Shown here: positions 1 through 35,596 of the stretch, in pieces
Position numbering within the stretch: the stretch's first letter is position 1
Layout of the letters: every line of letters starts with the position of its first letter
The notes under the pieces: generated by a model
The model's input: the letters and a program-made list of their open reading frames with translations, nothing else
The model's database searches: none
What the model was told of the DNA's origin: nothing
Assembly (NCBI GenBank): GCA_040394315.1
Contig: JBEBSM010000001.1
Location: 1 to 35,596 of the forward strand
Direction of reading: 5' to 3'
DNA length: 35,596 bases
DNA from: Lujinxingia vulgaris
GTDB taxonomy: Bacteria > Myxococcota_A > Bradymonadia > Bradymonadales > Bradymonadaceae
Program-made: the position numbers and the translations under genes

Positions 1-3000
1 ACGCTTGGTGGCACGAAGTATAAAGTGACGCTTTTGAGCGGGCTGCGTGATCGATTCGGGCAGACGCTGGGCAAAGATATTGAGCTTGATTTTGCGGTAG
101 GTCATGCGGAGCCGTTTTTGGGGGCCGGTGACAAGTCGTTGGTTGTGATCGATCCGGCGGGTAAGCCGACGTATTCGATTTATTCGGTTAATCAAAAAGA
201 GGTTCGCGTTCGGGGTTACAGGGTAACGACTGCGGATTGGTTGGCGTTTGTGCAAGCGAGCGCATGGCATAACAAGGCGTCGATGCCGGGTAAGCAGGTC
301 ATTGATCTGGTTGTAAAGCCAGCGGGTGAGGCGGATCGGTTGACGGAAACGGCGATTGATTTGTCGCCGGCTCTGGATAAAAGCGGTCTGGGTCATGTGA
401 TTTTGGAGATTGAGCCTGTTGAGGAAGATTCGACGAGTCAGTCGCACCGTCGATACAATCGCTGGCCGATGAAAGTGTGGGTTCAGTCGACGAAAATCGG
501 GTTGGATGCGTATCTCGATCCGAGCGGTTTGCGTGCGTGGGCCAGCGAGTTGGAGAGTGGGAAGCCGCTGTCCGGTGTCAGTATTAAAATGGGTGAAACG
601 GCCGCGGTTGCAGCGACGGAAAAGAGCGGTCTGGCAAGTTTTGATGTGAAGAAAGTGAGTGCCGCGCAGGGATATCTGGTGGCCAGTAAGGGCGCCGATA
701 GCGTGTTGTTGCCGGGCAATGAATATGGTTATGGCAATCACGTATCGCCCTGGTATGTGCCGCAAACGGAAGACCATTTACGCTGGTATGTGGTCGATGA
801 TCGGCAGATGTATAAGCCTGGTGAGTCGGTTCGGATCAAGGGTTGGACGCGGTTGATCGAAGGCGGAACGACAGGTGATGTCGGGCTGGCTTCGGGTGCT
901 AAAACGGTTCGTTATGAAGTCATGGAATCGCGTGGCACGAAGTTCGCTGAAGGCAGTGCGCAGGTATCGAAAACGGGCGGGTTTGATTTCAAGTTTGAGA
1001 TTCCTGACGGTGTTAATCTGGGGCATGCGTACGTGAGATTTCAGCTCGAGCCGTCCAGTGTGGTGGGTTCTGATCATCATCATAGTTTTCAGATTCAGGA
1101 GTTTCGCCGGCCGGAGTTTGCGGTTTCGGCAAGCGTTGAGGACGGGCCGCATTTGCTGGGTGAGGATGTTCGGGTTGTTGTGAACGCGGCGTATTATGCG
1201 GGTGGCGCGCTCAGTGAAGCACCAGTGAATTGGATGATTACTTCGCGTGAGGGCAGTTACTCGCCTCCCAATCGTGGCAAGTACGTGTTTGGGAAGTGGC
1301 AGCCATGGTGGGGATTTCGGCACTCTGTGTTTCATGGTTGGGACTCTGGCGATTCGCAGACGATTCAGTATTCGAATAAGACGGATATGGCGGGTGAGGA
1401 CTCGGTATTGATGGGGTTTCGCTCGCTTTCGCAGCCACTTCCGTTGAGTGTGGATATTGTTGCGGGTGTGCAGGATGTGAATCGTCAGACGTGGGAAGCG
1501 AAGACGTCGATGTTGGTTCATGCGGCGGCGGCGTATGTGGGTTTGCGCTCGGATAAGATGTTTGTGGAGCGCGGCAAACCGATTGAGATGCAGGCAATTG
1601 CTACGGATATTGATGGGAAATTGTTGGAGGGCCGCTCGATTGAGATGGTTTCGCATCGCCTGAAGTGGAAGCAGACCCGTGGCGAGTGGGCGGAAGAGGC
1701 GGTTGATGAACAGCGCTGTGAGGTGGAGTCGAAGGCGGAAGAAGTGCTGTGTAAATTTGAGACAAAGGAAGGTGGGACGTACAGGATTCGGGCGACGGTT
1801 GAGGATTCAAACGGTCGAAAAAACCTGACGGAACTTACGCGTTGGGTTTCGGGCGGCGAGCAAAAACCGGTGCGTGGGGTAGAGCTTGAGGAAGTTGTAT
1901 TGATCGCGGATAAGCAAGAATATGCGATTGATGAAGTGGCTGAGATTTTGGTTCAGTCGCCGTTTTATCCGGCCGAGGGTTTTGTGACTTATGGTCGTGA
2001 GGGGATTTTGAAGCAAGAGCGCATCGTGATCGAGAAGCCTGGTTATGTGCTGAAGGTTTCGATGCTTGCAGGTTATTTGCCGAATTTGCATGTGCAGGTG
2101 GATTTGAACGGGCAGGCGGGGCGCGTGGATGCGTCGGGCAAGGTTAGTGAAAAGTTGAAAAAGCGGGTCGCTTTTGCGTCGGGTGCTGTGAATTTGTCGA
2201 TGTCGAAATCGACGCGTACGCTGGCGGTTGAGGTGAAGCCGGGTCAGCCGGCGTCGGCTCCGGGAAGTATGGCGGAGGTCGATGTGGTCGTGCGCGATTA
2301 TGCGGGCAAGGCCGTGGCGGACAGTGAATTGCTGGTGTTTGTGGTCGATGAGGCAGTGCTTGCATTGTCGGGCTACAAGTTGGCGGATCCGATCGAGTTG
2401 TTTTACCAGGATCGGGGGATGTTGGTGAACACGTATCGAAATCGTGGATACGTGTTGTTGAGTGATCCGGATTCGATTGGTCAGGAGGGGGAAACGCCTT
2501 CGGAATCGGAAGAAGTGATGATGAAGGACAGCCTGGGTAGTTCCAGGGGTGGCGGGGGGATGCCGCCCGAGGCACCGTCGCCGATGATGGCGAAGTCTGC
2601 GCCGATGATGGAGAATAAGAAGTCGGGTGCGGATCAGGGTGGTGCCGACGGCGCGATTGCGATGCGTGAGAATTTTGATGCGCTGGCGGCTTTTGAGCCG
2701 ACGATTCGGACGGATAAGGAAGGGCGAGCGAAAATTCAGTTCAAATTGCCGGATAACCTGACGCGTTATCGGGTGATGGCGGTGGCTTTTTCGGGCAAGC
2801 ATGATTTTGGCACGGACGAGTCGTCGATGGTTGTGCGTTTGCCGTTGATGGTTCGTGCGTCGGCGCCAAGGTTCTTGAACTTTGGGGATGTGTTTGAGCT
2901 TCCTGTGGTGGTTCAAAACCAGACGGATAAGGCGATGGAGGTTGAGGTCGCGGTTCGTGGCACGAACGTTACGTTTTTGGAGACGCCGGGTGCGAAGGTT

Positions 3001-4806
3001 ACGGTTGCGGCCAATGACCGGGTTGAAGTTCGGTTTAAGGCAAGGACTGAAAGTGCGGGAATTGCGCGTTTTCAGGTCGGCGTGAGTTCGGGTCTGTTGG
3101 CGGATGCGACGATGTTTGAGTTGCCTGTTTATACGCCGGCGACGACGGAAGCGTTTGCGACGTATGGTGAAATCGACAAATCGAGCACGATTGTGCAGCC
3201 GGTTGCGATGCCAGGCGGTGTGTTTGAGCAGTTTGGCGGGCTTGAGTTGACGACGTCATCGACCGAATTGCAGGCGCTGACGGACGCGTTTATTTCGCTG
3301 CTTAATTATCCGTTTATGTTCGCGGAGCAGATTGCGTCGCGGATGCTGGCGATTGCAGCGTTGCGTGATGTTTTGACGGCGTTTGAGGCGGAAGGTATGC
3401 CGACGGCGGCTGAAATTGCGGTGTCGATGGCAGAAGATCTGGAGCTTTTACAGCGATTGCAAAACTCGGATGGCGGGTTTGGATTCTGGAGTTATGGAGA
3501 AAAATCGTATCCGTTTGTGAGTATTCATGTGTCGCATGGTTTGCGGCGCGCTCAGAAGATGGGCTACGAGATTCCGGCGTCGTTGATGACGCGCTCGGAG
3601 CAGTATCTGGTCAATATTGAGGCGAATATTCCGACGTTTTATGGTCCACGGGCAAAATATGCACTGATGGCTTATGCGCAGTATGTGCGTGCGGTTGGTG
3701 GAAAGCCGGATCTGGCTGGGACGCGTGCGTTGTATGCGAAGGCTGGCTTGAAAGAGCTGACGCTTGAGGCGCAGGGCTGGATATTGGCGGTTCTGGCTAC
3801 GGATCCTGAGTTTGCTGCGGGTCGTGCGGAGATCTTGAAGAGTTTGAATAATCGGGTTGAGGAAACGGCTGCGACGGCTGAGTTTAGAAGCGATTACGGT
3901 GATTCGGGCTGGTATATGCTTTATACATCGCGGCGCTCGGATGGTGTTTTGTTGGATGCCTTGATCGCGGCCAATCCGAAGAGCGATTTGATTCCGAAAC
4001 TTGTGCGCGGATTGCTTGGTCACCGCTCAAAGGGGCAGTGGGGATCGACGCAGGATAACGTGTTTGTTCTGTTGGCGCTGGAGCATTATTTCCGGGTTTA
4101 TGAGAAGGAAGTGCCGAATTTTGTGGCGCGCGCGTGGCTTGGGAAGCAGTTTGTCGGCGAGCATGGGTTTAAGGGTCGGACGACCGAGCGTTTTCACGTG
4201 GATGTGCCGATGGCGTATCTTGCGGAGCAGGATGGTAAAACCGATTTCGCGATTCAAAAAGATGGTAAGGGTCGCATGTATTATCGTCTGGGAATGCGTT
4301 ATGCGCCGAAGAGCTTGATGCTCAAGCCTGCGGATCATGGGTTTGCGGTCGAGCGCTTGTATGAATCGGTGGATGATGCGGGCGATGTGAAGCGGCGCGA
4401 GGATGGCGTTTGGGAAGTGAAAGCCGGTGCTCGCGTGAAGGTTACGTTGACGATGGCAGCGCCTGCGCGTCGTTATCATGTAGCGCTTGTGGATTATTTG
4501 CCGGCCGGGTTTGAGCCGTTGAATTCGGCGCTTGCGACGACTACATTGCCGGCGGATGCAGGCTCTTCGAGTGGTTCGCGGCCAGGATATTGGTGGTGGA
4601 TGGGCACGTGGTACGAGCATCAAAATATGCGTGATGAGCGTGTCGAAGCGTTTTCGTCACTGGTGTGGGGCGGCGTTCAGACCTATACCTATTTTGCGCG
4701 TGCGACGACGCCGGGTGAGTTTATCGCGCCGCCGGCCAAGGCCGAGGAGATGTATCATCCGGAGACCTTTGGTCGGACATCAAGTGAAAAGGTTGTTGTT
4801 AAATAA
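1..4806 (+). CDS. Alpha-2-macroglobulin family protein (YfaS/MagD-like, no thioester), 5' end outside window
   Basis: Frame 1 is open from base 1, with no stop before the GTG at 25, so the N-terminus is cut by the window edge. The product is over 1590 aa with repeated beta-sandwich-like segments and a G/P/M/S-rich bait-like stretch (SSRGGGGMPPEAPSPMMAKSAPMM). The helical TED-like part carries NYPFMFAEQ (nt 3307-3330) where thioester A2Ms have YPYGCxEQ. Confidence 0.88.
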   Translation, partial: TLGGTKYKVTLLSGLRDRFGQTLGKDIELDFAVGHAEPFLGAGDKSLVVIDPAGKPTYSIYSVNQKEVRVRGYRVTTADWLAFVQASAWHNKASMPGKQVIDLVVKPAGEADRLTETAIDLSPALDKSGLGHVILEIEPVEEDSTSQSHRRYNRWPMKVWVQSTKIGLDAYLDPSGLRAWASELESGKPLSGVSIKMGETAAVAATEKSGLASFDVKKVSAAQGYLVASKGADSVLLPGNEYGYGNHVSPWYVPQTEDHLRWYVVDDRQMYKPGESVRIKGWTRLIEGGTTGDVGLASGAKTVRYEVMESRGTKFAEGSAQVSKTGGFDFKFEIPDGVNLGHAYVRFQLEPSSVVGSDHHHSFQIQEFRRPEFAVSASVEDGPHLLGEDVRVVVNAAYYAGGALSEAPVNWMITSREGSYSPPNRGKYVFGKWQPWWGFRHSVFHGWDSGDSQTIQYSNKTDMAGEDSVLMGFRSLSQPLPLSVDIVAGVQDVNRQTWEAKTSMLVHAAAAYVGLRSDKMFVERGKPIEMQAIATDIDGKLLEGRSIEMVSHRLKWKQTRGEWAEEAVDEQRCEVESKAEEVLCKFETKEGGTYRIRATVEDSNGRKNLTELTRWVSGGEQKPVRGVELEEVVLIADKQEYAIDEVAEILVQSPFYPAEGFVTYGREGILKQERIVIEKPGYVLKVSMLAGYLPNLHVQVDLNGQAGRVDASGKVSEKLKKRVAFASGAVNLSMSKSTRTLAVEVKPGQPASAPGSMAEVDVVVRDYAGKAVADSELLVFVVDEAVLALSGYKLADPIELFYQDRGMLVNTYRNRGYVLLSDPDSIGQEGETPSESEEVMMKDSLGSSRGGGGMPPEAPSPMMAKSAPMMENKKSGADQGGADGAIAMRENFDALAAFEPTIRTDKEGRAKIQFKLPDNLTRYRVMAVAFSGKHDFGTDESSMVVRLPLMVRASAPRFLNFGDVFELPVVVQNQTDKAMEVEVAVRGTNVTFLETPGAKVTVAANDRVEVRFKARTESAGIARFQVGVSSGLLADATMFELPVYTPATTEAFATYGEIDKSSTIVQPVAMPGGVFEQFGGLELTTSSTELQALTDAFISLLNYPFMFAEQIASRMLAIAALRDVLTAFEAEGMPTAAEIAVSMAEDLELLQRLQNSDGGFGFWSYGEKSYPFVSIHVSHGLRRAQKMGYEIPASLMTRSEQYLVNIEANIPTFYGPRAKYALMAYAQYVRAVGGKPDLAGTRALYAKAGLKELTLEAQGWILAVLATDPEFAAGRAEILKSLNNRVEETAATAEFRSDYGDSGWYMLYTSRRSDGVLLDALIAANPKSDLIPKLVRGLLGHRSKGQWGSTQDNVFVLLALEHYFRVYEKEVPNFVARAWLGKQFVGEHGFKGRTTERFHVDVPMAYLAEQDGKTDFAIQKDGKGRMYYRLGMRYAPKSLMLKPADHGFAVERLYESVDDAGDVKRREDGVWEVKAGARVKVTLTMAAPARRYHVALVDYLPAGFEPLNSALATTTLPADAGSSSGSRPGYWWWMGTWYEHQNMRDERVEAFSSLVWGGVQTYTYFARATTPGEFIAPPAKAEEMYHPETFGRTSSEKVVVK

Positions 4807-5045
4807 TAAAAAACAGGTGTGAGGCGTGGTTTGTAGAGGGGTTGGGTTGTGTGAGGCGTCACACCCATCGGCTAACGCCGAGGGCTAACACAACCCGACG
4901 CGTTCCGCTGAGGCTGACGCCTCGCTCCACGGTGCGTGCGTTTGGAGGTTGGTAGGAAACGAGTGCGAATCGAAAAGATGTATGAACAGGAAATGTTCAG
5001 TCGAAGTGCGAGTGAGCGAGTGGTTGTGAAGTTGTGGAGCGGTAA

Positions 5046-5690
5046 ATGCTGGAAAGAAGTTGGTTTTCGGGTGTGGTGTTCGGTTTTGTTCTGGGATTTC
5101 TGACTCTGGGATTTCTGAGTTCGGGGATTGTGGGCAAGGCTGGCGTCGCGACTGCAACCGCGGATGTGGAGGGTGAGCGGGTGCGCGTGGTTCATGACAC
5201 GCGCGCCGTTCATAAGATCGATGATGAAGGACTTGTGCGCGTGGTTTTGTTAGCGCGCGGGCAAAATGCTTATCTTGGCAAGCTGATTTTGCAGCCGCGT
5301 GCGCAGGTCGCGCCCAGGCGAACGGCGACCGAAGAGTATCTGTATATTATAGAGGGGAGTAGCGTCCTGACGGTTAATGGACAGAGTTATATCATCGGGC
5401 CGAATATGGCTGTGTATATTCCTGCGGATGGGGAAGTGAGTTTTATTGTTGGGAGTGAGCCGCTTGTGGCGGTGCAGGTTTTTGCGGGGCCGGATCCTGC
5501 TGTGCGGTATAATGAGTGGAAGACGTTTGATTCGTCGACGGTGCATCATCCGCGGAGGAAGCGAAAGCCGCGGACGAAGCAGTCGATGTTGTTGGAGGTT
5601 GATGGGGTAGGGGAGGATGGCTTTTTTGAGGAGGGGATGGTGCAGGGAGTGTTGGATTTGCGAGGGGAAGACTCGGCATTTATTGATTGA
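5046..5690 (+). CDS. Cupin-domain protein with N-terminal membrane anchor
   Basis: ATG start. The N-terminus is hydrophobic (WFSGVVFGFVLGFLTLGFLSSGIV). A cupin-like two-strand core is present (EEYLYIIEGSSVLTVNGQSYIIGPNMAVYIPADGEVSF). The C-terminal tail is basic then acidic. Confidence 0.6.
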   Translation: MLERSWFSGVVFGFVLGFLTLGFLSSGIVGKAGVATATADVEGERVRVVHDTRAVHKIDDEGLVRVVLLARGQNAYLGKLILQPRAQVAPRRTATEEYLYIIEGSSVLTVNGQSYIIGPNMAVYIPADGEVSFIVGSEPLVAVQVFAGPDPAVRYNEWKTFDSSTVHHPRRKRKPRTKQSMLLEVDGVGEDGFFEEGMVQGVLDLRGEDSAFID

Positions 5691-5800
5691 AGAATCTGGG
5701 GCTGGGTGAAGTGAAAATCGGGGTGTGAGGGTTGTTTGGACGTTTGATGGTAACAGATTCCGGGTTTTGCACCCTGTGTGCGAGGCCCGGATTGTGTGTT
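5690..5800 (+). repeat. Intergenic structured repeat, copy A (~110 nt)
   Basis: Shares the core GTTTGGACGyTTGwTkGyAACAGATTCCGGGyTTTGCACCCTGTGTGCrwGGCCCGGATTGTGTG with copies B and C. It contains the inverted repeat TCCGGGy...GCCCGGA enclosing a GCAC/GTGC mini-hairpin. Confidence 0.7.
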
Positions 5801-5857
5801 TTTTGGAGGGGGCTTTTTGTTGGCTTTGTGGAGTTGGAAGCGTGATTGTTTTGATCG

Positions 5858-5967
5858 TGAAATTTTGAGATGTCGAATTCGAAAAACGGGGCATGGGGGT
5901 AGTTTGGACGTTGTGTGGTAACAGATTCCGGGCTTTGCACCCTGTGTGCATGGCCCGGATTGTGTGT
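5858..5967 (+). repeat. Intergenic structured repeat, copy B
   Basis: Same core as copy A (5901-5967), with TCCGGGC/GCCCGGA arms forming a perfect 7-bp stem. Confidence 0.7.
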
Positions 5968-6058
5968 TTCGTAGGGCTGCTTTGAGTTGACACGGTAAAT
6001 TGGTAGTGGGGGAGCGATTTTGGGGGATTGAATTATCAGATCGTGACTGTTCTGTTGG

Positions 6059-6157
6059 GGGAAATCTTGGGGCTAATGAACGAATAGGCGGGGTATGGAG
6101 GTTGTTTGGACGCTTGATTGCAACAGATTCCGGGCTTTGCACCCTGTGTGCGAGGTC
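6059..6157 (+). repeat. Intergenic structured repeat, copy C (3' arm truncated)
   Basis: The left flank (AATCTTGGGGCTAATGAACGAATAGGCGGGG) resembles that of copy A and the core matches up to GTGTGCGAGG. The 3' CCCGGA arm is replaced by TCCAAAAT. Confidence 0.65.
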
Positions 6158-6365
6158 CAAAATATACGTGACGTAATGGGGCTTTCAAGAAATCTTTAAG
6201 CATCGAATAAGCCTCGAACGTCGGGTTCGTTGAAGGTGTGAGAGCGTTTATAACATAAATAATAAGGGCGAGCGTCTTGCCAGACTTCGTTGTATCGACG
6301 AAAGTCCGGCGAGTGAATTGCGAGATGATAAAATCGGACCTCTATAATTAAGGATACCAGCGGTT

Positions 6366-7853
6366 ATGAGTGCATATAAAAAGCTTGAAAAACATCGGAT
6401 GAAACTGGGACGTGTTGGCGAGGCGCTTTCGGTATTGCACTGGGATTCATCGACGATGATGCCGGCGGGTGGAAGTCCAGGACGTTCGGAGCAGATTGCG
6501 GCGTTGCGTGGGATTTTTCATGAGCTGAAAACCGAGGCGTGGCAGGGCGATGCGCTGGCGGAAGCGGATGGGGATACGTCTCTGGATGCGTGGCAGCGTG
6601 CGAATCTTGAGGAGCTTAAGCGGGGCTGGCTACATGCGACGGCGGTTCCGGCGGATCTCGTCGAGCGGATTAGTCGTAAAGGGTCAGAGACTGAGATGGT
6701 GTGGAGGACGGCGCGACCGGCGAATGATTTTGCGCGTCTTGAGCCACATTTGCAGGAGGTGCTGGATCTGACGCGTGAGCAGGCATTGATTAAGGCTGAA
6801 GCGCTGGGGTGTTCACCTTATGATGCGCTTTTGGACCAGTATGAACCGGGCGGTTCGTCTGCAAAGATCGATGTGATCTTTGATGATCTGGCGGAGTTTT
6901 TGCCGGGATTTCTGGAGGCGGTACTGGATCGTCAAGCGAGTTTGCCGGCCGCGATTGCGTTGGGTGGACCGTTTCCTGTGGCGTTGCAGCGCGAGCTGGG
7001 TGTGGAGCTGATGAATACGCTCGGGTTTGATTTCAACAAGGGGCGTTTTGATGTCAGTCTGCATCCGTTTTGCGGCGGCGTGCAGGATGATGTGCGGATA
7101 ACGACGAATTATTGCGAGACTGATTTTCTGCGGAGTTTGATGGGCGTTTTACATGAGACCGGGCATGCGCTTTATGAGATGGGCTTGCCGTTGGCGTGGC
7201 GTTATCAGCCGGTGGGGAAAGCTCGTGGAATGAGCATACACGAGAGCCAGTCGCTTTTGGTGGAAATGCAGGCGGGTCGTAGTCCGGAGTTTGTGCGGTA
7301 TCTGGCGCCGTTGCTACGTGAGAAGTTTGGCAAGAGTGGTCCGGCGTGGGAATCGGATAATTTGTATCGGCACGTAACGCAGGTAAAACGTGGACTTATT
7401 CGGGTATCGGCCGATGAGGTTACGTATCCGGCACATGTGATTTTACGCTATCGGCTTGAGAAGGCAATGATCAGTGGTGCGTTGTCGATCAAGGATTTGC
7501 CGGAAGCGTGGCGGGCGGGGATGAAGGAGTTGTTGGGAGTGGATGTGCCTGATGATCGTGACGGGTGCATGCAGGATATTCACTGGATGGACGGATCGTT
7601 TGGTTATTTTCCGACGTATTCACTTGGAGCGATGACGGCGGCACAGCTTTTCCAGAGTGCGGAAGCACACGATAGTGATGTGAAGCCGGGGCTTGAGCGT
7701 GGTGATTTTGGACCGTTGATGCGCTGGATGGGCGAGCATGTACATGCGCGTGCGTCATTGGTATCGACGGATGAGTTATTGAAGGATGCGACCGGCTCGG
7801 AGCTGGATGCGTCGTATTTTAAAGCACATTTAGAGAAGCGATATCTTGGTTAA
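6366..7853 (+). CDS. Carboxypeptidase Taq-like metallopeptidase (family M32)
   Basis: The HETGHALYE zinc motif, IHESQS, DIHW and GYFPTYSLGA motifs and a ~495 aa length are typical of M32 thermostable carboxypeptidase 1. An AAGGA Shine-Dalgarno precedes the ATG. Confidence 0.92.
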   Translation: MSAYKKLEKHRMKLGRVGEALSVLHWDSSTMMPAGGSPGRSEQIAALRGIFHELKTEAWQGDALAEADGDTSLDAWQRANLEELKRGWLHATAVPADLVERISRKGSETEMVWRTARPANDFARLEPHLQEVLDLTREQALIKAEALGCSPYDALLDQYEPGGSSAKIDVIFDDLAEFLPGFLEAVLDRQASLPAAIALGGPFPVALQRELGVELMNTLGFDFNKGRFDVSLHPFCGGVQDDVRITTNYCETDFLRSLMGVLHETGHALYEMGLPLAWRYQPVGKARGMSIHESQSLLVEMQAGRSPEFVRYLAPLLREKFGKSGPAWESDNLYRHVTQVKRGLIRVSADEVTYPAHVILRYRLEKAMISGALSIKDLPEAWRAGMKELLGVDVPDDRDGCMQDIHWMDGSFGYFPTYSLGAMTAAQLFQSAEAHDSDVKPGLERGDFGPLMRWMGEHVHARASLVSTDELLKDATGSELDASYFKAHLEKRYLG

Positions 7854-8961
7854 TATTGATGAGCTGGTTGGCGAACAACTGGAGCTATTGCGTAAAAAAG
7901 ATGTTGAATTTAGACGTCGTCTTGCGAAGCTACAACAAGCGTATGGTGGTGGAAGTCGTCTGAGCGAAGAGTTGGATAAGCTTGAGGCGTCGGATAGAGC
8001 TTTTGCAAACCGGGTGGTTGCTTACGACTGGGTAGGCCTTGGTGAAACAATGGTTGACCGCTTGAGGCAGGCGTTTTTGGGGGAAGCGCCGGCGGTTGAT
8101 GCAAGTGGCCGAATCGCCTTTTATTTTGATCTGGAGCGCGCCGAAATCGGCTTGCGTGGGCGTGGCGTCGGGGGGGGCGATGTACGTGTTCGGCGCGCGC
8201 GCCTATTTGGCAAGCGAGAGGTCGTGCTGGACCTGGCTCTGGTATTTGATGAGCTGGTGGGTGGTGGGCAGCATACATCGAGCGTGTATCCGATCGTTTT
8301 TAGTCACGATGCGGAGCGTAATCGACGGCTGGTTTTGACAGCGACTGTGATCGAGCTTTTATGGCCGCAATTGACAGCGATGGCCAGGGGAGAGGTTGAA
8401 GGCGTGCGTTTTCCGGAGCATCGCGAACTGCGGTTGGAAATTGCGGCCAGTGCGTCAGGCGCGGCTTTGCTGACATTAACTTCGCGTGAGGGGGCTGTGG
8501 ATGATGTGCGGATTTCGGCGGTGCAGATTGGTTTTGGTGCAGAGCGTGAAATCGAGCGACAGTTGGACGAATACGTGGAAGTTGATGCTGATGCGAATTA
8601 TGGCCGTTTTTTGAAAGAGCGTCAGACAGGTGCGTATGAACGGCGAGATTTTGTGGAGCCGTTGGGGCGTAGTTGGAGTGTGCGTCTGGATCGTGAGCGG
8701 TATGAGATCGAGGAATATCAGCGAGAACGGCCGATTTTGACGATCAAGCGTGCGGTTCGTTTGCTCGATGCCGCGCCGTTTGTGCGAACGGTAGAGGCGT
8801 TCGCCAGTGAAGCGTTGGCTGATGAAGGTTACGAGCGTAAAGTGCGGTTGATAATCGACCAGGGTTTTCGTCAGGTTTATGAAGAAATATGCGGCGTGTC
8901 GGGCGTTGCTGAAAAACAACGCGGAACGGCGCTTTCATGGGAAGAAATAGCTGAGAATTGA
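7846..8961 (+). CDS. Hypothetical cytoplasmic protein, overlaps the M32 gene by 8 nt
   Basis: A long ORF with coding-like composition and a TTG start that overlaps the upstream stop. I recognise no motif. Confidence 0.55.
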   Translation: MVNIDELVGEQLELLRKKDVEFRRRLAKLQQAYGGGSRLSEELDKLEASDRAFANRVVAYDWVGLGETMVDRLRQAFLGEAPAVDASGRIAFYFDLERAEIGLRGRGVGGGDVRVRRARLFGKREVVLDLALVFDELVGGGQHTSSVYPIVFSHDAERNRRLVLTATVIELLWPQLTAMARGEVEGVRFPEHRELRLEIAASASGAALLTLTSREGAVDDVRISAVQIGFGAEREIERQLDEYVEVDADANYGRFLKERQTGAYERRDFVEPLGRSWSVRLDRERYEIEEYQRERPILTIKRAVRLLDAAPFVRTVEAFASEALADEGYERKVRLIIDQGFRQVYEEICGVSGVAEKQRGTALSWEEIAEN

Positions 8962-9161
8962 TATGAAATACGGTGTAAATACCGGGATTTGATCCGACTC
9001 AGGCCGGGTGTGCGTCTTGACTTTGATGTGGTGCCCGGTTTATCCACGTATTGGCCGTTTGGCCTCCTTGGTATGGGTAAGAGTGTTGAGTCGTACCAGT
9101 ATGAAGTTTGTATTTTGACTGGTTGATAAACTGGAAACACGTCGAAGATGACGAGGAATGC

Positions 9162-10193
9162 ATGAAAGTAGGGCAACGAAGTTGGATGTGGCTGGCAATT
9201 GTTTTGTGTGTGACTGGATTTAGCGTGTCACCGGCCGCCGCTGAGAAGCAAGTTGAAGACGAGATCGTGCAGCATACGGTCAACGAAGGCGAGACCATTG
9301 GTAGCATTGCATTACGCTACAAGGTTGGTGTTACGCAGTTGATGGGATGGAATAAGCTGGAGTCCATCGAACTTGAGCCACAGACGACGTTGATTGTGAA
9401 GTCGGCGGAAGTTATTAAGCCCAAGCCGGTTGCTGCTACGATGACGGTGTCTCACACTGTTCGTGCCGGCGAGACTTTTGAGGCGATTGCTAAAAAGCAT
9501 CGCGTTACGGTCAAGCAGATTCAAAACTGGAATCGACGAATTAATCCGCGGCGTTTGCAGATCGGACAGCGGGTAAGTCTGCATGTTCCGAATGTGCGAA
9601 CGGATGGAAAGAGTGTTTCCTGGGGCGCAGCCAATGGTGGTCGCTTGTATAACGGCGTTGCGATGAGCAGTGGGCCGGGCGTACGTGTTCGAAGTACGGC
9701 TCGTGCGTTTGGAACGCAGCGGACTGTCAATTTGCTGGAGGCAGCAGGGGCGGATGTAAAAGCTCGCTGGCCGGATGCGCCGGATTTGTTCATTGGAAGT
9801 TTGAGTGCGCAGCATGGTGGTCGTTTGCGCCCACATAAGAGTCATCAATCCGGCCGCGACGTGGATATTGCATTTTATCATCGCGGTAATGTCGCGATGG
9901 ATCAGTTTCGCAATATGACAGCCGAGACGTTTGATGCCGTTAAGAACTGGCATGTTTATAAAACGCTTATCGATGCGGACGAGATTGAGTACATTTTTAT
10001 AGACTATCGCTTACAGCAGGTTCTTCATGAGTACGCGCTTTCGATAGGTTATACGGCGGAAGAACTGGAACCGATTTTGCAGTATCCTCATGGTGCAAAT
10101 GCGCGAAGCGGTTTGATACGTCATGCTCGTGGGCATTTGAATCACGCTCATATTCGTTTCAAATGTGGTCCGGACGATCGTAATTGCCGATAA
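9162..10193 (+). CDS. LysM-domain murein endopeptidase (MepA-like, peptidase M74)
   Basis: The ATG at 9162 gives the signal peptide MKVGQRSWMWLAIVLCVTGFSVSPAAA. Two LysM repeats are present (HTVNEGETIGSIALRYKV..., HTVRAGETFEAIAKKHRV...). The C-terminal part carries HKSHQSGRDVDI and HLNHAHIRF, the penicillin-insensitive endopeptidase zinc motifs. The ORF track starts at a TTG at 9108. Confidence 0.8.
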   Translation: MKVGQRSWMWLAIVLCVTGFSVSPAAAEKQVEDEIVQHTVNEGETIGSIALRYKVGVTQLMGWNKLESIELEPQTTLIVKSAEVIKPKPVAATMTVSHTVRAGETFEAIAKKHRVTVKQIQNWNRRINPRRLQIGQRVSLHVPNVRTDGKSVSWGAANGGRLYNGVAMSSGPGVRVRSTARAFGTQRTVNLLEAAGADVKARWPDAPDLFIGSLSAQHGGRLRPHKSHQSGRDVDIAFYHRGNVAMDQFRNMTAETFDAVKNWHVYKTLIDADEIEYIFIDYRLQQVLHEYALSIGYTAEELEPILQYPHGANARSGLIRHARGHLNHAHIRFKCGPDDRNCR

Positions 10194-10236
10194 GTCTCGT
10201 GTTTGCCGATTTTCAACAGCATAGTAATTTGGAGGC

Positions 10237-10719
10237 ATGAGCATGGCCTGGATCGAAGGTACAGCAAAGCAGTCGCTGGTAATTAATGCGCCGGTTTCGC
10301 GTGTTGTTGAGTTTTTTGCGGAGCCCGAGCAGCTGCGTGTTTGTCTGACGCAGCTTGAGAAGGCCGAGGAAATCGAGCCGAGCGTCTGGAAATGGACGCT
10401 TCGTGAAAAGAGTGAAAAGGGGATAAAGTTTCAGGGTATTTATACGGTTCGTTACACGCGTCAGGATGATTCGACGGTTGTGTGGGAAACGGTAGATGCC
10501 GAGACGATGCGTGCAGAAGGTAAGGTGGTTTGTCGTGCTCTGGGTAATAAAACGGAGATCGACTATGAGGAAACCATTGCAACCGATTTGCCGGTCCCAA
10601 AGCTTGCGGCAAAAGTGTTTCGGCCAATTGTTGCGCACGAGATCCGCAAGGATGTCGGGAGTTATCTCGAGCTTGTGAAGCAACATCTTGAGAAGACGCA
10701 CGCCGGAAATAAGCGCTGA
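10237..10719 (+). CDS. SRPBCC-superfamily (CoxG/Bet v1-like) ligand-binding protein
   Basis: About 160 aa with the pattern INAPVSRVVEFFAEPEQL...W, typical of SRPBCC small-molecule-binding folds. GGAGG at 10226-10230 is better spaced for the second ATG at 10243. The stop TGA overlaps the next ATG (TGATG). Confidence 0.55.
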   Translation: MSMAWIEGTAKQSLVINAPVSRVVEFFAEPEQLRVCLTQLEKAEEIEPSVWKWTLREKSEKGIKFQGIYTVRYTRQDDSTVVWETVDAETMRAEGKVVCRALGNKTEIDYEETIATDLPVPKLAAKVFRPIVAHEIRKDVGSYLELVKQHLEKTHAGNKR

Positions 10720-11915
10720 TGTCATCGGGAGAGGAGCCACAGAAATCGGGGTGGTTTGGACGATTCGGTGGTCGCTACGTTGCGGAGGCCCTGTGGACTC
10801 CTCTCGAGCAGCTGGCCGAAGCGTTTGATTCATCGCTTTTGGACGTGGAATTCATTGCTTCGTTTGAGTCCTGGCTTGATCATCGCATCGGGCGTCCCAC
10901 GCCATTAAGTCATTTTAAAACATTATCGGAACGCCTGGGTGGCGCACAGATCTGGGCGAAACGCGAGGACCTGTGTCAGGGCGGCTCGTTTGTGATCACG
11001 TCTGCCGTTTTGCAGGTAATGCTTGCAAAACGCATGGGTTGCACGGAAGTCGTGGCGGAATCCGGAACGGGTGATTTCGGGGCGGCGCTTGGCTCGGTCG
11101 GCGCTGGGTTGGGGATCGGCGTGCGGGTGTTTATGGGGCGCGAAGATCAGGAACACGAGCGTCTTAATATTGAGCGCATGAAAAAGTTGGGCGTTGTCAT
11201 TGAGACGGTGGATAGTTCAATGCGTGGTCGAAAGCGGTCGTGTTCGGAGGCTTTGCGCTATTGGGCGGAGCATTCTGAGCGGGTGTTGTACTGCGCGAGT
11301 TCGCTGGCCATGCCGGACCCGTATCCGCGGATTTTGGAGTACGGTTTGCGCGCCATCGGTGCGGAAACGCGCGTGCAGCTCAAGCGTCAGGGATGTGTGC
11401 CGGAGTATGTAATTGCACCGGTTGGCAGTGGTTCATTTGCGGCGGGTATTTTTGTTGATTTTGTGAACCACAGCGATATTCAGCTGGTGGGTGTTGAGGC
11501 CGGAGGGGATGGCCAGCGAAATTCGGCCAGTCTGGTACACGGGAGTCCTGGCGTGTTTCAGGGAACGATGTCGTATTTACTGCAGGATTCGAACGGTCAA
11601 ATTACCGTGCCGTATTCAATTGCGGGCGGGATGTGTGTGCCGAATGCGGGACCGCAGCATGCTGATTGGGCGGAGCGAGGACGTGTGCACTACGTTTCGG
11701 TAACCGATGAGGATGCCTGTCAGGCCGTGCAGTTGCTTGCTCGTACGGAAGGGTTGTTGATCTGCCTGGAAGCGGGGCATGCGCTTGCGTATGCGTTGAA
11801 GGTAGCGGCGACATTGGGCTCGGATGAGCATGTGGTCATCGGAATTACGGGCAGTGGCGAACGGGATTTTGACCGGCGTTGGCCGCACGGAGCAGAGGGC
11901 GGCGGGCATGAATAG
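10719..11915 (+). CDS. Tryptophan synthase beta-chain-like protein lacking the PLP lysine
   Basis: Collinear with TrpB: FGGRYV, GRPTPL, KREDL, LAKRMG, AESGTG, SIAGG...GPQHA. KREDLCQGGSFVITS aligns gap-free to KREDLLHGGAHKTNQ, so Lys87 becomes Val (codon GTG 10992-10994). GAGQHG becomes GTGDFG and GGGSNA becomes GSGSFA. Confidence 0.85.
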   Translation: MSSGEEPQKSGWFGRFGGRYVAEALWTPLEQLAEAFDSSLLDVEFIASFESWLDHRIGRPTPLSHFKTLSERLGGAQIWAKREDLCQGGSFVITSAVLQVMLAKRMGCTEVVAESGTGDFGAALGSVGAGLGIGVRVFMGREDQEHERLNIERMKKLGVVIETVDSSMRGRKRSCSEALRYWAEHSERVLYCASSLAMPDPYPRILEYGLRAIGAETRVQLKRQGCVPEYVIAPVGSGSFAAGIFVDFVNHSDIQLVGVEAGGDGQRNSASLVHGSPGVFQGTMSYLLQDSNGQITVPYSIAGGMCVPNAGPQHADWAERGRVHYVSVTDEDACQAVQLLARTEGLLICLEAGHALAYALKVAATLGSDEHVVIGITGSGERDFDRRWPHGAEGGGHE

Positions 11916-12705
11916 ACGGATTCAGGAATTGGAGTCGAATTTTCAGGCGACCGGACGAACTTTGTTGATGAGTGCACTGGTTGCGGGCGATCCGCACATT
12001 GATGCAACGCTGAAGTACATGAGAATTCTGGCGGAGTCGGGGGTTGACGGGATTGAGTTGATCGTGCCGTTTTCTGATCCGACGTATCATGGTCCGGTGA
12101 TTCAGCGGGCGTGTGCGCGGGCGATTCATGAGGATGTGAACTGGGCGGAAATTGGCGAGTTGGTTGCGGCGTTTCGGGAGGATTTTGATACGCTGCTGGT
12201 TATCTCGAGTTATTATAATCGGTTTTTGGCCAGGGGGCTGAGTACGTGCGCGCACGATATGGCGGAAGCCGGTGTAGATGGCGTGTTGATTACAGATCTT
12301 TCGTGGGACGAAGAATCGGACGCGGTTGCACAGGCGTTTGCGGAACAGGGAATTGCGTTGATCCGCACGGTTGCGCCGACGACGTCGTTGGATCGTTTTA
12401 AGCAGATTGTGCAGGATGCGCGTGGTTTTGTGGTGTGGACGGGGCATTCAGGGGGCGAAGTTACGGTCGAGCACGATGAGTTTGTGCGAACGCTGGATGC
12501 ATTGCGTGAAGTAACGAGTTTGCCGATTGTGGCGTCGATGAAGGTATCGACGGGCGAAGATGCGACAAGCGTCGGTTTGCATGCGGATGGCGTGCTGGTG
12601 CGGACGGCATTGGTGTGGTTGATCGAGGGGCGGGGGCCGGATCTTTCGGATAGGATCCGTCGTTTCATCGAAGAATTGCGTTCTACAACGGCTGAGCTTA
12701 CGTAG
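11908..12705 (+). CDS. Tryptophan synthase alpha-chain-like protein with altered catalytic and phosphate-site residues
   Basis: The ATG at 11908 overlaps the upstream stop by 8 nt. GVDGIELIVPFSDPTYHGPVIQRA aligns to [24 protein letters not shown]: Glu49 is kept and Asp60 becomes His (CAT 12088-12090). The GFGIS segment becomes SMKVS and the ISGSA segment becomes LVRTA. Confidence 0.8.
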   Translation: MNRRIQELESNFQATGRTLLMSALVAGDPHIDATLKYMRILAESGVDGIELIVPFSDPTYHGPVIQRACARAIHEDVNWAEIGELVAAFREDFDTLLVISSYYNRFLARGLSTCAHDMAEAGVDGVLITDLSWDEESDAVAQAFAEQGIALIRTVAPTTSLDRFKQIVQDARGFVVWTGHSGGEVTVEHDEFVRTLDALREVTSLPIVASMKVSTGEDATSVGLHADGVLVRTALVWLIEGRGPDLSDRIRRFIEELRSTTAELT

Positions 12706-12824
12706 GTCGGCGGCTTAGTTTCATGTCGTTCGGGTTACATCGAAACAGTTAGGGAAATCAGGGTGGCGCGTGAATAAAAATGCACGAGTTATTTGTGTGA
12801 ATTGCGGGTTGGTTTTGGGTTTGG

Positions 12825-12860
12825 AAAAAACAGGCGCCCCGGGTGGGGGCGCCTGTTTGT
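12825..12860. terminator. Bidirectional intrinsic terminator between convergent genes
   Basis: AAAAAA-CAGGCGCCCC-GGGT-GGGGCGCCTG-TTTGT: a perfect 10-bp GC-rich stem with an A-run on one side and a T-run on the other. Confidence 0.8.
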
Positions 12861-12911
12861 CAATCGTGGTGCGGGAAATCGAGCGCGGGATGGTAGATGT
12901 CGTGCGGAGAT

Positions 12912-15068
12912 TTAGTCGTTTTGCTCGGGTGGTGCGGTGGGCGAGTCGGGGGCGGAGTAGTGTTGAAATGCCTGTGCTATCTCGGGTGAAAGATTGTTGG
13001 AGCGCACGTGCAGATCGCGTTGTGGGAGCTGAATCTGGATGCCGGCATCGAACAGGGCTTCCCAGACAATGAAGTTGAATTGACCGCGGAATGTGAGTTC
13101 GTGAATTTTTCGGCAATCAAAATAGACAACGACTTTGAAGTGGATGCCGTCACCGCCAAATTCGGATAGCCATATTTCGGGTGGTGGGGACTGAAGGATC
13201 ATGGGGTGTTTTGTGGCAGCCTCGAGCAGGACCTGTTGGACCTGGCGAGGATTGCTTTTGTAGCTGACACAAACGGGAATGTGCAGTCGGACATGGCTGT
13301 CACGGTAGGTCCAGTTGGTGAGCTGTCCGCTCACGATGTCTTTGCTGGGCACGAGCAGGTCGACGTTGTCGGGGGTGTGGACGATGACGTTGCGCGCTCC
13401 AACGGAATCGACCTGGCCGTAGATGCCGTTGACGGTGATGAAGTCGCCTTTTTTAACCGAGCGACCAAATAGAATGATGAATCCTGAGATCAGGTTTTCG
13501 GTCAGCGTTTGTAGACCAAAGCCGATACCCACGCCAAGACTTGCCAGGACGACGAGCACGGCAGACAGGTGAACACCGAGGGCGAACAGCGACATGAAAA
13601 AAGCTACGACGACAAGCGTGTAGTTGATCAGCGTGTTGGTTGCGTAGGCGACGCCAATTTCGACGTGAAACGCAGGGTAAATCCGTGCGTTGAGCAGTGC
13701 TTTCAGCAAACGTGTAAAGAGAACGGTTGAGCCGACGATAATAACGACGTTGAGCAGATGGAAGAACGAAAGCTCCATCGCGCCGATCGCGACAAAAGGT
13801 ACTTTTAGCAGAGCGACCAGTGCTTCGTAGATACCGAGCAGTCGGAGGATCATACCGGTTAGTAGGACCGTACCGACGATCATTAAAAGCTGTTCGAAGG
13901 CTGCGTAGAGTTGAGCGGTATCTTCGTCGTTTGCATTCTGGGTGCGTAAAAATCGGCGCAAACGCTGCGCGCCGGCCAGGGCCAGGGTTACGAGCAGCAA
14001 AATTGCGTAGCTACGTAGTAGGATGAAACTGGCTGCGTGGACGTATCCCGCTGCGTTGAGCATGAGCAGGATAATCGTAACGCCGACTACCCAGTTATAG
14101 TAGCGCGTAATGGTGCGAAATAATGCTGCGTAGATGGACGACGTTTCGGGTTCTGGTAGCAGTGCGAGCACGGATTGGCGTGCAATGAACAGGTAGACGG
14201 CGGCGAGCGCCATGACGATTTTGAAGGCGAATAAGACGACGGCATAAAAGTCTTCGCGATAGCCTGTGATCGAGATGGTAGCGAGCGTGAGCCAGAAAAT
14301 TATGGAAATACGGGTAAACCAGACTGCGAATCTTTCAAGGCGCTGGGCGTGTTCCTTAGAGATGTTGAGGAATTGGCCACTTAAAAAGACTACGATTACG
14401 CCCTGGATTGCGCGGTACGCTAATAGTAGCCAGAGGGACTGGGTGAACAAAAGCGACCAGACGGCACGTTCAAACAGTGCTTGGACGGGAAAATAGCTGA
14501 CGGCGATCAGCATAAACACGGGGATACATCGCGCGACGATCAAGATGAGCGCGCGAATAACGTTGGTCAGTCCTCGTGAGATATCAAAATGGATCTGAGC
14601 CTGTAGACGCTGGCCTAAGCGCGTAAACTGGCGGTCGATGATCAGGAAAACGCCAAATAAAATCGAAATCAGCAATAAGGGGAACACCCAGCCGAGAATG
14701 GTTGTGGGTGAGGTGTTGTGAATGTTTCGGGCGATGCTATCGACGTTTTGAAAAAGCGTCACGGCGTCGTCGGCGATATGTCTTGGGAGATCCCAGGTGA
14801 AGCCGAGAGGGTCGCGTTCAAGGAATGCGCCGAAATGCGTTTCAAGAATCGCCCGGGCTTGCTCAAGTCCCTGGTCCGGAGCGCGGATCTCCAGGGGTGT
14901 GATATCTTGCTGAATAGTATCGGGTTTTTGCTTGTTTATTGGAGTTGTAGCGGAGGAGAGGTTGTCGAATAGGGACGTGGCGGTGGGCAAACACGCTGTT
15001 ACAGACAGCATGAAAAAGAGCCAGCCTGACAAGTAGAGCATACGAGAAAAGCGGAGCATACGGACCAT
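12912..15068 (-). CDS. Mechanosensitive ion channel family protein (MscS/MscK-like, multi-TM)
   Basis: The C-terminal MscS core is present (LISGFIILFGRSVKKGDFITVNGIYGQVDSVGARNVIVHTPDNVDLLVPSKDIVSGQLTNWTY), preceded by many TM helices. The ORF track begins at a TTG at 15134 with no Shine-Dalgarno. I prefer the ATG at 15068, though the ATGs at 15059 and 15041 are also possible. Confidence 0.88.
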   Translation of the reverse strand: MVRMLRFSRMLYLSGWLFFMLSVTACLPTATSLFDNLSSATTPINKQKPDTIQQDITPLEIRAPDQGLEQARAILETHFGAFLERDPLGFTWDLPRHIADDAVTLFQNVDSIARNIHNTSPTTILGWVFPLLLISILFGVFLIIDRQFTRLGQRLQAQIHFDISRGLTNVIRALILIVARCIPVFMLIAVSYFPVQALFERAVWSLLFTQSLWLLLAYRAIQGVIVVFLSGQFLNISKEHAQRLERFAVWFTRISIIFWLTLATISITGYREDFYAVVLFAFKIVMALAAVYLFIARQSVLALLPEPETSSIYAALFRTITRYYNWVVGVTIILLMLNAAGYVHAASFILLRSYAILLLVTLALAGAQRLRRFLRTQNANDEDTAQLYAAFEQLLMIVGTVLLTGMILRLLGIYEALVALLKVPFVAIGAMELSFFHLLNVVIIVGSTVLFTRLLKALLNARIYPAFHVEIGVAYATNTLINYTLVVVAFFMSLFALGVHLSAVLVVLASLGVGIGFGLQTLTENLISGFIILFGRSVKKGDFITVNGIYGQVDSVGARNVIVHTPDNVDLLVPSKDIVSGQLTNWTYRDSHVRLHIPVCVSYKSNPRQVQQVLLEAATKHPMILQSPPPEIWLSEFGGDGIHFKVVVYFDCRKIHELTFRGQFNFIVWEALFDAGIQIQLPQRDLHVRSNNLSPEIAQAFQHYSAPDSPTAPPEQND

Positions 15069-15259
15069 CGACGTCGGGTAGGGAAAGACGCGCAACAAAG
15101 AGAAATGTGTAACATTTGTCGGGATTTGTTGCAAAGGAGGTAGTTTTCACAGGGGACTTAGTTGCCAAGTAGTCAGTAGGCTGTTATAAAATCGCACTCT
15201 TACGTTGGTTAAGAAGAGTACTCGTACGACTTTGCGCATCAAATATTAGGAGATACCGC

Positions 15260-15763
15260 ATGAAAATTGCTCGCTACGTACTTGCATTGTTGATCATGAT
15301 GGCGATGTCATCTGTCGCCGTGGCGCAGGACTCAAAGCCTATCGATAACGAAGAATTTGGCGTTACGATTACTCCTCCTGCGAAGTGGGAAGTGACGCAG
15401 GGCAACGAAAAGGCTGTCGCCAATTTCAAACATCGTGGCTCACAGAGTCAGATCGAAGTGGTCGGCACCAAGTTGATGGCGTCGGATGTGGCAGACGTGT
15501 TTTTTAACACGTTTCACAAGACGTTGACGGAATCGAACTTCGAGCAAGTTAAGCAGGAAGAAGTTACGATCGGTGCTTTGAAAGGTCTGGAAACGACGTA
15601 TAAATTCGTTCATTCCGGCGTCACACTTGAAGTCGTGATCTTTCAGTTCCTTCGTGAAAGCACTGCCTGGTTGGTCGTTGGATACATGCAAGACGTTGAG
15701 AAAGACAAATATATCGACGACTTCAAGGCTGTTGTTAAGAACATCAAGTTTAAAGAGAGTTAA
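15260..15763 (+). CDS. Secreted hypothetical protein (paralog 1 of tandem pair)
   Basis: AGGAG lies 6 nt before the ATG. Signal peptide MKIARYVLALLIMMAMSSVAVAQD. Similar to the next gene. Confidence 0.7.
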   Translation: MKIARYVLALLIMMAMSSVAVAQDSKPIDNEEFGVTITPPAKWEVTQGNEKAVANFKHRGSQSQIEVVGTKLMASDVADVFFNTFHKTLTESNFEQVKQEEVTIGALKGLETTYKFVHSGVTLEVVIFQFLRESTAWLVVGYMQDVEKDKYIDDFKAVVKNIKFKES

Positions 15764-15766
15764 GTT

Positions 15767-16405
15767 TTGGGCCTTGCTTTGATTCGTAGGCTATGGACGA
15801 CAGGTCGGGTTTTTGCGTTTCACGCAGTGATCCTGATCTTTGTCGCGGGGGCCTACGAATCGGCATGGGCTCAAGATGCGGGTAATGAAGATTTGTCGGT
15901 TTCTGAAACGGACACGGATGTAGTCGATCCGAAGGCGTTGGGTAAATCGGCTGTCGCAAGCGATAGCGATCCGAACGTCTTTGTGAACTCAGAAGCTGGA
16001 ATCAAGCTTCAACGGGCTGGTGGTTGGCTGGTTGGAAGCGCGTCGCATGGAGCAGTTGCGTTGTTCCGTGCGGCTGGTGAGACTGAGGCGCAGATCGAAT
16101 TTCGCGTGAGCGAAGACATCGCTGAAGAGAGTCGTGTTAGCTATGTATCGGCCTTTCAGAACAGCTTGTTGCGCGTTGGTTTTATTGAGATCGAGGCGCG
16201 AAATCGAGTAAATTATAGTGGGCGGATCGGACAGGAGTACGAATTTCGTGCCTTATCCAATGGCATTGAATTTCGGCTGATCACGTGGTTGTTTGCGCGT
16301 GAAACGGAAGTCTGGATCGTGTCCGGTTTTTTCCCGTTATCGAAGCGCGATGCGTATTTCCGCGACTTTCAGAAATTTGTGAGAAGTCTGGAATTCACGG
16401 ACTGA
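15767..16405 (+). CDS. Secreted hypothetical protein (paralog 2 of tandem pair)
   Basis: TTG start 4 nt after the upstream stop. Signal-like N-terminus ending AWAQD. Collinear similarity to the previous gene (QIEF/QIEV, E..W.V.G, F..FV..L.F). Confidence 0.65.
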   Translation: MGLALIRRLWTTGRVFAFHAVILIFVAGAYESAWAQDAGNEDLSVSETDTDVVDPKALGKSAVASDSDPNVFVNSEAGIKLQRAGGWLVGSASHGAVALFRAAGETEAQIEFRVSEDIAEESRVSYVSAFQNSLLRVGFIEIEARNRVNYSGRIGQEYEFRALSNGIEFRLITWLFARETEVWIVSGFFPLSKRDAYFRDFQKFVRSLEFTD

Positions 16406-16438
16406 ATTTTTTTAATCAGGGGTAAATGTCGGCGATTA

Positions 16439-17596
16439 TCAAACGGTTTGACGCCGCTTGTTTCTTGTTTTGTTTCTTGTTTTGTTTCTTGCAAAGAGGC
16501 TGGTTGCAAGAAGGATGAGTAGTGGCGTGAAAGTTCTGGGGTTTGCGTGATCATGTATTAGCGTGGAGCAACTTGTTTGCGCATCTGGTGTTGGCGGGCT
16601 TTGCGGCCGAACGATTCTGCAGGTGCTCTGGTTTTCGGAGGTCAGGCATTGAAATTGGGCGGGGCAATCCGCATCGGTCTGGCAGAGTGCTGTGCAATAG
16701 CCGGTTCCGGTGGGCGGTGAATCAATGATACAGCCGTGCGCGCAGTGTAGAAGGTCGAGTGCGCAGTACTCGCCGGGGTTTGCCTGATGTTTCTGGCAGA
16801 CTTGGAATGTGCCATCGGTGACGCAGGAGCTCTGTGGGCAGTCGCTGTCGGTGGCGCATTCGGAATGGTTGCCGGGTTTGGGAAAGAGATGACAGAGCGC
16901 AAATTTATCGTCGGCGGCAAGCACACGTTGGCCTGCGTCGGGTAGATATTTTGCGGTCATGACGGCTGTGGCATCGTCCGACGAGTGCCAGAGGCCGAGA
17001 ACATGGCCGAGTTCGTGGGTTAGGACGCTCTGAAGATCGACAATAAGTGGACTTGCTGGTGTTTCGGTAGCTGTGTTTGGGGTGAGATATTGAAAGGGCG
17101 CGGGCTCAAGCGACCAGGTGAAGTGAGCGGTGTTGAGTGCGATCGCCGGGCTGTTCATGTTGGTTGATGCAATGAGTGTTTTTTGTTGATCCCAGTAATT
17201 TGATGGGGGGATAAAAACAGGGATCTCATTGGTAGCGACGTCGGCCAGGCTGTTTCGGAAGCCGTCGAACTGAAGACTGTCGAGCGCGCATGTGATGTCG
17301 TTCCACGTATCGACGGATCGTCGAATGGCGGTTTCGATGTCGTTTTTTTGTATGTTCTGGAGCTGGTCGCCGACAAAAACGACCGAATACGGAAAGTGTT
17401 GCGGATCGAGCAGGGGAGAGCCCCAGTGTTCCCAGGCTGTGTGTTGCCAGTGGGGGCGCTCGGTCGAGTCGCTCGGATTAGTGGCAAATAGTTCGGCTGA
17501 AGCTGTGGATAATTGAGGGCGCTCGTGGCTCATCAGGCTGGCGATTAGAAAGCCGGCGATACAGGTTGGAGCGAGTGCGGGGCGAAGTCGGTTCAT
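16439..17596 (-). CDS. Secreted metzincin-type zinc metalloprotease with cysteine-rich C-terminal domain and TM/basic tail
   Basis: HELGHVLGLWHS matches HExxHxxGxxH, followed by a Met-turn candidate (AVM). Downstream is a cysteine-rich region of more than 20 Cys. The tail reads SCS-15 aa-LLILLATSLFA-RNKTRNKTRNKRR. The ATG overlaps the upstream gene stop (ATGA). Confidence 0.8.
   Translation of the reverse strand: MNRLRPALAPTCIAGFLIASLMSHERPQLSTASAELFATNPSDSTERPHWQHTAWEHWGSPLLDPQHFPYSVVFVGDQLQNIQKNDIETAIRRSVDTWNDITCALDSLQFDGFRNSLADVATNEIPVFIPPSNYWDQQKTLIASTNMNSPAIALNTAHFTWSLEPAPFQYLTPNTATETPASPLIVDLQSVLTHELGHVLGLWHSSDDATAVMTAKYLPDAGQRVLAADDKFALCHLFPKPGNHSECATDSDCPQSSCVTDGTFQVCQKHQANPGEYCALDLLHCAHGCIIDSPPTGTGYCTALCQTDADCPAQFQCLTSENQSTCRIVRPQSPPTPDAQTSCSTLIHDHANPRTFTPLLILLATSLFARNKTRNKTRNKRRQTV
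16460..16491 (-). repeat. 12-nt tandem repeat (about 2.7 copies) inside the protease tail
   Basis: The plus strand reads GTTTCTTGTTTT twice plus a partial GTTTCTTG. On the minus strand this encodes RNKTRNKTRNK in frame. Confidence 0.8.
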
Positions 17597-18642
17597 TCCC
17601 GGGCCGCGGACGGGTATTGAATGTCGGCTTCGTCACGCAACTTTTTGATCAGGCGTCGGCGCTGTTGTTCGATGGCGTCTTGTGCATGATGTTCGCGTAA
17701 AACATCTTCGACTTCATCAAAATGTCGCATTCCGGCGGAGCGCTTTTGGTGGATCCAGTAAATTTCGATGCCAGCCGACGTAACGATGGGGTTTGTGCGC
17801 TGACCGGGTGGGGTTGTGAAGAGAACATTTTCGATCTGTGGCGTAACCGAGCCTTTTTCAATCCAGCCGAGATAGCCGCCGTCTTTGGATGTGGGATCGT
17901 AGCTCATTGATTTGGCGATCGCTGCGAATTGTTCCGGCGAATGGACGTTTATCAGTGCACGTTCGGCGGTGTTTCGCATATTTTGTTGAACGGCGGCCGA
18001 TGCATCATTGGGAACGCGAATCATGATCGTGGAAGCCTCAACACGTTCGGCTGCTGCGCGACGATTGGCGAGTTGTTCGTAGAGTTTGCGGATGTCGGCT
18101 TCGTCGGTGGTGTTGTCGGCAATGTCGGCCAGGCAGAGTGTTTTGACGGCTAATTCGCTTCGAATACGAGCACGGTATCGGGGGAGATCGAGATCTTGGT
18201 CGTCGAGATAGCTGTTGAGTGCGTGGCTGCTTCCGAAGATCGTCGTGATTCGGCTTTGGATCTCGGAGTCTACGGCGTCATCGGGGATTTTTACTTCACG
18301 TTGTTGAACGTGTTGGTGCAGCAACTCTTTGTCGATGAGTCGATCGATAACTTCGCGCCGCTTTTGGGCTTCGACGCGTGCGTCAAATCGGTTTCTTGAG
18401 TGGCGATAAACTCGCTGGATTTGCGAGAGGCGTCGATCCACTTCTTGCTGTTGGATGGGGACGCCGTTGACGAGTGCGGCAACACTTGAGGAGTTGTCGG
18501 GCACTTCGGATAGGACGGCTTCCGACTTGCTCGCTGGAATTGCCGGTTGCTCGGCATCGCTCTGGCAACCGATCAGCGCGGCGAACAGGCCGAGCATGAT
18601 TCCAAAATAGTTGTAAAATGGCATACCGGGGAGGGTAAACAT
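17593..18642 (-). CDS. SurA/PpiD-like parvulin peptidyl-prolyl isomerase lipoprotein
   Basis: The N-terminus has the lipobox AALIGC. A SurA-N-like helical region is followed by a parvulin segment (SKDGGYLGWIEKGSVTPQIENVLF...GIEIYWI). Confidence 0.78.
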   Translation of the reverse strand: MFTLPGMPFYNYFGIMLGLFAALIGCQSDAEQPAIPASKSEAVLSEVPDNSSSVAALVNGVPIQQQEVDRRLSQIQRVYRHSRNRFDARVEAQKRREVIDRLIDKELLHQHVQQREVKIPDDAVDSEIQSRITTIFGSSHALNSYLDDQDLDLPRYRARIRSELAVKTLCLADIADNTTDEADIRKLYEQLANRRAAAERVEASTIMIRVPNDASAAVQQNMRNTAERALINVHSPEQFAAIAKSMSYDPTSKDGGYLGWIEKGSVTPQIENVLFTTPPGQRTNPIVTSAGIEIYWIHQKRSAGMRHFDEVEDVLREHHAQDAIEQQRRRLIKKLRDEADIQYPSAARE

Positions 18643-19186
18643 AAGAATTCGTGTCTCAAAGCGGCAATGATGAAAAAGTTATGGCGTAGTGTCGTTTCAC
18701 ACTCACAAGAAGCATGAACGAGGCTCATTCCATTCCCGTCTGCCTATTGTCGGTCGGCGACAAAACTGTGGCGAACGGAATTGTGTGCGACGAATCCATG
18801 AGACTCGCTGGCGGGCTTGAGTTCAGAATTTATAGCGTTCTATAATAAGGGAAATGCTCCTTCAATTTTCATAACACGATTGCGTGCGTGTGTTGAGCGG
18901 GATTTGTGCGCGTAGCGTAGTGAAAAAGCACCGGAAATTTTTTAATAAGGGGCATATAATCAAAATATAATTTTCAGGAGAGGTAGGCTTCGTGTGCCGC
19001 AAGGGCGCATGTTTGCAGGTGATTCTGGATGGCAGCCCGGGGGATTGAGAAAAAGATAAAGAATTTTTGGGGGAAATTAGATCCAAGTGCGTGAGTCTCC
19101 GTTTAGGTAGTGTAGGTCATCAAGATACGTGTTGCAGAGCTGGCAGATTAACTTCTTACCCAAAACGTTCGAATCAGGAGAATGTC

Positions 19187-20662
19187 ATGAAATACTTCGG
19201 TCCGGTTTTTATTGTTGTCGCGTTGTTGTTGAGCGCAGCTGTTTATTACAACGCTACTTCGCCCAAAGAACCTGATTTTCAAACGGTGCGCCCGACCGTG
19301 ACAGGGGAACCGGGGAAGACTGCGATGACTTTGACTCCGAATGTGTCTACGGGGCTGCCGGCGGCATCGGCTTCTTCGGCGGGTGTGCTGACGTTGAATG
19401 CGGCGCTGTCGCACGGGTATCTGGCGCTGAACAGCCAGGGCAGTAACCTGTATTCATCGATCGATATTACGGCGGCAGAATTGAAAAACGTGGAACGCCC
19501 GGCGGTGAATGTGGCGCTTGTAATCGATCGCTCCGGTTCGATGGAAGGTCAGCCGATGATCGATGCAAAAAAGGCGGCTCAGAACTTTGTGGAGCGTCTG
19601 GCGAATGGAGATAGTGTTTCGATCGTCAGCTTCTCGGACAGTGTTCGTGTTGATTTTCGGTCGAGTGTGGTGACGAGTGAAAATCGGCAGACGATTCATC
19701 GTTCGATCGAGCAGATGTATGCGGATGGCGGAACGAATATCAGTGGTGGTTTTGAGGCCGGGGTAAATCAGATCTCGCGCTCGTCCAATGATCGGAGCAT
19801 CGATCGCGTAATCTTGCTGACCGATGGCATGCCCAACTACGGCCTGACGTCCACTGAGCAATTGGTAGATATTACTCGCCGCTACCAGCGAGAAGGCGTG
19901 ACGCTGACGGCTATCGGGTTTGGATTGCATTATAATGAAGATCTGATGGCTGCGATGGCGGATGCGGGTGCCGGCAACTACTACTACGCAAAAGATCGCG
20001 AGGCCGTTGCGAGTGCTTTTTCGACAGAATTTCAACAGCTTAACAGTATTGTTGCACGACGGACGCGCTTGCAGGTGGAACTTCGTGAGGGCGTTCGTGT
20101 TGCCGAAGTCTTTGGTTATCCATTTGAGCAAAACGGGCAGGTTGTGGAGATTCCGTTGGCCGAGTTTTATAGCGGTCAAAATAAAACCATTCTGATGCAA
20201 TTGCAGGCTGCGACGCCGGAAATTGGTTCGATGGCGATAGCGGATCTTCGCCTGGATTATGAAGACAGTGTGAAAGAAGAAGGTGTTACGCAGCAGGTTT
20301 CTCTGGCGGCGATTGTTACGGACGATTCTAAGTTGTTGGAAACAATGCTGAATAAGCAGGTTCTTACGCGAGTGGAAGAGGTTCAGATCGCGCGGAGCGT
20401 CCAGGTTGCGATGACGCAGTATAAGGAAGGAAAGGCGGACGAAGCCAAGAAGACGTTGCGTGGGCAGAATCAAAAGACGCAGGCTGCGCGTAAACGATAT
20501 GCGTTGCCGAAAGCCAAGTTTGAGGAGGCTTCGGCCGAAATCGAAAGCAATATCGTTCTTTTTGACAGCGTACCGGCGTCCGCACCGGCAGCTCTCGACG
20601 GGATGAAGAAGAGCAAGGCGTCGGGTCGTAGCGTGAGTAAGTCGGCTGCAGCAGCCTGGTAA
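19187..20662 (+). CDS. Membrane-anchored von Willebrand factor A domain protein
   Basis: AGGAG at 19176-19180 precedes the ATG at 19187. TM anchor FGPVFIVVALLLSAAVYY. The MIDAS motif is DRSGSMEG ... DGGTNI ... LLTDGMPN, followed by a long C-terminal extension. The ORF track start at 19067 is unlikely. Confidence 0.85.
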   Translation: MKYFGPVFIVVALLLSAAVYYNATSPKEPDFQTVRPTVTGEPGKTAMTLTPNVSTGLPAASASSAGVLTLNAALSHGYLALNSQGSNLYSSIDITAAELKNVERPAVNVALVIDRSGSMEGQPMIDAKKAAQNFVERLANGDSVSIVSFSDSVRVDFRSSVVTSENRQTIHRSIEQMYADGGTNISGGFEAGVNQISRSSNDRSIDRVILLTDGMPNYGLTSTEQLVDITRRYQREGVTLTAIGFGLHYNEDLMAAMADAGAGNYYYAKDREAVASAFSTEFQQLNSIVARRTRLQVELREGVRVAEVFGYPFEQNGQVVEIPLAEFYSGQNKTILMQLQAATPEIGSMAIADLRLDYEDSVKEEGVTQQVSLAAIVTDDSKLLETMLNKQVLTRVEEVQIARSVQVAMTQYKEGKADEAKKTLRGQNQKTQAARKRYALPKAKFEEASAEIESNIVLFDSVPASAPAALDGMKKSKASGRSVSKSAAAAW

Positions 20663-20682
20663 TTCGGTGGTTTGAAGACGGT

Positions 20683-20718
20683 AGCGACCGGTGATCTGTT
20701 GTAGATTCACCGGTCGCT
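20683..20718 (+). terminator. Perfect 12-bp hairpin downstream of the VWA gene (possible terminator, no U-tract)
   Basis: AGCGACCGGTGA-12 nt loop-TCACCGGTCGCT. Confidence 0.4.
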
Positions 20719-20770
20719 GCTTCATGGGTCGAAGATGAATTTTTGCGATTGAACGAGTCAAAATCTACGA

Positions 20771-22048
20771 ATGCGCACGATGAATGATGCGCTTGTAATC
20801 ACTGAGAGATTTGCCATGAGCCTGAATATTGTCGATGAACGTGCGTTGTCCAGAGAGATGTTTGTGCTGGGTCTGGGCGGTGTGACGGCAGGTTTGACGG
20901 CGGGCGGGCTGAGTTTGATTACGGGCGAATATGTTGCGCAGTTGATGGTTTTGACGTTTGCCGCGGTTGTCGGATTGTTTGCAAATTATACGGAACGCCT
21001 TCGAGAACGCGGACATTTTCGGCTCGGGATTTCGGTGCTGGCGGGCATTGTGTGGGCATTGCTTTTGCCGCTAGGCGCGGTGTGGGCCGGTGCGGCGGGC
21101 GGTGCGATGTTGGGCGCAGCGCTTTACGGCACGAGCGCCGAGACGAAGAAAACCAGCGGGCTGCTCAGGGTAGCGGTTTCTGGATTGTACGGCCTGGCGT
21201 TGGGATTGGCGGTATTTACGACGGAAACATTTGTGGCACACGGATTTTTGAGTGGGTGGATGGATACGTTCGTGCCAGAAATCGTGATGGGAGCGACCTG
21301 GGGAACGTTTTTGTGTGCAGCGGCTATGATTCCACACATCGAGATTAAGCGTGATCTGATCGTCGACGATTATAAAACGGCGATTTCTGAGGTTGGTCTG
21401 GCGGATAGAACGATATTGGCGCAGGGCCTGGGTGTTTATAGCAGGCTTCGGGAAGAATTTGATCGAAGTGAAGATCGCGTATTTGTGGAGGCGGCGATAC
21501 CGATTGCGGAGGATGTCGCGCGGAATCTTCTGGTGTTGGCACGGCGAACCGATGCGTTGCGACGGGCGAATGTGGCGGATGATTTTATTCATCTGGAAGC
21601 ACGCATTGCGCGAACGGTCGAACAACTGGCGCAGGCTGAAGACGATGCGTTGCGTCGTGAGCTGTGCGGCGTTCGTGATGAACTCGCAGCACAGCTTGGC
21701 GCCCGAAAAGAGTTGCGTGCGACCTGTGCGCGGTTTGAGGCGCGGCAGAGTCGCTGCATCACCGCGTTGGAGCGATTGCAGGTGGCGCTGGTTCAAAACA
21801 GTAGTCTGGGTGTCGAGCACGTGGACATGATGGGGGCGCTGAATAGCTTGCAGGATCTGGCGGAAGAAATTCGGTGGCGTGGGGGATGGGAAATTCAGGA
21901 TGGGGCTGGTGAGCTGGCCGATGTTTCGGAAGTAGAGGCGGTGTTGGTGGAGGATCCGGCGGTTCTGGCGGGTGTTGAGGAAGACGTTGTGATCGATGAT
22001 GTAGCCGAAGATGCACCGCATAATATTTCGTCAAATCAGGCGAGTTGA
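20771..22048 (+). CDS. Hypothetical multi-pass membrane protein with coiled-coil and acidic C-terminal half
   Basis: The N-terminal ~190 aa contain several hydrophobic G/A-rich helices. The C-terminal half is A/R/E/L-rich and helical, with an acidic tail. I recognise no family. Confidence 0.6.
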   Translation: MRTMNDALVITERFAMSLNIVDERALSREMFVLGLGGVTAGLTAGGLSLITGEYVAQLMVLTFAAVVGLFANYTERLRERGHFRLGISVLAGIVWALLLPLGAVWAGAAGGAMLGAALYGTSAETKKTSGLLRVAVSGLYGLALGLAVFTTETFVAHGFLSGWMDTFVPEIVMGATWGTFLCAAAMIPHIEIKRDLIVDDYKTAISEVGLADRTILAQGLGVYSRLREEFDRSEDRVFVEAAIPIAEDVARNLLVLARRTDALRRANVADDFIHLEARIARTVEQLAQAEDDALRRELCGVRDELAAQLGARKELRATCARFEARQSRCITALERLQVALVQNSSLGVEHVDMMGALNSLQDLAEEIRWRGGWEIQDGAGELADVSEVEAVLVEDPAVLAGVEEDVVIDDVAEDAPHNISSNQAS

Positions 22049-22298
22049 AAATTTGAAATGCCCCGGGGCGGAGGGGGCGAATCGTGTGTGATGGTGCGGT
22101 GATCCGGCGGTGGCATGCTAGATCGCCGGTGGGGAAATGAGTGGTTTTGGGGGCCGCTTATTTGGGTGATTTGGATGGCGTGCTTGACGGAATGTTGATT
22201 GATACGCACCTTGTAGTCACACGTATCAGGAATGAATCCTGCGGGTGTAGGGATGCCTGCGGATTCGCCAGCGAACGGACTACTTTAGGAGCAAATGG

Positions 22299-23189
22299 AT
22301 GCTGAATCAGGCTGGTAATAAGTCAGAACACCGAAATAACAATCTTGCGGCGCCACTTATCTGTGAAATCCACACCCATTCAACGGTCAGCGACGGCGTT
22401 TTCTCGCCGGTGGCGTTGGCCGATTTTTTGAAGGAATGTGGTGTGCAACTGTGGGCACTTACCGATCACGATACGGCAGAGGGGTGTGCAGAAGCGGCGG
22501 TTGCAGCGGTTGAGCGTGGTATTCAGTTCATCCCGGGTATTGAAATCAGTGCGCAGCAAGACGGGCAGTCGATCCATGTTCTGGGATACGGTTTTGATCC
22601 GCAACATCCCGAAATTATTGCCTACGGGGAGCGAATGGGGCTCGCGCGTGCGCAGCGAATGGAGACGATGCGTGAGCGGATCTGTGAGCTTGGGTTTGCG
22701 ATTACGGCGCAGGAAGTTATGTCGTTTTCGGAGCGCGGTGTGTTGGGGCGCCCACATATTGCGCGGGCGATGTTGATGCATGGTTATGTCGAGACCGTTC
22801 AGCAGGCTTTTGATCTGTATCTGGCCGATGGCAAGCCAGCGTATGTTGGGATGGATTGGATAGGAGTGGACCAGGCAATCCAATTATTGCAGGCGGCCGG
22901 TGGGCTGGTCGTGTTGGCGCACCCTTCGCGCTACGAGCTGGATAACCATCTGGAGCGCTGGGTTTCTGCCGGTCTGGCGGGATTGGAAGTGCGTCATCCG
23001 TCGCATTACTTGATGGATGAAGCGCGGCTCGGGGCCTTGTGCGACGAATATGGTCTGTTGAAGACGGCGAGCAGTGATTTTCACGGGAGTGAAGCGCCGG
23101 TGGGTGAGTTGCGGGAGTTTTGCGGGCGCGTGAACTTTCCGCCGGTCTGGCAGGATGCGTTTTTGGATGCTTTGCGGGCGCGTGCGTGA
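22299..23189 (+). CDS. PHP-domain phosphoesterase (TrpH/YciV, RNase AM-like)
   Basis: CEIHTHSTVSDG, ALTDHDT, IHVLGYG, LAHP and SSDFHG form the PHP metal-ligand pattern, at a typical ~295 aa length. An AGGAG Shine-Dalgarno is present. Confidence 0.88.
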   Translation: MLNQAGNKSEHRNNNLAAPLICEIHTHSTVSDGVFSPVALADFLKECGVQLWALTDHDTAEGCAEAAVAAVERGIQFIPGIEISAQQDGQSIHVLGYGFDPQHPEIIAYGERMGLARAQRMETMRERICELGFAITAQEVMSFSERGVLGRPHIARAMLMHGYVETVQQAFDLYLADGKPAYVGMDWIGVDQAIQLLQAAGGLVVLAHPSRYELDNHLERWVSAGLAGLEVRHPSHYLMDEARLGALCDEYGLLKTASSDFHGSEAPVGELREFCGRVNFPPVWQDAFLDALRARA

Positions 23190-23194
23190 CGTGG

Positions 23195-23530
23195 ATGTAC
23201 GAGGAGCGTTCGGCCGCGAACCTTGTCGGCGTTGGATATTTTGAGAATACCGCCAAATTCGGCTTCCGGGGTGCCCGGAAGACACTTTTCATTTCGCAAA
23301 GTCCTTTCCGAGGTGCTCGGAAGGTGTTTTACGTTATCCGAGAGGTGTCCGAAGTGCCTGGTCGATGTTTGCGAAATCAAAAGTGCCTGCCGAAGCGCTC
23401 GGCAGGTCTTGGAACTGGCCCCAGGTGCCTGCCGAAGTGCTCGGAAGACACTTTTCATTTTGCAAAGTCCTTTCCGGGCAGATTCTATGCGGAGATCGCG
23501 AGGTTGTGAGCGGTTTTGGGATGCCAAAAA
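23195..23530. repeat. Cluster of short direct repeats and hairpins in a convergent intergenic gap
   Basis: GTGCyCGGAAGACACTTTTCATTTyGCAAAGTCCTTTCCG occurs at about 23271-23310 and about 23437-23476. GTGCCTGCCGAAGyGCTCGG occurs at about 23383 and about 23424. There is a perfect hairpin CCTGCCGA-AGCGC-TCGGCAGG at 23386-23406. Confidence 0.7.
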
Positions 23531-23570
23531 ACACTGGCGTGGTGCGCAGGCGGGTTGACGCTAAAAATGT

Positions 23571-24224
23571 CTAGTTTTTATCAGTCGTCGGAGCGCTGGT
23601 GGGTTCAATAGTCGCGTCGGTAGAAAATACCGCGATCCATTGTTCGCCGGGCGATAGCAGGGTGTTTCCATCCTGGTTCGCTGAATTCGGTGGCTGAAAT
23701 ACATGCAGCAGGTGAATTCCGGGGCGTGCGATCGCGAGAACTTCGGTGGGGATATTGTCGTCGCCGGAAAGCAAACGGACGTGCACTCTGCGATTTGCTG
23801 GTAGTGGCAGCGCTTTTAACGAAGCCAGCTCGTATTTAATAAACGCCGCTGCCGACACCTCGCCTTTTTTTCCGACCTGAAAACGGATTTCGGGTGAATG
23901 TCCGTTTGGGGAATCAAACTCGACTTCGAATTGAAGGCCAGCGAGCATACGCGCGATCATTTCTCGGCTTGCCAGAATTGCTTCGTGATCCTCGATTTTT
24001 CCGTCGCCATTGAGATCATAGCGTGCCATCAGGAGATCGGAGCGCGGGCCGGGGACTTCTTCGTAGACGACCATGATTGACAACGAAGCGTCGTCTACTT
24101 CTGCGACGACGCTTCGTTGTGGTTCAAGCTCATGCGCGCTTACTGAGCCGGGTGCAGACCATAGCACCAGGCTCAGTAGCAGGATCATCCACGTAGATTT
24201 TGGCGTGTGGATTCGGTGGTTCAA
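23571..24224 (-). CDS. Secreted protein with a canonical EF-hand calcium-binding loop
   Basis: A TTG start overlaps the upstream stop (TTGA); an alternative ATG lies at 24188. Signal peptide ...LLLSLVLWSAPGSVSA. DLNGDGKIEDHE (23982-24017) fits the 12-residue EF-hand loop DxNxDGxIxxxE. Confidence 0.65.
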   Translation of the reverse strand: MNHRIHTPKSTWMILLLSLVLWSAPGSVSAHELEPQRSVVAEVDDASLSIMVVYEEVPGPRSDLLMARYDLNGDGKIEDHEAILASREMIARMLAGLQFEVEFDSPNGHSPEIRFQVGKKGEVSAAAFIKYELASLKALPLPANRRVHVRLLSGDDNIPTEVLAIARPGIHLLHVFQPPNSANQDGNTLLSPGEQWIAVFSTDATIEPTSAPTTDKN

Positions 24225-27200
24225 TGGGCGTGTCCTCCCCAGTGTTCAAAGAGCATGCGCAGGTCACGAACTTCGCCGGATTGACGAAGTTTGATTCCGT
24301 CGTCGTGCACGAGGTTTGGAACATTGACGGCGTCGAGTCGTTTGCCGACGTGTTCAAAGTGTCCTGGCAAAAGCAGGGCGGCTGGCTCAAAGGCACCTGC
24401 GCGACTGGTTGCATGTGGAGGCGAGTGTGGAACAAATTCGGTACGCGTGCCTGCGGGATCGAGAACAATCCAGATTGGATTGGTGACGGCAAACGGCGTG
24501 ACATAAAATTTGTCGTTTGGTTTCAAGCCGGGAACACCGCCGCCCAGTCCGAAGGTGGAGGAGAGTGAGCCGACGGCTGCATCGATGTTGGTGCGGCCCT
24601 GATCGTCGGGGGTGATGACGGGAAACAGGTTTTTGTCGCCGGTGACTTCAACGACAAACCAGGTGTCACCGCTGATATCGACGGTAATGGTTTCTTCCCA
24701 GGCGTAATCTTTGAGTTGGATTGCGCCTTCACGAACGGTTTCGCCATTGGCGATCAGGCGATAGTTGAATTTGTCGCCAACCCAGCCTGCTGCCTGCGTG
24801 CGAAGCGTGACGGCAACCTTGTTTTCCTTGGTTGTAATCATGCTTCCGAGCGGCTTGCTGTTGATTTCCATGTTGATGAACGGTCCGTTGGTCACAATCA
24901 TGTTGTGATTTTGGATCGCATCGACGAGCTGGAGATCGGTGAGTTTTTCGACGTTGTTATGGCCAACGTAAAAGTAGTTTCGAGGATAGCCGGGCTCAGA
25001 ATCTCCGGGTGAAGCCGCATCGTGGCTGTCGGAGTTTCCGGACACGGCGTACCGGCGATAGGTGCCGTCGGGACGTGGGTAATTGAGTGTGTTGTACCAG
25101 TCGTCCAGGCCACCGGGGAAAGCGATCTTGTTGTTATCGCAGAGGATGGTGCCTTTGGGTGGAAGTGCTGCGAACTCTGCGTCGAGTTTTTCTTGTTCGG
25201 CCGGATCGTCACTTTTGAAGTACGCGAGTGTTTCCGGGGGAAGCTCGTCGGTATTGTAGGGCATGCGGAAGTGATGCAACATTTCCAGGCGCTTGCCGTT
25301 AAATGCTTCGATCACGTCAAAATCCCAGCTGAAGGTTGAGCATGGTTTTTTGGGATCGTCATCGCATGGTTTGATGAATCCCGGACCCGATGGCGTGGTA
25401 ACCGTAGCCATGAGTGTGTCCGTGCCTGGCTCGGTTGTCTTAAATGTGAGGTCTGCGCGACTGGTGAATCCGTCGACGTTGTGTTGGCTGAAGTAGCCAA
25501 GCAGGGAGTCGCGGGGATGGTTGACCTGAACGATGGTTTTGTCGGGACCGTAGGCTCCATTTTCGCGCAGGGTATCGAAGAGCTCTTGTGGCGGACGTTC
25601 CTGCCATTGCATCGATCCGCGGTTCATCGAGGAGATATCGCGTTTGAGTGGGAATCCGTTGAAGTGGCCGCCTTCAAAAGTGGTCAATTCCAGTCCGATC
25701 ACGGATTTTAGCCATGGTTTGAGCTGATTGCTCAAAATATAGGGTTCATAATCCGAGATATAGTTGTGATCGGTGGCAACGACGAGGTCAAGGCCTTCGG
25801 CTGCAATGCTGATGACGCGTGTATTGTAGTCGAGTCCGGAGTCGATCGAGCCCAGGGCGTGCAGGTGGAAGTCTCCACTCATATAGCCGATTGGTTTGAC
25901 CGAGCGTCGCAGTGTGGCCGAAATGGTTGCGACCGCACCGGGTTTGATTTCGATTTCGTGGCTATCCAGTTCGTATTCGGTGCCGCGGCTAAAATAAACC
26001 GTGTATTTGCCGGGCGGTACGCGGGTGAGCGCTTTGCCTGCTGCGTCAGAAAACGCGACGGTTTCGACGAATCGTCGTGGGGACAGATCGCTGTCGTCAT
26101 AGTCCGTGTCGACGAACTCGCCGGTGCGCCAGGATTCGCCAGCGGCCAGGTCAAACAGGTATTCGTTGGGCTTTTTGCCGGCCTGGGGAATGTAGGATCC
26201 GACGACGGTCATTTTTGCCGGAATTGGCTGGCCGCTTGTATCGAAGACAGATGCCTGGATTCGTCCGGCGCCTCTGGCAACGGGGCTGATATGGGTGTCG
26301 CCGCTGACGTTCATCGGCATGGCGTCACTGGTTGGTCGGCCAGAGCCAGCGACGCGGTAGCAATAATCTCCGGATTCCAGACGGAACTGAAAGTTACCGG
26401 ATGCATCGGTGAGCGCCTGGCTAAATGGGTGTGCAGCGGACGGTGTGTTGCCAAGCGTTTTGCAGGTTTTGTCCTGAGCTGCGTTGTAGATGAGTACATT
26501 GAGTTTTTCGGTCGCGAAGGTTCCGCTGGCCTGATCGATGACGCGGCCCTGGACCAGGTGTGTTTCCTGGTTTTTTAACCGATAATGTTCGTCACGAATG
26601 CTTGCGACGTCGCCGTCACCGATGATGAAGTAGTTGGTGAAGGTGTAACTGTTCGGTAATTTTCCGCGCAGTGTGAGACAGCTATCGTAATATTGAAGGC
26701 ATGCCGTGTTTTGTTTTTCGCAAAAATTGGGCGTTGCTTCGGGTGATTCGCATTGTGATGCGATTTCGCCACAGCGATCGGCTGCCGATTTGCCTTCAAC
26801 ACAGTAGGAAGGGGCGAGTTCGGTTGGCAATTCTGAGGTGAAGGCTGCGGCAAATCCACTTGCGTAAAAGAGCAGTAGCATGTCGTCCGGTTGGACGTTT
26901 TCGCCGTAGTAGTCTTTTTTGCGGTAGATGAAGTTTGAATCTGGATCCGGCGCGCTGGCGAATCCGTAGCTCAGGCCGTCACCGTTGGTGGTGGCCAAAA
27001 GATTGGTGATGTGGCCGGGCAGCGCGGGCAGTTCGAGTGGTTTTTGGTAGACGGCTTCGAGGCCAAACCGCAGATCGAAACCGATGCCGGGCGCGAAGAG
27101 TTTGTTGCGCGCGCCAAATCCGATGACATGTCCTGCGGGAATGGTGAAGCTTGAGAAATCGATGCCTGTAAAGCCCTGGAGAGCGCCGGCTATCTGCTTG

Positions 27201-27901
27201 TTGGGAAAGGAGAGTGGCTGACCGGAGATCGCGTTGTTGGTGATCGTGCTTTCGATGCGAACGTGTCGTGCGCCGGGCTCAAGGATGTAGCGCGTCGCAA
27301 ATTTAACGAGCGGCGTACCTTCGCTGTTGGCTGGAATACCTTTGAGTGCGTCGGTTAACTCAGGCTTGTAGCTGTTGACCATGGCCTGGTTAAAGAAGCG
27401 CAACATCGTGATGAATTCGCCGCCGCGGCCCTGGACTTCCACGATCGCGGCTTTTCCGTCCGAGCCATCGTTGATGATTTCGATGTTTTCGGGATCGATC
27501 ATTTCCAGAAAAAATGCCGGGAAAAGCTCGCCGAAGGAATCGCGTCCGGTGCCGCCCATGGGCGTGCCGTGGGCGTCGGCGCGGACAAGATCTGCGTCGA
27601 TGAGCGATCCGCCAAAGATTCCCGAGCCGCGGTTAAAGCTGAGATCTTGGATGATCAGGCGAACCTGATCGTTTTCGAGCAAGTAGTCGCCTACTTCCCC
27701 GAGTCCTGTAGGACCGCCGATGAGCTGGTTTCGGTTGGTAACCCGTTGAGCGGCCGCGGTGGCTTCCCGGGGATCAGAATCGCACGCAGATAGAACGAGT
27801 ATACTCAGGATTATCGCGAGTACTCTCACGGCGGCGCCTGACCTAAAACGGCGCTCGCCAGCGAGCACCGAGGTGTTGGTCGAATTAGTGGCGTTGAGCA
27901 C
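24221..27901 (-). CDS. Large lipoprotein with a PHP-type (CehA/McbA-like) metallohydrolase domain and carboxypeptidase-regulatory-like beta-sandwiches
   Basis: Lipobox LVLSAC. The GTG at 27829 would give MRVLAIILSILVLSAC. PHP-like ligand motifs are GDFHLHALGS (HLH at 25859-25867), VVATDHNY (25760-25783), VNHPRD and SGNSDSHD (25019-25042). Two segments resemble CarboxypepD_reg (GRVIDQASG..., TDASGNFQF...). Confidence 0.78.
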   Translation of the reverse strand: MLNATNSTNTSVLAGERRFRSGAAVRVLAIILSILVLSACDSDPREATAAAQRVTNRNQLIGGPTGLGEVGDYLLENDQVRLIIQDLSFNRGSGIFGGSLIDADLVRADAHGTPMGGTGRDSFGELFPAFFLEMIDPENIEIINDGSDGKAAIVEVQGRGGEFITMLRFFNQAMVNSYKPELTDALKGIPANSEGTPLVKFATRYILEPGARHVRIESTITNNAISGQPLSFPNKQIAGALQGFTGIDFSSFTIPAGHVIGFGARNKLFAPGIGFDLRFGLEAVYQKPLELPALPGHITNLLATTNGDGLSYGFASAPDPDSNFIYRKKDYYGENVQPDDMLLLFYASGFAAAFTSELPTELAPSYCVEGKSAADRCGEIASQCESPEATPNFCEKQNTACLQYYDSCLTLRGKLPNSYTFTNYFIIGDGDVASIRDEHYRLKNQETHLVQGRVIDQASGTFATEKLNVLIYNAAQDKTCKTLGNTPSAAHPFSQALTDASGNFQFRLESGDYCYRVAGSGRPTSDAMPMNVSGDTHISPVARGAGRIQASVFDTSGQPIPAKMTVVGSYIPQAGKKPNEYLFDLAAGESWRTGEFVDTDYDDSDLSPRRFVETVAFSDAAGKALTRVPPGKYTVYFSRGTEYELDSHEIEIKPGAVATISATLRRSVKPIGYMSGDFHLHALGSIDSGLDYNTRVISIAAEGLDLVVATDHNYISDYEPYILSNQLKPWLKSVIGLELTTFEGGHFNGFPLKRDISSMNRGSMQWQERPPQELFDTLRENGAYGPDKTIVQVNHPRDSLLGYFSQHNVDGFTSRADLTFKTTEPGTDTLMATVTTPSGPGFIKPCDDDPKKPCSTFSWDFDVIEAFNGKRLEMLHHFRMPYNTDELPPETLAYFKSDDPAEQEKLDAEFAALPPKGTILCDNNKIAFPGGLDDWYNTLNYPRPDGTYRRYAVSGNSDSHDAASPGDSEPGYPRNYFYVGHNNVEKLTDLQLVDAIQNHNMIVTNGPFINMEINSKPLGSMITTKENKVAVTLRTQAAGWVGDKFNYRLIANGETVREGAIQLKDYAWEETITVDISGDTWFVVEVTGDKNLFPVITPDDQGRTNIDAAVGSLSSTFGLGGGVPGLKPNDKFYVTPFAVTNPIWIVLDPAGTRTEFVPHSPPHATSRAGAFEPAALLLPGHFEHVGKRLDAVNVPNLVHDDGIKLRQSGEVRDLRMLFEHWGGHAH

Positions 27902-27930
27902 AGATACCTCAAAAGTCTACAGAAACTGGT

Positions 27931-29391
27931 TTACCAGGTGAGTTGCAAAAGAATATCAAAGCGATCGTTGTCTAGCTCGCGCTGCTCTTGCTCACCGGTA
28001 AAGGTGTAGTTAGCCATTACACGAACGGGGTAGCCGGTAGCGTTATAGTTGAGTCCGATCGTGTGATACGTAAGCGCGTCCTGTTCAAACAGTTCCAGAC
28101 TATCGCCGGCTCCAAAATCGGAGGTCGGGTCGAGGTAGGACAGGCGGTACGCGGGTTGAAGGCCGAAAAACGGCTCTTGATAGGCAACCTGCACCTGGTA
28201 CGAGAGCGATTTGATGGTCGGGGAATTGGCGAGGTCCGGGGAGGTCGCTTCGCGTTGCATGACGTTGGCAAAGATCGAAGCGCCGTACATGTTTACGAGA
28301 AGGTCGGCGGTCCAGCCGCTGAGATCTTGATTGATGCGGTTGGGTTCGATGCCAAAAGTATTGTTGTTGATGAAGTAAGCGCCGCCGAGTTGAATTGCTT
28401 CGCCCCAGTTTAATCCGGCGCGGCCGTAGTAGGCCATTTTACCGTTCGCGTTTACGGAGAGGTTTTCTGGCTGCCCGTTGGTGATCGCAACGGCGTAGGT
28501 GACGCCGGGGCCGACGGCTTTGTCGTCTTCGGCCAGGAAGTAGTAGCTACCGCGTGCTTGAAGCCCGATTTCGCGGGAGATCCCCAGACCGGAGGCGTTT
28601 CGACCTTCGATCGATGAAACACCGCGGTTTCCAACGCTTCGGTTAACGAAGAGCATGGCGGAATTTGGAATCAGTTCTTCGCGATCAAAGGGCGCTTTGA
28701 ATTGACCGAGATTGAACTCGAGAAAGTTGTAGGGGCGGTACAAGGCATACGCATCGGCCATGCGGACGCCGAGTTTATGTGCGGGCGCATTGTTGGCATC
28801 GGCGCCGATATTGGCAGCACCATTGAATTCAAAGTAGAATCCAAGGCCGTTATCCATGTTTCCGGCGAAAGACAGGCGGGCGTCGGCGAAGTTGAAGCCG
28901 TCGTTTCGTCCTACGGACTGGAGGTTGGCATCGTCGTCAATCCAGGTATAGGCCGTGCGCAGATAACCGCCAACGGTTACATCCCAGCGATCAAGTAGAT
29001 CGGCTACGTTGCTGTTACCGCGTACCGTGACATCGGGGGATTTGCCGCGAGCGATCTTTGGTTCTGCGAACAGTGGGCTGGGGGCGAGTTCGCTGTCCTG
29101 GGGGTGTTGTTCCTGTAGATCTTGCTCTTCGATAGCAAAATCTTCGGATGCCGTTGGGGCGGGAGTTTCGACAGGTGTCGGGGAATCTTCTGTAGCTGGG
29201 GCCGTTCTTTTTAAGGGAGCACCGTCGCCATCGTTGATCGCAGGTGCCGGCTCTTCTTGTTCAATTTCTTGTACAATCGGCGCGTCGGGTTGTTCACTTG
29301 GATCAATATCTACCACCTGGGCAAATACGGGTGAGGCAAAAAACAGGGAGATTGGGAGAATTAACTGCCAGGGGTTACGGCGTGAGAACAT
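27931..29391 (-). CDS. Outer-membrane beta-barrel porin-like protein
   Basis: Signal peptide ...LFFASPVFAQ, then an acidic proline-rich linker. The body has alternating amphipathic strands rich in G/Y/N/A, and the C-terminus ends LLQLTW with a terminal aromatic. It resembles phosphate-selective porin O/P-type barrels, but that assignment is unverified. Confidence 0.68.
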   Translation of the reverse strand: MFSRRNPWQLILPISLFFASPVFAQVVDIDPSEQPDAPIVQEIEQEEPAPAINDGDGAPLKRTAPATEDSPTPVETPAPTASEDFAIEEQDLQEQHPQDSELAPSPLFAEPKIARGKSPDVTVRGNSNVADLLDRWDVTVGGYLRTAYTWIDDDANLQSVGRNDGFNFADARLSFAGNMDNGLGFYFEFNGAANIGADANNAPAHKLGVRMADAYALYRPYNFLEFNLGQFKAPFDREELIPNSAMLFVNRSVGNRGVSSIEGRNASGLGISREIGLQARGSYYFLAEDDKAVGPGVTYAVAITNGQPENLSVNANGKMAYYGRAGLNWGEAIQLGGAYFINNNTFGIEPNRINQDLSGWTADLLVNMYGASIFANVMQREATSPDLANSPTIKSLSYQVQVAYQEPFFGLQPAYRLSYLDPTSDFGAGDSLELFEQDALTYHTIGLNYNATGYPVRVMANYTFTGEQEQRELDNDRFDILLQLTW

Positions 29392-29673
29392 ATTTTCCCT
29401 CAGCTTCGGAAATTATAGAAATGGTACGCAAATAAAACACATCATTAGTATTTAGAGGGCAGGCATTGTTTTGCGGTATGAACACGAAGCGCTTGAATGA
29501 AGCATCGCGCGATCAGGAAGCAGGCCTACCTGATACAGGTCTATATATCATGGCCGAGGTAAGCGTCCAGAAGCGCAAAAGAATATCGGTGTGTGTTTCA
29601 AGTGGAAAGCGTGGTTTGAAAGGGCTGAAAACCGGGAGTGAAAAACTATTTTGCAATTTGATGAAAATAGTAC

Positions 29674-29701
29674 TTGACGGCCATTCGAAAATAACTACTA
29701 T
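29674..29701 (+). promoter_or_regulatory. Putative sigma70-type promoter of the tRNA operon
   Basis: TTGACG (29674-29679), 16 nt spacer, TACTAT (29696-29701), about 48 nt upstream of tRNA-Ser(TGA). Confidence 0.4.
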
Positions 29702-29749
29702 TCACCTCCCCAGCACGGGACTTTCAGTAAAAGGAAAGGCCAGAGTGTT

Positions 29750-29832
29750 GGAGGAGTGGCCGAGCGGTTGAAGGCACCGGTCTTGAAAACCGGCAAGCGA
29801 GAGCTTCGTGGGTTCGAATCCCACCTCCTCCG
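29750..29832 (+). tRNA. tRNA-Ser (anticodon TGA)
   Basis: Acceptor GGAGGAG/CTCCTCC, D-arm TGGCCGAGCGG, anticodon loop CTTGAAA, long variable arm, T-arm GTGGGTTCGAATCCCAC, discriminator G. No encoded CCA. Confidence 0.93.
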
Positions 29833-29901
29833 TTCCGCAAGTGCGGAGGGACGTAAGACGGTCGAGTTTGGCCGGTGTTTGTAATAACGCGAAAGCGTGT
29901 T

Positions 29902-29988
29902 GGAGAGATGGCCGAGTGGCTGAAGGCGCTCCCCTGCTAAGGGAGTATACGTGTAAACGTATCGAGGGTTCGAATCCCTCTCTCTCCG
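29902..29988 (+). tRNA. tRNA-Ser (anticodon GCT)
   Basis: Acceptor GGAGAGA/TCTCTCC, anticodon stem CTCCC/GGGAG with loop CTGCTAA, long variable arm, T-arm GAGGGTTCGAATCCCTC. Confidence 0.93.
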
Positions 29989-30036
29989 CTGAAATATCGT
30001 TCGCAGTTCTCGAAAGAGGGTGTGGACGAAGCGGTT

Positions 30037-30110
30037 GCACTTGTAGCTCAATTGGATAGAGCAATGGTCTACGGAACCATAGGTTGGAGGTTCGAACCCT
30101 TCCAGGTGCA
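30037..30110 (+). tRNA. tRNA-Arg (anticodon ACG), copy 1
   Basis: Acceptor GCACTTG/CAGGTGC, D-arm TAGCTCAATTGGATAGAGC, anticodon stem ATGGT/ACCAT with loop CTACGGA, T-loop TTCGAAC. Confidence 0.93.
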
Positions 30111-30113
30111 CTT

Positions 30114-30146
30114 GAAACACCCTTTGTTTAAGGGTGTTTCTTTTTT
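30114..30146 (+). terminator. Intrinsic terminator after tRNA-Arg copy 1
   Basis: GAAACACCC-9 nt loop-GGGTGTTTC followed by TTTTTT. Confidence 0.75.
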
Positions 30147-30204
30147 AAGCCCGCACGAGTTGTCAGTATTTGAATGAAAATTGACACACGGCAGGAAATA
30201 GAGC

Positions 30205-30233
30205 TTGACAAAACTAGCGGCACGGCCTACAAG
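30205..30233 (+). promoter_or_regulatory. Putative promoter for tRNA-Arg copy 2 (and possibly tadA)
   Basis: TTGACA (30205-30210), 17 nt spacer, TACAAG (30228-30233), about 44 nt upstream of the tRNA. Confidence 0.35.
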
Positions 30234-30277
30234 CCGTTTCGTTGTTGGCGGCTCGAAATGCAAGCAACACAAAGAAT

Positions 30278-30351
30278 GCACTTGTAGCTCAATTGGATAG
30301 AGCAATGGTCTACGGAACCATAGGTTGGAGGTTCGAACCCTTCCAGGTGCA
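30278..30351 (+). tRNA. tRNA-Arg (anticodon ACG), copy 2, identical to copy 1
   Basis: The same 74-nt sequence as 30037-30110. The flanks diverge within a few nucleotides. Confidence 0.93.
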
Positions 30352-30418
30352 CTTGAGACGGTCTTATTAACAGGCGTTTCTTTTTGAAGTACGTTGTAAC
30401 TACTGAGGCAGTACAGTC

Positions 30419-30934
30419 ATGAAAGGTGATAAAGCTTTCATGGAGCTAGCACTACAAGAAGCACGAGATGCTCAGGCATCGGGTGAAGTTCCTGTAGGTG
30501 CGGTGGTCGTTCACAAAGGCGTGGTCATTGCGACTGGTTCCAATCGCCGCGAAAGTTGGAACGACCCGACAGCCCACGCAGAATTGATAGCTGTGCGACG
30601 CGCAGCAGAACATCTGGGAAGCTGGCGGCTCGACGATTGTACGGTTTTTGTGACGCTTGAACCCTGTCCGATGTGTGCAGGGATGCTGGTCAATTCACGT
30701 GTTCCCCGCGTTGTTTTTGGAGCGCGCGATTCAAAGGCAGGTGCTTTTCGTTCGCTATATGCGATCGGAGACGATCCGCGACTGAATCATCGAATTGATA
30801 TCGTAGAAGGCTGTCTTGGTGCCGCGTGCGGAGAGATACTAACAGATTTTTTTCGTTCGATTCGTGAAGCTCAAAAGGCAAAGCGTGCGAGTGATAAAGA
30901 GCTTCCGGAATCATCGGAAGACGACGTTCTTTGA
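30419..30934 (+). CDS. tadA: tRNA-specific adenosine-34 deaminase
   Basis: The CDA-fold zinc motifs are HAELIAVRRAA and TLEPCPMCAGML, followed by RVPRVVFGARDSKAGA. This is collinear with TadA. Confidence 0.93.
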   Translation: MKGDKAFMELALQEARDAQASGEVPVGAVVVHKGVVIATGSNRRESWNDPTAHAELIAVRRAAEHLGSWRLDDCTVFVTLEPCPMCAGMLVNSRVPRVVFGARDSKAGAFRSLYAIGDDPRLNHRIDIVEGCLGAACGEILTDFFRSIREAQKAKRASDKELPESSEDDVL

Positions 30935-30963
30935 CATAGATACTCCCTGGGCGGGAAAATTAG

Positions 30964-31050
30964 GGAGGGGTGGCCGAGTGGTTGAAGGCGCTTGATTCGA
31001 AATCAAGTGTGCTTGAAAGGGTACCGTGGGTTCGAATCCCACCCCCTCCG
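30964..31050 (+). tRNA. tRNA-Ser (anticodon CGA)
   Basis: Acceptor GGAGGGG/CCCCTCC, anticodon stem CTTGA/TCAAG with loop TTCGAAA, long variable arm, T-arm GTGGGTTCGAATCCCAC. Confidence 0.92.
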
Positions 31051-31088
31051 TTGTACAAAATAGGGAGTAGTATCCAGAGAACGTTTCT

Positions 31089-31176
31089 GGGGAGGTGGCC
31101 GAGTGGTTGAAGGCGCACGCTTGGAAAGCGTGTATACGTTAATCGCGTATCGAGGGTTCGAATCCCTCTCTCTCCG
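31089..31176 (+). tRNA. tRNA-Ser (anticodon GGA)
   Basis: Acceptor GGGGAGG/TCTCTCC (two G-U pairs), anticodon stem CACGC/GCGTG with loop TTGGAAA, long variable arm, T-arm GAGGGTTCGAATCCCTC. Confidence 0.9.
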
Positions 31177-31177
31177 C

Positions 31178-31205
31178 TTGACATTACACCGCAAGGTGTT
31201 AAACA
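31178..31205 (+). promoter_or_regulatory. Putative promoter for the SRP RNA gene
   Basis: TTGACA (31178-31183), 16 nt spacer, TAAACA (31200-31205), about 14 nt before the SRP RNA helix. Confidence 0.3.
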
Positions 31206-31218
31206 AGACTTGAAACAA

Positions 31219-31330
31219 AGCTCAACCCTTGAGCGGTCGGCGCGACTACTGGCCTGGCACCTCGCCAGACCCGGGAGGGAGCAGCGAACCAGGCACAGGG
31301 TGTGCGTCGACCGCTGAGGGGTTGAGTTAG
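31219..31330 (+). ncRNA. ffs: Signal recognition particle RNA (small bacterial 4.5S type)
   Basis: A single long hairpin: 31221-31239 pairs with 31308-31326 with one G-G mismatch. The apical domain IV-like sequence is CGCCAGACCCGGGAGGGAGCAGCGAACCAGGCA, compared with E. coli CCAGGUCAGGUCCGGAAGGAAGCAGCCAAGGCAG. It has a GNRA tetraloop (GGGA) and the GGAGCA motif. Its position after tadA matches the tadA-scr synteny known in Bacillus. Confidence 0.82.
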
Positions 31331-31351
31331 TTTCGAGTTGAGTCAAAAAAG

Positions 31352-31385
31352 AAAACCACAATGTGAATGCATTGTGGTTTTTTTG
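31352..31385 (+). terminator. Intrinsic terminator after ffs
   Basis: CCACAATG-TGAATG-CATTGTGG followed by TTTTTTT. Confidence 0.8.
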
Positions 31386-31514
31386 TTTCTTGTTTTATTC
31401 GTGACGGATTACTCGGAATTCATCGGTTGCATCGAATTGCAGACTAGTGGGATGTTATTGGCTCAATACTGGTGATGAGATGTCGAGTAGATGGACTGAA
31501 TAGTCGAGGACTGA

Positions 31515-32891
31515 ATGCGGATATTGACCAGGTGGGCACTGACTGGGCTGTGGATGCCGGGCTTGTTGAGCATTGCATTGGTATCGGGATGTGGGGCTTC
31601 GCAGTCTGCCGATACCGAGCACGTGGTGGAACAGCAGGAACCGGTTTCGAAGCCAGTGGCGCAACAAGAAAGCGATCGTTTCTTGTTGGTGCTCGCCACA
31701 ACGCGTTTGTACCGGGAGCCGGATGAATCGGCGGCGTATTTGCAGTTGCGCAGTGTTGAACAGGAAGCGGCAGAGCGTGCTGCGCGCATCAAGATTGCGA
31801 TGGAGCGGCGTGAGCGCGATGTAAAAAACGATAAAGTATGGAATGAGCGCGAGAAAAAGCGTGCGGCGCGCGCGCGCAAACGTGCTCGAGGTAAAAAAGC
31901 GCGGGCTGCGGCGCGGACGGCAAGTAATGAGCGGCGCGAAGCCCGTCGGGCAAAACAAATTGCCCGGGACGTGGGCTATTTGCGAAAAGATGCGGAAACC
32001 TACGCGCTGCAAAGTCCGGGGACGCAGGCGATCGTTTTGAAATGGATCGCGGAACATGGCGATTGGATCGAAGTTGAAACGACTTCGACCGAGCAATCGG
32101 GTGCTCATTGCCATGGCCAGGGACATGAGGCGTTGGGACAATTCCGGATGCGGTTTTACGTGCGCCGTGATGATCTGTTGCAGACGCTTCGTGATCGCGT
32201 GACTATTGGGTTGGGCGCTGGCACGTCCATGGAATTGATACCGGGCGTGGTGTTGATGCCGGTTAGCGGTAAGAATCCGCGTTATAAAGTGCTGGTCGAC
32301 GGGTTTGAATTTGTCGTTTCGGCCGGTGATTTTGAGGTCGCGGACAGCTATCGGCCGAATAAGCCTTTTGAAATGCAGACGACCGATACGGTATTTTCTG
32401 ATGAGGCGCTGATCCACAAAAGATTGAAGCTTGATCGCAGAACTCACCTGCCGTTTAATCCTTATTATCGCTTGTATGTGCTGGAAACATCGCGAGCGAG
32501 AAGTACCGTGTATGCAACGACGCAAACGCCGTGTGCGCGGTATGTCGTGAAGGTGCAGAATAAATATCTGACGGCAGCGCCGCCCAATGCGATGCAATTC
32601 GATTTGCGCAGATCGCACGGTCCTCCGGCGAAACCGTATGTGGAGGCCGGTACGGAAGTTTTCTCTCCGGACGGCAAGCTACTGGGTGAAGCCTACGTGG
32701 ATGCTCATCTGGGGGTGCCGATTCGGAGTGTTCAAAATGTCGGTCGCCTGGATGAAAACACGGTTGAACAAACATGTTTTCGTAAAACATTCGGCCTGCG
32801 CCACAAAATCGAGGACGAGCTTACTCGTCAGAATCTGGATTTGTGCGTAAAGCTGGATGATGTGGTAAGACATGAGTTAGAGGTATTTTGA
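31515..32891 (+). CDS. Hypothetical lipoprotein with a highly charged K/R/E-rich segment
   Basis: Lipobox ALVSGC. Residues about 90-165 are ERAARIKIAMERRERDVKNDKVWNEREKKRAARARKRARGKKARAAARTASNERREARRAKQIARD. The C-terminal ~290 aa are globular-looking and unrecognised. Confidence 0.65.
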   Translation: MRILTRWALTGLWMPGLLSIALVSGCGASQSADTEHVVEQQEPVSKPVAQQESDRFLLVLATTRLYREPDESAAYLQLRSVEQEAAERAARIKIAMERRERDVKNDKVWNEREKKRAARARKRARGKKARAAARTASNERREARRAKQIARDVGYLRKDAETYALQSPGTQAIVLKWIAEHGDWIEVETTSTEQSGAHCHGQGHEALGQFRMRFYVRRDDLLQTLRDRVTIGLGAGTSMELIPGVVLMPVSGKNPRYKVLVDGFEFVVSAGDFEVADSYRPNKPFEMQTTDTVFSDEALIHKRLKLDRRTHLPFNPYYRLYVLETSRARSTVYATTQTPCARYVVKVQNKYLTAAPPNAMQFDLRRSHGPPAKPYVEAGTEVFSPDGKLLGEAYVDAHLGVPIRSVQNVGRLDENTVEQTCFRKTFGLRHKIEDELTRQNLDLCVKLDDVVRHELEVF

Positions 32892-32965
32892 AGTATTTAT
32901 GAGTATTGTTAACAAGAATAGATTTTGGGCCGGTTGTGGCCTGTAAGTAACCGGAGAGTTGAGTC

Positions 32966-33466
32966 ATGAAAGCTAAAAGTATTTCGGAAGCGATGCGTCC
33001 TTTGTGGTTGATTGTTCTGGCGCTGGTATTGGTGACGGCTGTGGCGTGCGGCGATGAAGAACCCGACAAACCAGCAGACAATAATCAACAGGATGCGGGG
33101 ACGAAGGTCGATGTGGATGAGGAAGAAGCTCCTCTTGCGCTGATCGGGATCTGGGGCACGGTTGATAATAACTCCGAGATCATTACCAAAGATAAGTGGG
33201 ACACGATGTCGATCATTGAGTTCAACAATGAAGAGCGCTGGTTGATTACCCAGAACCCACCGGGCGATCTGGGTGCGGATAAGTACAATAAAATTTTGTG
33301 GACGCCGATTGTTCGTCAGCAGTTCTATTATTGCATGATCGAAATCGGTCGAAATAAGCTGGAAGAAGTCAAAGAAAGCCAGGTAAAGGCTGATGATAGC
33401 GATCCAACCAAGGGTGGTTGTCCTGCCGGTTCGATTCAGACCTGGTCATTGTTAACGCGCAAGTAA
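32966..33466 (+). CDS. Small acidic-linker lipoprotein, paralog of 33852-34430
   Basis: GGAGAG Shine-Dalgarno. Signal peptide ending TAVAC-GDEE, then an acidic linker. The conserved C-terminal module reads KILWTPIV..FYYC...LEE...DP..GGC......LLTRK. Confidence 0.72.
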   Translation: MKAKSISEAMRPLWLIVLALVLVTAVACGDEEPDKPADNNQQDAGTKVDVDEEEAPLALIGIWGTVDNNSEIITKDKWDTMSIIEFNNEERWLITQNPPGDLGADKYNKILWTPIVRQQFYYCMIEIGRNKLEEVKESQVKADDSDPTKGGCPAGSIQTWSLLTRK

Positions 33467-33513
33467 CTTTTGTTGTCGCGCGGGCTGGCACCGGTAATTT
33501 CAATCGAGCGTGA

Positions 33514-33542
33514 TTGACCTGTTTTTGAATCGGTGCTACTGC
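33514..33542 (+). promoter_or_regulatory. Putative promoter of the riboswitch-led operon
   Basis: TTGACC (33514-33519), 17 nt spacer, TACTGC (33537-33542). The -10 element is weak. Confidence 0.3.
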
Positions 33543-33544
33543 CC

Positions 33545-33700
33545 AGCGCGTGAACGACGGAGCAGAAAGTCGGTACGAGTCCGACGCTGCCCCCGCAACT
33601 GTAATCGGTGATGAATCTGATGCAAACCACTGGCGAAATTTGGCCGGGAAGGAATCAGATGAAGATGACCCGATAGCCAGGATATTGCTTCGTCGTGGAT
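33545..33700 (+). promoter_or_regulatory. Cobalamin (B12) riboswitch-like aptamer
   Basis: Conserved blocks appear in the expected order: GGTACGAGTCCGAC (33572-33585), GCTGCCCCCGCAACTGTAA (33586-33604), CCACTGG (33627-33633) closing a 5-bp hairpin onto CCGGGAAGG (33644-33652), GATGACC (33664-33670), and the B12-box-like AGCCAGGA (33675-33682). Confidence 0.78.
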
Positions 33701-33712
33701 TGAACACCATTG

Positions 33713-33758
33713 CTTCGGGTCGGAGGCAAGTGGGGTTGTTGGCCGGCTGAAGTTTTTT
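33713..33758 (+). terminator. Candidate riboswitch attenuator hairpin with U-tract
   Basis: CTTCGG (33713-33718) pairs with CTGAAG (33747-33752) and CGG (33721-33723) with CCG (33743-33745), followed by TTTTTT (33753-33758). ACCCGA (33668-33673), inside the aptamer 3' part, can alternatively pair with TCGGGT (33715-33720). Confidence 0.45.
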
Positions 33759-33851
33759 GAATGATTGTGTATTCATAAAAGGTAGCCGCCTTTCCTCCCT
33801 GCAGTTATCTCCGATCTGGTTCTTATCAACCTCCCCAGACGGAGTTTTTTT

Positions 33852-34430
33852 ATGCGCTTTACCTTTGAAAACATTGTGGGTCGTCGTTTTCTTCTTGTTT
33901 TGATGACGGCGTTGCTGGCTCTTGGCATGGTTGCGTGTGGCGACGATGATGGCAAGGATTCCAACAACGACAAGACTGATGTTGGCCAGGTCCAGGAAGA
34001 CGCCGGGCAGGACACGGGTGTCAAAACCGACGCGGCTGATGAAGTCGATGCTGCGGACGAGCAAGATACCGAGGACGAAACCGATGCTGCTGACGTTCCA
34101 GAAGAGCTGGAAGTTCTGGGAAGCTGGTCATCGCAATATGGTGACGAGGAAATCACGGCTACGCAGTGGGGCTATAGCCCGCTGGTGAAATTTGATAACG
34201 CCGAGCGCGTCGCTTACACCCGTAGTGCGGATGATGCGGAGTACAATCCGGGCAAATACGGCAAGATTGTGTGGACACCGCTCGTCGACGATTCGTTCTA
34301 TTACTGCACGGTCGAGTATGCACTGGATACGCTGGAAGAAGCCGAAAACAGCACGACGGCCTTCGATGCAACCAATCCGGATGAGTCGGGTTGCGGTGGA
34401 TTTTCGTGGACGAAGTTGACGCGTAAATGA
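33852..34430 (+). CDS. Small acidic-linker lipoprotein, riboswitch-controlled paralog
   Basis: GGAG lies 7 nt before the ATG. Signal peptide ending GMVAC-GDDD, then a long D/E/T-rich linker. The C-terminal module reads KIVWTPLV..FYYC...LEE...NPDESGCGGFSWTKLTRK. Confidence 0.75.
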   Translation: MRFTFENIVGRRFLLVLMTALLALGMVACGDDDGKDSNNDKTDVGQVQEDAGQDTGVKTDAADEVDAADEQDTEDETDAADVPEELEVLGSWSSQYGDEEITATQWGYSPLVKFDNAERVAYTRSADDAEYNPGKYGKIVWTPLVDDSFYYCTVEYALDTLEEAENSTTAFDATNPDESGCGGFSWTKLTRK

Positions 34431-35125
34431 GTCAACTGGGCCATGGAGCCAGTATGAAGAGTTTTGCGAAATATCTTGTTTTGATGGGCACGTTGTTGTT
34501 CGCGTCGGGTTGCGGTGAGGATGCTGCAAACGGACGAGAAGTCGACGAGATTGCAGATCCTTATGCCAGCGAAGTGGTGAGTTTTACGCCTGGCGAAGGT
34601 GCAGGTTTTGGTCAAGATAAGATGCCGGAAGTTGTGCTGGGCGCGCCGCAGGGCAAGGGTACAAACGCTGGATCGTTGTCGGTATTGAGCCTGGGCAAAG
34701 GCGGTGAAATTGTGCTCGGTTTTGGCGATCATGTGATTGTCGATGGGCCGGGCGCAGATTTCGTGGTCTTTGAGAATCCGTTTTGGCCCGGTGGCAAGGC
34801 AGCCGATGTGTATGCAGAGCTTGGTGAAGTTTCGGTGAGTATGGACGGCGTTGCGTGGAAGACATTTCCTTGCTCTACCGAGCCCAGCGAGCCGGGGCGT
34901 TGGCCAGGATGTGCTGGCTGGACTCCGACGCTTGTTTATGATGCGGACGATCTTGTTCCGCTCGATCCGCAATTGAGTGGCGGTGACGCGTTTGATTTGA
35001 AGGACATCGGCGTCGGCGAAATTCGTTTCGTGCGGATTCGTGATGTTTCGAATAACGGCGATACACCGAGCGCTGGTTTTGATCTGGATGCGGTTGGCGG
35101 CGTTCATTTTCGCGGCAAGAACTGA
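34427..35125 (+). CDS. Hypothetical lipoprotein, translationally coupled to the preceding gene
   Basis: ATGA start/stop overlap at 34427-34430; an alternative ATG lies at 34454. Lipobox LFASGC. Conserved-looking blocks are FTPGEGAGFGQ, GADFVVFENPF, VSVSMDG, GCAGWTP, RFVRIRD and GFDLDAV. I cannot name the family. Confidence 0.72.
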   Translation: MSQLGHGASMKSFAKYLVLMGTLLFASGCGEDAANGREVDEIADPYASEVVSFTPGEGAGFGQDKMPEVVLGAPQGKGTNAGSLSVLSLGKGGEIVLGFGDHVIVDGPGADFVVFENPFWPGGKAADVYAELGEVSVSMDGVAWKTFPCSTEPSEPGRWPGCAGWTPTLVYDADDLVPLDPQLSGGDAFDLKDIGVGEIRFVRIRDVSNNGDTPSAGFDLDAVGGVHFRGKN

Positions 35126-35160
35126 CTTCTGCAGGCTGAAAAAGTAGTTGCAATGGAAAG

Positions 35161-35199
35161 GCCCCGCACACGTTTGAAAAAGTGTGCGGGGGCGTTTTT
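35161..35199. terminator. Strong intrinsic terminator at the end of the lipoprotein operon
   Basis: CCCCGCACAC-10 nt loop-GTGTGCGGGG followed by CGTTTTTG. It lies between convergent genes. Confidence 0.8.
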
Positions 35200-35305
35200 G
35201 TGCCGCGTCCGGGCCGGGTATCAACCATGCAGCGTCGGGAAAGCGGCATGGTTGTTGGTGATTCGAGGGGTGCGCCCGGGGCGCCGTGGAAATTAGGTCG
35301 GTTTT

Positions 35306-35596
35306 TTAGTAGCCGCGTTCGACCATTTCGTCACCGATTTCGTCGTCGTCAGCCGTGGCGGCGGCAAACGTGGAAATGTCGACTTTGACGTCGAGCGTGC
35401 GGTTTTTGATCTTGTCGAGGATCTCGTCTTTGACGAAGGACAGAGGATGTGTGCCGCGTTGGCCATCGGTGTAGGTGCGCAGGGCGACGGTGCCTTCTTC
35501 GGCTTCGCGGCCGCCGACGACCAGGATGTAGGGGATCTTGCGGGTAATGGCTTCGCGGGTTTTGAAGCCCATTTTCTCGCTGCGATCGTCGACTTC
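35306..35596 (-). CDS. thrS: Threonyl-tRNA synthetase, C-terminal anticodon-binding part (5' end outside window)
   Basis: The reading frame is open to the window edge. [42 protein letters not shown] matches the ThrRS C-terminal DxRxEKIGxKIRE...VPYxLVxGxxE signature. An acidic extension of about 25 aa follows. Confidence 0.88.

Follow-up and report, generated by a model that had tools for sequence, protein, structure and literature searches.

The locus and its conservation in Bradymonadales

The locus studied here lies in a window of 35.6 kb, i.e. the whole stretch of DNA that was analysed, and begins with a gene on the forward strand (9108..10193) that encodes a MepA-like murein endopeptidase with a LysM-LysM-peptidase M74 architecture (Pfam LysM x2 + Peptidase_M74), here called LysM-M74. 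Translation probably begins at the ATG at 9162, which yields a protein of 343 aa, and the N-terminal stretch resembles a signal peptide, as judged by eye from the translation and not with a predictor. On the same strand follow the genes for a 158 aa-long SRPBCC/CoxG-like small-ligand-binding protein (10243..10719; Pfam COXG), a 398 aa-long TrpB-like protein (10719..11915; PALP, TIGR00263) and a 265 aa-long TrpA-like protein (11908..12705; Trp_syntA, TIGR00262). The convergent downstream neighbour on the reverse strand (12912..15134) encodes an MscS-family mechanosensitive channel of 740 aa with Pfam MS_channel domains.

The original prediction, made from the sequence alone, had described the SRPBCC, trpB-like and trpA-like genes as three intact ORFs coupled via a TGATG junction and an 8-nt overlap, and we found both junctions as described: the stop codon TGA of the SRPBCC gene (10717-10719) overlaps the ATG of the trpB-like gene (10719-10721), and the ATG of the trpA-like gene at 11908 precedes the TAG of the trpB-like gene at 11913-11915. 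The in-frame ATG at 10237 had been taken as the start of the SRPBCC gene; translation probably starts at the ATG at 10243 instead (MAWIEG...), since this is where the homologues begin. The longest TrpA-like ORF begins at 11824, and homologues of 264 aa favour the start at 11908. As had been noticed, no other trp genes flank the pair, and none was found anywhere within the 35.6-kb window. A search with Rfam near the operon revealed neither a T-box nor a trp leader nor any other RNA element, and scanning for promoters and terminators yielded nothing above the shuffled expectation, so that the operon boundaries are drawn from intergenic distances only. PADLOC gave no matches in the window and PHROGs gave only generic LysM/endolysin, PALP and TrpA matches, which lends no support to a role in defence or in phage biology.

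Members of the TrpB-like and TrpA-like clusters belong, wherever they are named, to the Bradymonadales, an order of predatory, polyauxotrophic Myxococcota that also includes the uncultured bacterium carrying the window. In all 11 loci compared, with identities ranging from under 50% to 88%, the ORFs are intact, the trpB-like and trpA-like genes overlap by 1-8 nt and a LysM-M74 gene is located directly upstream of the pair or module, separated from the next gene by gaps of 10-191 nt, while the outer flanks are sometimes different. The LysM-M74 gene is therefore a more constant neighbour of the pair than the SRPBCC gene, which is present in 9/11 loci. The convergent MscS gene was found in 8 of the 9 loci reaching that far (missing in L001). 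Because large parts of the neighbourhood keep their gene order throughout the Bradymonadales, the link of the pair to LysM-M74 and MscS may simply reflect general synteny.

The SRPBCC protein matched the Pfam family COXG, if marginally (23.3 bits; GA 22.2), and scored below the GA of 27.4 for Polyketide_cyc2 (21.4 bits). A profile search identified the uncharacterised protein PDB 3p9v (E = 4e-15), together with weak matches (STAR-related lipid transfer protein, DR_A0006), and the 17 homologues apparently all fall within one Bradymonadales-type group. The suggestion of an SRPBCC protein as the upstream partner of the pair thus holds for the family assignment and not for universality, the gene being missing from 2/11 loci; it is an accessory component, and its link to the pair is weaker than had been supposed.

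Active-site residues of the TrpB-like and TrpA-like proteins

The TrpB-like protein is a full-length homologue of TrpB (phmmer E = 2e-96 against TrpB structures) with the fold-type II PLP fold. It reached 143 bits against PALP (Pfam) and 358.8 bits against TIGR00263, below the equivalog trusted cutoff of 392.45, and its AF2 model (pLDDT 93.1) superimposes on P. furiosus TrpB with TM 0.90-0.95 and RMSD 1.2-1.9 Å. Residue states were read from phmmer alignments without gaps against TrpB and TrpA proteins of known structure, combined with MAFFT mapping onto Salmonella numbering. According to these alignments, the PLP lysine is replaced by Val and the preceding His by Phe, GAGQHG has become GTGDFG and GGGSNA has become GSGSFA, all as originally predicted. 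The Schiff-base lysine position corresponds to Val92 in the window (codon GTG, 10992-10994), and the substitutions comprise H86F, K87V, Q114D, H115F, G233S and N236F, and further R141H, D305C and A112T.

The clade set comprised about 82 TrpB-like and 54 TrpA-like clusters at 90% identity. Position 87 is never Lys across the 82 TrpB-like clusters (Cys in 40, Thr in 25, Val in 5, Ser in 5 and Ala in 4), whereas it is Lys in 37/37 canonical sequences. Aromatic residues occupy positions 86 (Phe in 74, Tyr in 6 clusters), 115 (Phe in 75, Tyr in 7) and 236 (Phe in 75), position 114 is Asp in 65 and Glu in 14, and position 230 (C230 in Salmonella numbering) is Pro in 80. The PLP-phosphate site (H86, G232-G233-G234-S235-N236) is disrupted by H86F, G233S and N236F, which are conserved clade-wide, and the substrate carboxylate loop T110-H115 by A112T, Q114D/E and H115F. 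The R141/D305 switch is variable, with A/S/Q/E in place of R141 and S/A/C in place of D305. A relocated catalytic lysine was ruled out, as the clade alignment contains no invariant lysine besides that of the KREDL motif. E109, E350, R175 and S377 (as S/T) are kept clade-wide, and the N-terminal FGGxYV motif is retained. Among the canonical TrpB columns with at least 95% conservation, 70 are kept in the clade, 68 are relaxed and in 17 a different residue has become conserved. From these alignments, the TrpB-like protein looks like a true pseudoenzyme, with its catalytic positions relaxed or turned aromatic; a purely structural role gives no explanation for the retention of E109, E350 and S377. 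A scan of genome contigs with the clade alignment, relying on generic patterns, led to at least 80 loci; those listed were all canonical trpB from unrelated taxa.

The TrpA-like protein scored 158 bits against Pfam Trp_syntA and 142.5 bits against TIGR00262, above the trusted cutoff of 102.35, establishing homology to the TIM-barrel protein TrpA, and its AF2 model (pLDDT 93.8) matches TrpA structures with TM 0.85-0.94. The same alignments agreed with the prediction that Glu49 is retained and Asp60 replaced by His (CAT, 12088-12090), and with the change of GFG to SMK (G211-F212-G213 to S-M-K); within the window, each proposed substitution in both subunits was thus borne out. The loss of SGS in favour of VRT is correct for the window protein, in which G234-S235 are R-T, but not for the clade: R-T at 234-235 is limited to this protein and its nearest relatives, and G234 and S235 are each kept in ~45-49 of the 54 clusters. 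Loop 6 is shortened to WTGHSGG in the window. Of the catalytic pair, E49 is present in 54/54 clusters and D60 is His in 53/54; further clade-wide changes are R179H and the deletion of T183 (both 54/54), P105R (50/54), G211S (52/54) and F212M (53/54). The phosphate site for indole-3-glycerol phosphate (IGP) and loop-6 T183 are changed clade-wide (G211S, G213K, T183 deleted), with G184 mostly kept. Y59-H60, R105, H179 and S211-M212 are conserved replacements, and the interface loop 2 (P53-F54-S55-D56-P57), N104, D130 and G181 are kept. The canonical TrpA columns with at least 95% conservation divide into 32 kept, 6 switched to a new conserved residue and 20 relaxed in the clade. Judging from the alignment, the TrpA-like protein carries a strictly conserved new polar site.

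The dN/dS values of 0.070-0.121 for the trpB-like, 0.079-0.165 for the trpA-like and 0.087-0.112 for the SRPBCC gene, compared with 0.172 for an M32 peptidase gene and 0.05-0.11 for LysM-M74, are approximate, given the high dS (0.8-1.3) and the strongly biased base composition of the lineage. The pair is under strong purifying selection, with dN/dS as low as in neighbouring genes for real enzymes. With position 87 never Lys (Val in 5 of the 82 clusters), D60H in 53/54 clusters and dN/dS of 0.07-0.17, the loss of both residues is conserved in the orthologues under purifying selection, in agreement with the original reading.

Comparison with tryptophan synthases and TrpB-derived proteins

Both folds are shared with the canonical alpha2beta2 tryptophan synthase (TrpA/TrpB1; Salmonella 1K3U/1QOP, P. 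furiosus 1WDW, ancestral LBCA 5EY5), with TM about 0.9 and identities of 44% and 26-37% in fold alignments with the window proteins. The trpB-trpA order with overlapping stop/start is likewise canonical, as are PFSDP loop 2, N104, D130 and G181 in the alpha subunit and FGGxYV, R175, E109 and E350 in the beta subunit. In contrast to the canonical beta subunit, the window protein is devoid of the Schiff-base lysine, its PLP-phosphate ligands and carboxylate loop are replaced and the R141/D305 allosteric switch is lost; in contrast to the canonical alpha subunit, D60 is His, T183 is deleted and G211-G213 are lost. The trpEGDCF context is missing, too, and Bradymonabacteria have been reported to lack a complete Trp pathway, with trpD counted 0 in 13/13 genomes in published genome tables (Mu et al. 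2020).

TrpB2 (TIGR01415, PRK12391) is a divergent TrpB family that is sometimes encoded outside trp operons, as is the case in the window. Its members are active enzymes in which the lysine is present. Membership in this family was rejected (96.5 bits; cutoff 518.85), and the window protein clearly descends from TrpB1.

The only described analogue, and the only work found when we searched the literature for bacterial lysine-less TrpB or TrpB pseudoenzymes, is the plant TSB-like pseudoenzyme (Florean et al. 2025, Nat Chem Biol, PMC12727527). It is derived from TrpB, no longer forms Trp and has been kept by selection as a partner of a TrpA-type protein. It differs from TSB chiefly by Ala in place of E105 and Glu in place of D300, it has been modelled with PLP in the active site, a single A190E substitution restores some Trp synthesis, and TSA, the subunit that it partners, has full catalytic activity and releases indole (PMC12727527). 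The window pair likewise combines TrpB derivation with adjacency to a TrpA-type protein, and for it activity loss and complex formation are predicted. However, the plant protein keeps the lysine, whereas in the window the lysine and the PLP site are destroyed, and the diagnostic E105A/D300E changes are absent: E109 is kept next to K87V and D305C, and position 305 is S/A/C in the Bradymonadales proteins. Moreover, the plant partner is catalytic, whereas the window TrpA-like protein is remodelled (without D60, T183 and the G211/G213 loop) and its host has no source of IGP because trpD is missing.

Lysine-less TrpB homologues also occur in unrelated bacteria, accounting for 33 of the best 138 representatives in an exhaustive search (examples are Celeribacter halophilus WP_303485030.1, Pacificibacter marinus WP_215944866.1 and Lachnospiraceae MBR1758066.1), and these paralogues are apparently undescribed. 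Their pattern (H86N, K87Y, E109D, H115N) differs from that of the window protein. In Celeribacter, a 4-nt overlap joins the gene to one for a TrpA-like protein, similar to the overlap of the window pair, but these TrpA-like partners still have E49, D60 and the GFG loop, resembling the plant combination of a pseudo-beta with a catalytic alpha subunit, and the context is an AraC/FGGY kinase/sugar ABC transporter operon instead of LysM-M74.

Possible function of the pair and its significance

Both proteins have preserved their ancestral folds and the elements of the alpha/beta interface, and their genes the stop/start overlap, while the catalytic and cofactor residues have been replaced. The tryptophan synthase pair appears to have been repurposed and not to have decayed; the idea of a repurposed alpha-beta scaffold, put forward originally, is supported by the conserved replacements across the order, the dN/dS of 0.07-0.17 and the published tables without the rest of the trp pathway. 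On balance, we favour the view that both proteins descend from tryptophan synthase, are conserved across the order, no longer make Trp and form a PLP-free complex with each other. Assembly of this complex is suggested by the retained interface residues and the gene overlap, and it would work without PLP. In the TrpB-like subunit, a putative pseudoenzyme, the lysine position is open to small residues of any kind (C/T/V/S/A) and the R141/D305 switch would be relaxed, while three polar positions in contact with PLP or substrate (H86, H115 and N236), fixed as Phe/Tyr, probably fill the old cofactor pocket, leaving a subunit that would act as a structural or allosteric partner. The TrpA-like subunit would still have E49 as its general acid/base, along with part of the anion site (G184, G234 and S235 in most members), complemented by a putative new, strictly conserved set at the barrel mouth (I51, Y59, H60, S100, R105, T177, H179, S211, M212 and K/N/Q213, with T183 deleted) and a predicted wider, more polar pocket (F22A, Y175V). 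Given this set and pocket, it most likely binds, and may even cleave, a ligand different from IGP. In most lineages, the SRPBCC protein would be an accessory carrier for a small hydrophobic ligand. The module probably shares a transcript with the gene of the presumably secreted LysM-M74 peptidoglycan endopeptidase, and it may therefore have a role in the handling of cell-wall or prey-derived material, a link drawn from synteny only. More tentatively, we propose a PLP-independent machine in which the alpha barrel houses a new site for catalysis or ligand binding (E49/H60/H179/R105) that may bind a metal or an anion, the beta subunit is an obligate pseudoenzyme partner and the SRPBCC protein a carrier, and which acts during predation on a metabolite from the cell wall or from prey.

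It is conceivable, though less likely, that both subunits are fully non-catalytic and serve as a pure scaffold or as a small-molecule sensor (e.g. of prey-derived indole, tryptophan or serine) via protein-protein contacts. All classical catalytic elements save alpha-E49 and beta-E109 are gone, many once-invariant beta positions are relaxed, there is a plant precedent for TrpB-derived pseudoenzymes, and sensing prey metabolites would be useful to a Trp-auxotrophic host. However, the conserved module encodes no signalling, DNA-binding or other output domain, and the TrpA-like site, instead of being relaxed, has been rebuilt from strictly conserved polar residues (H60, H179, R105, S211, E49), a pattern seen more typically where a ligand is bound or a reaction catalysed.

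We consider it very improbable that the pair still is a tryptophan synthase or an indole-salvage enzyme, with non-covalently bound PLP or a relocated lysine, despite the high overall TrpB/TrpA homology, the TrpA-like score above the TIGR00262 cutoff and the retained E109, E350 and S377 (as S/T). The Salmonella beta-K87T mutant still binds PLP, and its structure with active-site ligands is available (PDB 2tys), but TrpB with K87T is catalytically inactive, and the changes here extend beyond K87 to Phe at H86 and N236, Ser at G233, D/E-F at Q114-H115 and the loss of D305 and R141. There is no other invariant lysine, the TrpB-like score is below the equivalog cutoff, and the organisms are reported to lack a complete Trp pathway, including the trpD needed for IGP. 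Least credible of all is plain pseudogenisation, with the pair as relics in decay since the trp pathway was lost: the order lacks the remaining steps of the pathway and catalytic residues are gone, but, as had been argued from the intact coupled ORFs, simple decay does not fit ORFs that are intact in 11/11 loci, dN/dS of 0.07-0.17, conserved new residues, a preserved overlapping stop/start and confident fold models.

Tryptophan synthase serves as the model for studying substrate channelling and allostery between subunits. If our preferred reading of a repurposed, PLP-free complex is true, a lineage in which both chemistries are lost, yet the pair is still coupled and selected order-wide, would show that the alpha-beta scaffold has uses beyond Trp synthesis, and it would be a bacterial, more radical counterpart to the plant TSB-like pseudoenzyme. 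JGI, UniRef and NCBI annotate orthologues as 'tryptophan synthase', the NCBI name for the TrpB-like ones being just 'pyridoxal-phosphate dependent enzyme'. Because of these labels and a TrpA-like score above the NCBI trpA equivalog cutoff, automated metabolic reconstructions could wrongly assign the last steps of the pathway, at the risk of crediting Trp-auxotrophic predators with the final steps of Trp synthesis. The lysine-less proteins among the top representatives (33/138) suggest that TrpB has given rise to a broader class of derived proteins, one that has apparently escaped study.

Coupling and residue substitutions of the TrpB-like/TrpA-like pair

The stop codon of the SRPBCC gene (TGA 10717-10719, + strand; start probably at 10243) overlaps the ATG (10719-10721) of the TrpB-like gene (10719-11915, +; 398 aa), which ends with TAG 11913-11915 in an 8-nt overlap with the TrpA-like gene (ATG 11908, +); 264-aa homologues favour this last start over a longer ORF from 11824. 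The three ORFs and both overlapping junctions agree with the original prediction. The SRPBCC protein matched Pfam COXG with 23.3 bits, barely over the gathering score of 22.2, while the TrpB-like (beta*) and TrpA-like (alpha*) proteins matched PALP (143 bits) and Trp_syntA (158 bits), respectively. Against the NCBIfam models, alpha* scored above the TIGR00262 cutoff (142.5 vs. 102.35 bits) and beta* below that of TIGR00263 (358.8 vs. 392.45 bits). In NCBI, beta* goes by the bare name 'pyridoxal-phosphate dependent enzyme' and alpha* by 'tryptophan synthase subunit alpha', and both are named tryptophan synthase in JGI and UniRef.

Substitutions were read from alignments free of gaps to TrpB and TrpA proteins of solved structure and mapped onto the Salmonella numbering, using Salmonella reference sequences verified at 20 landmark positions. 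Beta* carries H86F, K87V, Q114D, H115F, G233S and N236F and further losses at R141 and D305 (R141H and D305C), the allosteric switch pair. In alpha*, E49 is retained, D60 is replaced by His, G211-F212-G213 by S-M-K and G234-S235 by R-T, the last change being confined to the sub-lineage of the window. Every substitution originally predicted from the sequence was borne out by these alignments.

Clade-wide conservation and selection

A wide search with the TrpB-like protein yielded a discrete clade of ~82 clusters at 90% identity, 45-100% identical to the query, whose named members are Bradymonadaceae, Persicimonas, Lujinxingia or 'Myxococcota' MAGs; canonical TrpB came next, with identity stepping down to 42-46%. 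K87 is a lysine in none of the 82 (Cys in 40, Thr in 25, Val in 5, Ser in 5, Ala in 4), and the clade alignment contains no alternative invariant lysine. Aromatic residues have become fixed at three polar positions that bind PLP or substrate, namely H86 (Phe 74, Tyr 6), H115 (Phe 75, Tyr 7) and N236 (Phe 75), accompanied by Q114 to Asp (65) or Glu (14), C230 to Pro (80) and G233 to Ser (75). E109, E350, R175 and S377 (as Ser or Thr) are retained. Of the columns with a conservation of 95% or more across the canonical comparison sequences, 70 were kept in beta*, 17 had switched to a new conserved residue and 68 were relaxed, including K87, R141, K167, D305 and R379.

The TrpA-like search recovered a matching clade of ~54-56 clusters. 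All 54 clusters scored retain E49, have Tyr or Phe for A59 and His for R179 and lack T183; D60 is His in 53, P105 is Arg in 50, and G211, F212 and G213 became Ser (52), Met (53) and Lys, Asn or Gln, respectively. Interface loop 2 (PFSDP), N104, D130 and G181 are retained, as is half of the anion site in most members. Under the same column threshold, 32 positions were kept, 6 switched and 20 relaxed.

Modelling with AlphaFold2 on the basis of the clade alignments gave confident structures, with pLDDT values of 93.1 (TrpB-like) and 93.8 (TrpA-like) and TM scores of 0.85-0.95 to real TrpB and TrpA. Nei-Gojobori dN/dS, calculated for the window against its two nearest relatives and for those relatives against each other, was 0.070-0.121 for trpB*, 0.079-0.165 for trpA*, 0.087-0.112 for the SRPBCC gene, 0.05-0.11 for the neighbouring LysM-LysM-peptidase M74 gene and 0.172 for the M32 carboxypeptidase gene, values that are approximate at the high dS (0.8-1.3), though far from neutrality. 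Both folds persist, as do the interface elements and the overlap of the genes; the pair is under strong selection, and its catalytic and cofactor residues are lost. Plain pseudogenisation is contradicted by the clade-wide shared states and dN/dS values, which support the repurposed scaffold proposed originally.

Genomic neighbourhood and host metabolism

In the 11 independent loci compared (the window and ten others, TrpB-like identity from <50% to 88%), the order LysM-LysM-peptidase M74 (9108-10193, + in the window), trpB*, trpA* is invariant even with differing outer flanks. The trpB*/trpA* overlap measures 1-8 nt and the gap 3′ of the peptidase gene 10-191 nt. The SRPBCC gene lies between peptidase and trpB* in nine loci and is missing from L087 and L093, and a convergent MscS channel gene follows downstream in 8 of the 9 loci reaching that far. 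L093, the most divergent lineage with the module, has BMC and EutN/CcmL microcompartment shell genes and an aldehyde dehydrogenase gene (14173-17146) ~5 kb downstream. ORFs without Pfam match at 7846-8961, 15260-15763 and 15767-16405 (+) are syntenic in many Bradymonadales loci; the latter two lie just past the MscS gene, and the first, which follows the M32 carboxypeptidase gene with an 8-nt overlap, is fast-evolving (dN/dS 0.29; 55% identity where the TrpB-like protein has 79%).

The window contains no trp gene beyond the pair, as originally noted for its flanks, and no T-box or leader. In all Bradymonabacteria genomes the pathway to tryptophan, like those to many other amino acids, is reported to be incomplete (Mu et al. 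2020, PMC7460792); in Table S2 of that study none of the 13 genomes is credited with trpD, chorismate mutase, serC or serB, and another table lists trpC, trpD and trpE as missing in most predator columns. Given these absences, indole-3-glycerol phosphate (IGP), the normal TrpA substrate, is not produced. At 33528-33705 (+), a match to Rfam RF00174 (75.9 bits) marks a cobalamin riboswitch upstream of two ORFs without Pfam match (33852-34430 and 34427-35125), in keeping with the published B12 auxotrophy of Bradymonabacteria.

The stretch 29750-31321 (+) contains a cluster of six tRNA genes, split by a tRNA-adenosine-deaminase-like gene (30419-30934) and followed by the small SRP RNA (31229-31321). 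The window is extremely strand-asymmetric, with a GC skew of +0.24 (+0.16 to +0.33 per 5-kb bin) and an AT skew of -0.08, independent of gene orientation; in genes on the plus strand, C3 is 0.11-0.19 and G3 0.34-0.49. Its two closest relatives, L090 (+0.22) and L091 (+0.30), are also skewed, the other Bradymonadales loci only by -0.01 to +0.11, and GC content is 0.53-0.57 in these three vs. 0.59-0.66 elsewhere (L004 0.54). The pattern appears to reflect a very strong mutational bias that is tied to the strand, particular to this lineage and accompanied by loss of GC.

Proposed function and comparison with other TrpB-derived proteins

The alpha*beta* complex would still assemble and operate without PLP. 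With a lysine position open to any small residue, a relaxed switch pair and aromatics fixed at three polar ligand sites, beta* fits a pseudoenzyme in which side chains fill the cofactor cavity. The alpha* site appears rebuilt rather than relaxed, with strictly conserved polar H60, H179, R105, S211 and K/N/Q213 beside the retained E49, which favours alpha* as the working subunit; its former indole pocket is probably wider and more polar (F22A, L100S, Y175V, L177T). Alpha* thus probably binds, and possibly cleaves, a ligand other than IGP, with beta* as its proposed obligate structural or allosteric partner and the SRPBCC protein as a putative accessory that carries a hydrophobic ligand. A scaffold or sensor devoid of any catalysis is a plausible alternative, and residual tryptophan or indole salvage is unlikely in view of the multiple PLP-site losses. 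What suggests a tie to peptidoglycan turnover or predation is the invariant adjacency to the MepA-like LysM-M74 endopeptidase with its putative signal peptide.

An exhaustive TrpB-profile search of 1.84 billion protein representatives (50%-identity clusters) covered the K87 column in 138 top representatives, of which 33 lack the lysine. Five have the Bradymonadales-type signature; the other 28 are heterogeneous and include proteins of Celeribacter halophilus, Pacificibacter marinus and a Lachnospiraceae MAG, these three being annotated as tryptophan synthase beta. The 33 may include fragments or errors, and their heterogeneous patterns suggest that, in metagenomic sequence space, TrpB homologues without the lysine arose several times independently. 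The C. halophilus operon (GCA_030548225.1, JAUOSA010000017.1, 324-8033) encodes AraC, TrpA-like, FGGY kinase, sugar ABC transporter, TrpB-like and TrpA-like proteins, the lysine-less TrpB-like gene being coupled to a TrpA-like one, and adjoins genes for a SmoA-like monooxygenase and flavin reductases. This unrelated TrpB-like protein carries H86N, K87Y, E109D and H115N, and both TrpA-like proteins retain E49, D60 and the GFG loop.

Plant TSB-like (PMC12727527) was the only TrpB-derived pseudoenzyme that we found described, and literature searches returned no bacterial equivalent. Its chief differences from TSB are reported to be Ala for E105 and Glu for D300; its active site was modelled with PLP, the single change A190E restores some Trp synthesis, and it activates a fully catalytic TSA, leading to indole release (PMC12727527). 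The Celeribacter arrangement is nearer to this system and could represent a bacterial version of plant pseudo-beta/catalytic-alpha indole release, or a catabolic lyase system. At the diagnostic sites, Bradymonadales beta* is instead the converse of plant TSB-like, with E109 retained and the lysine and PLP site lost, and its alpha partner is remodelled whereas TSA is fully catalytic. Within the literature searched, the Bradymonadales pair is the first putative tryptophan-synthase-derived pseudoenzyme pair found in bacteria with both subunits remodelled.

Follow-up and report, generated by a model that had tools for sequence, protein, structure and literature searches.

A cobalamin riboswitch, most likely a translational B12-OFF switch, upstream of two candidate corrinoid-capture lipoprotein genes in Lujinxingia vulgaris

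Background

Few classes of riboswitch are as common as the cobalamin riboswitches, and one more of them is an ordinary find: it holds nothing new for RNA biology, and any Rfam-based pipeline would annotate it. The question raised by the present locus is what such a leader does ahead of two genes for small lipoproteins, an association that our literature search did not find described. The window (the whole stretch analysed, 35,596 nucleotides of the Lujinxingia vulgaris genome) contains near its end a gap of 385 nucleotides, bounded by a stop codon at 33466 and an ATG at 33852 and crossed by mechanical open reading frames only, just as an initial annotation of this DNA had reported. That annotation read positions 33514-33851 as a cobalamin-riboswitch-like leader, perhaps an atypical variant, with the competing helices of a transcriptional OFF attenuator.

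Here we present an analysis of whether the leader is a genuine riboswitch, of the route by which it would act on the genes, and of what the encoded proteins might do. The explanation that we favour, at a probability of roughly 0.7, is that a class-I-like riboswitch transcribed from its own promoter works mainly as a translational B12-OFF switch for an operon of two corrinoid-capture lipoproteins.

Results

The aptamer and its promoter

The RF00174 (Cobalamin) model of Rfam, matched over its full length (1-189), aligns to 33528-33705 (+) with 75.9 bits (E 3.5e-17; the gathering score is 31.5), and within clan CL00101 it is the top-scoring family for this leader. A covariance model of our own (R1) matches 33555-33695 with 145.9 bits, and these positions (+), from P1 to P1, are taken as the limits of the aptamer on the joint evidence of RF00174, model R1 and covariation. 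The core blocks follow one another in order: L4 GGU..A..CC, L5 GCCCCCGC, ACUGUAA, (G)CCACUG, GGGAAGG and the B12 box AGCCAGGA. All of the aptamer motifs listed by the initial annotation lie where it had placed them; read from the plus strand, these include GGTACGAGTCCGAC at 33572-85, GCTGCCCCCGCAACTGTAA at 33586-33604, GATGACCCG at 33664-72 and AGCCAGGA at 33675-82, while CCACTGG and CCGGGAAGG hold the 5-bp hairpin claimed for them (CUGGC/GCCGG, 33630-34/33643-47).

Along the plus strand, the 5′ strand of P1/P3 (33555-65) is followed by P4/L4 (33569-85), P5/L5 (33588-97, with the CCCC of L5 at 33591-94), the 5′ strand of P6 (33599-602), the P6 extension with ACCACUGG and CCGGGAAGG (33605-33673), the B12 box AGCCAGGAUAUUG (33675-87) and the 3′ strand of P3/P1 (33685-95). 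P1 continues straight into P3, as the leader lacks the P2 hairpin that the Rfam model treats as optional. When the 30 aptamer pairs were examined in 13 related leaders, 95.4% of the cells were paired, against 85.3% in shuffles and 30-48% in slid controls, and double changes were found in 13 of the 30 pairs, a result matched by none of the 500 shuffles. The same helices were recovered independently by RNAalifold. P1 covaries among close relatives (GGAG/CUUC becomes GAGG/CCUC in the leader L102), and P3 varies on one side alone (GU/GC) among related leaders. With P1 and P3-P6 thus supported in homologous leaders and the Rfam gathering score exceeded, the cobalamin-riboswitch claim is borne out. 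Equilibrium folding of the whole leader did not reproduce the aptamer fold, and for that reason it is unusable for judging antiterminator models.

The suspicion of an atypical variant had rested on a divergent GGGAA block and a divergent 3′ half of the B12 box. It did not hold: the two are the strands of P3, which reads CAG/YUG in all 13 leaders, and the altered 3′ half of the box (GAUAUUGC), kept in the 13 relatives, still pairs as P3. Both CAG/YUG in place of GGG/CCY and the change of J6/3 from GAGA to GAUA are conserved across a Myxococcota subgroup. We therefore regard these blocks as subgroup-conserved with no sign of degeneration, and the architecture as canonical and class-I-like. There are two observations from which one might argue for a decaying, non-functional relic or a chance resemblance, namely that J3/4 is AAA in the window and in the leaders L001, L099 and L100 where it is otherwise an invariant GAA, and that the Rfam alignment contains non-canonical pairs in the P1/P2 region. 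Those mismatched columns coincide with the promoter and so lie outside the RNA; the true P1 consists of 11 contiguous, covarying pairs that include three G-U wobbles; and the entire leader, including the platform that follows the aptamer, is conserved in five relatives with compensatory changes. Together with the E value of the Rfam match, this makes a relic extremely improbable, and the leader at 33514-33851 is best taken, on its sequence and that of its relatives, as a genuine cobalamin riboswitch 5′ of the two lipoprotein genes.

The promoter in question is of the sigma-70 type (33514-33542, +), with a −35 element TTGACC at 33514-19, a 17-nt spacer, and TGc followed by a −10 element TACTGC at 33537-42, from which transcription would start at about 33549. 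It was recognized by its conserved spacing: in 15 related leaders, TTGAC(N17-18)TAnnnn keeps a constant distance from P1, and it is invariant in a 5-way alignment. A consensus promoter/terminator scan flagged neither this conserved promoter nor the hairpin with U6 described below. The minus-strand "terminator" that the scan proposed at 33585-33569 was rejected, being merely the reverse complement of P4.

A conserved P13-like hairpin and a competing terminator-like hairpin

Downstream of P1, a linker J1/13 (UGGAUUGAACACCA, 33696-33709, +) leads into a P13-like hairpin (33710-33729, +) with the stem UUGCUUC/GAGGCAA, the loop L13 GGGUCG (33717-22) and a folding energy of −8.8 kcal/mol. The linker, defined by its conservation in five close relatives, has 13 of 14 bases invariant, with L102, otherwise diverged, carrying G for U once; from the linker through P13 to the block GUGGGGUUG, there are two substitutions across the five relatives, L102 again included. 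Equivalent hairpins with a G-rich loop, picked by eye, follow the aptamer in 23 leaders, and 135 of their 147 stem cells pair. These pairs were counted by script, because an alignment made with MAFFT misregistered the 3′ strands of hairpins whose loops differ in length. The stems covary, pairing in cis (4.95 of 5) more fully than in trans (3.39 of 5), and in the 23 leaders the loop carries a GGG that complements the CCCC of L5, both loops being too conserved to covary. A kissing loop between L5 and L13 is the ligand-dependent regulatory contact known for this riboswitch class (PMC5028336), and by analogy L13 would be expected to be the kissing-loop partner of L5 here as well. A pattern scan of metagenomes for the B12 box and L13 brought one new leader only, L094, which resembles L029. 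An ATG directly after P13 had been considered as the start codon in L029, and it was rejected since L094 places the true start further downstream.

Overlapping P13 is the second hairpin, with a U-run, on which the initial annotation had based its attenuator (33712-33758, +). It is present as described, comprising 33712-33752 and T6 at 33753-58, and folds with −16.7 kcal/mol: the 5′ arm (33712-23) lies inside P13, the inner stem (33725-29/33736-40) carries an apical loop GUGGGG (33730-35), and the 3′ arm (33743-53) adjoins the U-run (33753-58). Taken alone, it does not exceed shuffled sequence in stability (z −0.44). The hairpin with U6 is mutually exclusive with P13 and also with H2, a hairpin further downstream. 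On the nascent platform (33696-33758), it would be thermodynamically preferred over P13 (−16.7 vs −8.8 kcal/mol), with L13 used as its 5′ arm.

In the proposed attenuator, the bound aptamer would keep ACCCGA in P6 while UCGGGU forms the terminator (33712-52 and U6), and in the ligand-free state ACCCGA would pair with UCGGGU and antiterminate; in a variant of it, the 5′ strand of P1 would pair with the second copy of ATTGCTTCG as the alternative antiterminator. Much of what this model needs is real. TCGGGT (33715-20) and ACCCGA (33668-73) are exactly complementary over 6 nt, the 9-nt ATTGCTTCG is duplicated at 33684-92 and 33709-17, the P1/P3 5′ strand can pair with the second copy at −11.0 kcal/mol (against −16.8 for the first), the leader L001 retains the hairpin with a shorter stem and a U-run shifted to adjoin it, and other members of the family (L048, L087, L020) clearly use intrinsic terminators. 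The pairing role given to the two hexamers is less likely, as ACCCGA is the 3′ strand of P6 and UCGGGU belongs to L13. Their complementarity follows automatically from the match between L13 (CGGG) and L5 (CCCG), because the P6 strand carries the same CCCG, and UCGGGU seems better explained as a conserved loop kissing L5 than as the partner of ACCCGA. The layout, moreover, is found in the window and L001 but not kept beyond them: in L099 and L100 the U-run is weakened to U4 with a 5-nt spacer, and in L102 the arm and the U-run are gone while P13, H2 and the hairpin at the Shine-Dalgarno (SD) sequence persist. The 9-mer duplication is confined to the lineage of the window, the conserved H2 uses the 3′ arm as its own 5′ strand, and neither the terminator scan nor the comparison with shuffles picks the hairpin out. 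A transcriptional OFF attenuator is thus unlikely to be the main device, and P13, rather than the hairpin with U6, is the best-conserved element of the platform. In L048 and L087, a canonical terminator independent of P13 comes after it, in keeping with an OFF logic.

A predicted relay from P13 to the Shine-Dalgarno sequence

H2 (33741-33790, +) has a base helix GGCCGGCUG/UAGCCGCC around a variable, U-rich interior, and although the sequence changes, all five relatives are predicted to form it, the base helix reading GGUCGGCUGCUU/AAGCAGCCGUC in L001, GGUCGGCUG/CGGCCGCC in L099 and L100, and AGUCGUC/GACGACU in L102. Beyond it lie a predicted anti-SD segment AUCUCCGAUCUGG (33807-33819, +) and, read from the sequence and the list of open reading frames, the SD region CCAGACGGAG (33835-33854, +), in which GGAG (33841-44) is separated by a 7-nt spacer from the ATG at 33852-54. 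L13 and the 3′ strand of P13 (33716-29) amount to a mimic of the SD sequence. In duplex predictions, the anti-SD is the best downstream partner of this mimic (−17.8 kcal/mol; shuffled control 0.04) and likewise the best partner of the SD zone (−16.5 kcal/mol). The triad of 33716-29, the SD zone and their common partner 33807-19 recurs in L001, L017, L020 and L012; it is significant in the lineage of the window and L001 only, and weaker or absent in L024, L025, L062 and L029. In L102, the pairing of anti-SD and mimic is kept via wobble changes, and the outer helix of the SD hairpin has been rebuilt by changes on both strands.

The SD hairpin (33809-19/33835-44) is present in the MFE structure. 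With P13 locked, the predicted accessibility of the SD drops to 0.00, starting from 0.09 in the window and 0.20 in L001. At equilibrium, the SD hairpin is predicted to be closed in nearly all conditions (SD unpaired ≤0.2), so that an ON state must be kinetic.

From these elements we propose a B12-OFF switch that most likely acts mainly on translation initiation. When corrinoid is bound, L5 (CCCC) would kiss the G-rich L13 and lock P13 (33710-29), which would take the SD-like segment GGGUCGGAGG out of play; the anti-SD (33807-19) would then be left partnerless until the SD (33835-44) is transcribed, and would close on it. Without ligand, the free L13 and the 3′ strand of P13 would capture the anti-SD before the SD does, and the SD would stay open. 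The hairpin with U6 may add a lineage-specific transcriptional component.

That last component, if taken literally, has the opposite polarity, since a locked P13 would prevent termination. This is the basis of a B12-ON reading, in which P13, with the 5′ strand and loop that serve the terminator as 5′ arm, is locked by the kissing loop, so that the ligand would prevent termination at U6 and induce the operon: P13 and the terminator-like hairpin cannot coexist, and the transcript 33696-33758 forms the hairpin with U6 when P13 and L13 are free and cannot do so when they are locked. We hold this to be highly unlikely. A locked P13 would leave the SD of the read-through transcript sequestered all the same, L102 does not retain the terminator, and it is hard to see why B12 should induce genes that in relatives adjoin BtuB-like receptors. 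To our knowledge, moreover, the cobalamin riboswitches characterised so far are all OFF switches.

The two lipoprotein genes

Gene 1 (33852-34430, +) encodes a lipoprotein of 192 aa, with a lipobox MVAC (...LALGMVAC29GDD), a disordered acidic linker and a beta-rich domain of about 105 aa that carries conserved Cys152, Cys181 and Trp186. Gene 2 (34427-35125, +), whose start overlaps the stop of gene 1, encodes a lipoprotein of 232 aa with a lipobox ASGC (...LLFASGC29GED) and a discoidin/CBM32-like jelly-roll domain; the operon ends with it, and the C-terminal part of thrS converges at 35306-35572 (−). Each signal peptide ends in its lipobox, and Cys29 is invariant in both family alignments. The beta domain of gene 1 is modelled by AF2 with pLDDT above 90 and gene 2 with pLDDT 89.6. 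Both families are sizeable: that of gene 1 comprises 1363 clusters at 50% identity, often in tandem arrays and with up to five domain copies, and that of gene 2 more than 2293 clusters at 90% identity, some of them named "cell surface protein".

Searches of Pfam, NCBIfam and PDB sequences gave no assignable function for either protein. Gene 2 has no Pfam match at E≤0.1, and PF14717 (DUF4465, the BtuJ family of B12-binding jellyroll lipoproteins) is unmatched at E≤1 in all 83 members of the gene-2 family. Gene 1 matches LIC13354_fam weakly (E 2e-9, 38 bits, NCBIfam curated cut-off 130), as gene 2 does lipo_LIC13355 (E 4.7e-13, 49 bits, cut-off 120), and the two would accordingly be remote relatives of these families, not members. 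A relationship to B12 binders was not detected at the level of sequence, the PDB profile search returning no Btu proteins. Foldseek found no significant PDB match for the model of gene 1. For gene 2, its top match was chain B of 8BLW, a BtuB1-BtuG1 complex (TM 0.46, rmsd 12.8 Å), and kinship with BtuH or BtuG was not accepted on this ground, given the rmsd and the similar matches of generic discoidin/CBM32 domains. Chain B of 8BLW was taken to be the lipoprotein from the chain lengths only.

Association with the riboswitch across relatives

Loci of relatives were screened with the covariance model, a regular expression for the L5/P6 motif having been dropped after it missed known positives. 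The riboswitch stands 5′ of gene-1 homologues in every context examined; in five lineages (L001, L002, L005, L011, L012) it reaches the gathering score of Rfam, in L008 it falls just under it (31.2 bits), and the copy in L013 is cut by a contig end. Gene-2 homologues are preceded by it in about 49 of 80 genome loci, and no riboswitch lies within 3 kb of 20 related loci. A TonB-dependent receptor, whose best NCBIfam and PDB matches are BtuB, adjoins in 20 loci; a further neighbour of 421 aa ("cluster A") has no match in Pfam, NCBIfam or PDB. Genes 1 and 2 therefore most likely encode outer-membrane or surface proteins that capture corrinoid for a BtuB-like receptor, and in L. vulgaris they would feed a TonB-dependent receptor of this kind encoded elsewhere in the genome.

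Discussion

The leader shares with class-I (AdoCbl-type) members of RF00174, such as those of E. coli btuB, T. tengcongensis and S. thermophilum, the four-way junction P3-P6, a T-loop-like L4, the C-rich L5, a P6 extension with (G)CCACUG and GGGAAGG, the B12 box AGCCAGGA, the 5′ leader position and, at the site of P13/L13, a hairpin with a G-rich loop further downstream. It differs from them in P3, in J6/3 and, within its lineage, in J3/4. In env8 and btuB, P13 itself contains the SD, whereas here it lies about 110 nt upstream, so that any translational control must go through an anti-SD relay.

A functional parallel comes from Bacteroides, whose btu operons, under riboswitch control, code for several surface lipoproteins that bind B12; in B. 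thetaiotaomicron these operons encode BtuB along with the surface lipoproteins BtuG, BtuH, BtuJ (DUF4465, beta-jellyroll) and BtuK (PMC13616437). As there, a cobalamin riboswitch precedes small lipoproteins with tether-like linkers, the product of gene 2 has a jelly-roll domain, and relatives co-encode a BtuB-like TonB-dependent receptor, sometimes with a beta-propeller protein. Unlike there, sequence kinship to DUF4465/BtuJ, BtuH or BtuG is absent, the operon includes no receptor within the window, and the phylum is Myxococcota. A second parallel is the pair LIC13354/LIC13355 of Leptospira interrogans (NF047669, NF033170), which has the identical order of adjacent genes and to which the profile matches are weak but specific, with scores far below the curated cut-offs. 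No link to B12 and no riboswitch has been reported for that pair; work on LIC13355 has treated it as a lipoprotein that binds to the host (PMC11891782), and the two reported cobalamin riboswitches of L. interrogans precede btuB and LIC20135 (PMC3953431).

The value of the locus lies in a functional label, in that it ties two sizeable families of uncharacterised proteins to vitamin B12, and these would be candidates in which to test for new B12-binding folds. Predatory bacteria such as the Bradymonadales and other Myxococcota may depend on scavenged cofactors. We suggest, tentatively and at somewhat less than even odds, that both proteins define new extracellular or outer-membrane corrinoid-capture families in predatory Myxococcota, independently evolved functional analogues of BtuG/H/J/K that serve BtuB-like receptors. 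If this is true, the "adhesin" pair LIC13354/LIC13355 of Leptospira could, through remote homology, be re-read as nutrient-acquisition proteins, and lipoprotein-assisted capture of B12 outside the Bacteroidota would broaden the known machinery of corrinoid scavenging.

Identity and architecture of the leader

The gap of 385 nt between the stop codon at 33466 and the ATG at 33852 is, as had been claimed, crossed by mechanical ORFs only, and it holds a match to Rfam RF00174 (Cobalamin) at 33528-33705 (+), scoring 75.9 bits against a gathering score of 31.5 (E 3.5e-17, full model). The aptamer blocks listed in the initial annotation are present where it placed them: GGTACGAGTCCGAC (33572-85), GCTGCCCCCGCAACTGTAA (33586-604), a CUGGC/GCCGG hairpin (33630-47), GATGACCCG (33664-72) and AGCCAGGA (33675-82), along with the duplicated ATTGCTTCG (33684-92 and 33709-17) and the TCGGGT/ACCCGA complementarity. 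This 9-mer occurs five times in the window (10854, 23977, 28394, 33684, 33709) against 0.44 expected, a number reached in 0/100 shuffles, and three of these sites are remote from the riboswitch. A minus-strand terminator proposed by a terminator scan at 33585-33569 (-) was rejected as an artefact: the site is simply P4 and the A-rich joining segment J3/4 read from the opposite strand.

Related leaders were gathered via homologues of the downstream proteins, and the 13 class-I-like leaders among them align well. From these 13, RNAalifold recovered P4, P5, P6 and the P6 extension, with compensatory changes in 13/27 pairs; when P3 is included, 95.4% of cells are paired versus 85.3% in shuffles, both sides change in 13 pairs (a level reached by 0/500 shuffles), and pairing falls to 30-48% when the partners are slid as a control. 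The initial annotation had named two computational grounds for giving up the cobalamin assignment, a missing Rfam match and missing covariation in homologous leaders; since both match and covariation were found, neither speaks against it. Judged by its sequence, the leader is a genuine cobalamin riboswitch of an ordinary kind.

It had also been labelled a possible atypical variant. Two blocks do differ from consensus, GGGAA and the 3′ half of the B12 box, and they correspond to the two P3 strands plus J3/4 and J6/3. Across the subgroup P3 is CAG/YUG, versus GG/CC in the Rfam consensus, and J6/3 is GAUA versus GAGA; J3/4 is GAA in the subgroup, with AAA in its place in the window and the relatives closest to it. 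Helix P1 (33555-62 / 33688-95) passes straight into P3 and covaries among relatives, and the non-canonical pairs that cmscan places in the P1/P2 columns correspond to 33528-33550, DNA that is probably not transcribed. In 15 leaders a −35 TTGAC, a spacer of 17-18 nt and a −10 TAnnnn stand at a constant position relative to P1, and the putative promoter of the window (−35 33514-19, −10 33537-42, +) shares this position. On these grounds the architecture is canonical; the differences are a conserved signature of the lineage rather than decay.

Expression platform and switching

The most conserved element 3′ of the aptamer is a hairpin, UUGCUUC-GGGUCG-GAGGCAA, at 33710-29 (+; −8.8 kcal/mol), which agrees in position and loop with P13/L13 of known cobalamin riboswitches of this class, where a ligand-dependent L5-L13 kissing interaction is the known regulatory contact (PMC5028336). 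Loop L5 in the window is CCCC. Equivalent G-rich-loop hairpins (GGGUCG, GGGGUG, GGCGG and others), chosen by eye, follow the aptamer in 23 leaders, and their stems covary strongly, with 135/147 stem cells paired and a cis pairing of 4.95/5 versus 3.39/5 when the strands of different leaders are combined. A five-way alignment of close relatives takes in L102, which is more diverged; from the linker over P13 to GUGGGGUUG it has just two substituted positions, of which one belongs to the linker and the other to the 3′ strand of P13.

The initial annotation had proposed a hairpin plus T6 at 33713-33758 as part of an OFF-switch attenuator. The hairpin (33712-52) followed by T6 is indeed there (−16.7 kcal/mol), and it and P13 are mutually exclusive because the P13 5′ strand and L13 serve as its 5′ arm. 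Read literally, this structure would give a polarity opposite to OFF. It is retained in the close relative L001; the U-run is cut to U4 behind a spacer in L099 and L100, and both arm and U-run are lost in L102. We consider the attenuator model unlikely. Its 3′ arm doubles as the 5′ strand of a second hairpin, H2 (33741-33790, +), which overlaps the 3′ arm and U-run and is predicted in all five relatives despite sequence change. The base helix of H2 survives these changes, and the U-rich interior that it encloses is conserved in neither sequence nor length.

Nearer the start codon, an anti-Shine-Dalgarno (anti-SD) segment AUCUCCGAUCUGG (33807-19, +) pairs with the SD region CCAGACGGAG (33835-44, +), whose GGAG lies 7 nt ahead of the ATG. 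This hairpin is kept in all five relatives, and in L102 substitutions in both strands have re-formed its outer helix. No downstream segment pairs better than this anti-SD with L13 plus the P13 3′ strand (33716-29), at −17.8 kcal/mol (shuffled control 0.04) in the window and −21.0 kcal/mol (shuffled control 0.00) in L001, with overlapping but weaker sites in L017, L020 and L012; in effect, GGGUCGGAG is a mimic of the SD region AGACGGAG. When P13 is locked, the predicted SD accessibility drops to 0.00, from 0.09 in the window and from 0.20 in L001; under equilibrium folding, however, the SD is mostly closed in all conditions.

All characterised cobalamin riboswitches are, as far as is known, OFF switches. 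Given this rule, the uptake-type gene context and the leaders L048 and L087, in which P13 is followed by an independent canonical terminator, we put the probability that the switch is OFF-type at about 85%. We give roughly even odds to a particular kinetic relay. Once the ligand binds, P13 would be locked by the kissing loop, the anti-SD would stay unpaired until the SD is transcribed, and the SD hairpin would then close and turn translation off; with ligand absent, L13 and the P13 3′ strand would seize the anti-SD first and the SD would remain open.

Putatively regulated genes and genomic context

The leader precedes an operon of gene 1 (33852-34430, +; 192 aa) and gene 2 (34427-35125, +; 232 aa), and the thrS C-terminus converges just past it. 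Both products carry a lipobox with an invariant Cys29, and no Pfam family was found for either. In gene 1 a disordered acidic linker leads to a beta-rich domain of ~105 aa (pLDDT >90), for which no significant PDB match was found; an exhaustive profile search places it in a family of 1363 clusters, in which 2-5 tandem copies of the domain are frequent. Gene 2 is a discoidin/CBM32-like jelly-roll (pLDDT 89.6) of a large family, chiefly from Myxococcota (>2293 clusters), some members of which are named ‘cell surface protein’. NCBIfam gave weak, sub-threshold matches of the two to the adjacent Leptospira pair LIC13354 / LIC_13355, for which the literature reports no B12 link.

Directly 5′ of the leader lies a 166-aa gene-1 paralogue (32966-33466, +; E 3e-56 to the family HMM), and before it a 458-aa lipoprotein without family match (31515-32891, +). 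Neither is preceded by a riboswitch, so that of the four lipoprotein genes in a row the last two alone would be B12-controlled. L001 (GCA_966193675.1), syntenic with the window, shares this arrangement; among named relatives, MAGs of Bradymonadales, Lujinxingiaceae and Persicimonas are the nearest.

No B12 genes were found elsewhere in the window. It contains a cluster of six tRNAs (29750-31321, +), two of them identical (30037-30110, 30278-30351), with an ORF inside (30419-30934) whose L001 counterpart has a cytidine/dCMP deaminase domain, and a small SRP RNA at the 3′ end (31229-31321); the block is wholly syntenic in L001. A bacterial alpha-2-macroglobulin of 1593 aa (25-4806, +) is followed farther along by an M32 carboxypeptidase, a LysM/M74 endopeptidase, a matrixin-like protease and a VWA protein. 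This abundance of proteases is in keeping with a predatory way of life and is unrelated to the riboswitch.

Conserved association with B12

RF00174 lies upstream in all gene-1 homologue contexts examined: L001 (82.4 bits), L012 (81.9), L011 (75.2), L005 (48.7), L002 (41.1), L008 (31.2, just below the gathering score of 31.5) and L013 (20.2, truncated by the contig end). R1, a covariance model built for this analysis, finds the riboswitch in 49/80 genome loci encoding gene-2 homologues, and Rfam likewise gives none in 20 R1-negative loci. It stands upstream of gene 2 on the same strand in 48/49; the exception, L022 (197-2285), has the inverted order gene 2, riboswitch, two-domain gene 1. Three layouts recur: riboswitch-gene 1-gene 2, riboswitch-gene 2, and riboswitch-421-aa protein-gene 2. 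The ~421-aa protein occurs in 23 riboswitch/gene-2 loci (e.g. L015 3678-4943, L044 2726-3991, L034 1406-2782), and Pfam, NCBIfam and PDB searches found no match for its family; it may follow gene 2, lie between riboswitch and gene 2, or follow a TonB-dependent receptor. Such a receptor, whose best NCBIfam and PDB matches are BtuB, adjoins in 20 loci, and beta-propeller proteins are present in some. At L002 (6001-11590) the riboswitch is followed by a two-domain gene-1 homologue, an SGL-type beta-propeller and a 1162-aa IcmF-like fusion of B12-binding, MeaB and methylmalonyl-CoA-mutase parts, apparently a B12-dependent enzyme downstream of a B12 OFF switch. The two strands of L082 (2387-2746) each carry a cobalamin-riboswitch match, and these lie back to back (56.5 bits, −; 25.2 bits, +).

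The closest known parallel is found in the riboswitch-controlled btu operons of Bacteroides thetaiotaomicron, which encode the B12-binding surface lipoproteins BtuG, BtuH, BtuJ and BtuK (PMC13616437). Foldseek ranks the BtuB1-BtuG1 complex 8BLW, chain B, first for gene 2 (E 2.5e-4), but the match is poor (TM-score 0.46, rmsd 12.8 Å) and we treat it as a lead only; no sequence-level link to BtuJ/DUF4465, BtuH or BtuG was found. As a by-product, the analysis links two lipoprotein families, both uncharacterised, consistently to B12.

Follow-up and report, generated by a model that had tools for sequence, protein, structure and literature searches.

The two lipoprotein genes that follow a cobalamin riboswitch in Lujinxingia vulgaris, here called P1 and P2, probably form an accessory module that is repressed by B12 and helps to scavenge corrinoids, the vitamin B12 family, at the cell envelope. 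Judged from profile and structure comparisons, P2 is a remote homolog of the vitamin-B12-binding BtuH domain of Bacteroides, a truncated member of a described superfamily and no wholly new kind of protein. The genes lie near the end of the analyzed window, a stretch of 35,596 nucleotides, in which the following features were assigned:

32966-33466, + strand: P0, a 166-aa lipoprotein and paralog of P1 with 32% identity (open reading frame, alignment to the P1 family)
33528-33705, + strand: cobalamin riboswitch aptamer RF00174
33706-33851, + strand: candidate expression platform with two hairpins found by folding
33852-34430, + strand: P1, a 192-aa lipoprotein (open reading frame)
33852-33938, + strand: signal and lipobox of P1 up to Cys29 (…LLALGMVAC29G)
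33939-34106, + strand: acidic linker of P1, about residues 30-85
34107-34427, + strand: beta module of P1, about 105 aa (AF2)
34427-35125, + strand: P2, a 232-aa lipoprotein (open reading frame; lipobox …LLFASGC29G)
34559-35110, + strand: BtuH-like beta-sandwich domain of P2, about residues 45-228 (AF2, profile comparison)
35161-35199, + strand: intrinsic terminator ending the two-gene unit, with an 11-bp G+C-rich stem, a 10-nt loop and a U run

The initial annotation had placed a B12-riboswitch leader ahead of the lipoprotein pair, and this call was upheld. Rfam cmscan identified RF00174 with 75.9 bits, exceeding the gathering score of 31.5 (E 3.5e-17), and the match spans the full aptamer model (positions 1-189). 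The aptamer sits 5' of the interval 33852-35199 given in that annotation, and it is the leader that was meant there. Between the aptamer and P1, either of the two hairpins is a candidate for control by the aptamer. The first (33712-33752) is followed by U6 and has a folding energy of -17.3 kcal/mol, which is not distinctive in comparison to shuffled sequences (z -1.1). The second (33809-33844) is followed by U7 and the start codon of P1; it reaches -15.9 kcal/mol (z -2.75), its stability was equaled by one of 200 shuffles, and the GGAG Shine-Dalgarno sequence of P1 (33841-33844) is paired within it. From the general behavior of riboswitches of B12 uptake we infer an OFF switch. At low intracellular cobalamin the riboswitch would keep the leader open for the production of both lipoproteins, while cobalamin bound to the riboswitch would turn their expression off.

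Riboswitch, P1, P2 and terminator follow each other in this order on the + strand, with P2 extending from 34427 or 34454 to 35125. The strong terminator that had been proposed was confirmed: the hairpin has a folding energy of -28.3 kcal/mol (z = -4.1), none of 200 shuffles was equally stable, and a U run lies behind it. The 10-nt loop was the sole reason that a simple terminator scanner missed it. The thrS gene is located 3' of the terminator in convergent orientation on the - strand. The ATGA overlap that had led to the description of P2 as a coupled 232-aa lipoprotein is present. Translation more likely begins at the ATG at 34454, however, which would result in a protein of 223 aa; this codon has a GGAG 5 nt upstream and yields a canonical 19-residue signal. 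In a close relative (locus L082), the P2 gene is called 62 nt beyond P1. The P0 gene and a gene for a 458-aa lipoprotein (31515-32891), which lies shortly 5' of the riboswitch, are upstream of the aptamer and therefore outside of its control. P0 aligns with the P1 family, both cysteines included, and the close relative retains the gene order with P0 that is seen in the window. A homolog of the 458-aa protein was absent from the fetched loci.

Pfam contained no family for P1, P2, P0 or the 458-aa neighbor. Among P1, P2 and ten other long open reading frames of the window it revealed no transporter, no TonB-dependent receptor and no B12 enzyme family. This is in agreement with the earlier statement that neither P1 nor P2 recognizably resembles a transporter, a biosynthetic enzyme or an isozyme. 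The readings as a B12-independent isozyme and as a biosynthetic enzyme were rejected, as both products are exported as lipoproteins and neither belongs to a catalytic family. Given their lipoprotein signals, P1 and P2 should be attached to the envelope by a lipid anchor, probably in the outer membrane. The Leptospira relative LIC_13355, which fractionates with the outer membrane (PMC11891782), gives a hint to this localization.

In profile and structure searches, BtuH domains turned out to be the only significant relatives of P2 that have a known function. The reference proteins are BT1956 and BT1488 of B. thetaiotaomicron and the H-domain of BtuG1 (BT1490), with the PDB entries 7BIZ and 8BLW. 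The AF2 model of P2 is a beta-sandwich with a pLDDT of 76 overall and above 90 in the core. In a Foldseek comparison with 350,542 PDB chains its best match was 8blw_B, BtuG1 with the fused BtuH domain (E 7e-5), and this match is known at the level of the whole chain. Profile alignment placed it in the fused BtuH domain: an hmmsearch of the PDB with the P2 profile again had 8blw_B as the best match (E 0.12), at residues 436-498. These fall in the C-terminal extension by which BtuG1 is homologous to BtuH (PMC10404256). A search with the 63-aa BtuG1 fragment gave three short fragments, and with these as seeds a representative search recovered full BtuH proteins. The comparison of P2 with BtuH-domain profiles by hhalign yielded probabilities of 94.8% (E 5e-8), 95.4%, and 96.1% (E 3.6e-9), with a confident core of only 57-64 columns; a relaxed alignment covers P2 residues 47-210 (6-169 in domain numbering) against BtuH-domain positions 1-246. 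BtuH2 itself (7BIZ) was absent from the top 50 Foldseek matches and from the PDB profile search; of the BtuH domains, only that of BtuG1 came up. The P2 family comprises at least 2,293 proteins, which are labeled "hypothetical" or "cell surface protein". It has no Pfam model, and Pfam has nothing for the BtuH domain itself either.

The initial annotation had suggested, as a hypothesis, a new corrinoid-binding or corrinoid-presenting pair in analogy to BtuG and BtuH. This is supported in so far as P2 is BtuH-like and is linked to riboswitches and btu genes; however, P2 falls within a described superfamily, and for P1 no relatives of known function were detected. The opposite possibility, a characterized family unrelated to corrinoids, does not apply to P2, with the B12-binding BtuH domains as its relatives.

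P2 and BtuH are both lipoproteins with a homologous beta-sandwich core. The N-terminal motif is (F/Y)A..V..(F/Y).PG in P2 and V.EY.PAPGQF in BtuH; common to both are the core SLG.GG.I..GF…DF.(V/I)..N and two conserved residues of the metal/phosphate site, Asn and Glu. The domains differ in size, with about 185 aa in P2 versus about 270 aa in BtuH, and in distribution: P2 occurs in Myxococcota as well as other environmental lineages, BtuH in gut Bacteroidota. The P2 of the window is devoid of PKD or propeller fusions. The GADFVVFEN, GCAGWTP and GFDLDAV blocks noted previously were all found and are nearly invariant in 108 homologs. N117, F119, D190, D206, D219 and D221 are invariant in this set, while E131 is kept in 105 and D187 in 102 of the 108 proteins.

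The hhalign core pairs N117, F119 and E131 of P2 with Asn399, Phe401 and Glu406 of BtuH2 (7BIZ chain numbering + 100 = BtuH2 residue numbering), which are either part of the phosphate site with its two metals or, like Phe401, in contact with the lower ligand (PMC8941943, PMC13616437). A manual gap-free alignment from the strand IDFIKI = IRFVRI puts D219 and D221 opposite Ser582 and Glu584, where the low-confidence tail of the hhalign alignment differs, and D187 may match Asp522. The Na/Ca site of BtuH2 holds the phosphate of the B12 nucleotide loop (PMC8941943). P2 keeps the BtuH beta-sandwich core together with N117 and E131 of this phosphate-holding site, and D187, D219 and D221 are probably retained from it as well. 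The corrin contacts of BtuH2, Tyr475, His476, Tyr510 and Trp511, are situated in a segment of about 90 residues that is missing from P2, and Trp577 is not conserved, Pro214 being found at its position. Therefore, the pocket of P2 would need a different construction. At the place of the corrin-contacting insertion of BtuH, P2 has the short Cys149-Cys162 loop with its invariant C-A-G motif.

The conserved acidic residues also bear on the possibility that P1 and P2 capture cobalt or another metal instead of a corrinoid, with the acidic tether of P1 and the acidic cluster of P2 binding an ion for a TonB-dependent or ABC importer. The best conserved residues of P2 are carboxylates and amides (E116, N117, E131, D187, D190, D206, D219, D221), and the equivalent residues of BtuH2 bind Na/Ca (PMC8941943). 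Furthermore, cobalamin riboswitches also govern cobalt importers, the linkers of P1 and its relatives are long and rich in Asp and Glu, and one metagenome locus (L145) encodes a ZnuA-like metal-binding protein whose His/Asp-rich loop carries an inserted P1-type module. However, neither conserved core contains His or free Cys as is typical of Co/Zn sites, each Cys pair is disulfide-like, and the invariant residues of P1 are mainly Trp, Tyr and Phe, which would suit an organic ligand. Moreover, the BtuB-, BtuF- and BtuC-type neighbors described below carry corrinoids or chelates and not free ions, and the sole relatives of known function bind B12 itself. We therefore regard capture of a free metal as unlikely and favor a corrinoid as the ligand.

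The genomic context of the homologs argues for the same ligand. Had homologs in other genomes not been preceded by RF00174 repeatedly, the proposed link to B12 would have been in doubt; in fact, a riboswitch was found at most 2.5 kb upstream of the P2 homolog in 46 of the 64 species-genome loci with at least 2.5 kb of upstream sequence. All 62 riboswitch matches in species genomes are on the strand of the P2 homolog, and Rfam confirmed the cobalamin riboswitch at 29 of 33 genome loci tested. These counts were obtained with an iterated nhmmer profile, which was checked against Rfam. A covariance model planned from a MAFFT alignment was set aside, as the alignment is not structural, and a strict B12-box regular expression under-counts (20 of 80 loci). 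About a quarter of the P2 homologs, e.g., in Sorangium and Chondromyces, have no detectable riboswitch. In metagenomes sampled by P1, a riboswitch was present upstream in 43 of 53 loci (17 of 20 tested loci were confirmed by Rfam) and P2 was located downstream in 43 of 62 loci. There are also units of riboswitch and P1 on their own.

The expected proximity to TonB-dependent receptors was also observed, namely within 6 kb of the P2 homolog in 24 of 80 loci, so that P2 and BtuH have in common their occurrence in cobalamin-riboswitch loci with btuB-type genes. The receptor adjoining P2 has B. theta BtuB1 as its best PDB match (2e-13), followed by E. coli BtuB. BtuF-, BtuC- and BtuD-type genes are near the P2 homolog in 7-9 loci; according to Pfam the BtuF-type proteins are Peripla_BP_2 and the BtuC-type proteins FecCD members. 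Many P2 homologs are part of operons of the riboswitch-btuB-btuF-btuCD type. One complete operon (L056) consists of a riboswitch and genes for a TonB receptor, a propeller-like protein, a BtuF-type protein, P2, and BtuC- and BtuD-type proteins, and three further loci (L016, L018, L009) contain riboswitch, P1, P2 and TonB receptor in this order. Most likely, P2 would bind a corrinoid and hand it over to a BtuB-type TonB-dependent transporter encoded outside of the window.

It could be argued that P1 and P2 are structural partners of such a transporter, i.e., a lid, tether or assembly factor, and do not bind B12 themselves. The lack of the corrin-contacting insertion in P2 would fit, and so would the variable accessory genes beside P2 (P1 modules, 450-aa lipoproteins, a propeller-like protein), a variety that recalls the diverse "lid" lipoproteins of Bacteroides transporters. 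The 450-aa lipoproteins of Myxococcaceae (cluster 6), whose genes separate P2 from the riboswitch, are unrelated to BtuG, P1 or anything in the PDB. For the second type, the propeller-like protein (cluster 24), hhalign gave a probability of 77% with the BtuG propeller, which is too low to call it as such. However, in the window and in several other genomes a riboswitch with the pair, or with P1 alone, forms an isolated unit that has no transporter gene nearby, and the conservation between P2 and BtuH is strongest at the residues of the ligand/metal site and not at a surface patch. A purely structural role is thus improbable compared to the binding of a corrinoid by P2.

Other known B12-capturing proteins can be set apart. 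BtuG, the seven-bladed beta-propeller lid of BtuB in Bacteroides, resembles P1 and P2 in being a riboswitch-regulated lipoprotein accessory to a B12 TonB-dependent transporter, and a propeller-like protein adjoins P2 in some Myxococcota loci. Unlike the YncE-like propeller of BtuG, the AF2 models are a beta-sandwich for P2 and a small beta module for P1. BtuJ/DUF4465 proteins (IPR027828) are extracellular or lipoprotein B12 binders with a beta-sandwich (jelly-roll) fold, which occur in riboswitch loci, including those of Myxococcota (PMC13398666). They are a different family, as the Pfam model DUF4465 had no match to P1 or P2 up to an E-value of 1.

P1 agrees with its description as a 192-aa lipoprotein with an acidic linker and a Cys-pair module. 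The pLDDT of its AF2 model is above 90 at residues 86-192 and 52-58 over the N-terminal signal and linker blocks. Invariant in the family are C152 and C181 as well as W106, N116, W141, D172, P176 and W186, and the module is present in 1-4 tandem copies among relatives. No homolog of known function was detected: there were zero PDB sequence matches up to an E-value of 10, the best Foldseek matches were lipocalin/avidin-like small barrels without significance (E 0.35), and the P1 profile had no similarity to BtuH, P2 or the BtuG propeller (hhalign 0.1%). Most likely, this small beta module, which is rich in aromatic residues and sits on a long acidic tether, would also take part in capturing or handing off the cargo of P2. 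NEAT-domain arrays in haem capture are small ligand-binding modules, which are arranged in tandem on a surface tether and induced by cofactor scarcity. The analogy to P1 is functional only, without a relationship in sequence or fold.

The best curated-family matches of P1 and P2 are Leptospira proteins, with scores far under the cutoffs. NCBIfam gave only such sub-threshold families. P1 matched NF047669 (LIC13354 family exoprotein) at residues 106-184 with 38 bits (E 2e-9) versus a curated cutoff of 130 bits, and P2 matched NF033170 (LIC_13355 family lipoprotein) at residues 46-199 with 49 bits (E 4.7e-13) versus 120 bits. By these scores, P2 is related to NF033170 yet outside of the curated family. 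LIC13354 and LIC_13355 have consecutive locus numbers in L. interrogans and are both upregulated in a host-adaptation model, and a cobalamin riboswitch before them is unreported so far (PMC3953431). An adhesin role has been claimed for LIC_13355, and the recombinant protein bound laminin, plasminogen and endothelial cells (PMC11891782). P2, and P1 as well, might accordingly be general surface adhesins or discoidin/CBM32-type carbohydrate binders, and their control by B12 might reflect a lifestyle switch, e.g., predation on B12 producers. The Foldseek matches of P2 other than BtuG1 are indeed discoidin, F5/8-C and CBM32 domains. However, this likeness is expected of a BtuH-like fold, because the nearest fold neighbor of BtuH2 contains CBM32 (AlyQ; PMC8941943), and the AlyQ entry 5xnr is among the Foldseek matches of P2. 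At the sequence level the relatives of P2 are BtuH domains and not CBM32, the Leptospira assays were done with refolded protein on generic host ligands, and for an adhesin it would be hard to explain why P2 lies among btuB-, btuF- and btuCD-type genes within one operon behind a riboswitch. An adhesin function is thus very unlikely, and corrinoid scavenging remains the preferred reading.

A more far-reaching proposal, which is possible but rather doubtful, is that P1 represents a new corrinoid-binding fold, a small beta domain lined with aromatic residues and used in a "corrinophore-like" array of 1-4 copies on an acidic tether. Together with a minimal BtuH-type P2 it would form a relay feeding BtuB in Myxococcota and other environmental bacteria, and, by extension, LIC13354 and LIC_13355 of Leptospira would be a B12-acquisition pair.

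Surface accessory proteins that capture B12 (BtuG, BtuH, BtuJ, BtuK) have been characterized mainly in gut Bacteroides, and DUF4465 proteins from a few other phyla. In the literature searched, no paper links BtuH to Myxococcota. Remote homology now connects a large unannotated family with BtuH, and riboswitches and operon context connect it with B12 uptake. This suggests an accessory system for B12 scavenging that is common in Myxococcota but unannotated, and with it the idea of a relay would apply to predators of soil and sea as well. P2 offers a minimal BtuH fold of about 185 residues for the dissection of the requirements of B12 binding, and P1 is a second, uncharacterized module directly under riboswitch control. 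For the Leptospira pair, which has been studied as virulence factors, B12 acquisition would be a testable alternative function.

The two-gene unit is preceded by a cobalamin riboswitch and closed by a strong terminator, as the initial annotation had claimed, and the sequence blocks that it had quoted for the second lipoprotein are present in its ORF. The unit and the two genes upstream of it comprise the following elements:

31515-32891, 458-aa lipoprotein gene with a Lys/Arg/Glu-rich stretch, upstream of the riboswitch
32966-33466, P1 paralog (166-aa lipoprotein), immediately upstream of the riboswitch
33528-33705, + strand, complete cobalamin riboswitch aptamer RF00174 (Rfam score 75.9 bits, gathering threshold 31.5)
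33712-33752, candidate expression-platform hairpin from leader folding, followed by U6
33809-33844, second such candidate, pairing the Shine-Dalgarno sequence and followed by U7, then AUG
33852-34430, P1, the first lipoprotein (192 aa), with a lipoprotein signal to Cys29, an Asp/Glu-rich linker and a C-terminal domain
34427-35125, P2, the second lipoprotein (232 aa), with lipobox Cys29 and the quoted blocks
35161-35192, terminator hairpin followed by a U run (folding -28.3 kcal/mol, z = -4.1)

Either of the two leader hairpins could act as the expression platform. The unit ends at the terminator hairpin, beyond which lies the convergent gene thrS. P2 had also been described as ATGA-coupled. 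The overlap of its start candidate ATG 34427 with the P1 stop codon is real (window 34427-34456), but translational coupling is regarded as unproven, because the candidate ATG 34454 has a GGAG Shine-Dalgarno motif 5 nt upstream and a canonical lipoprotein signal peptide, and because the P2 gene of the closest relative, L082, is called 62 nt past P1.

The P1 paralog and the 458-aa gene precede the riboswitch and are therefore outside its control. Their order is the same in L082, and no homolog of the 458-aa protein was found among the fetched loci. In another locus, L008, the riboswitch directly follows the SRP RNA, and thus both genes look inserted in the window. Positions 29750-31321 hold a cluster of six tRNA genes, two copies of which are identical (30037-30110, 30278-30351). 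Within it lies a 171-aa ORF (30419-30934), which corresponds in L082 to a gene of the cytidine/deoxycytidylate-deaminase family. The tRNA genes are followed by a small SRP RNA (31229-31321), and L008 shares the tRNA-SRP-riboswitch synteny.

P2 belongs to a large family, of which a homolog search detected at least 2,293 proteins at E up to 0.001. They are annotated as "hypothetical" or "cell surface protein", and most come from Myxococcota. DUF4465/BtuJ proteins occur in several phyla, Myxococcota included (PMC13398666), but P2 matches no Pfam family and so is not one of them. Its sole NCBIfam match, below threshold, is the Leptospira LIC_13355 family. LIC_13355 has been proposed to act as a generic adhesin or lectin (PMC11891782); for P2 such a role is less well supported than corrinoid binding. 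The AlphaFold2 model of P2 is a beta-sandwich (pLDDT 76, core above 90). Its best Foldseek match in the PDB, at chain level, is 8blw_B (E 7e-5). The next matches are discoidin, F5/8-C and CBM32 domains; 7BIZ (BtuH2) is absent from the listed fold matches. The family sequence profile also retrieves 8blw_B as its top match and places it at residues 436-498. This chain is BtuG1 of Bacteroides thetaiotaomicron, of which the C-terminal ~250 residues form the B12-binding BtuH domain (PMC10404256; PMC8941943).

For profile-profile comparison, a BtuH-domain alignment was built from full BtuH-domain proteins recovered in a search of representative proteins. The P2 family matched it in hhalign with 94.8% probability (E 5e-8, a value for a single comparison), and with 95.4% and 96.1% when larger alignments were used. 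The confident homologous core is short; relaxed settings aligned nearly the whole P2 domain (residues 47-210). The BtuH profile recovers 7BIZ, in which chain numbering plus 100 gives the published residue numbers. In BtuH2, the phosphate in the nucleotide loop of B12 is held by a Na/Ca site to which Asn399 and Glu406 belong, and Phe401 packs against the lower ligand (PMC8941943; PMC13616437). These three residues align with N117, E131 and F119 of P2, respectively; N117 and F119 are invariant in 108 P2 homologs, and E131 is present in 105. In a gap-free manual alignment, D219 and D221 (GFDLDAV) would stand opposite Ser582 and Glu584, and D187 possibly opposite Asp522. In contrast, the corrin contacts of BtuH2 (Tyr475, His476, Tyr510, Trp511) lie on a ~90-residue segment that P2 lacks and replaces by a loop between the near-invariant Cys149 and Cys162. 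Because remote homology was found but this segment is missing, P2 is a BtuH-like domain, truncated and divergent, rather than BtuH in its standard form. The proposed reading as a corrinoid-type pair is largely supported, with P2 as a distant form within a described superfamily; for P1, no relative of known function was detected.

The genomic context of P2 was analyzed in 80 loci, one genome per species. With an nhmmer profile seeded with aptamers that Rfam had confirmed, 62 riboswitch matches were obtained, every one on the same strand as the P2 homolog. Upstream sequence of at least 2.5 kb was available for 64 loci, and 46 of them have such a match within 2.5 kb upstream of P2. Rfam confirmed 10 of 11 near-top loci at the gathering threshold, taken before riboswitch information was available. 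Two further batches yielded 11/11 and 8/11; they were picked after the nhmmer search, and therefore 46/64 and 10/11 are the unbiased figures. No riboswitch was detectable for some homologs (Sorangium, Chondromyces). Three layouts recur: riboswitch, P1-type gene and P2, as in the window; riboswitch, a ~450-aa lipoprotein and P2, in Myxococcaceae, where a Rieske protein often comes next; and a riboswitch directly before P2.

Some homologs also adjoin TonB-dependent receptors. The L056 operon encodes, after the riboswitch, a TonB receptor, a propeller-like protein, a BtuF-type protein, P2, and BtuC- and BtuD-type proteins, and L016, L018 and L009 have the order riboswitch, P1, P2, TonB receptor. 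One adjoining receptor best matches BtuB1 of B. thetaiotaomicron (2e-13), then E. coli BtuB. In the window, ten other long ORFs were scanned with Pfam, and neither a TonB-dependent receptor nor a family of B12 transport was detected in them. That P1 and P2 are non-binding structural partners of the receptor is less well supported than a role in corrinoid binding.

Several other features of these loci were observed. A ~170-aa Rieske [2Fe-2S] gene directly follows the P2 homolog in ten loci (L001, L021, L022, L039, L043, L047, L049, L050, L055, L072); in L010 it follows the P1-type gene, and P2 precedes the riboswitch. In Corallococcus and Myxococcus, stretches of about 7 kb hold two or three RF00174 riboswitches (L022 284-524, 4237-4463, 7166-7332; also L049, L050, L065), one before a TonB receptor and the others before a ~450-aa lipoprotein of unknown family and then a P2 copy. 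In L023, L035, L045, L056, L068 and L079 a lipoprotein of about 400-460 aa lies between riboswitch or receptor and P2. It matches NHL repeats faintly and the BtuG propeller with an hhalign probability of 77%, and is a possible counterpart of BtuG in myxobacteria. Short B12-box-core matches of nhmmer, unconfirmed at the Rfam gathering threshold, lie upstream of P1 or P2 genes in L027, L093, L100 and L111; they could be false positives or else cobalamin aptamers of a divergent or variant form.

AlphaFold2 models the C-terminal ~105 residues of P1 as a small beta module that includes one helix, at pLDDT above 90. Foldseek gave no significant match (best E 0.35), PDB sequences gave none, and the P1 profile has no similarity to BtuH, BtuG or P2. 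Invariant are two Cys, which probably form a disulfide, three Trp, one Tyr/Phe, Asn116, Asp172 and a GCGG turn. The module occurs in 21 of the 80 genome loci, always adjoining P2, in one to four tandem copies. As an independent sample, metagenomes were searched with P1 instead of P2. A riboswitch lies upstream in 43/53 of these loci, P2 is immediately downstream in 43/62, and Rfam confirms 17/20, one as RF01482. As some of these units contain P1 alone, P1 is a B12-regulated gene in its own right. The monocistronic riboswitch-P1 units (L086, L099, L100, L134) have unrelated neighbor genes and no P2 nearby; the L086 aptamer scores as RF01482 (AdoCbl), not RF00174. In L010, L144 and L158 the riboswitch lies between P2 and the P1-type gene and so directly controls the latter, and L154 has the order riboswitch, P2, P1.

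The metagenome locus L145 (875-3157, +) encodes a 760-aa lipoprotein of the ZnuA-like type (PF01297). Its DHDDH loops, rich in His and Asp, are very long, and a P1-type module (…GDWSDEWG…GCGGFSWTLM) is inserted into one of them; no riboswitch was detected in L145 by nhmmer. The insertion suggests that proteins of metal uptake can make use of the P1 module, and it lends some plausibility to a role in metal capture. Capture of cobalt is less well supported than capture of corrinoids.

The regulation by the riboswitch, the homology and the genomic linkage are shown by the analysis; for binding, topology and the direction of hand-off we infer the following. At low B12 the leader would permit expression, and P1 and P2 would be exported and anchored in the envelope. 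P2 would bind a corrinoid via a BtuH-like site centered on the nucleotide-loop phosphate, and P1 would add capture or hand-off capacity on its flexible tether. The cargo would then pass to a BtuB-type receptor encoded elsewhere and on to BtuFCD. BtuH homologs are on record from gut Bacteroidota and from a few Firmicutes (PMC8941943; PMC13616437). Our literature search revealed no link between BtuH and Myxococcota, Bradymonadales or Leptospira, and no account of proteins of the P1 or P2 type in B12 uptake by myxobacteria. We rate P2 as a new form within the known BtuH kind, and P1 as its uncharacterised partner.
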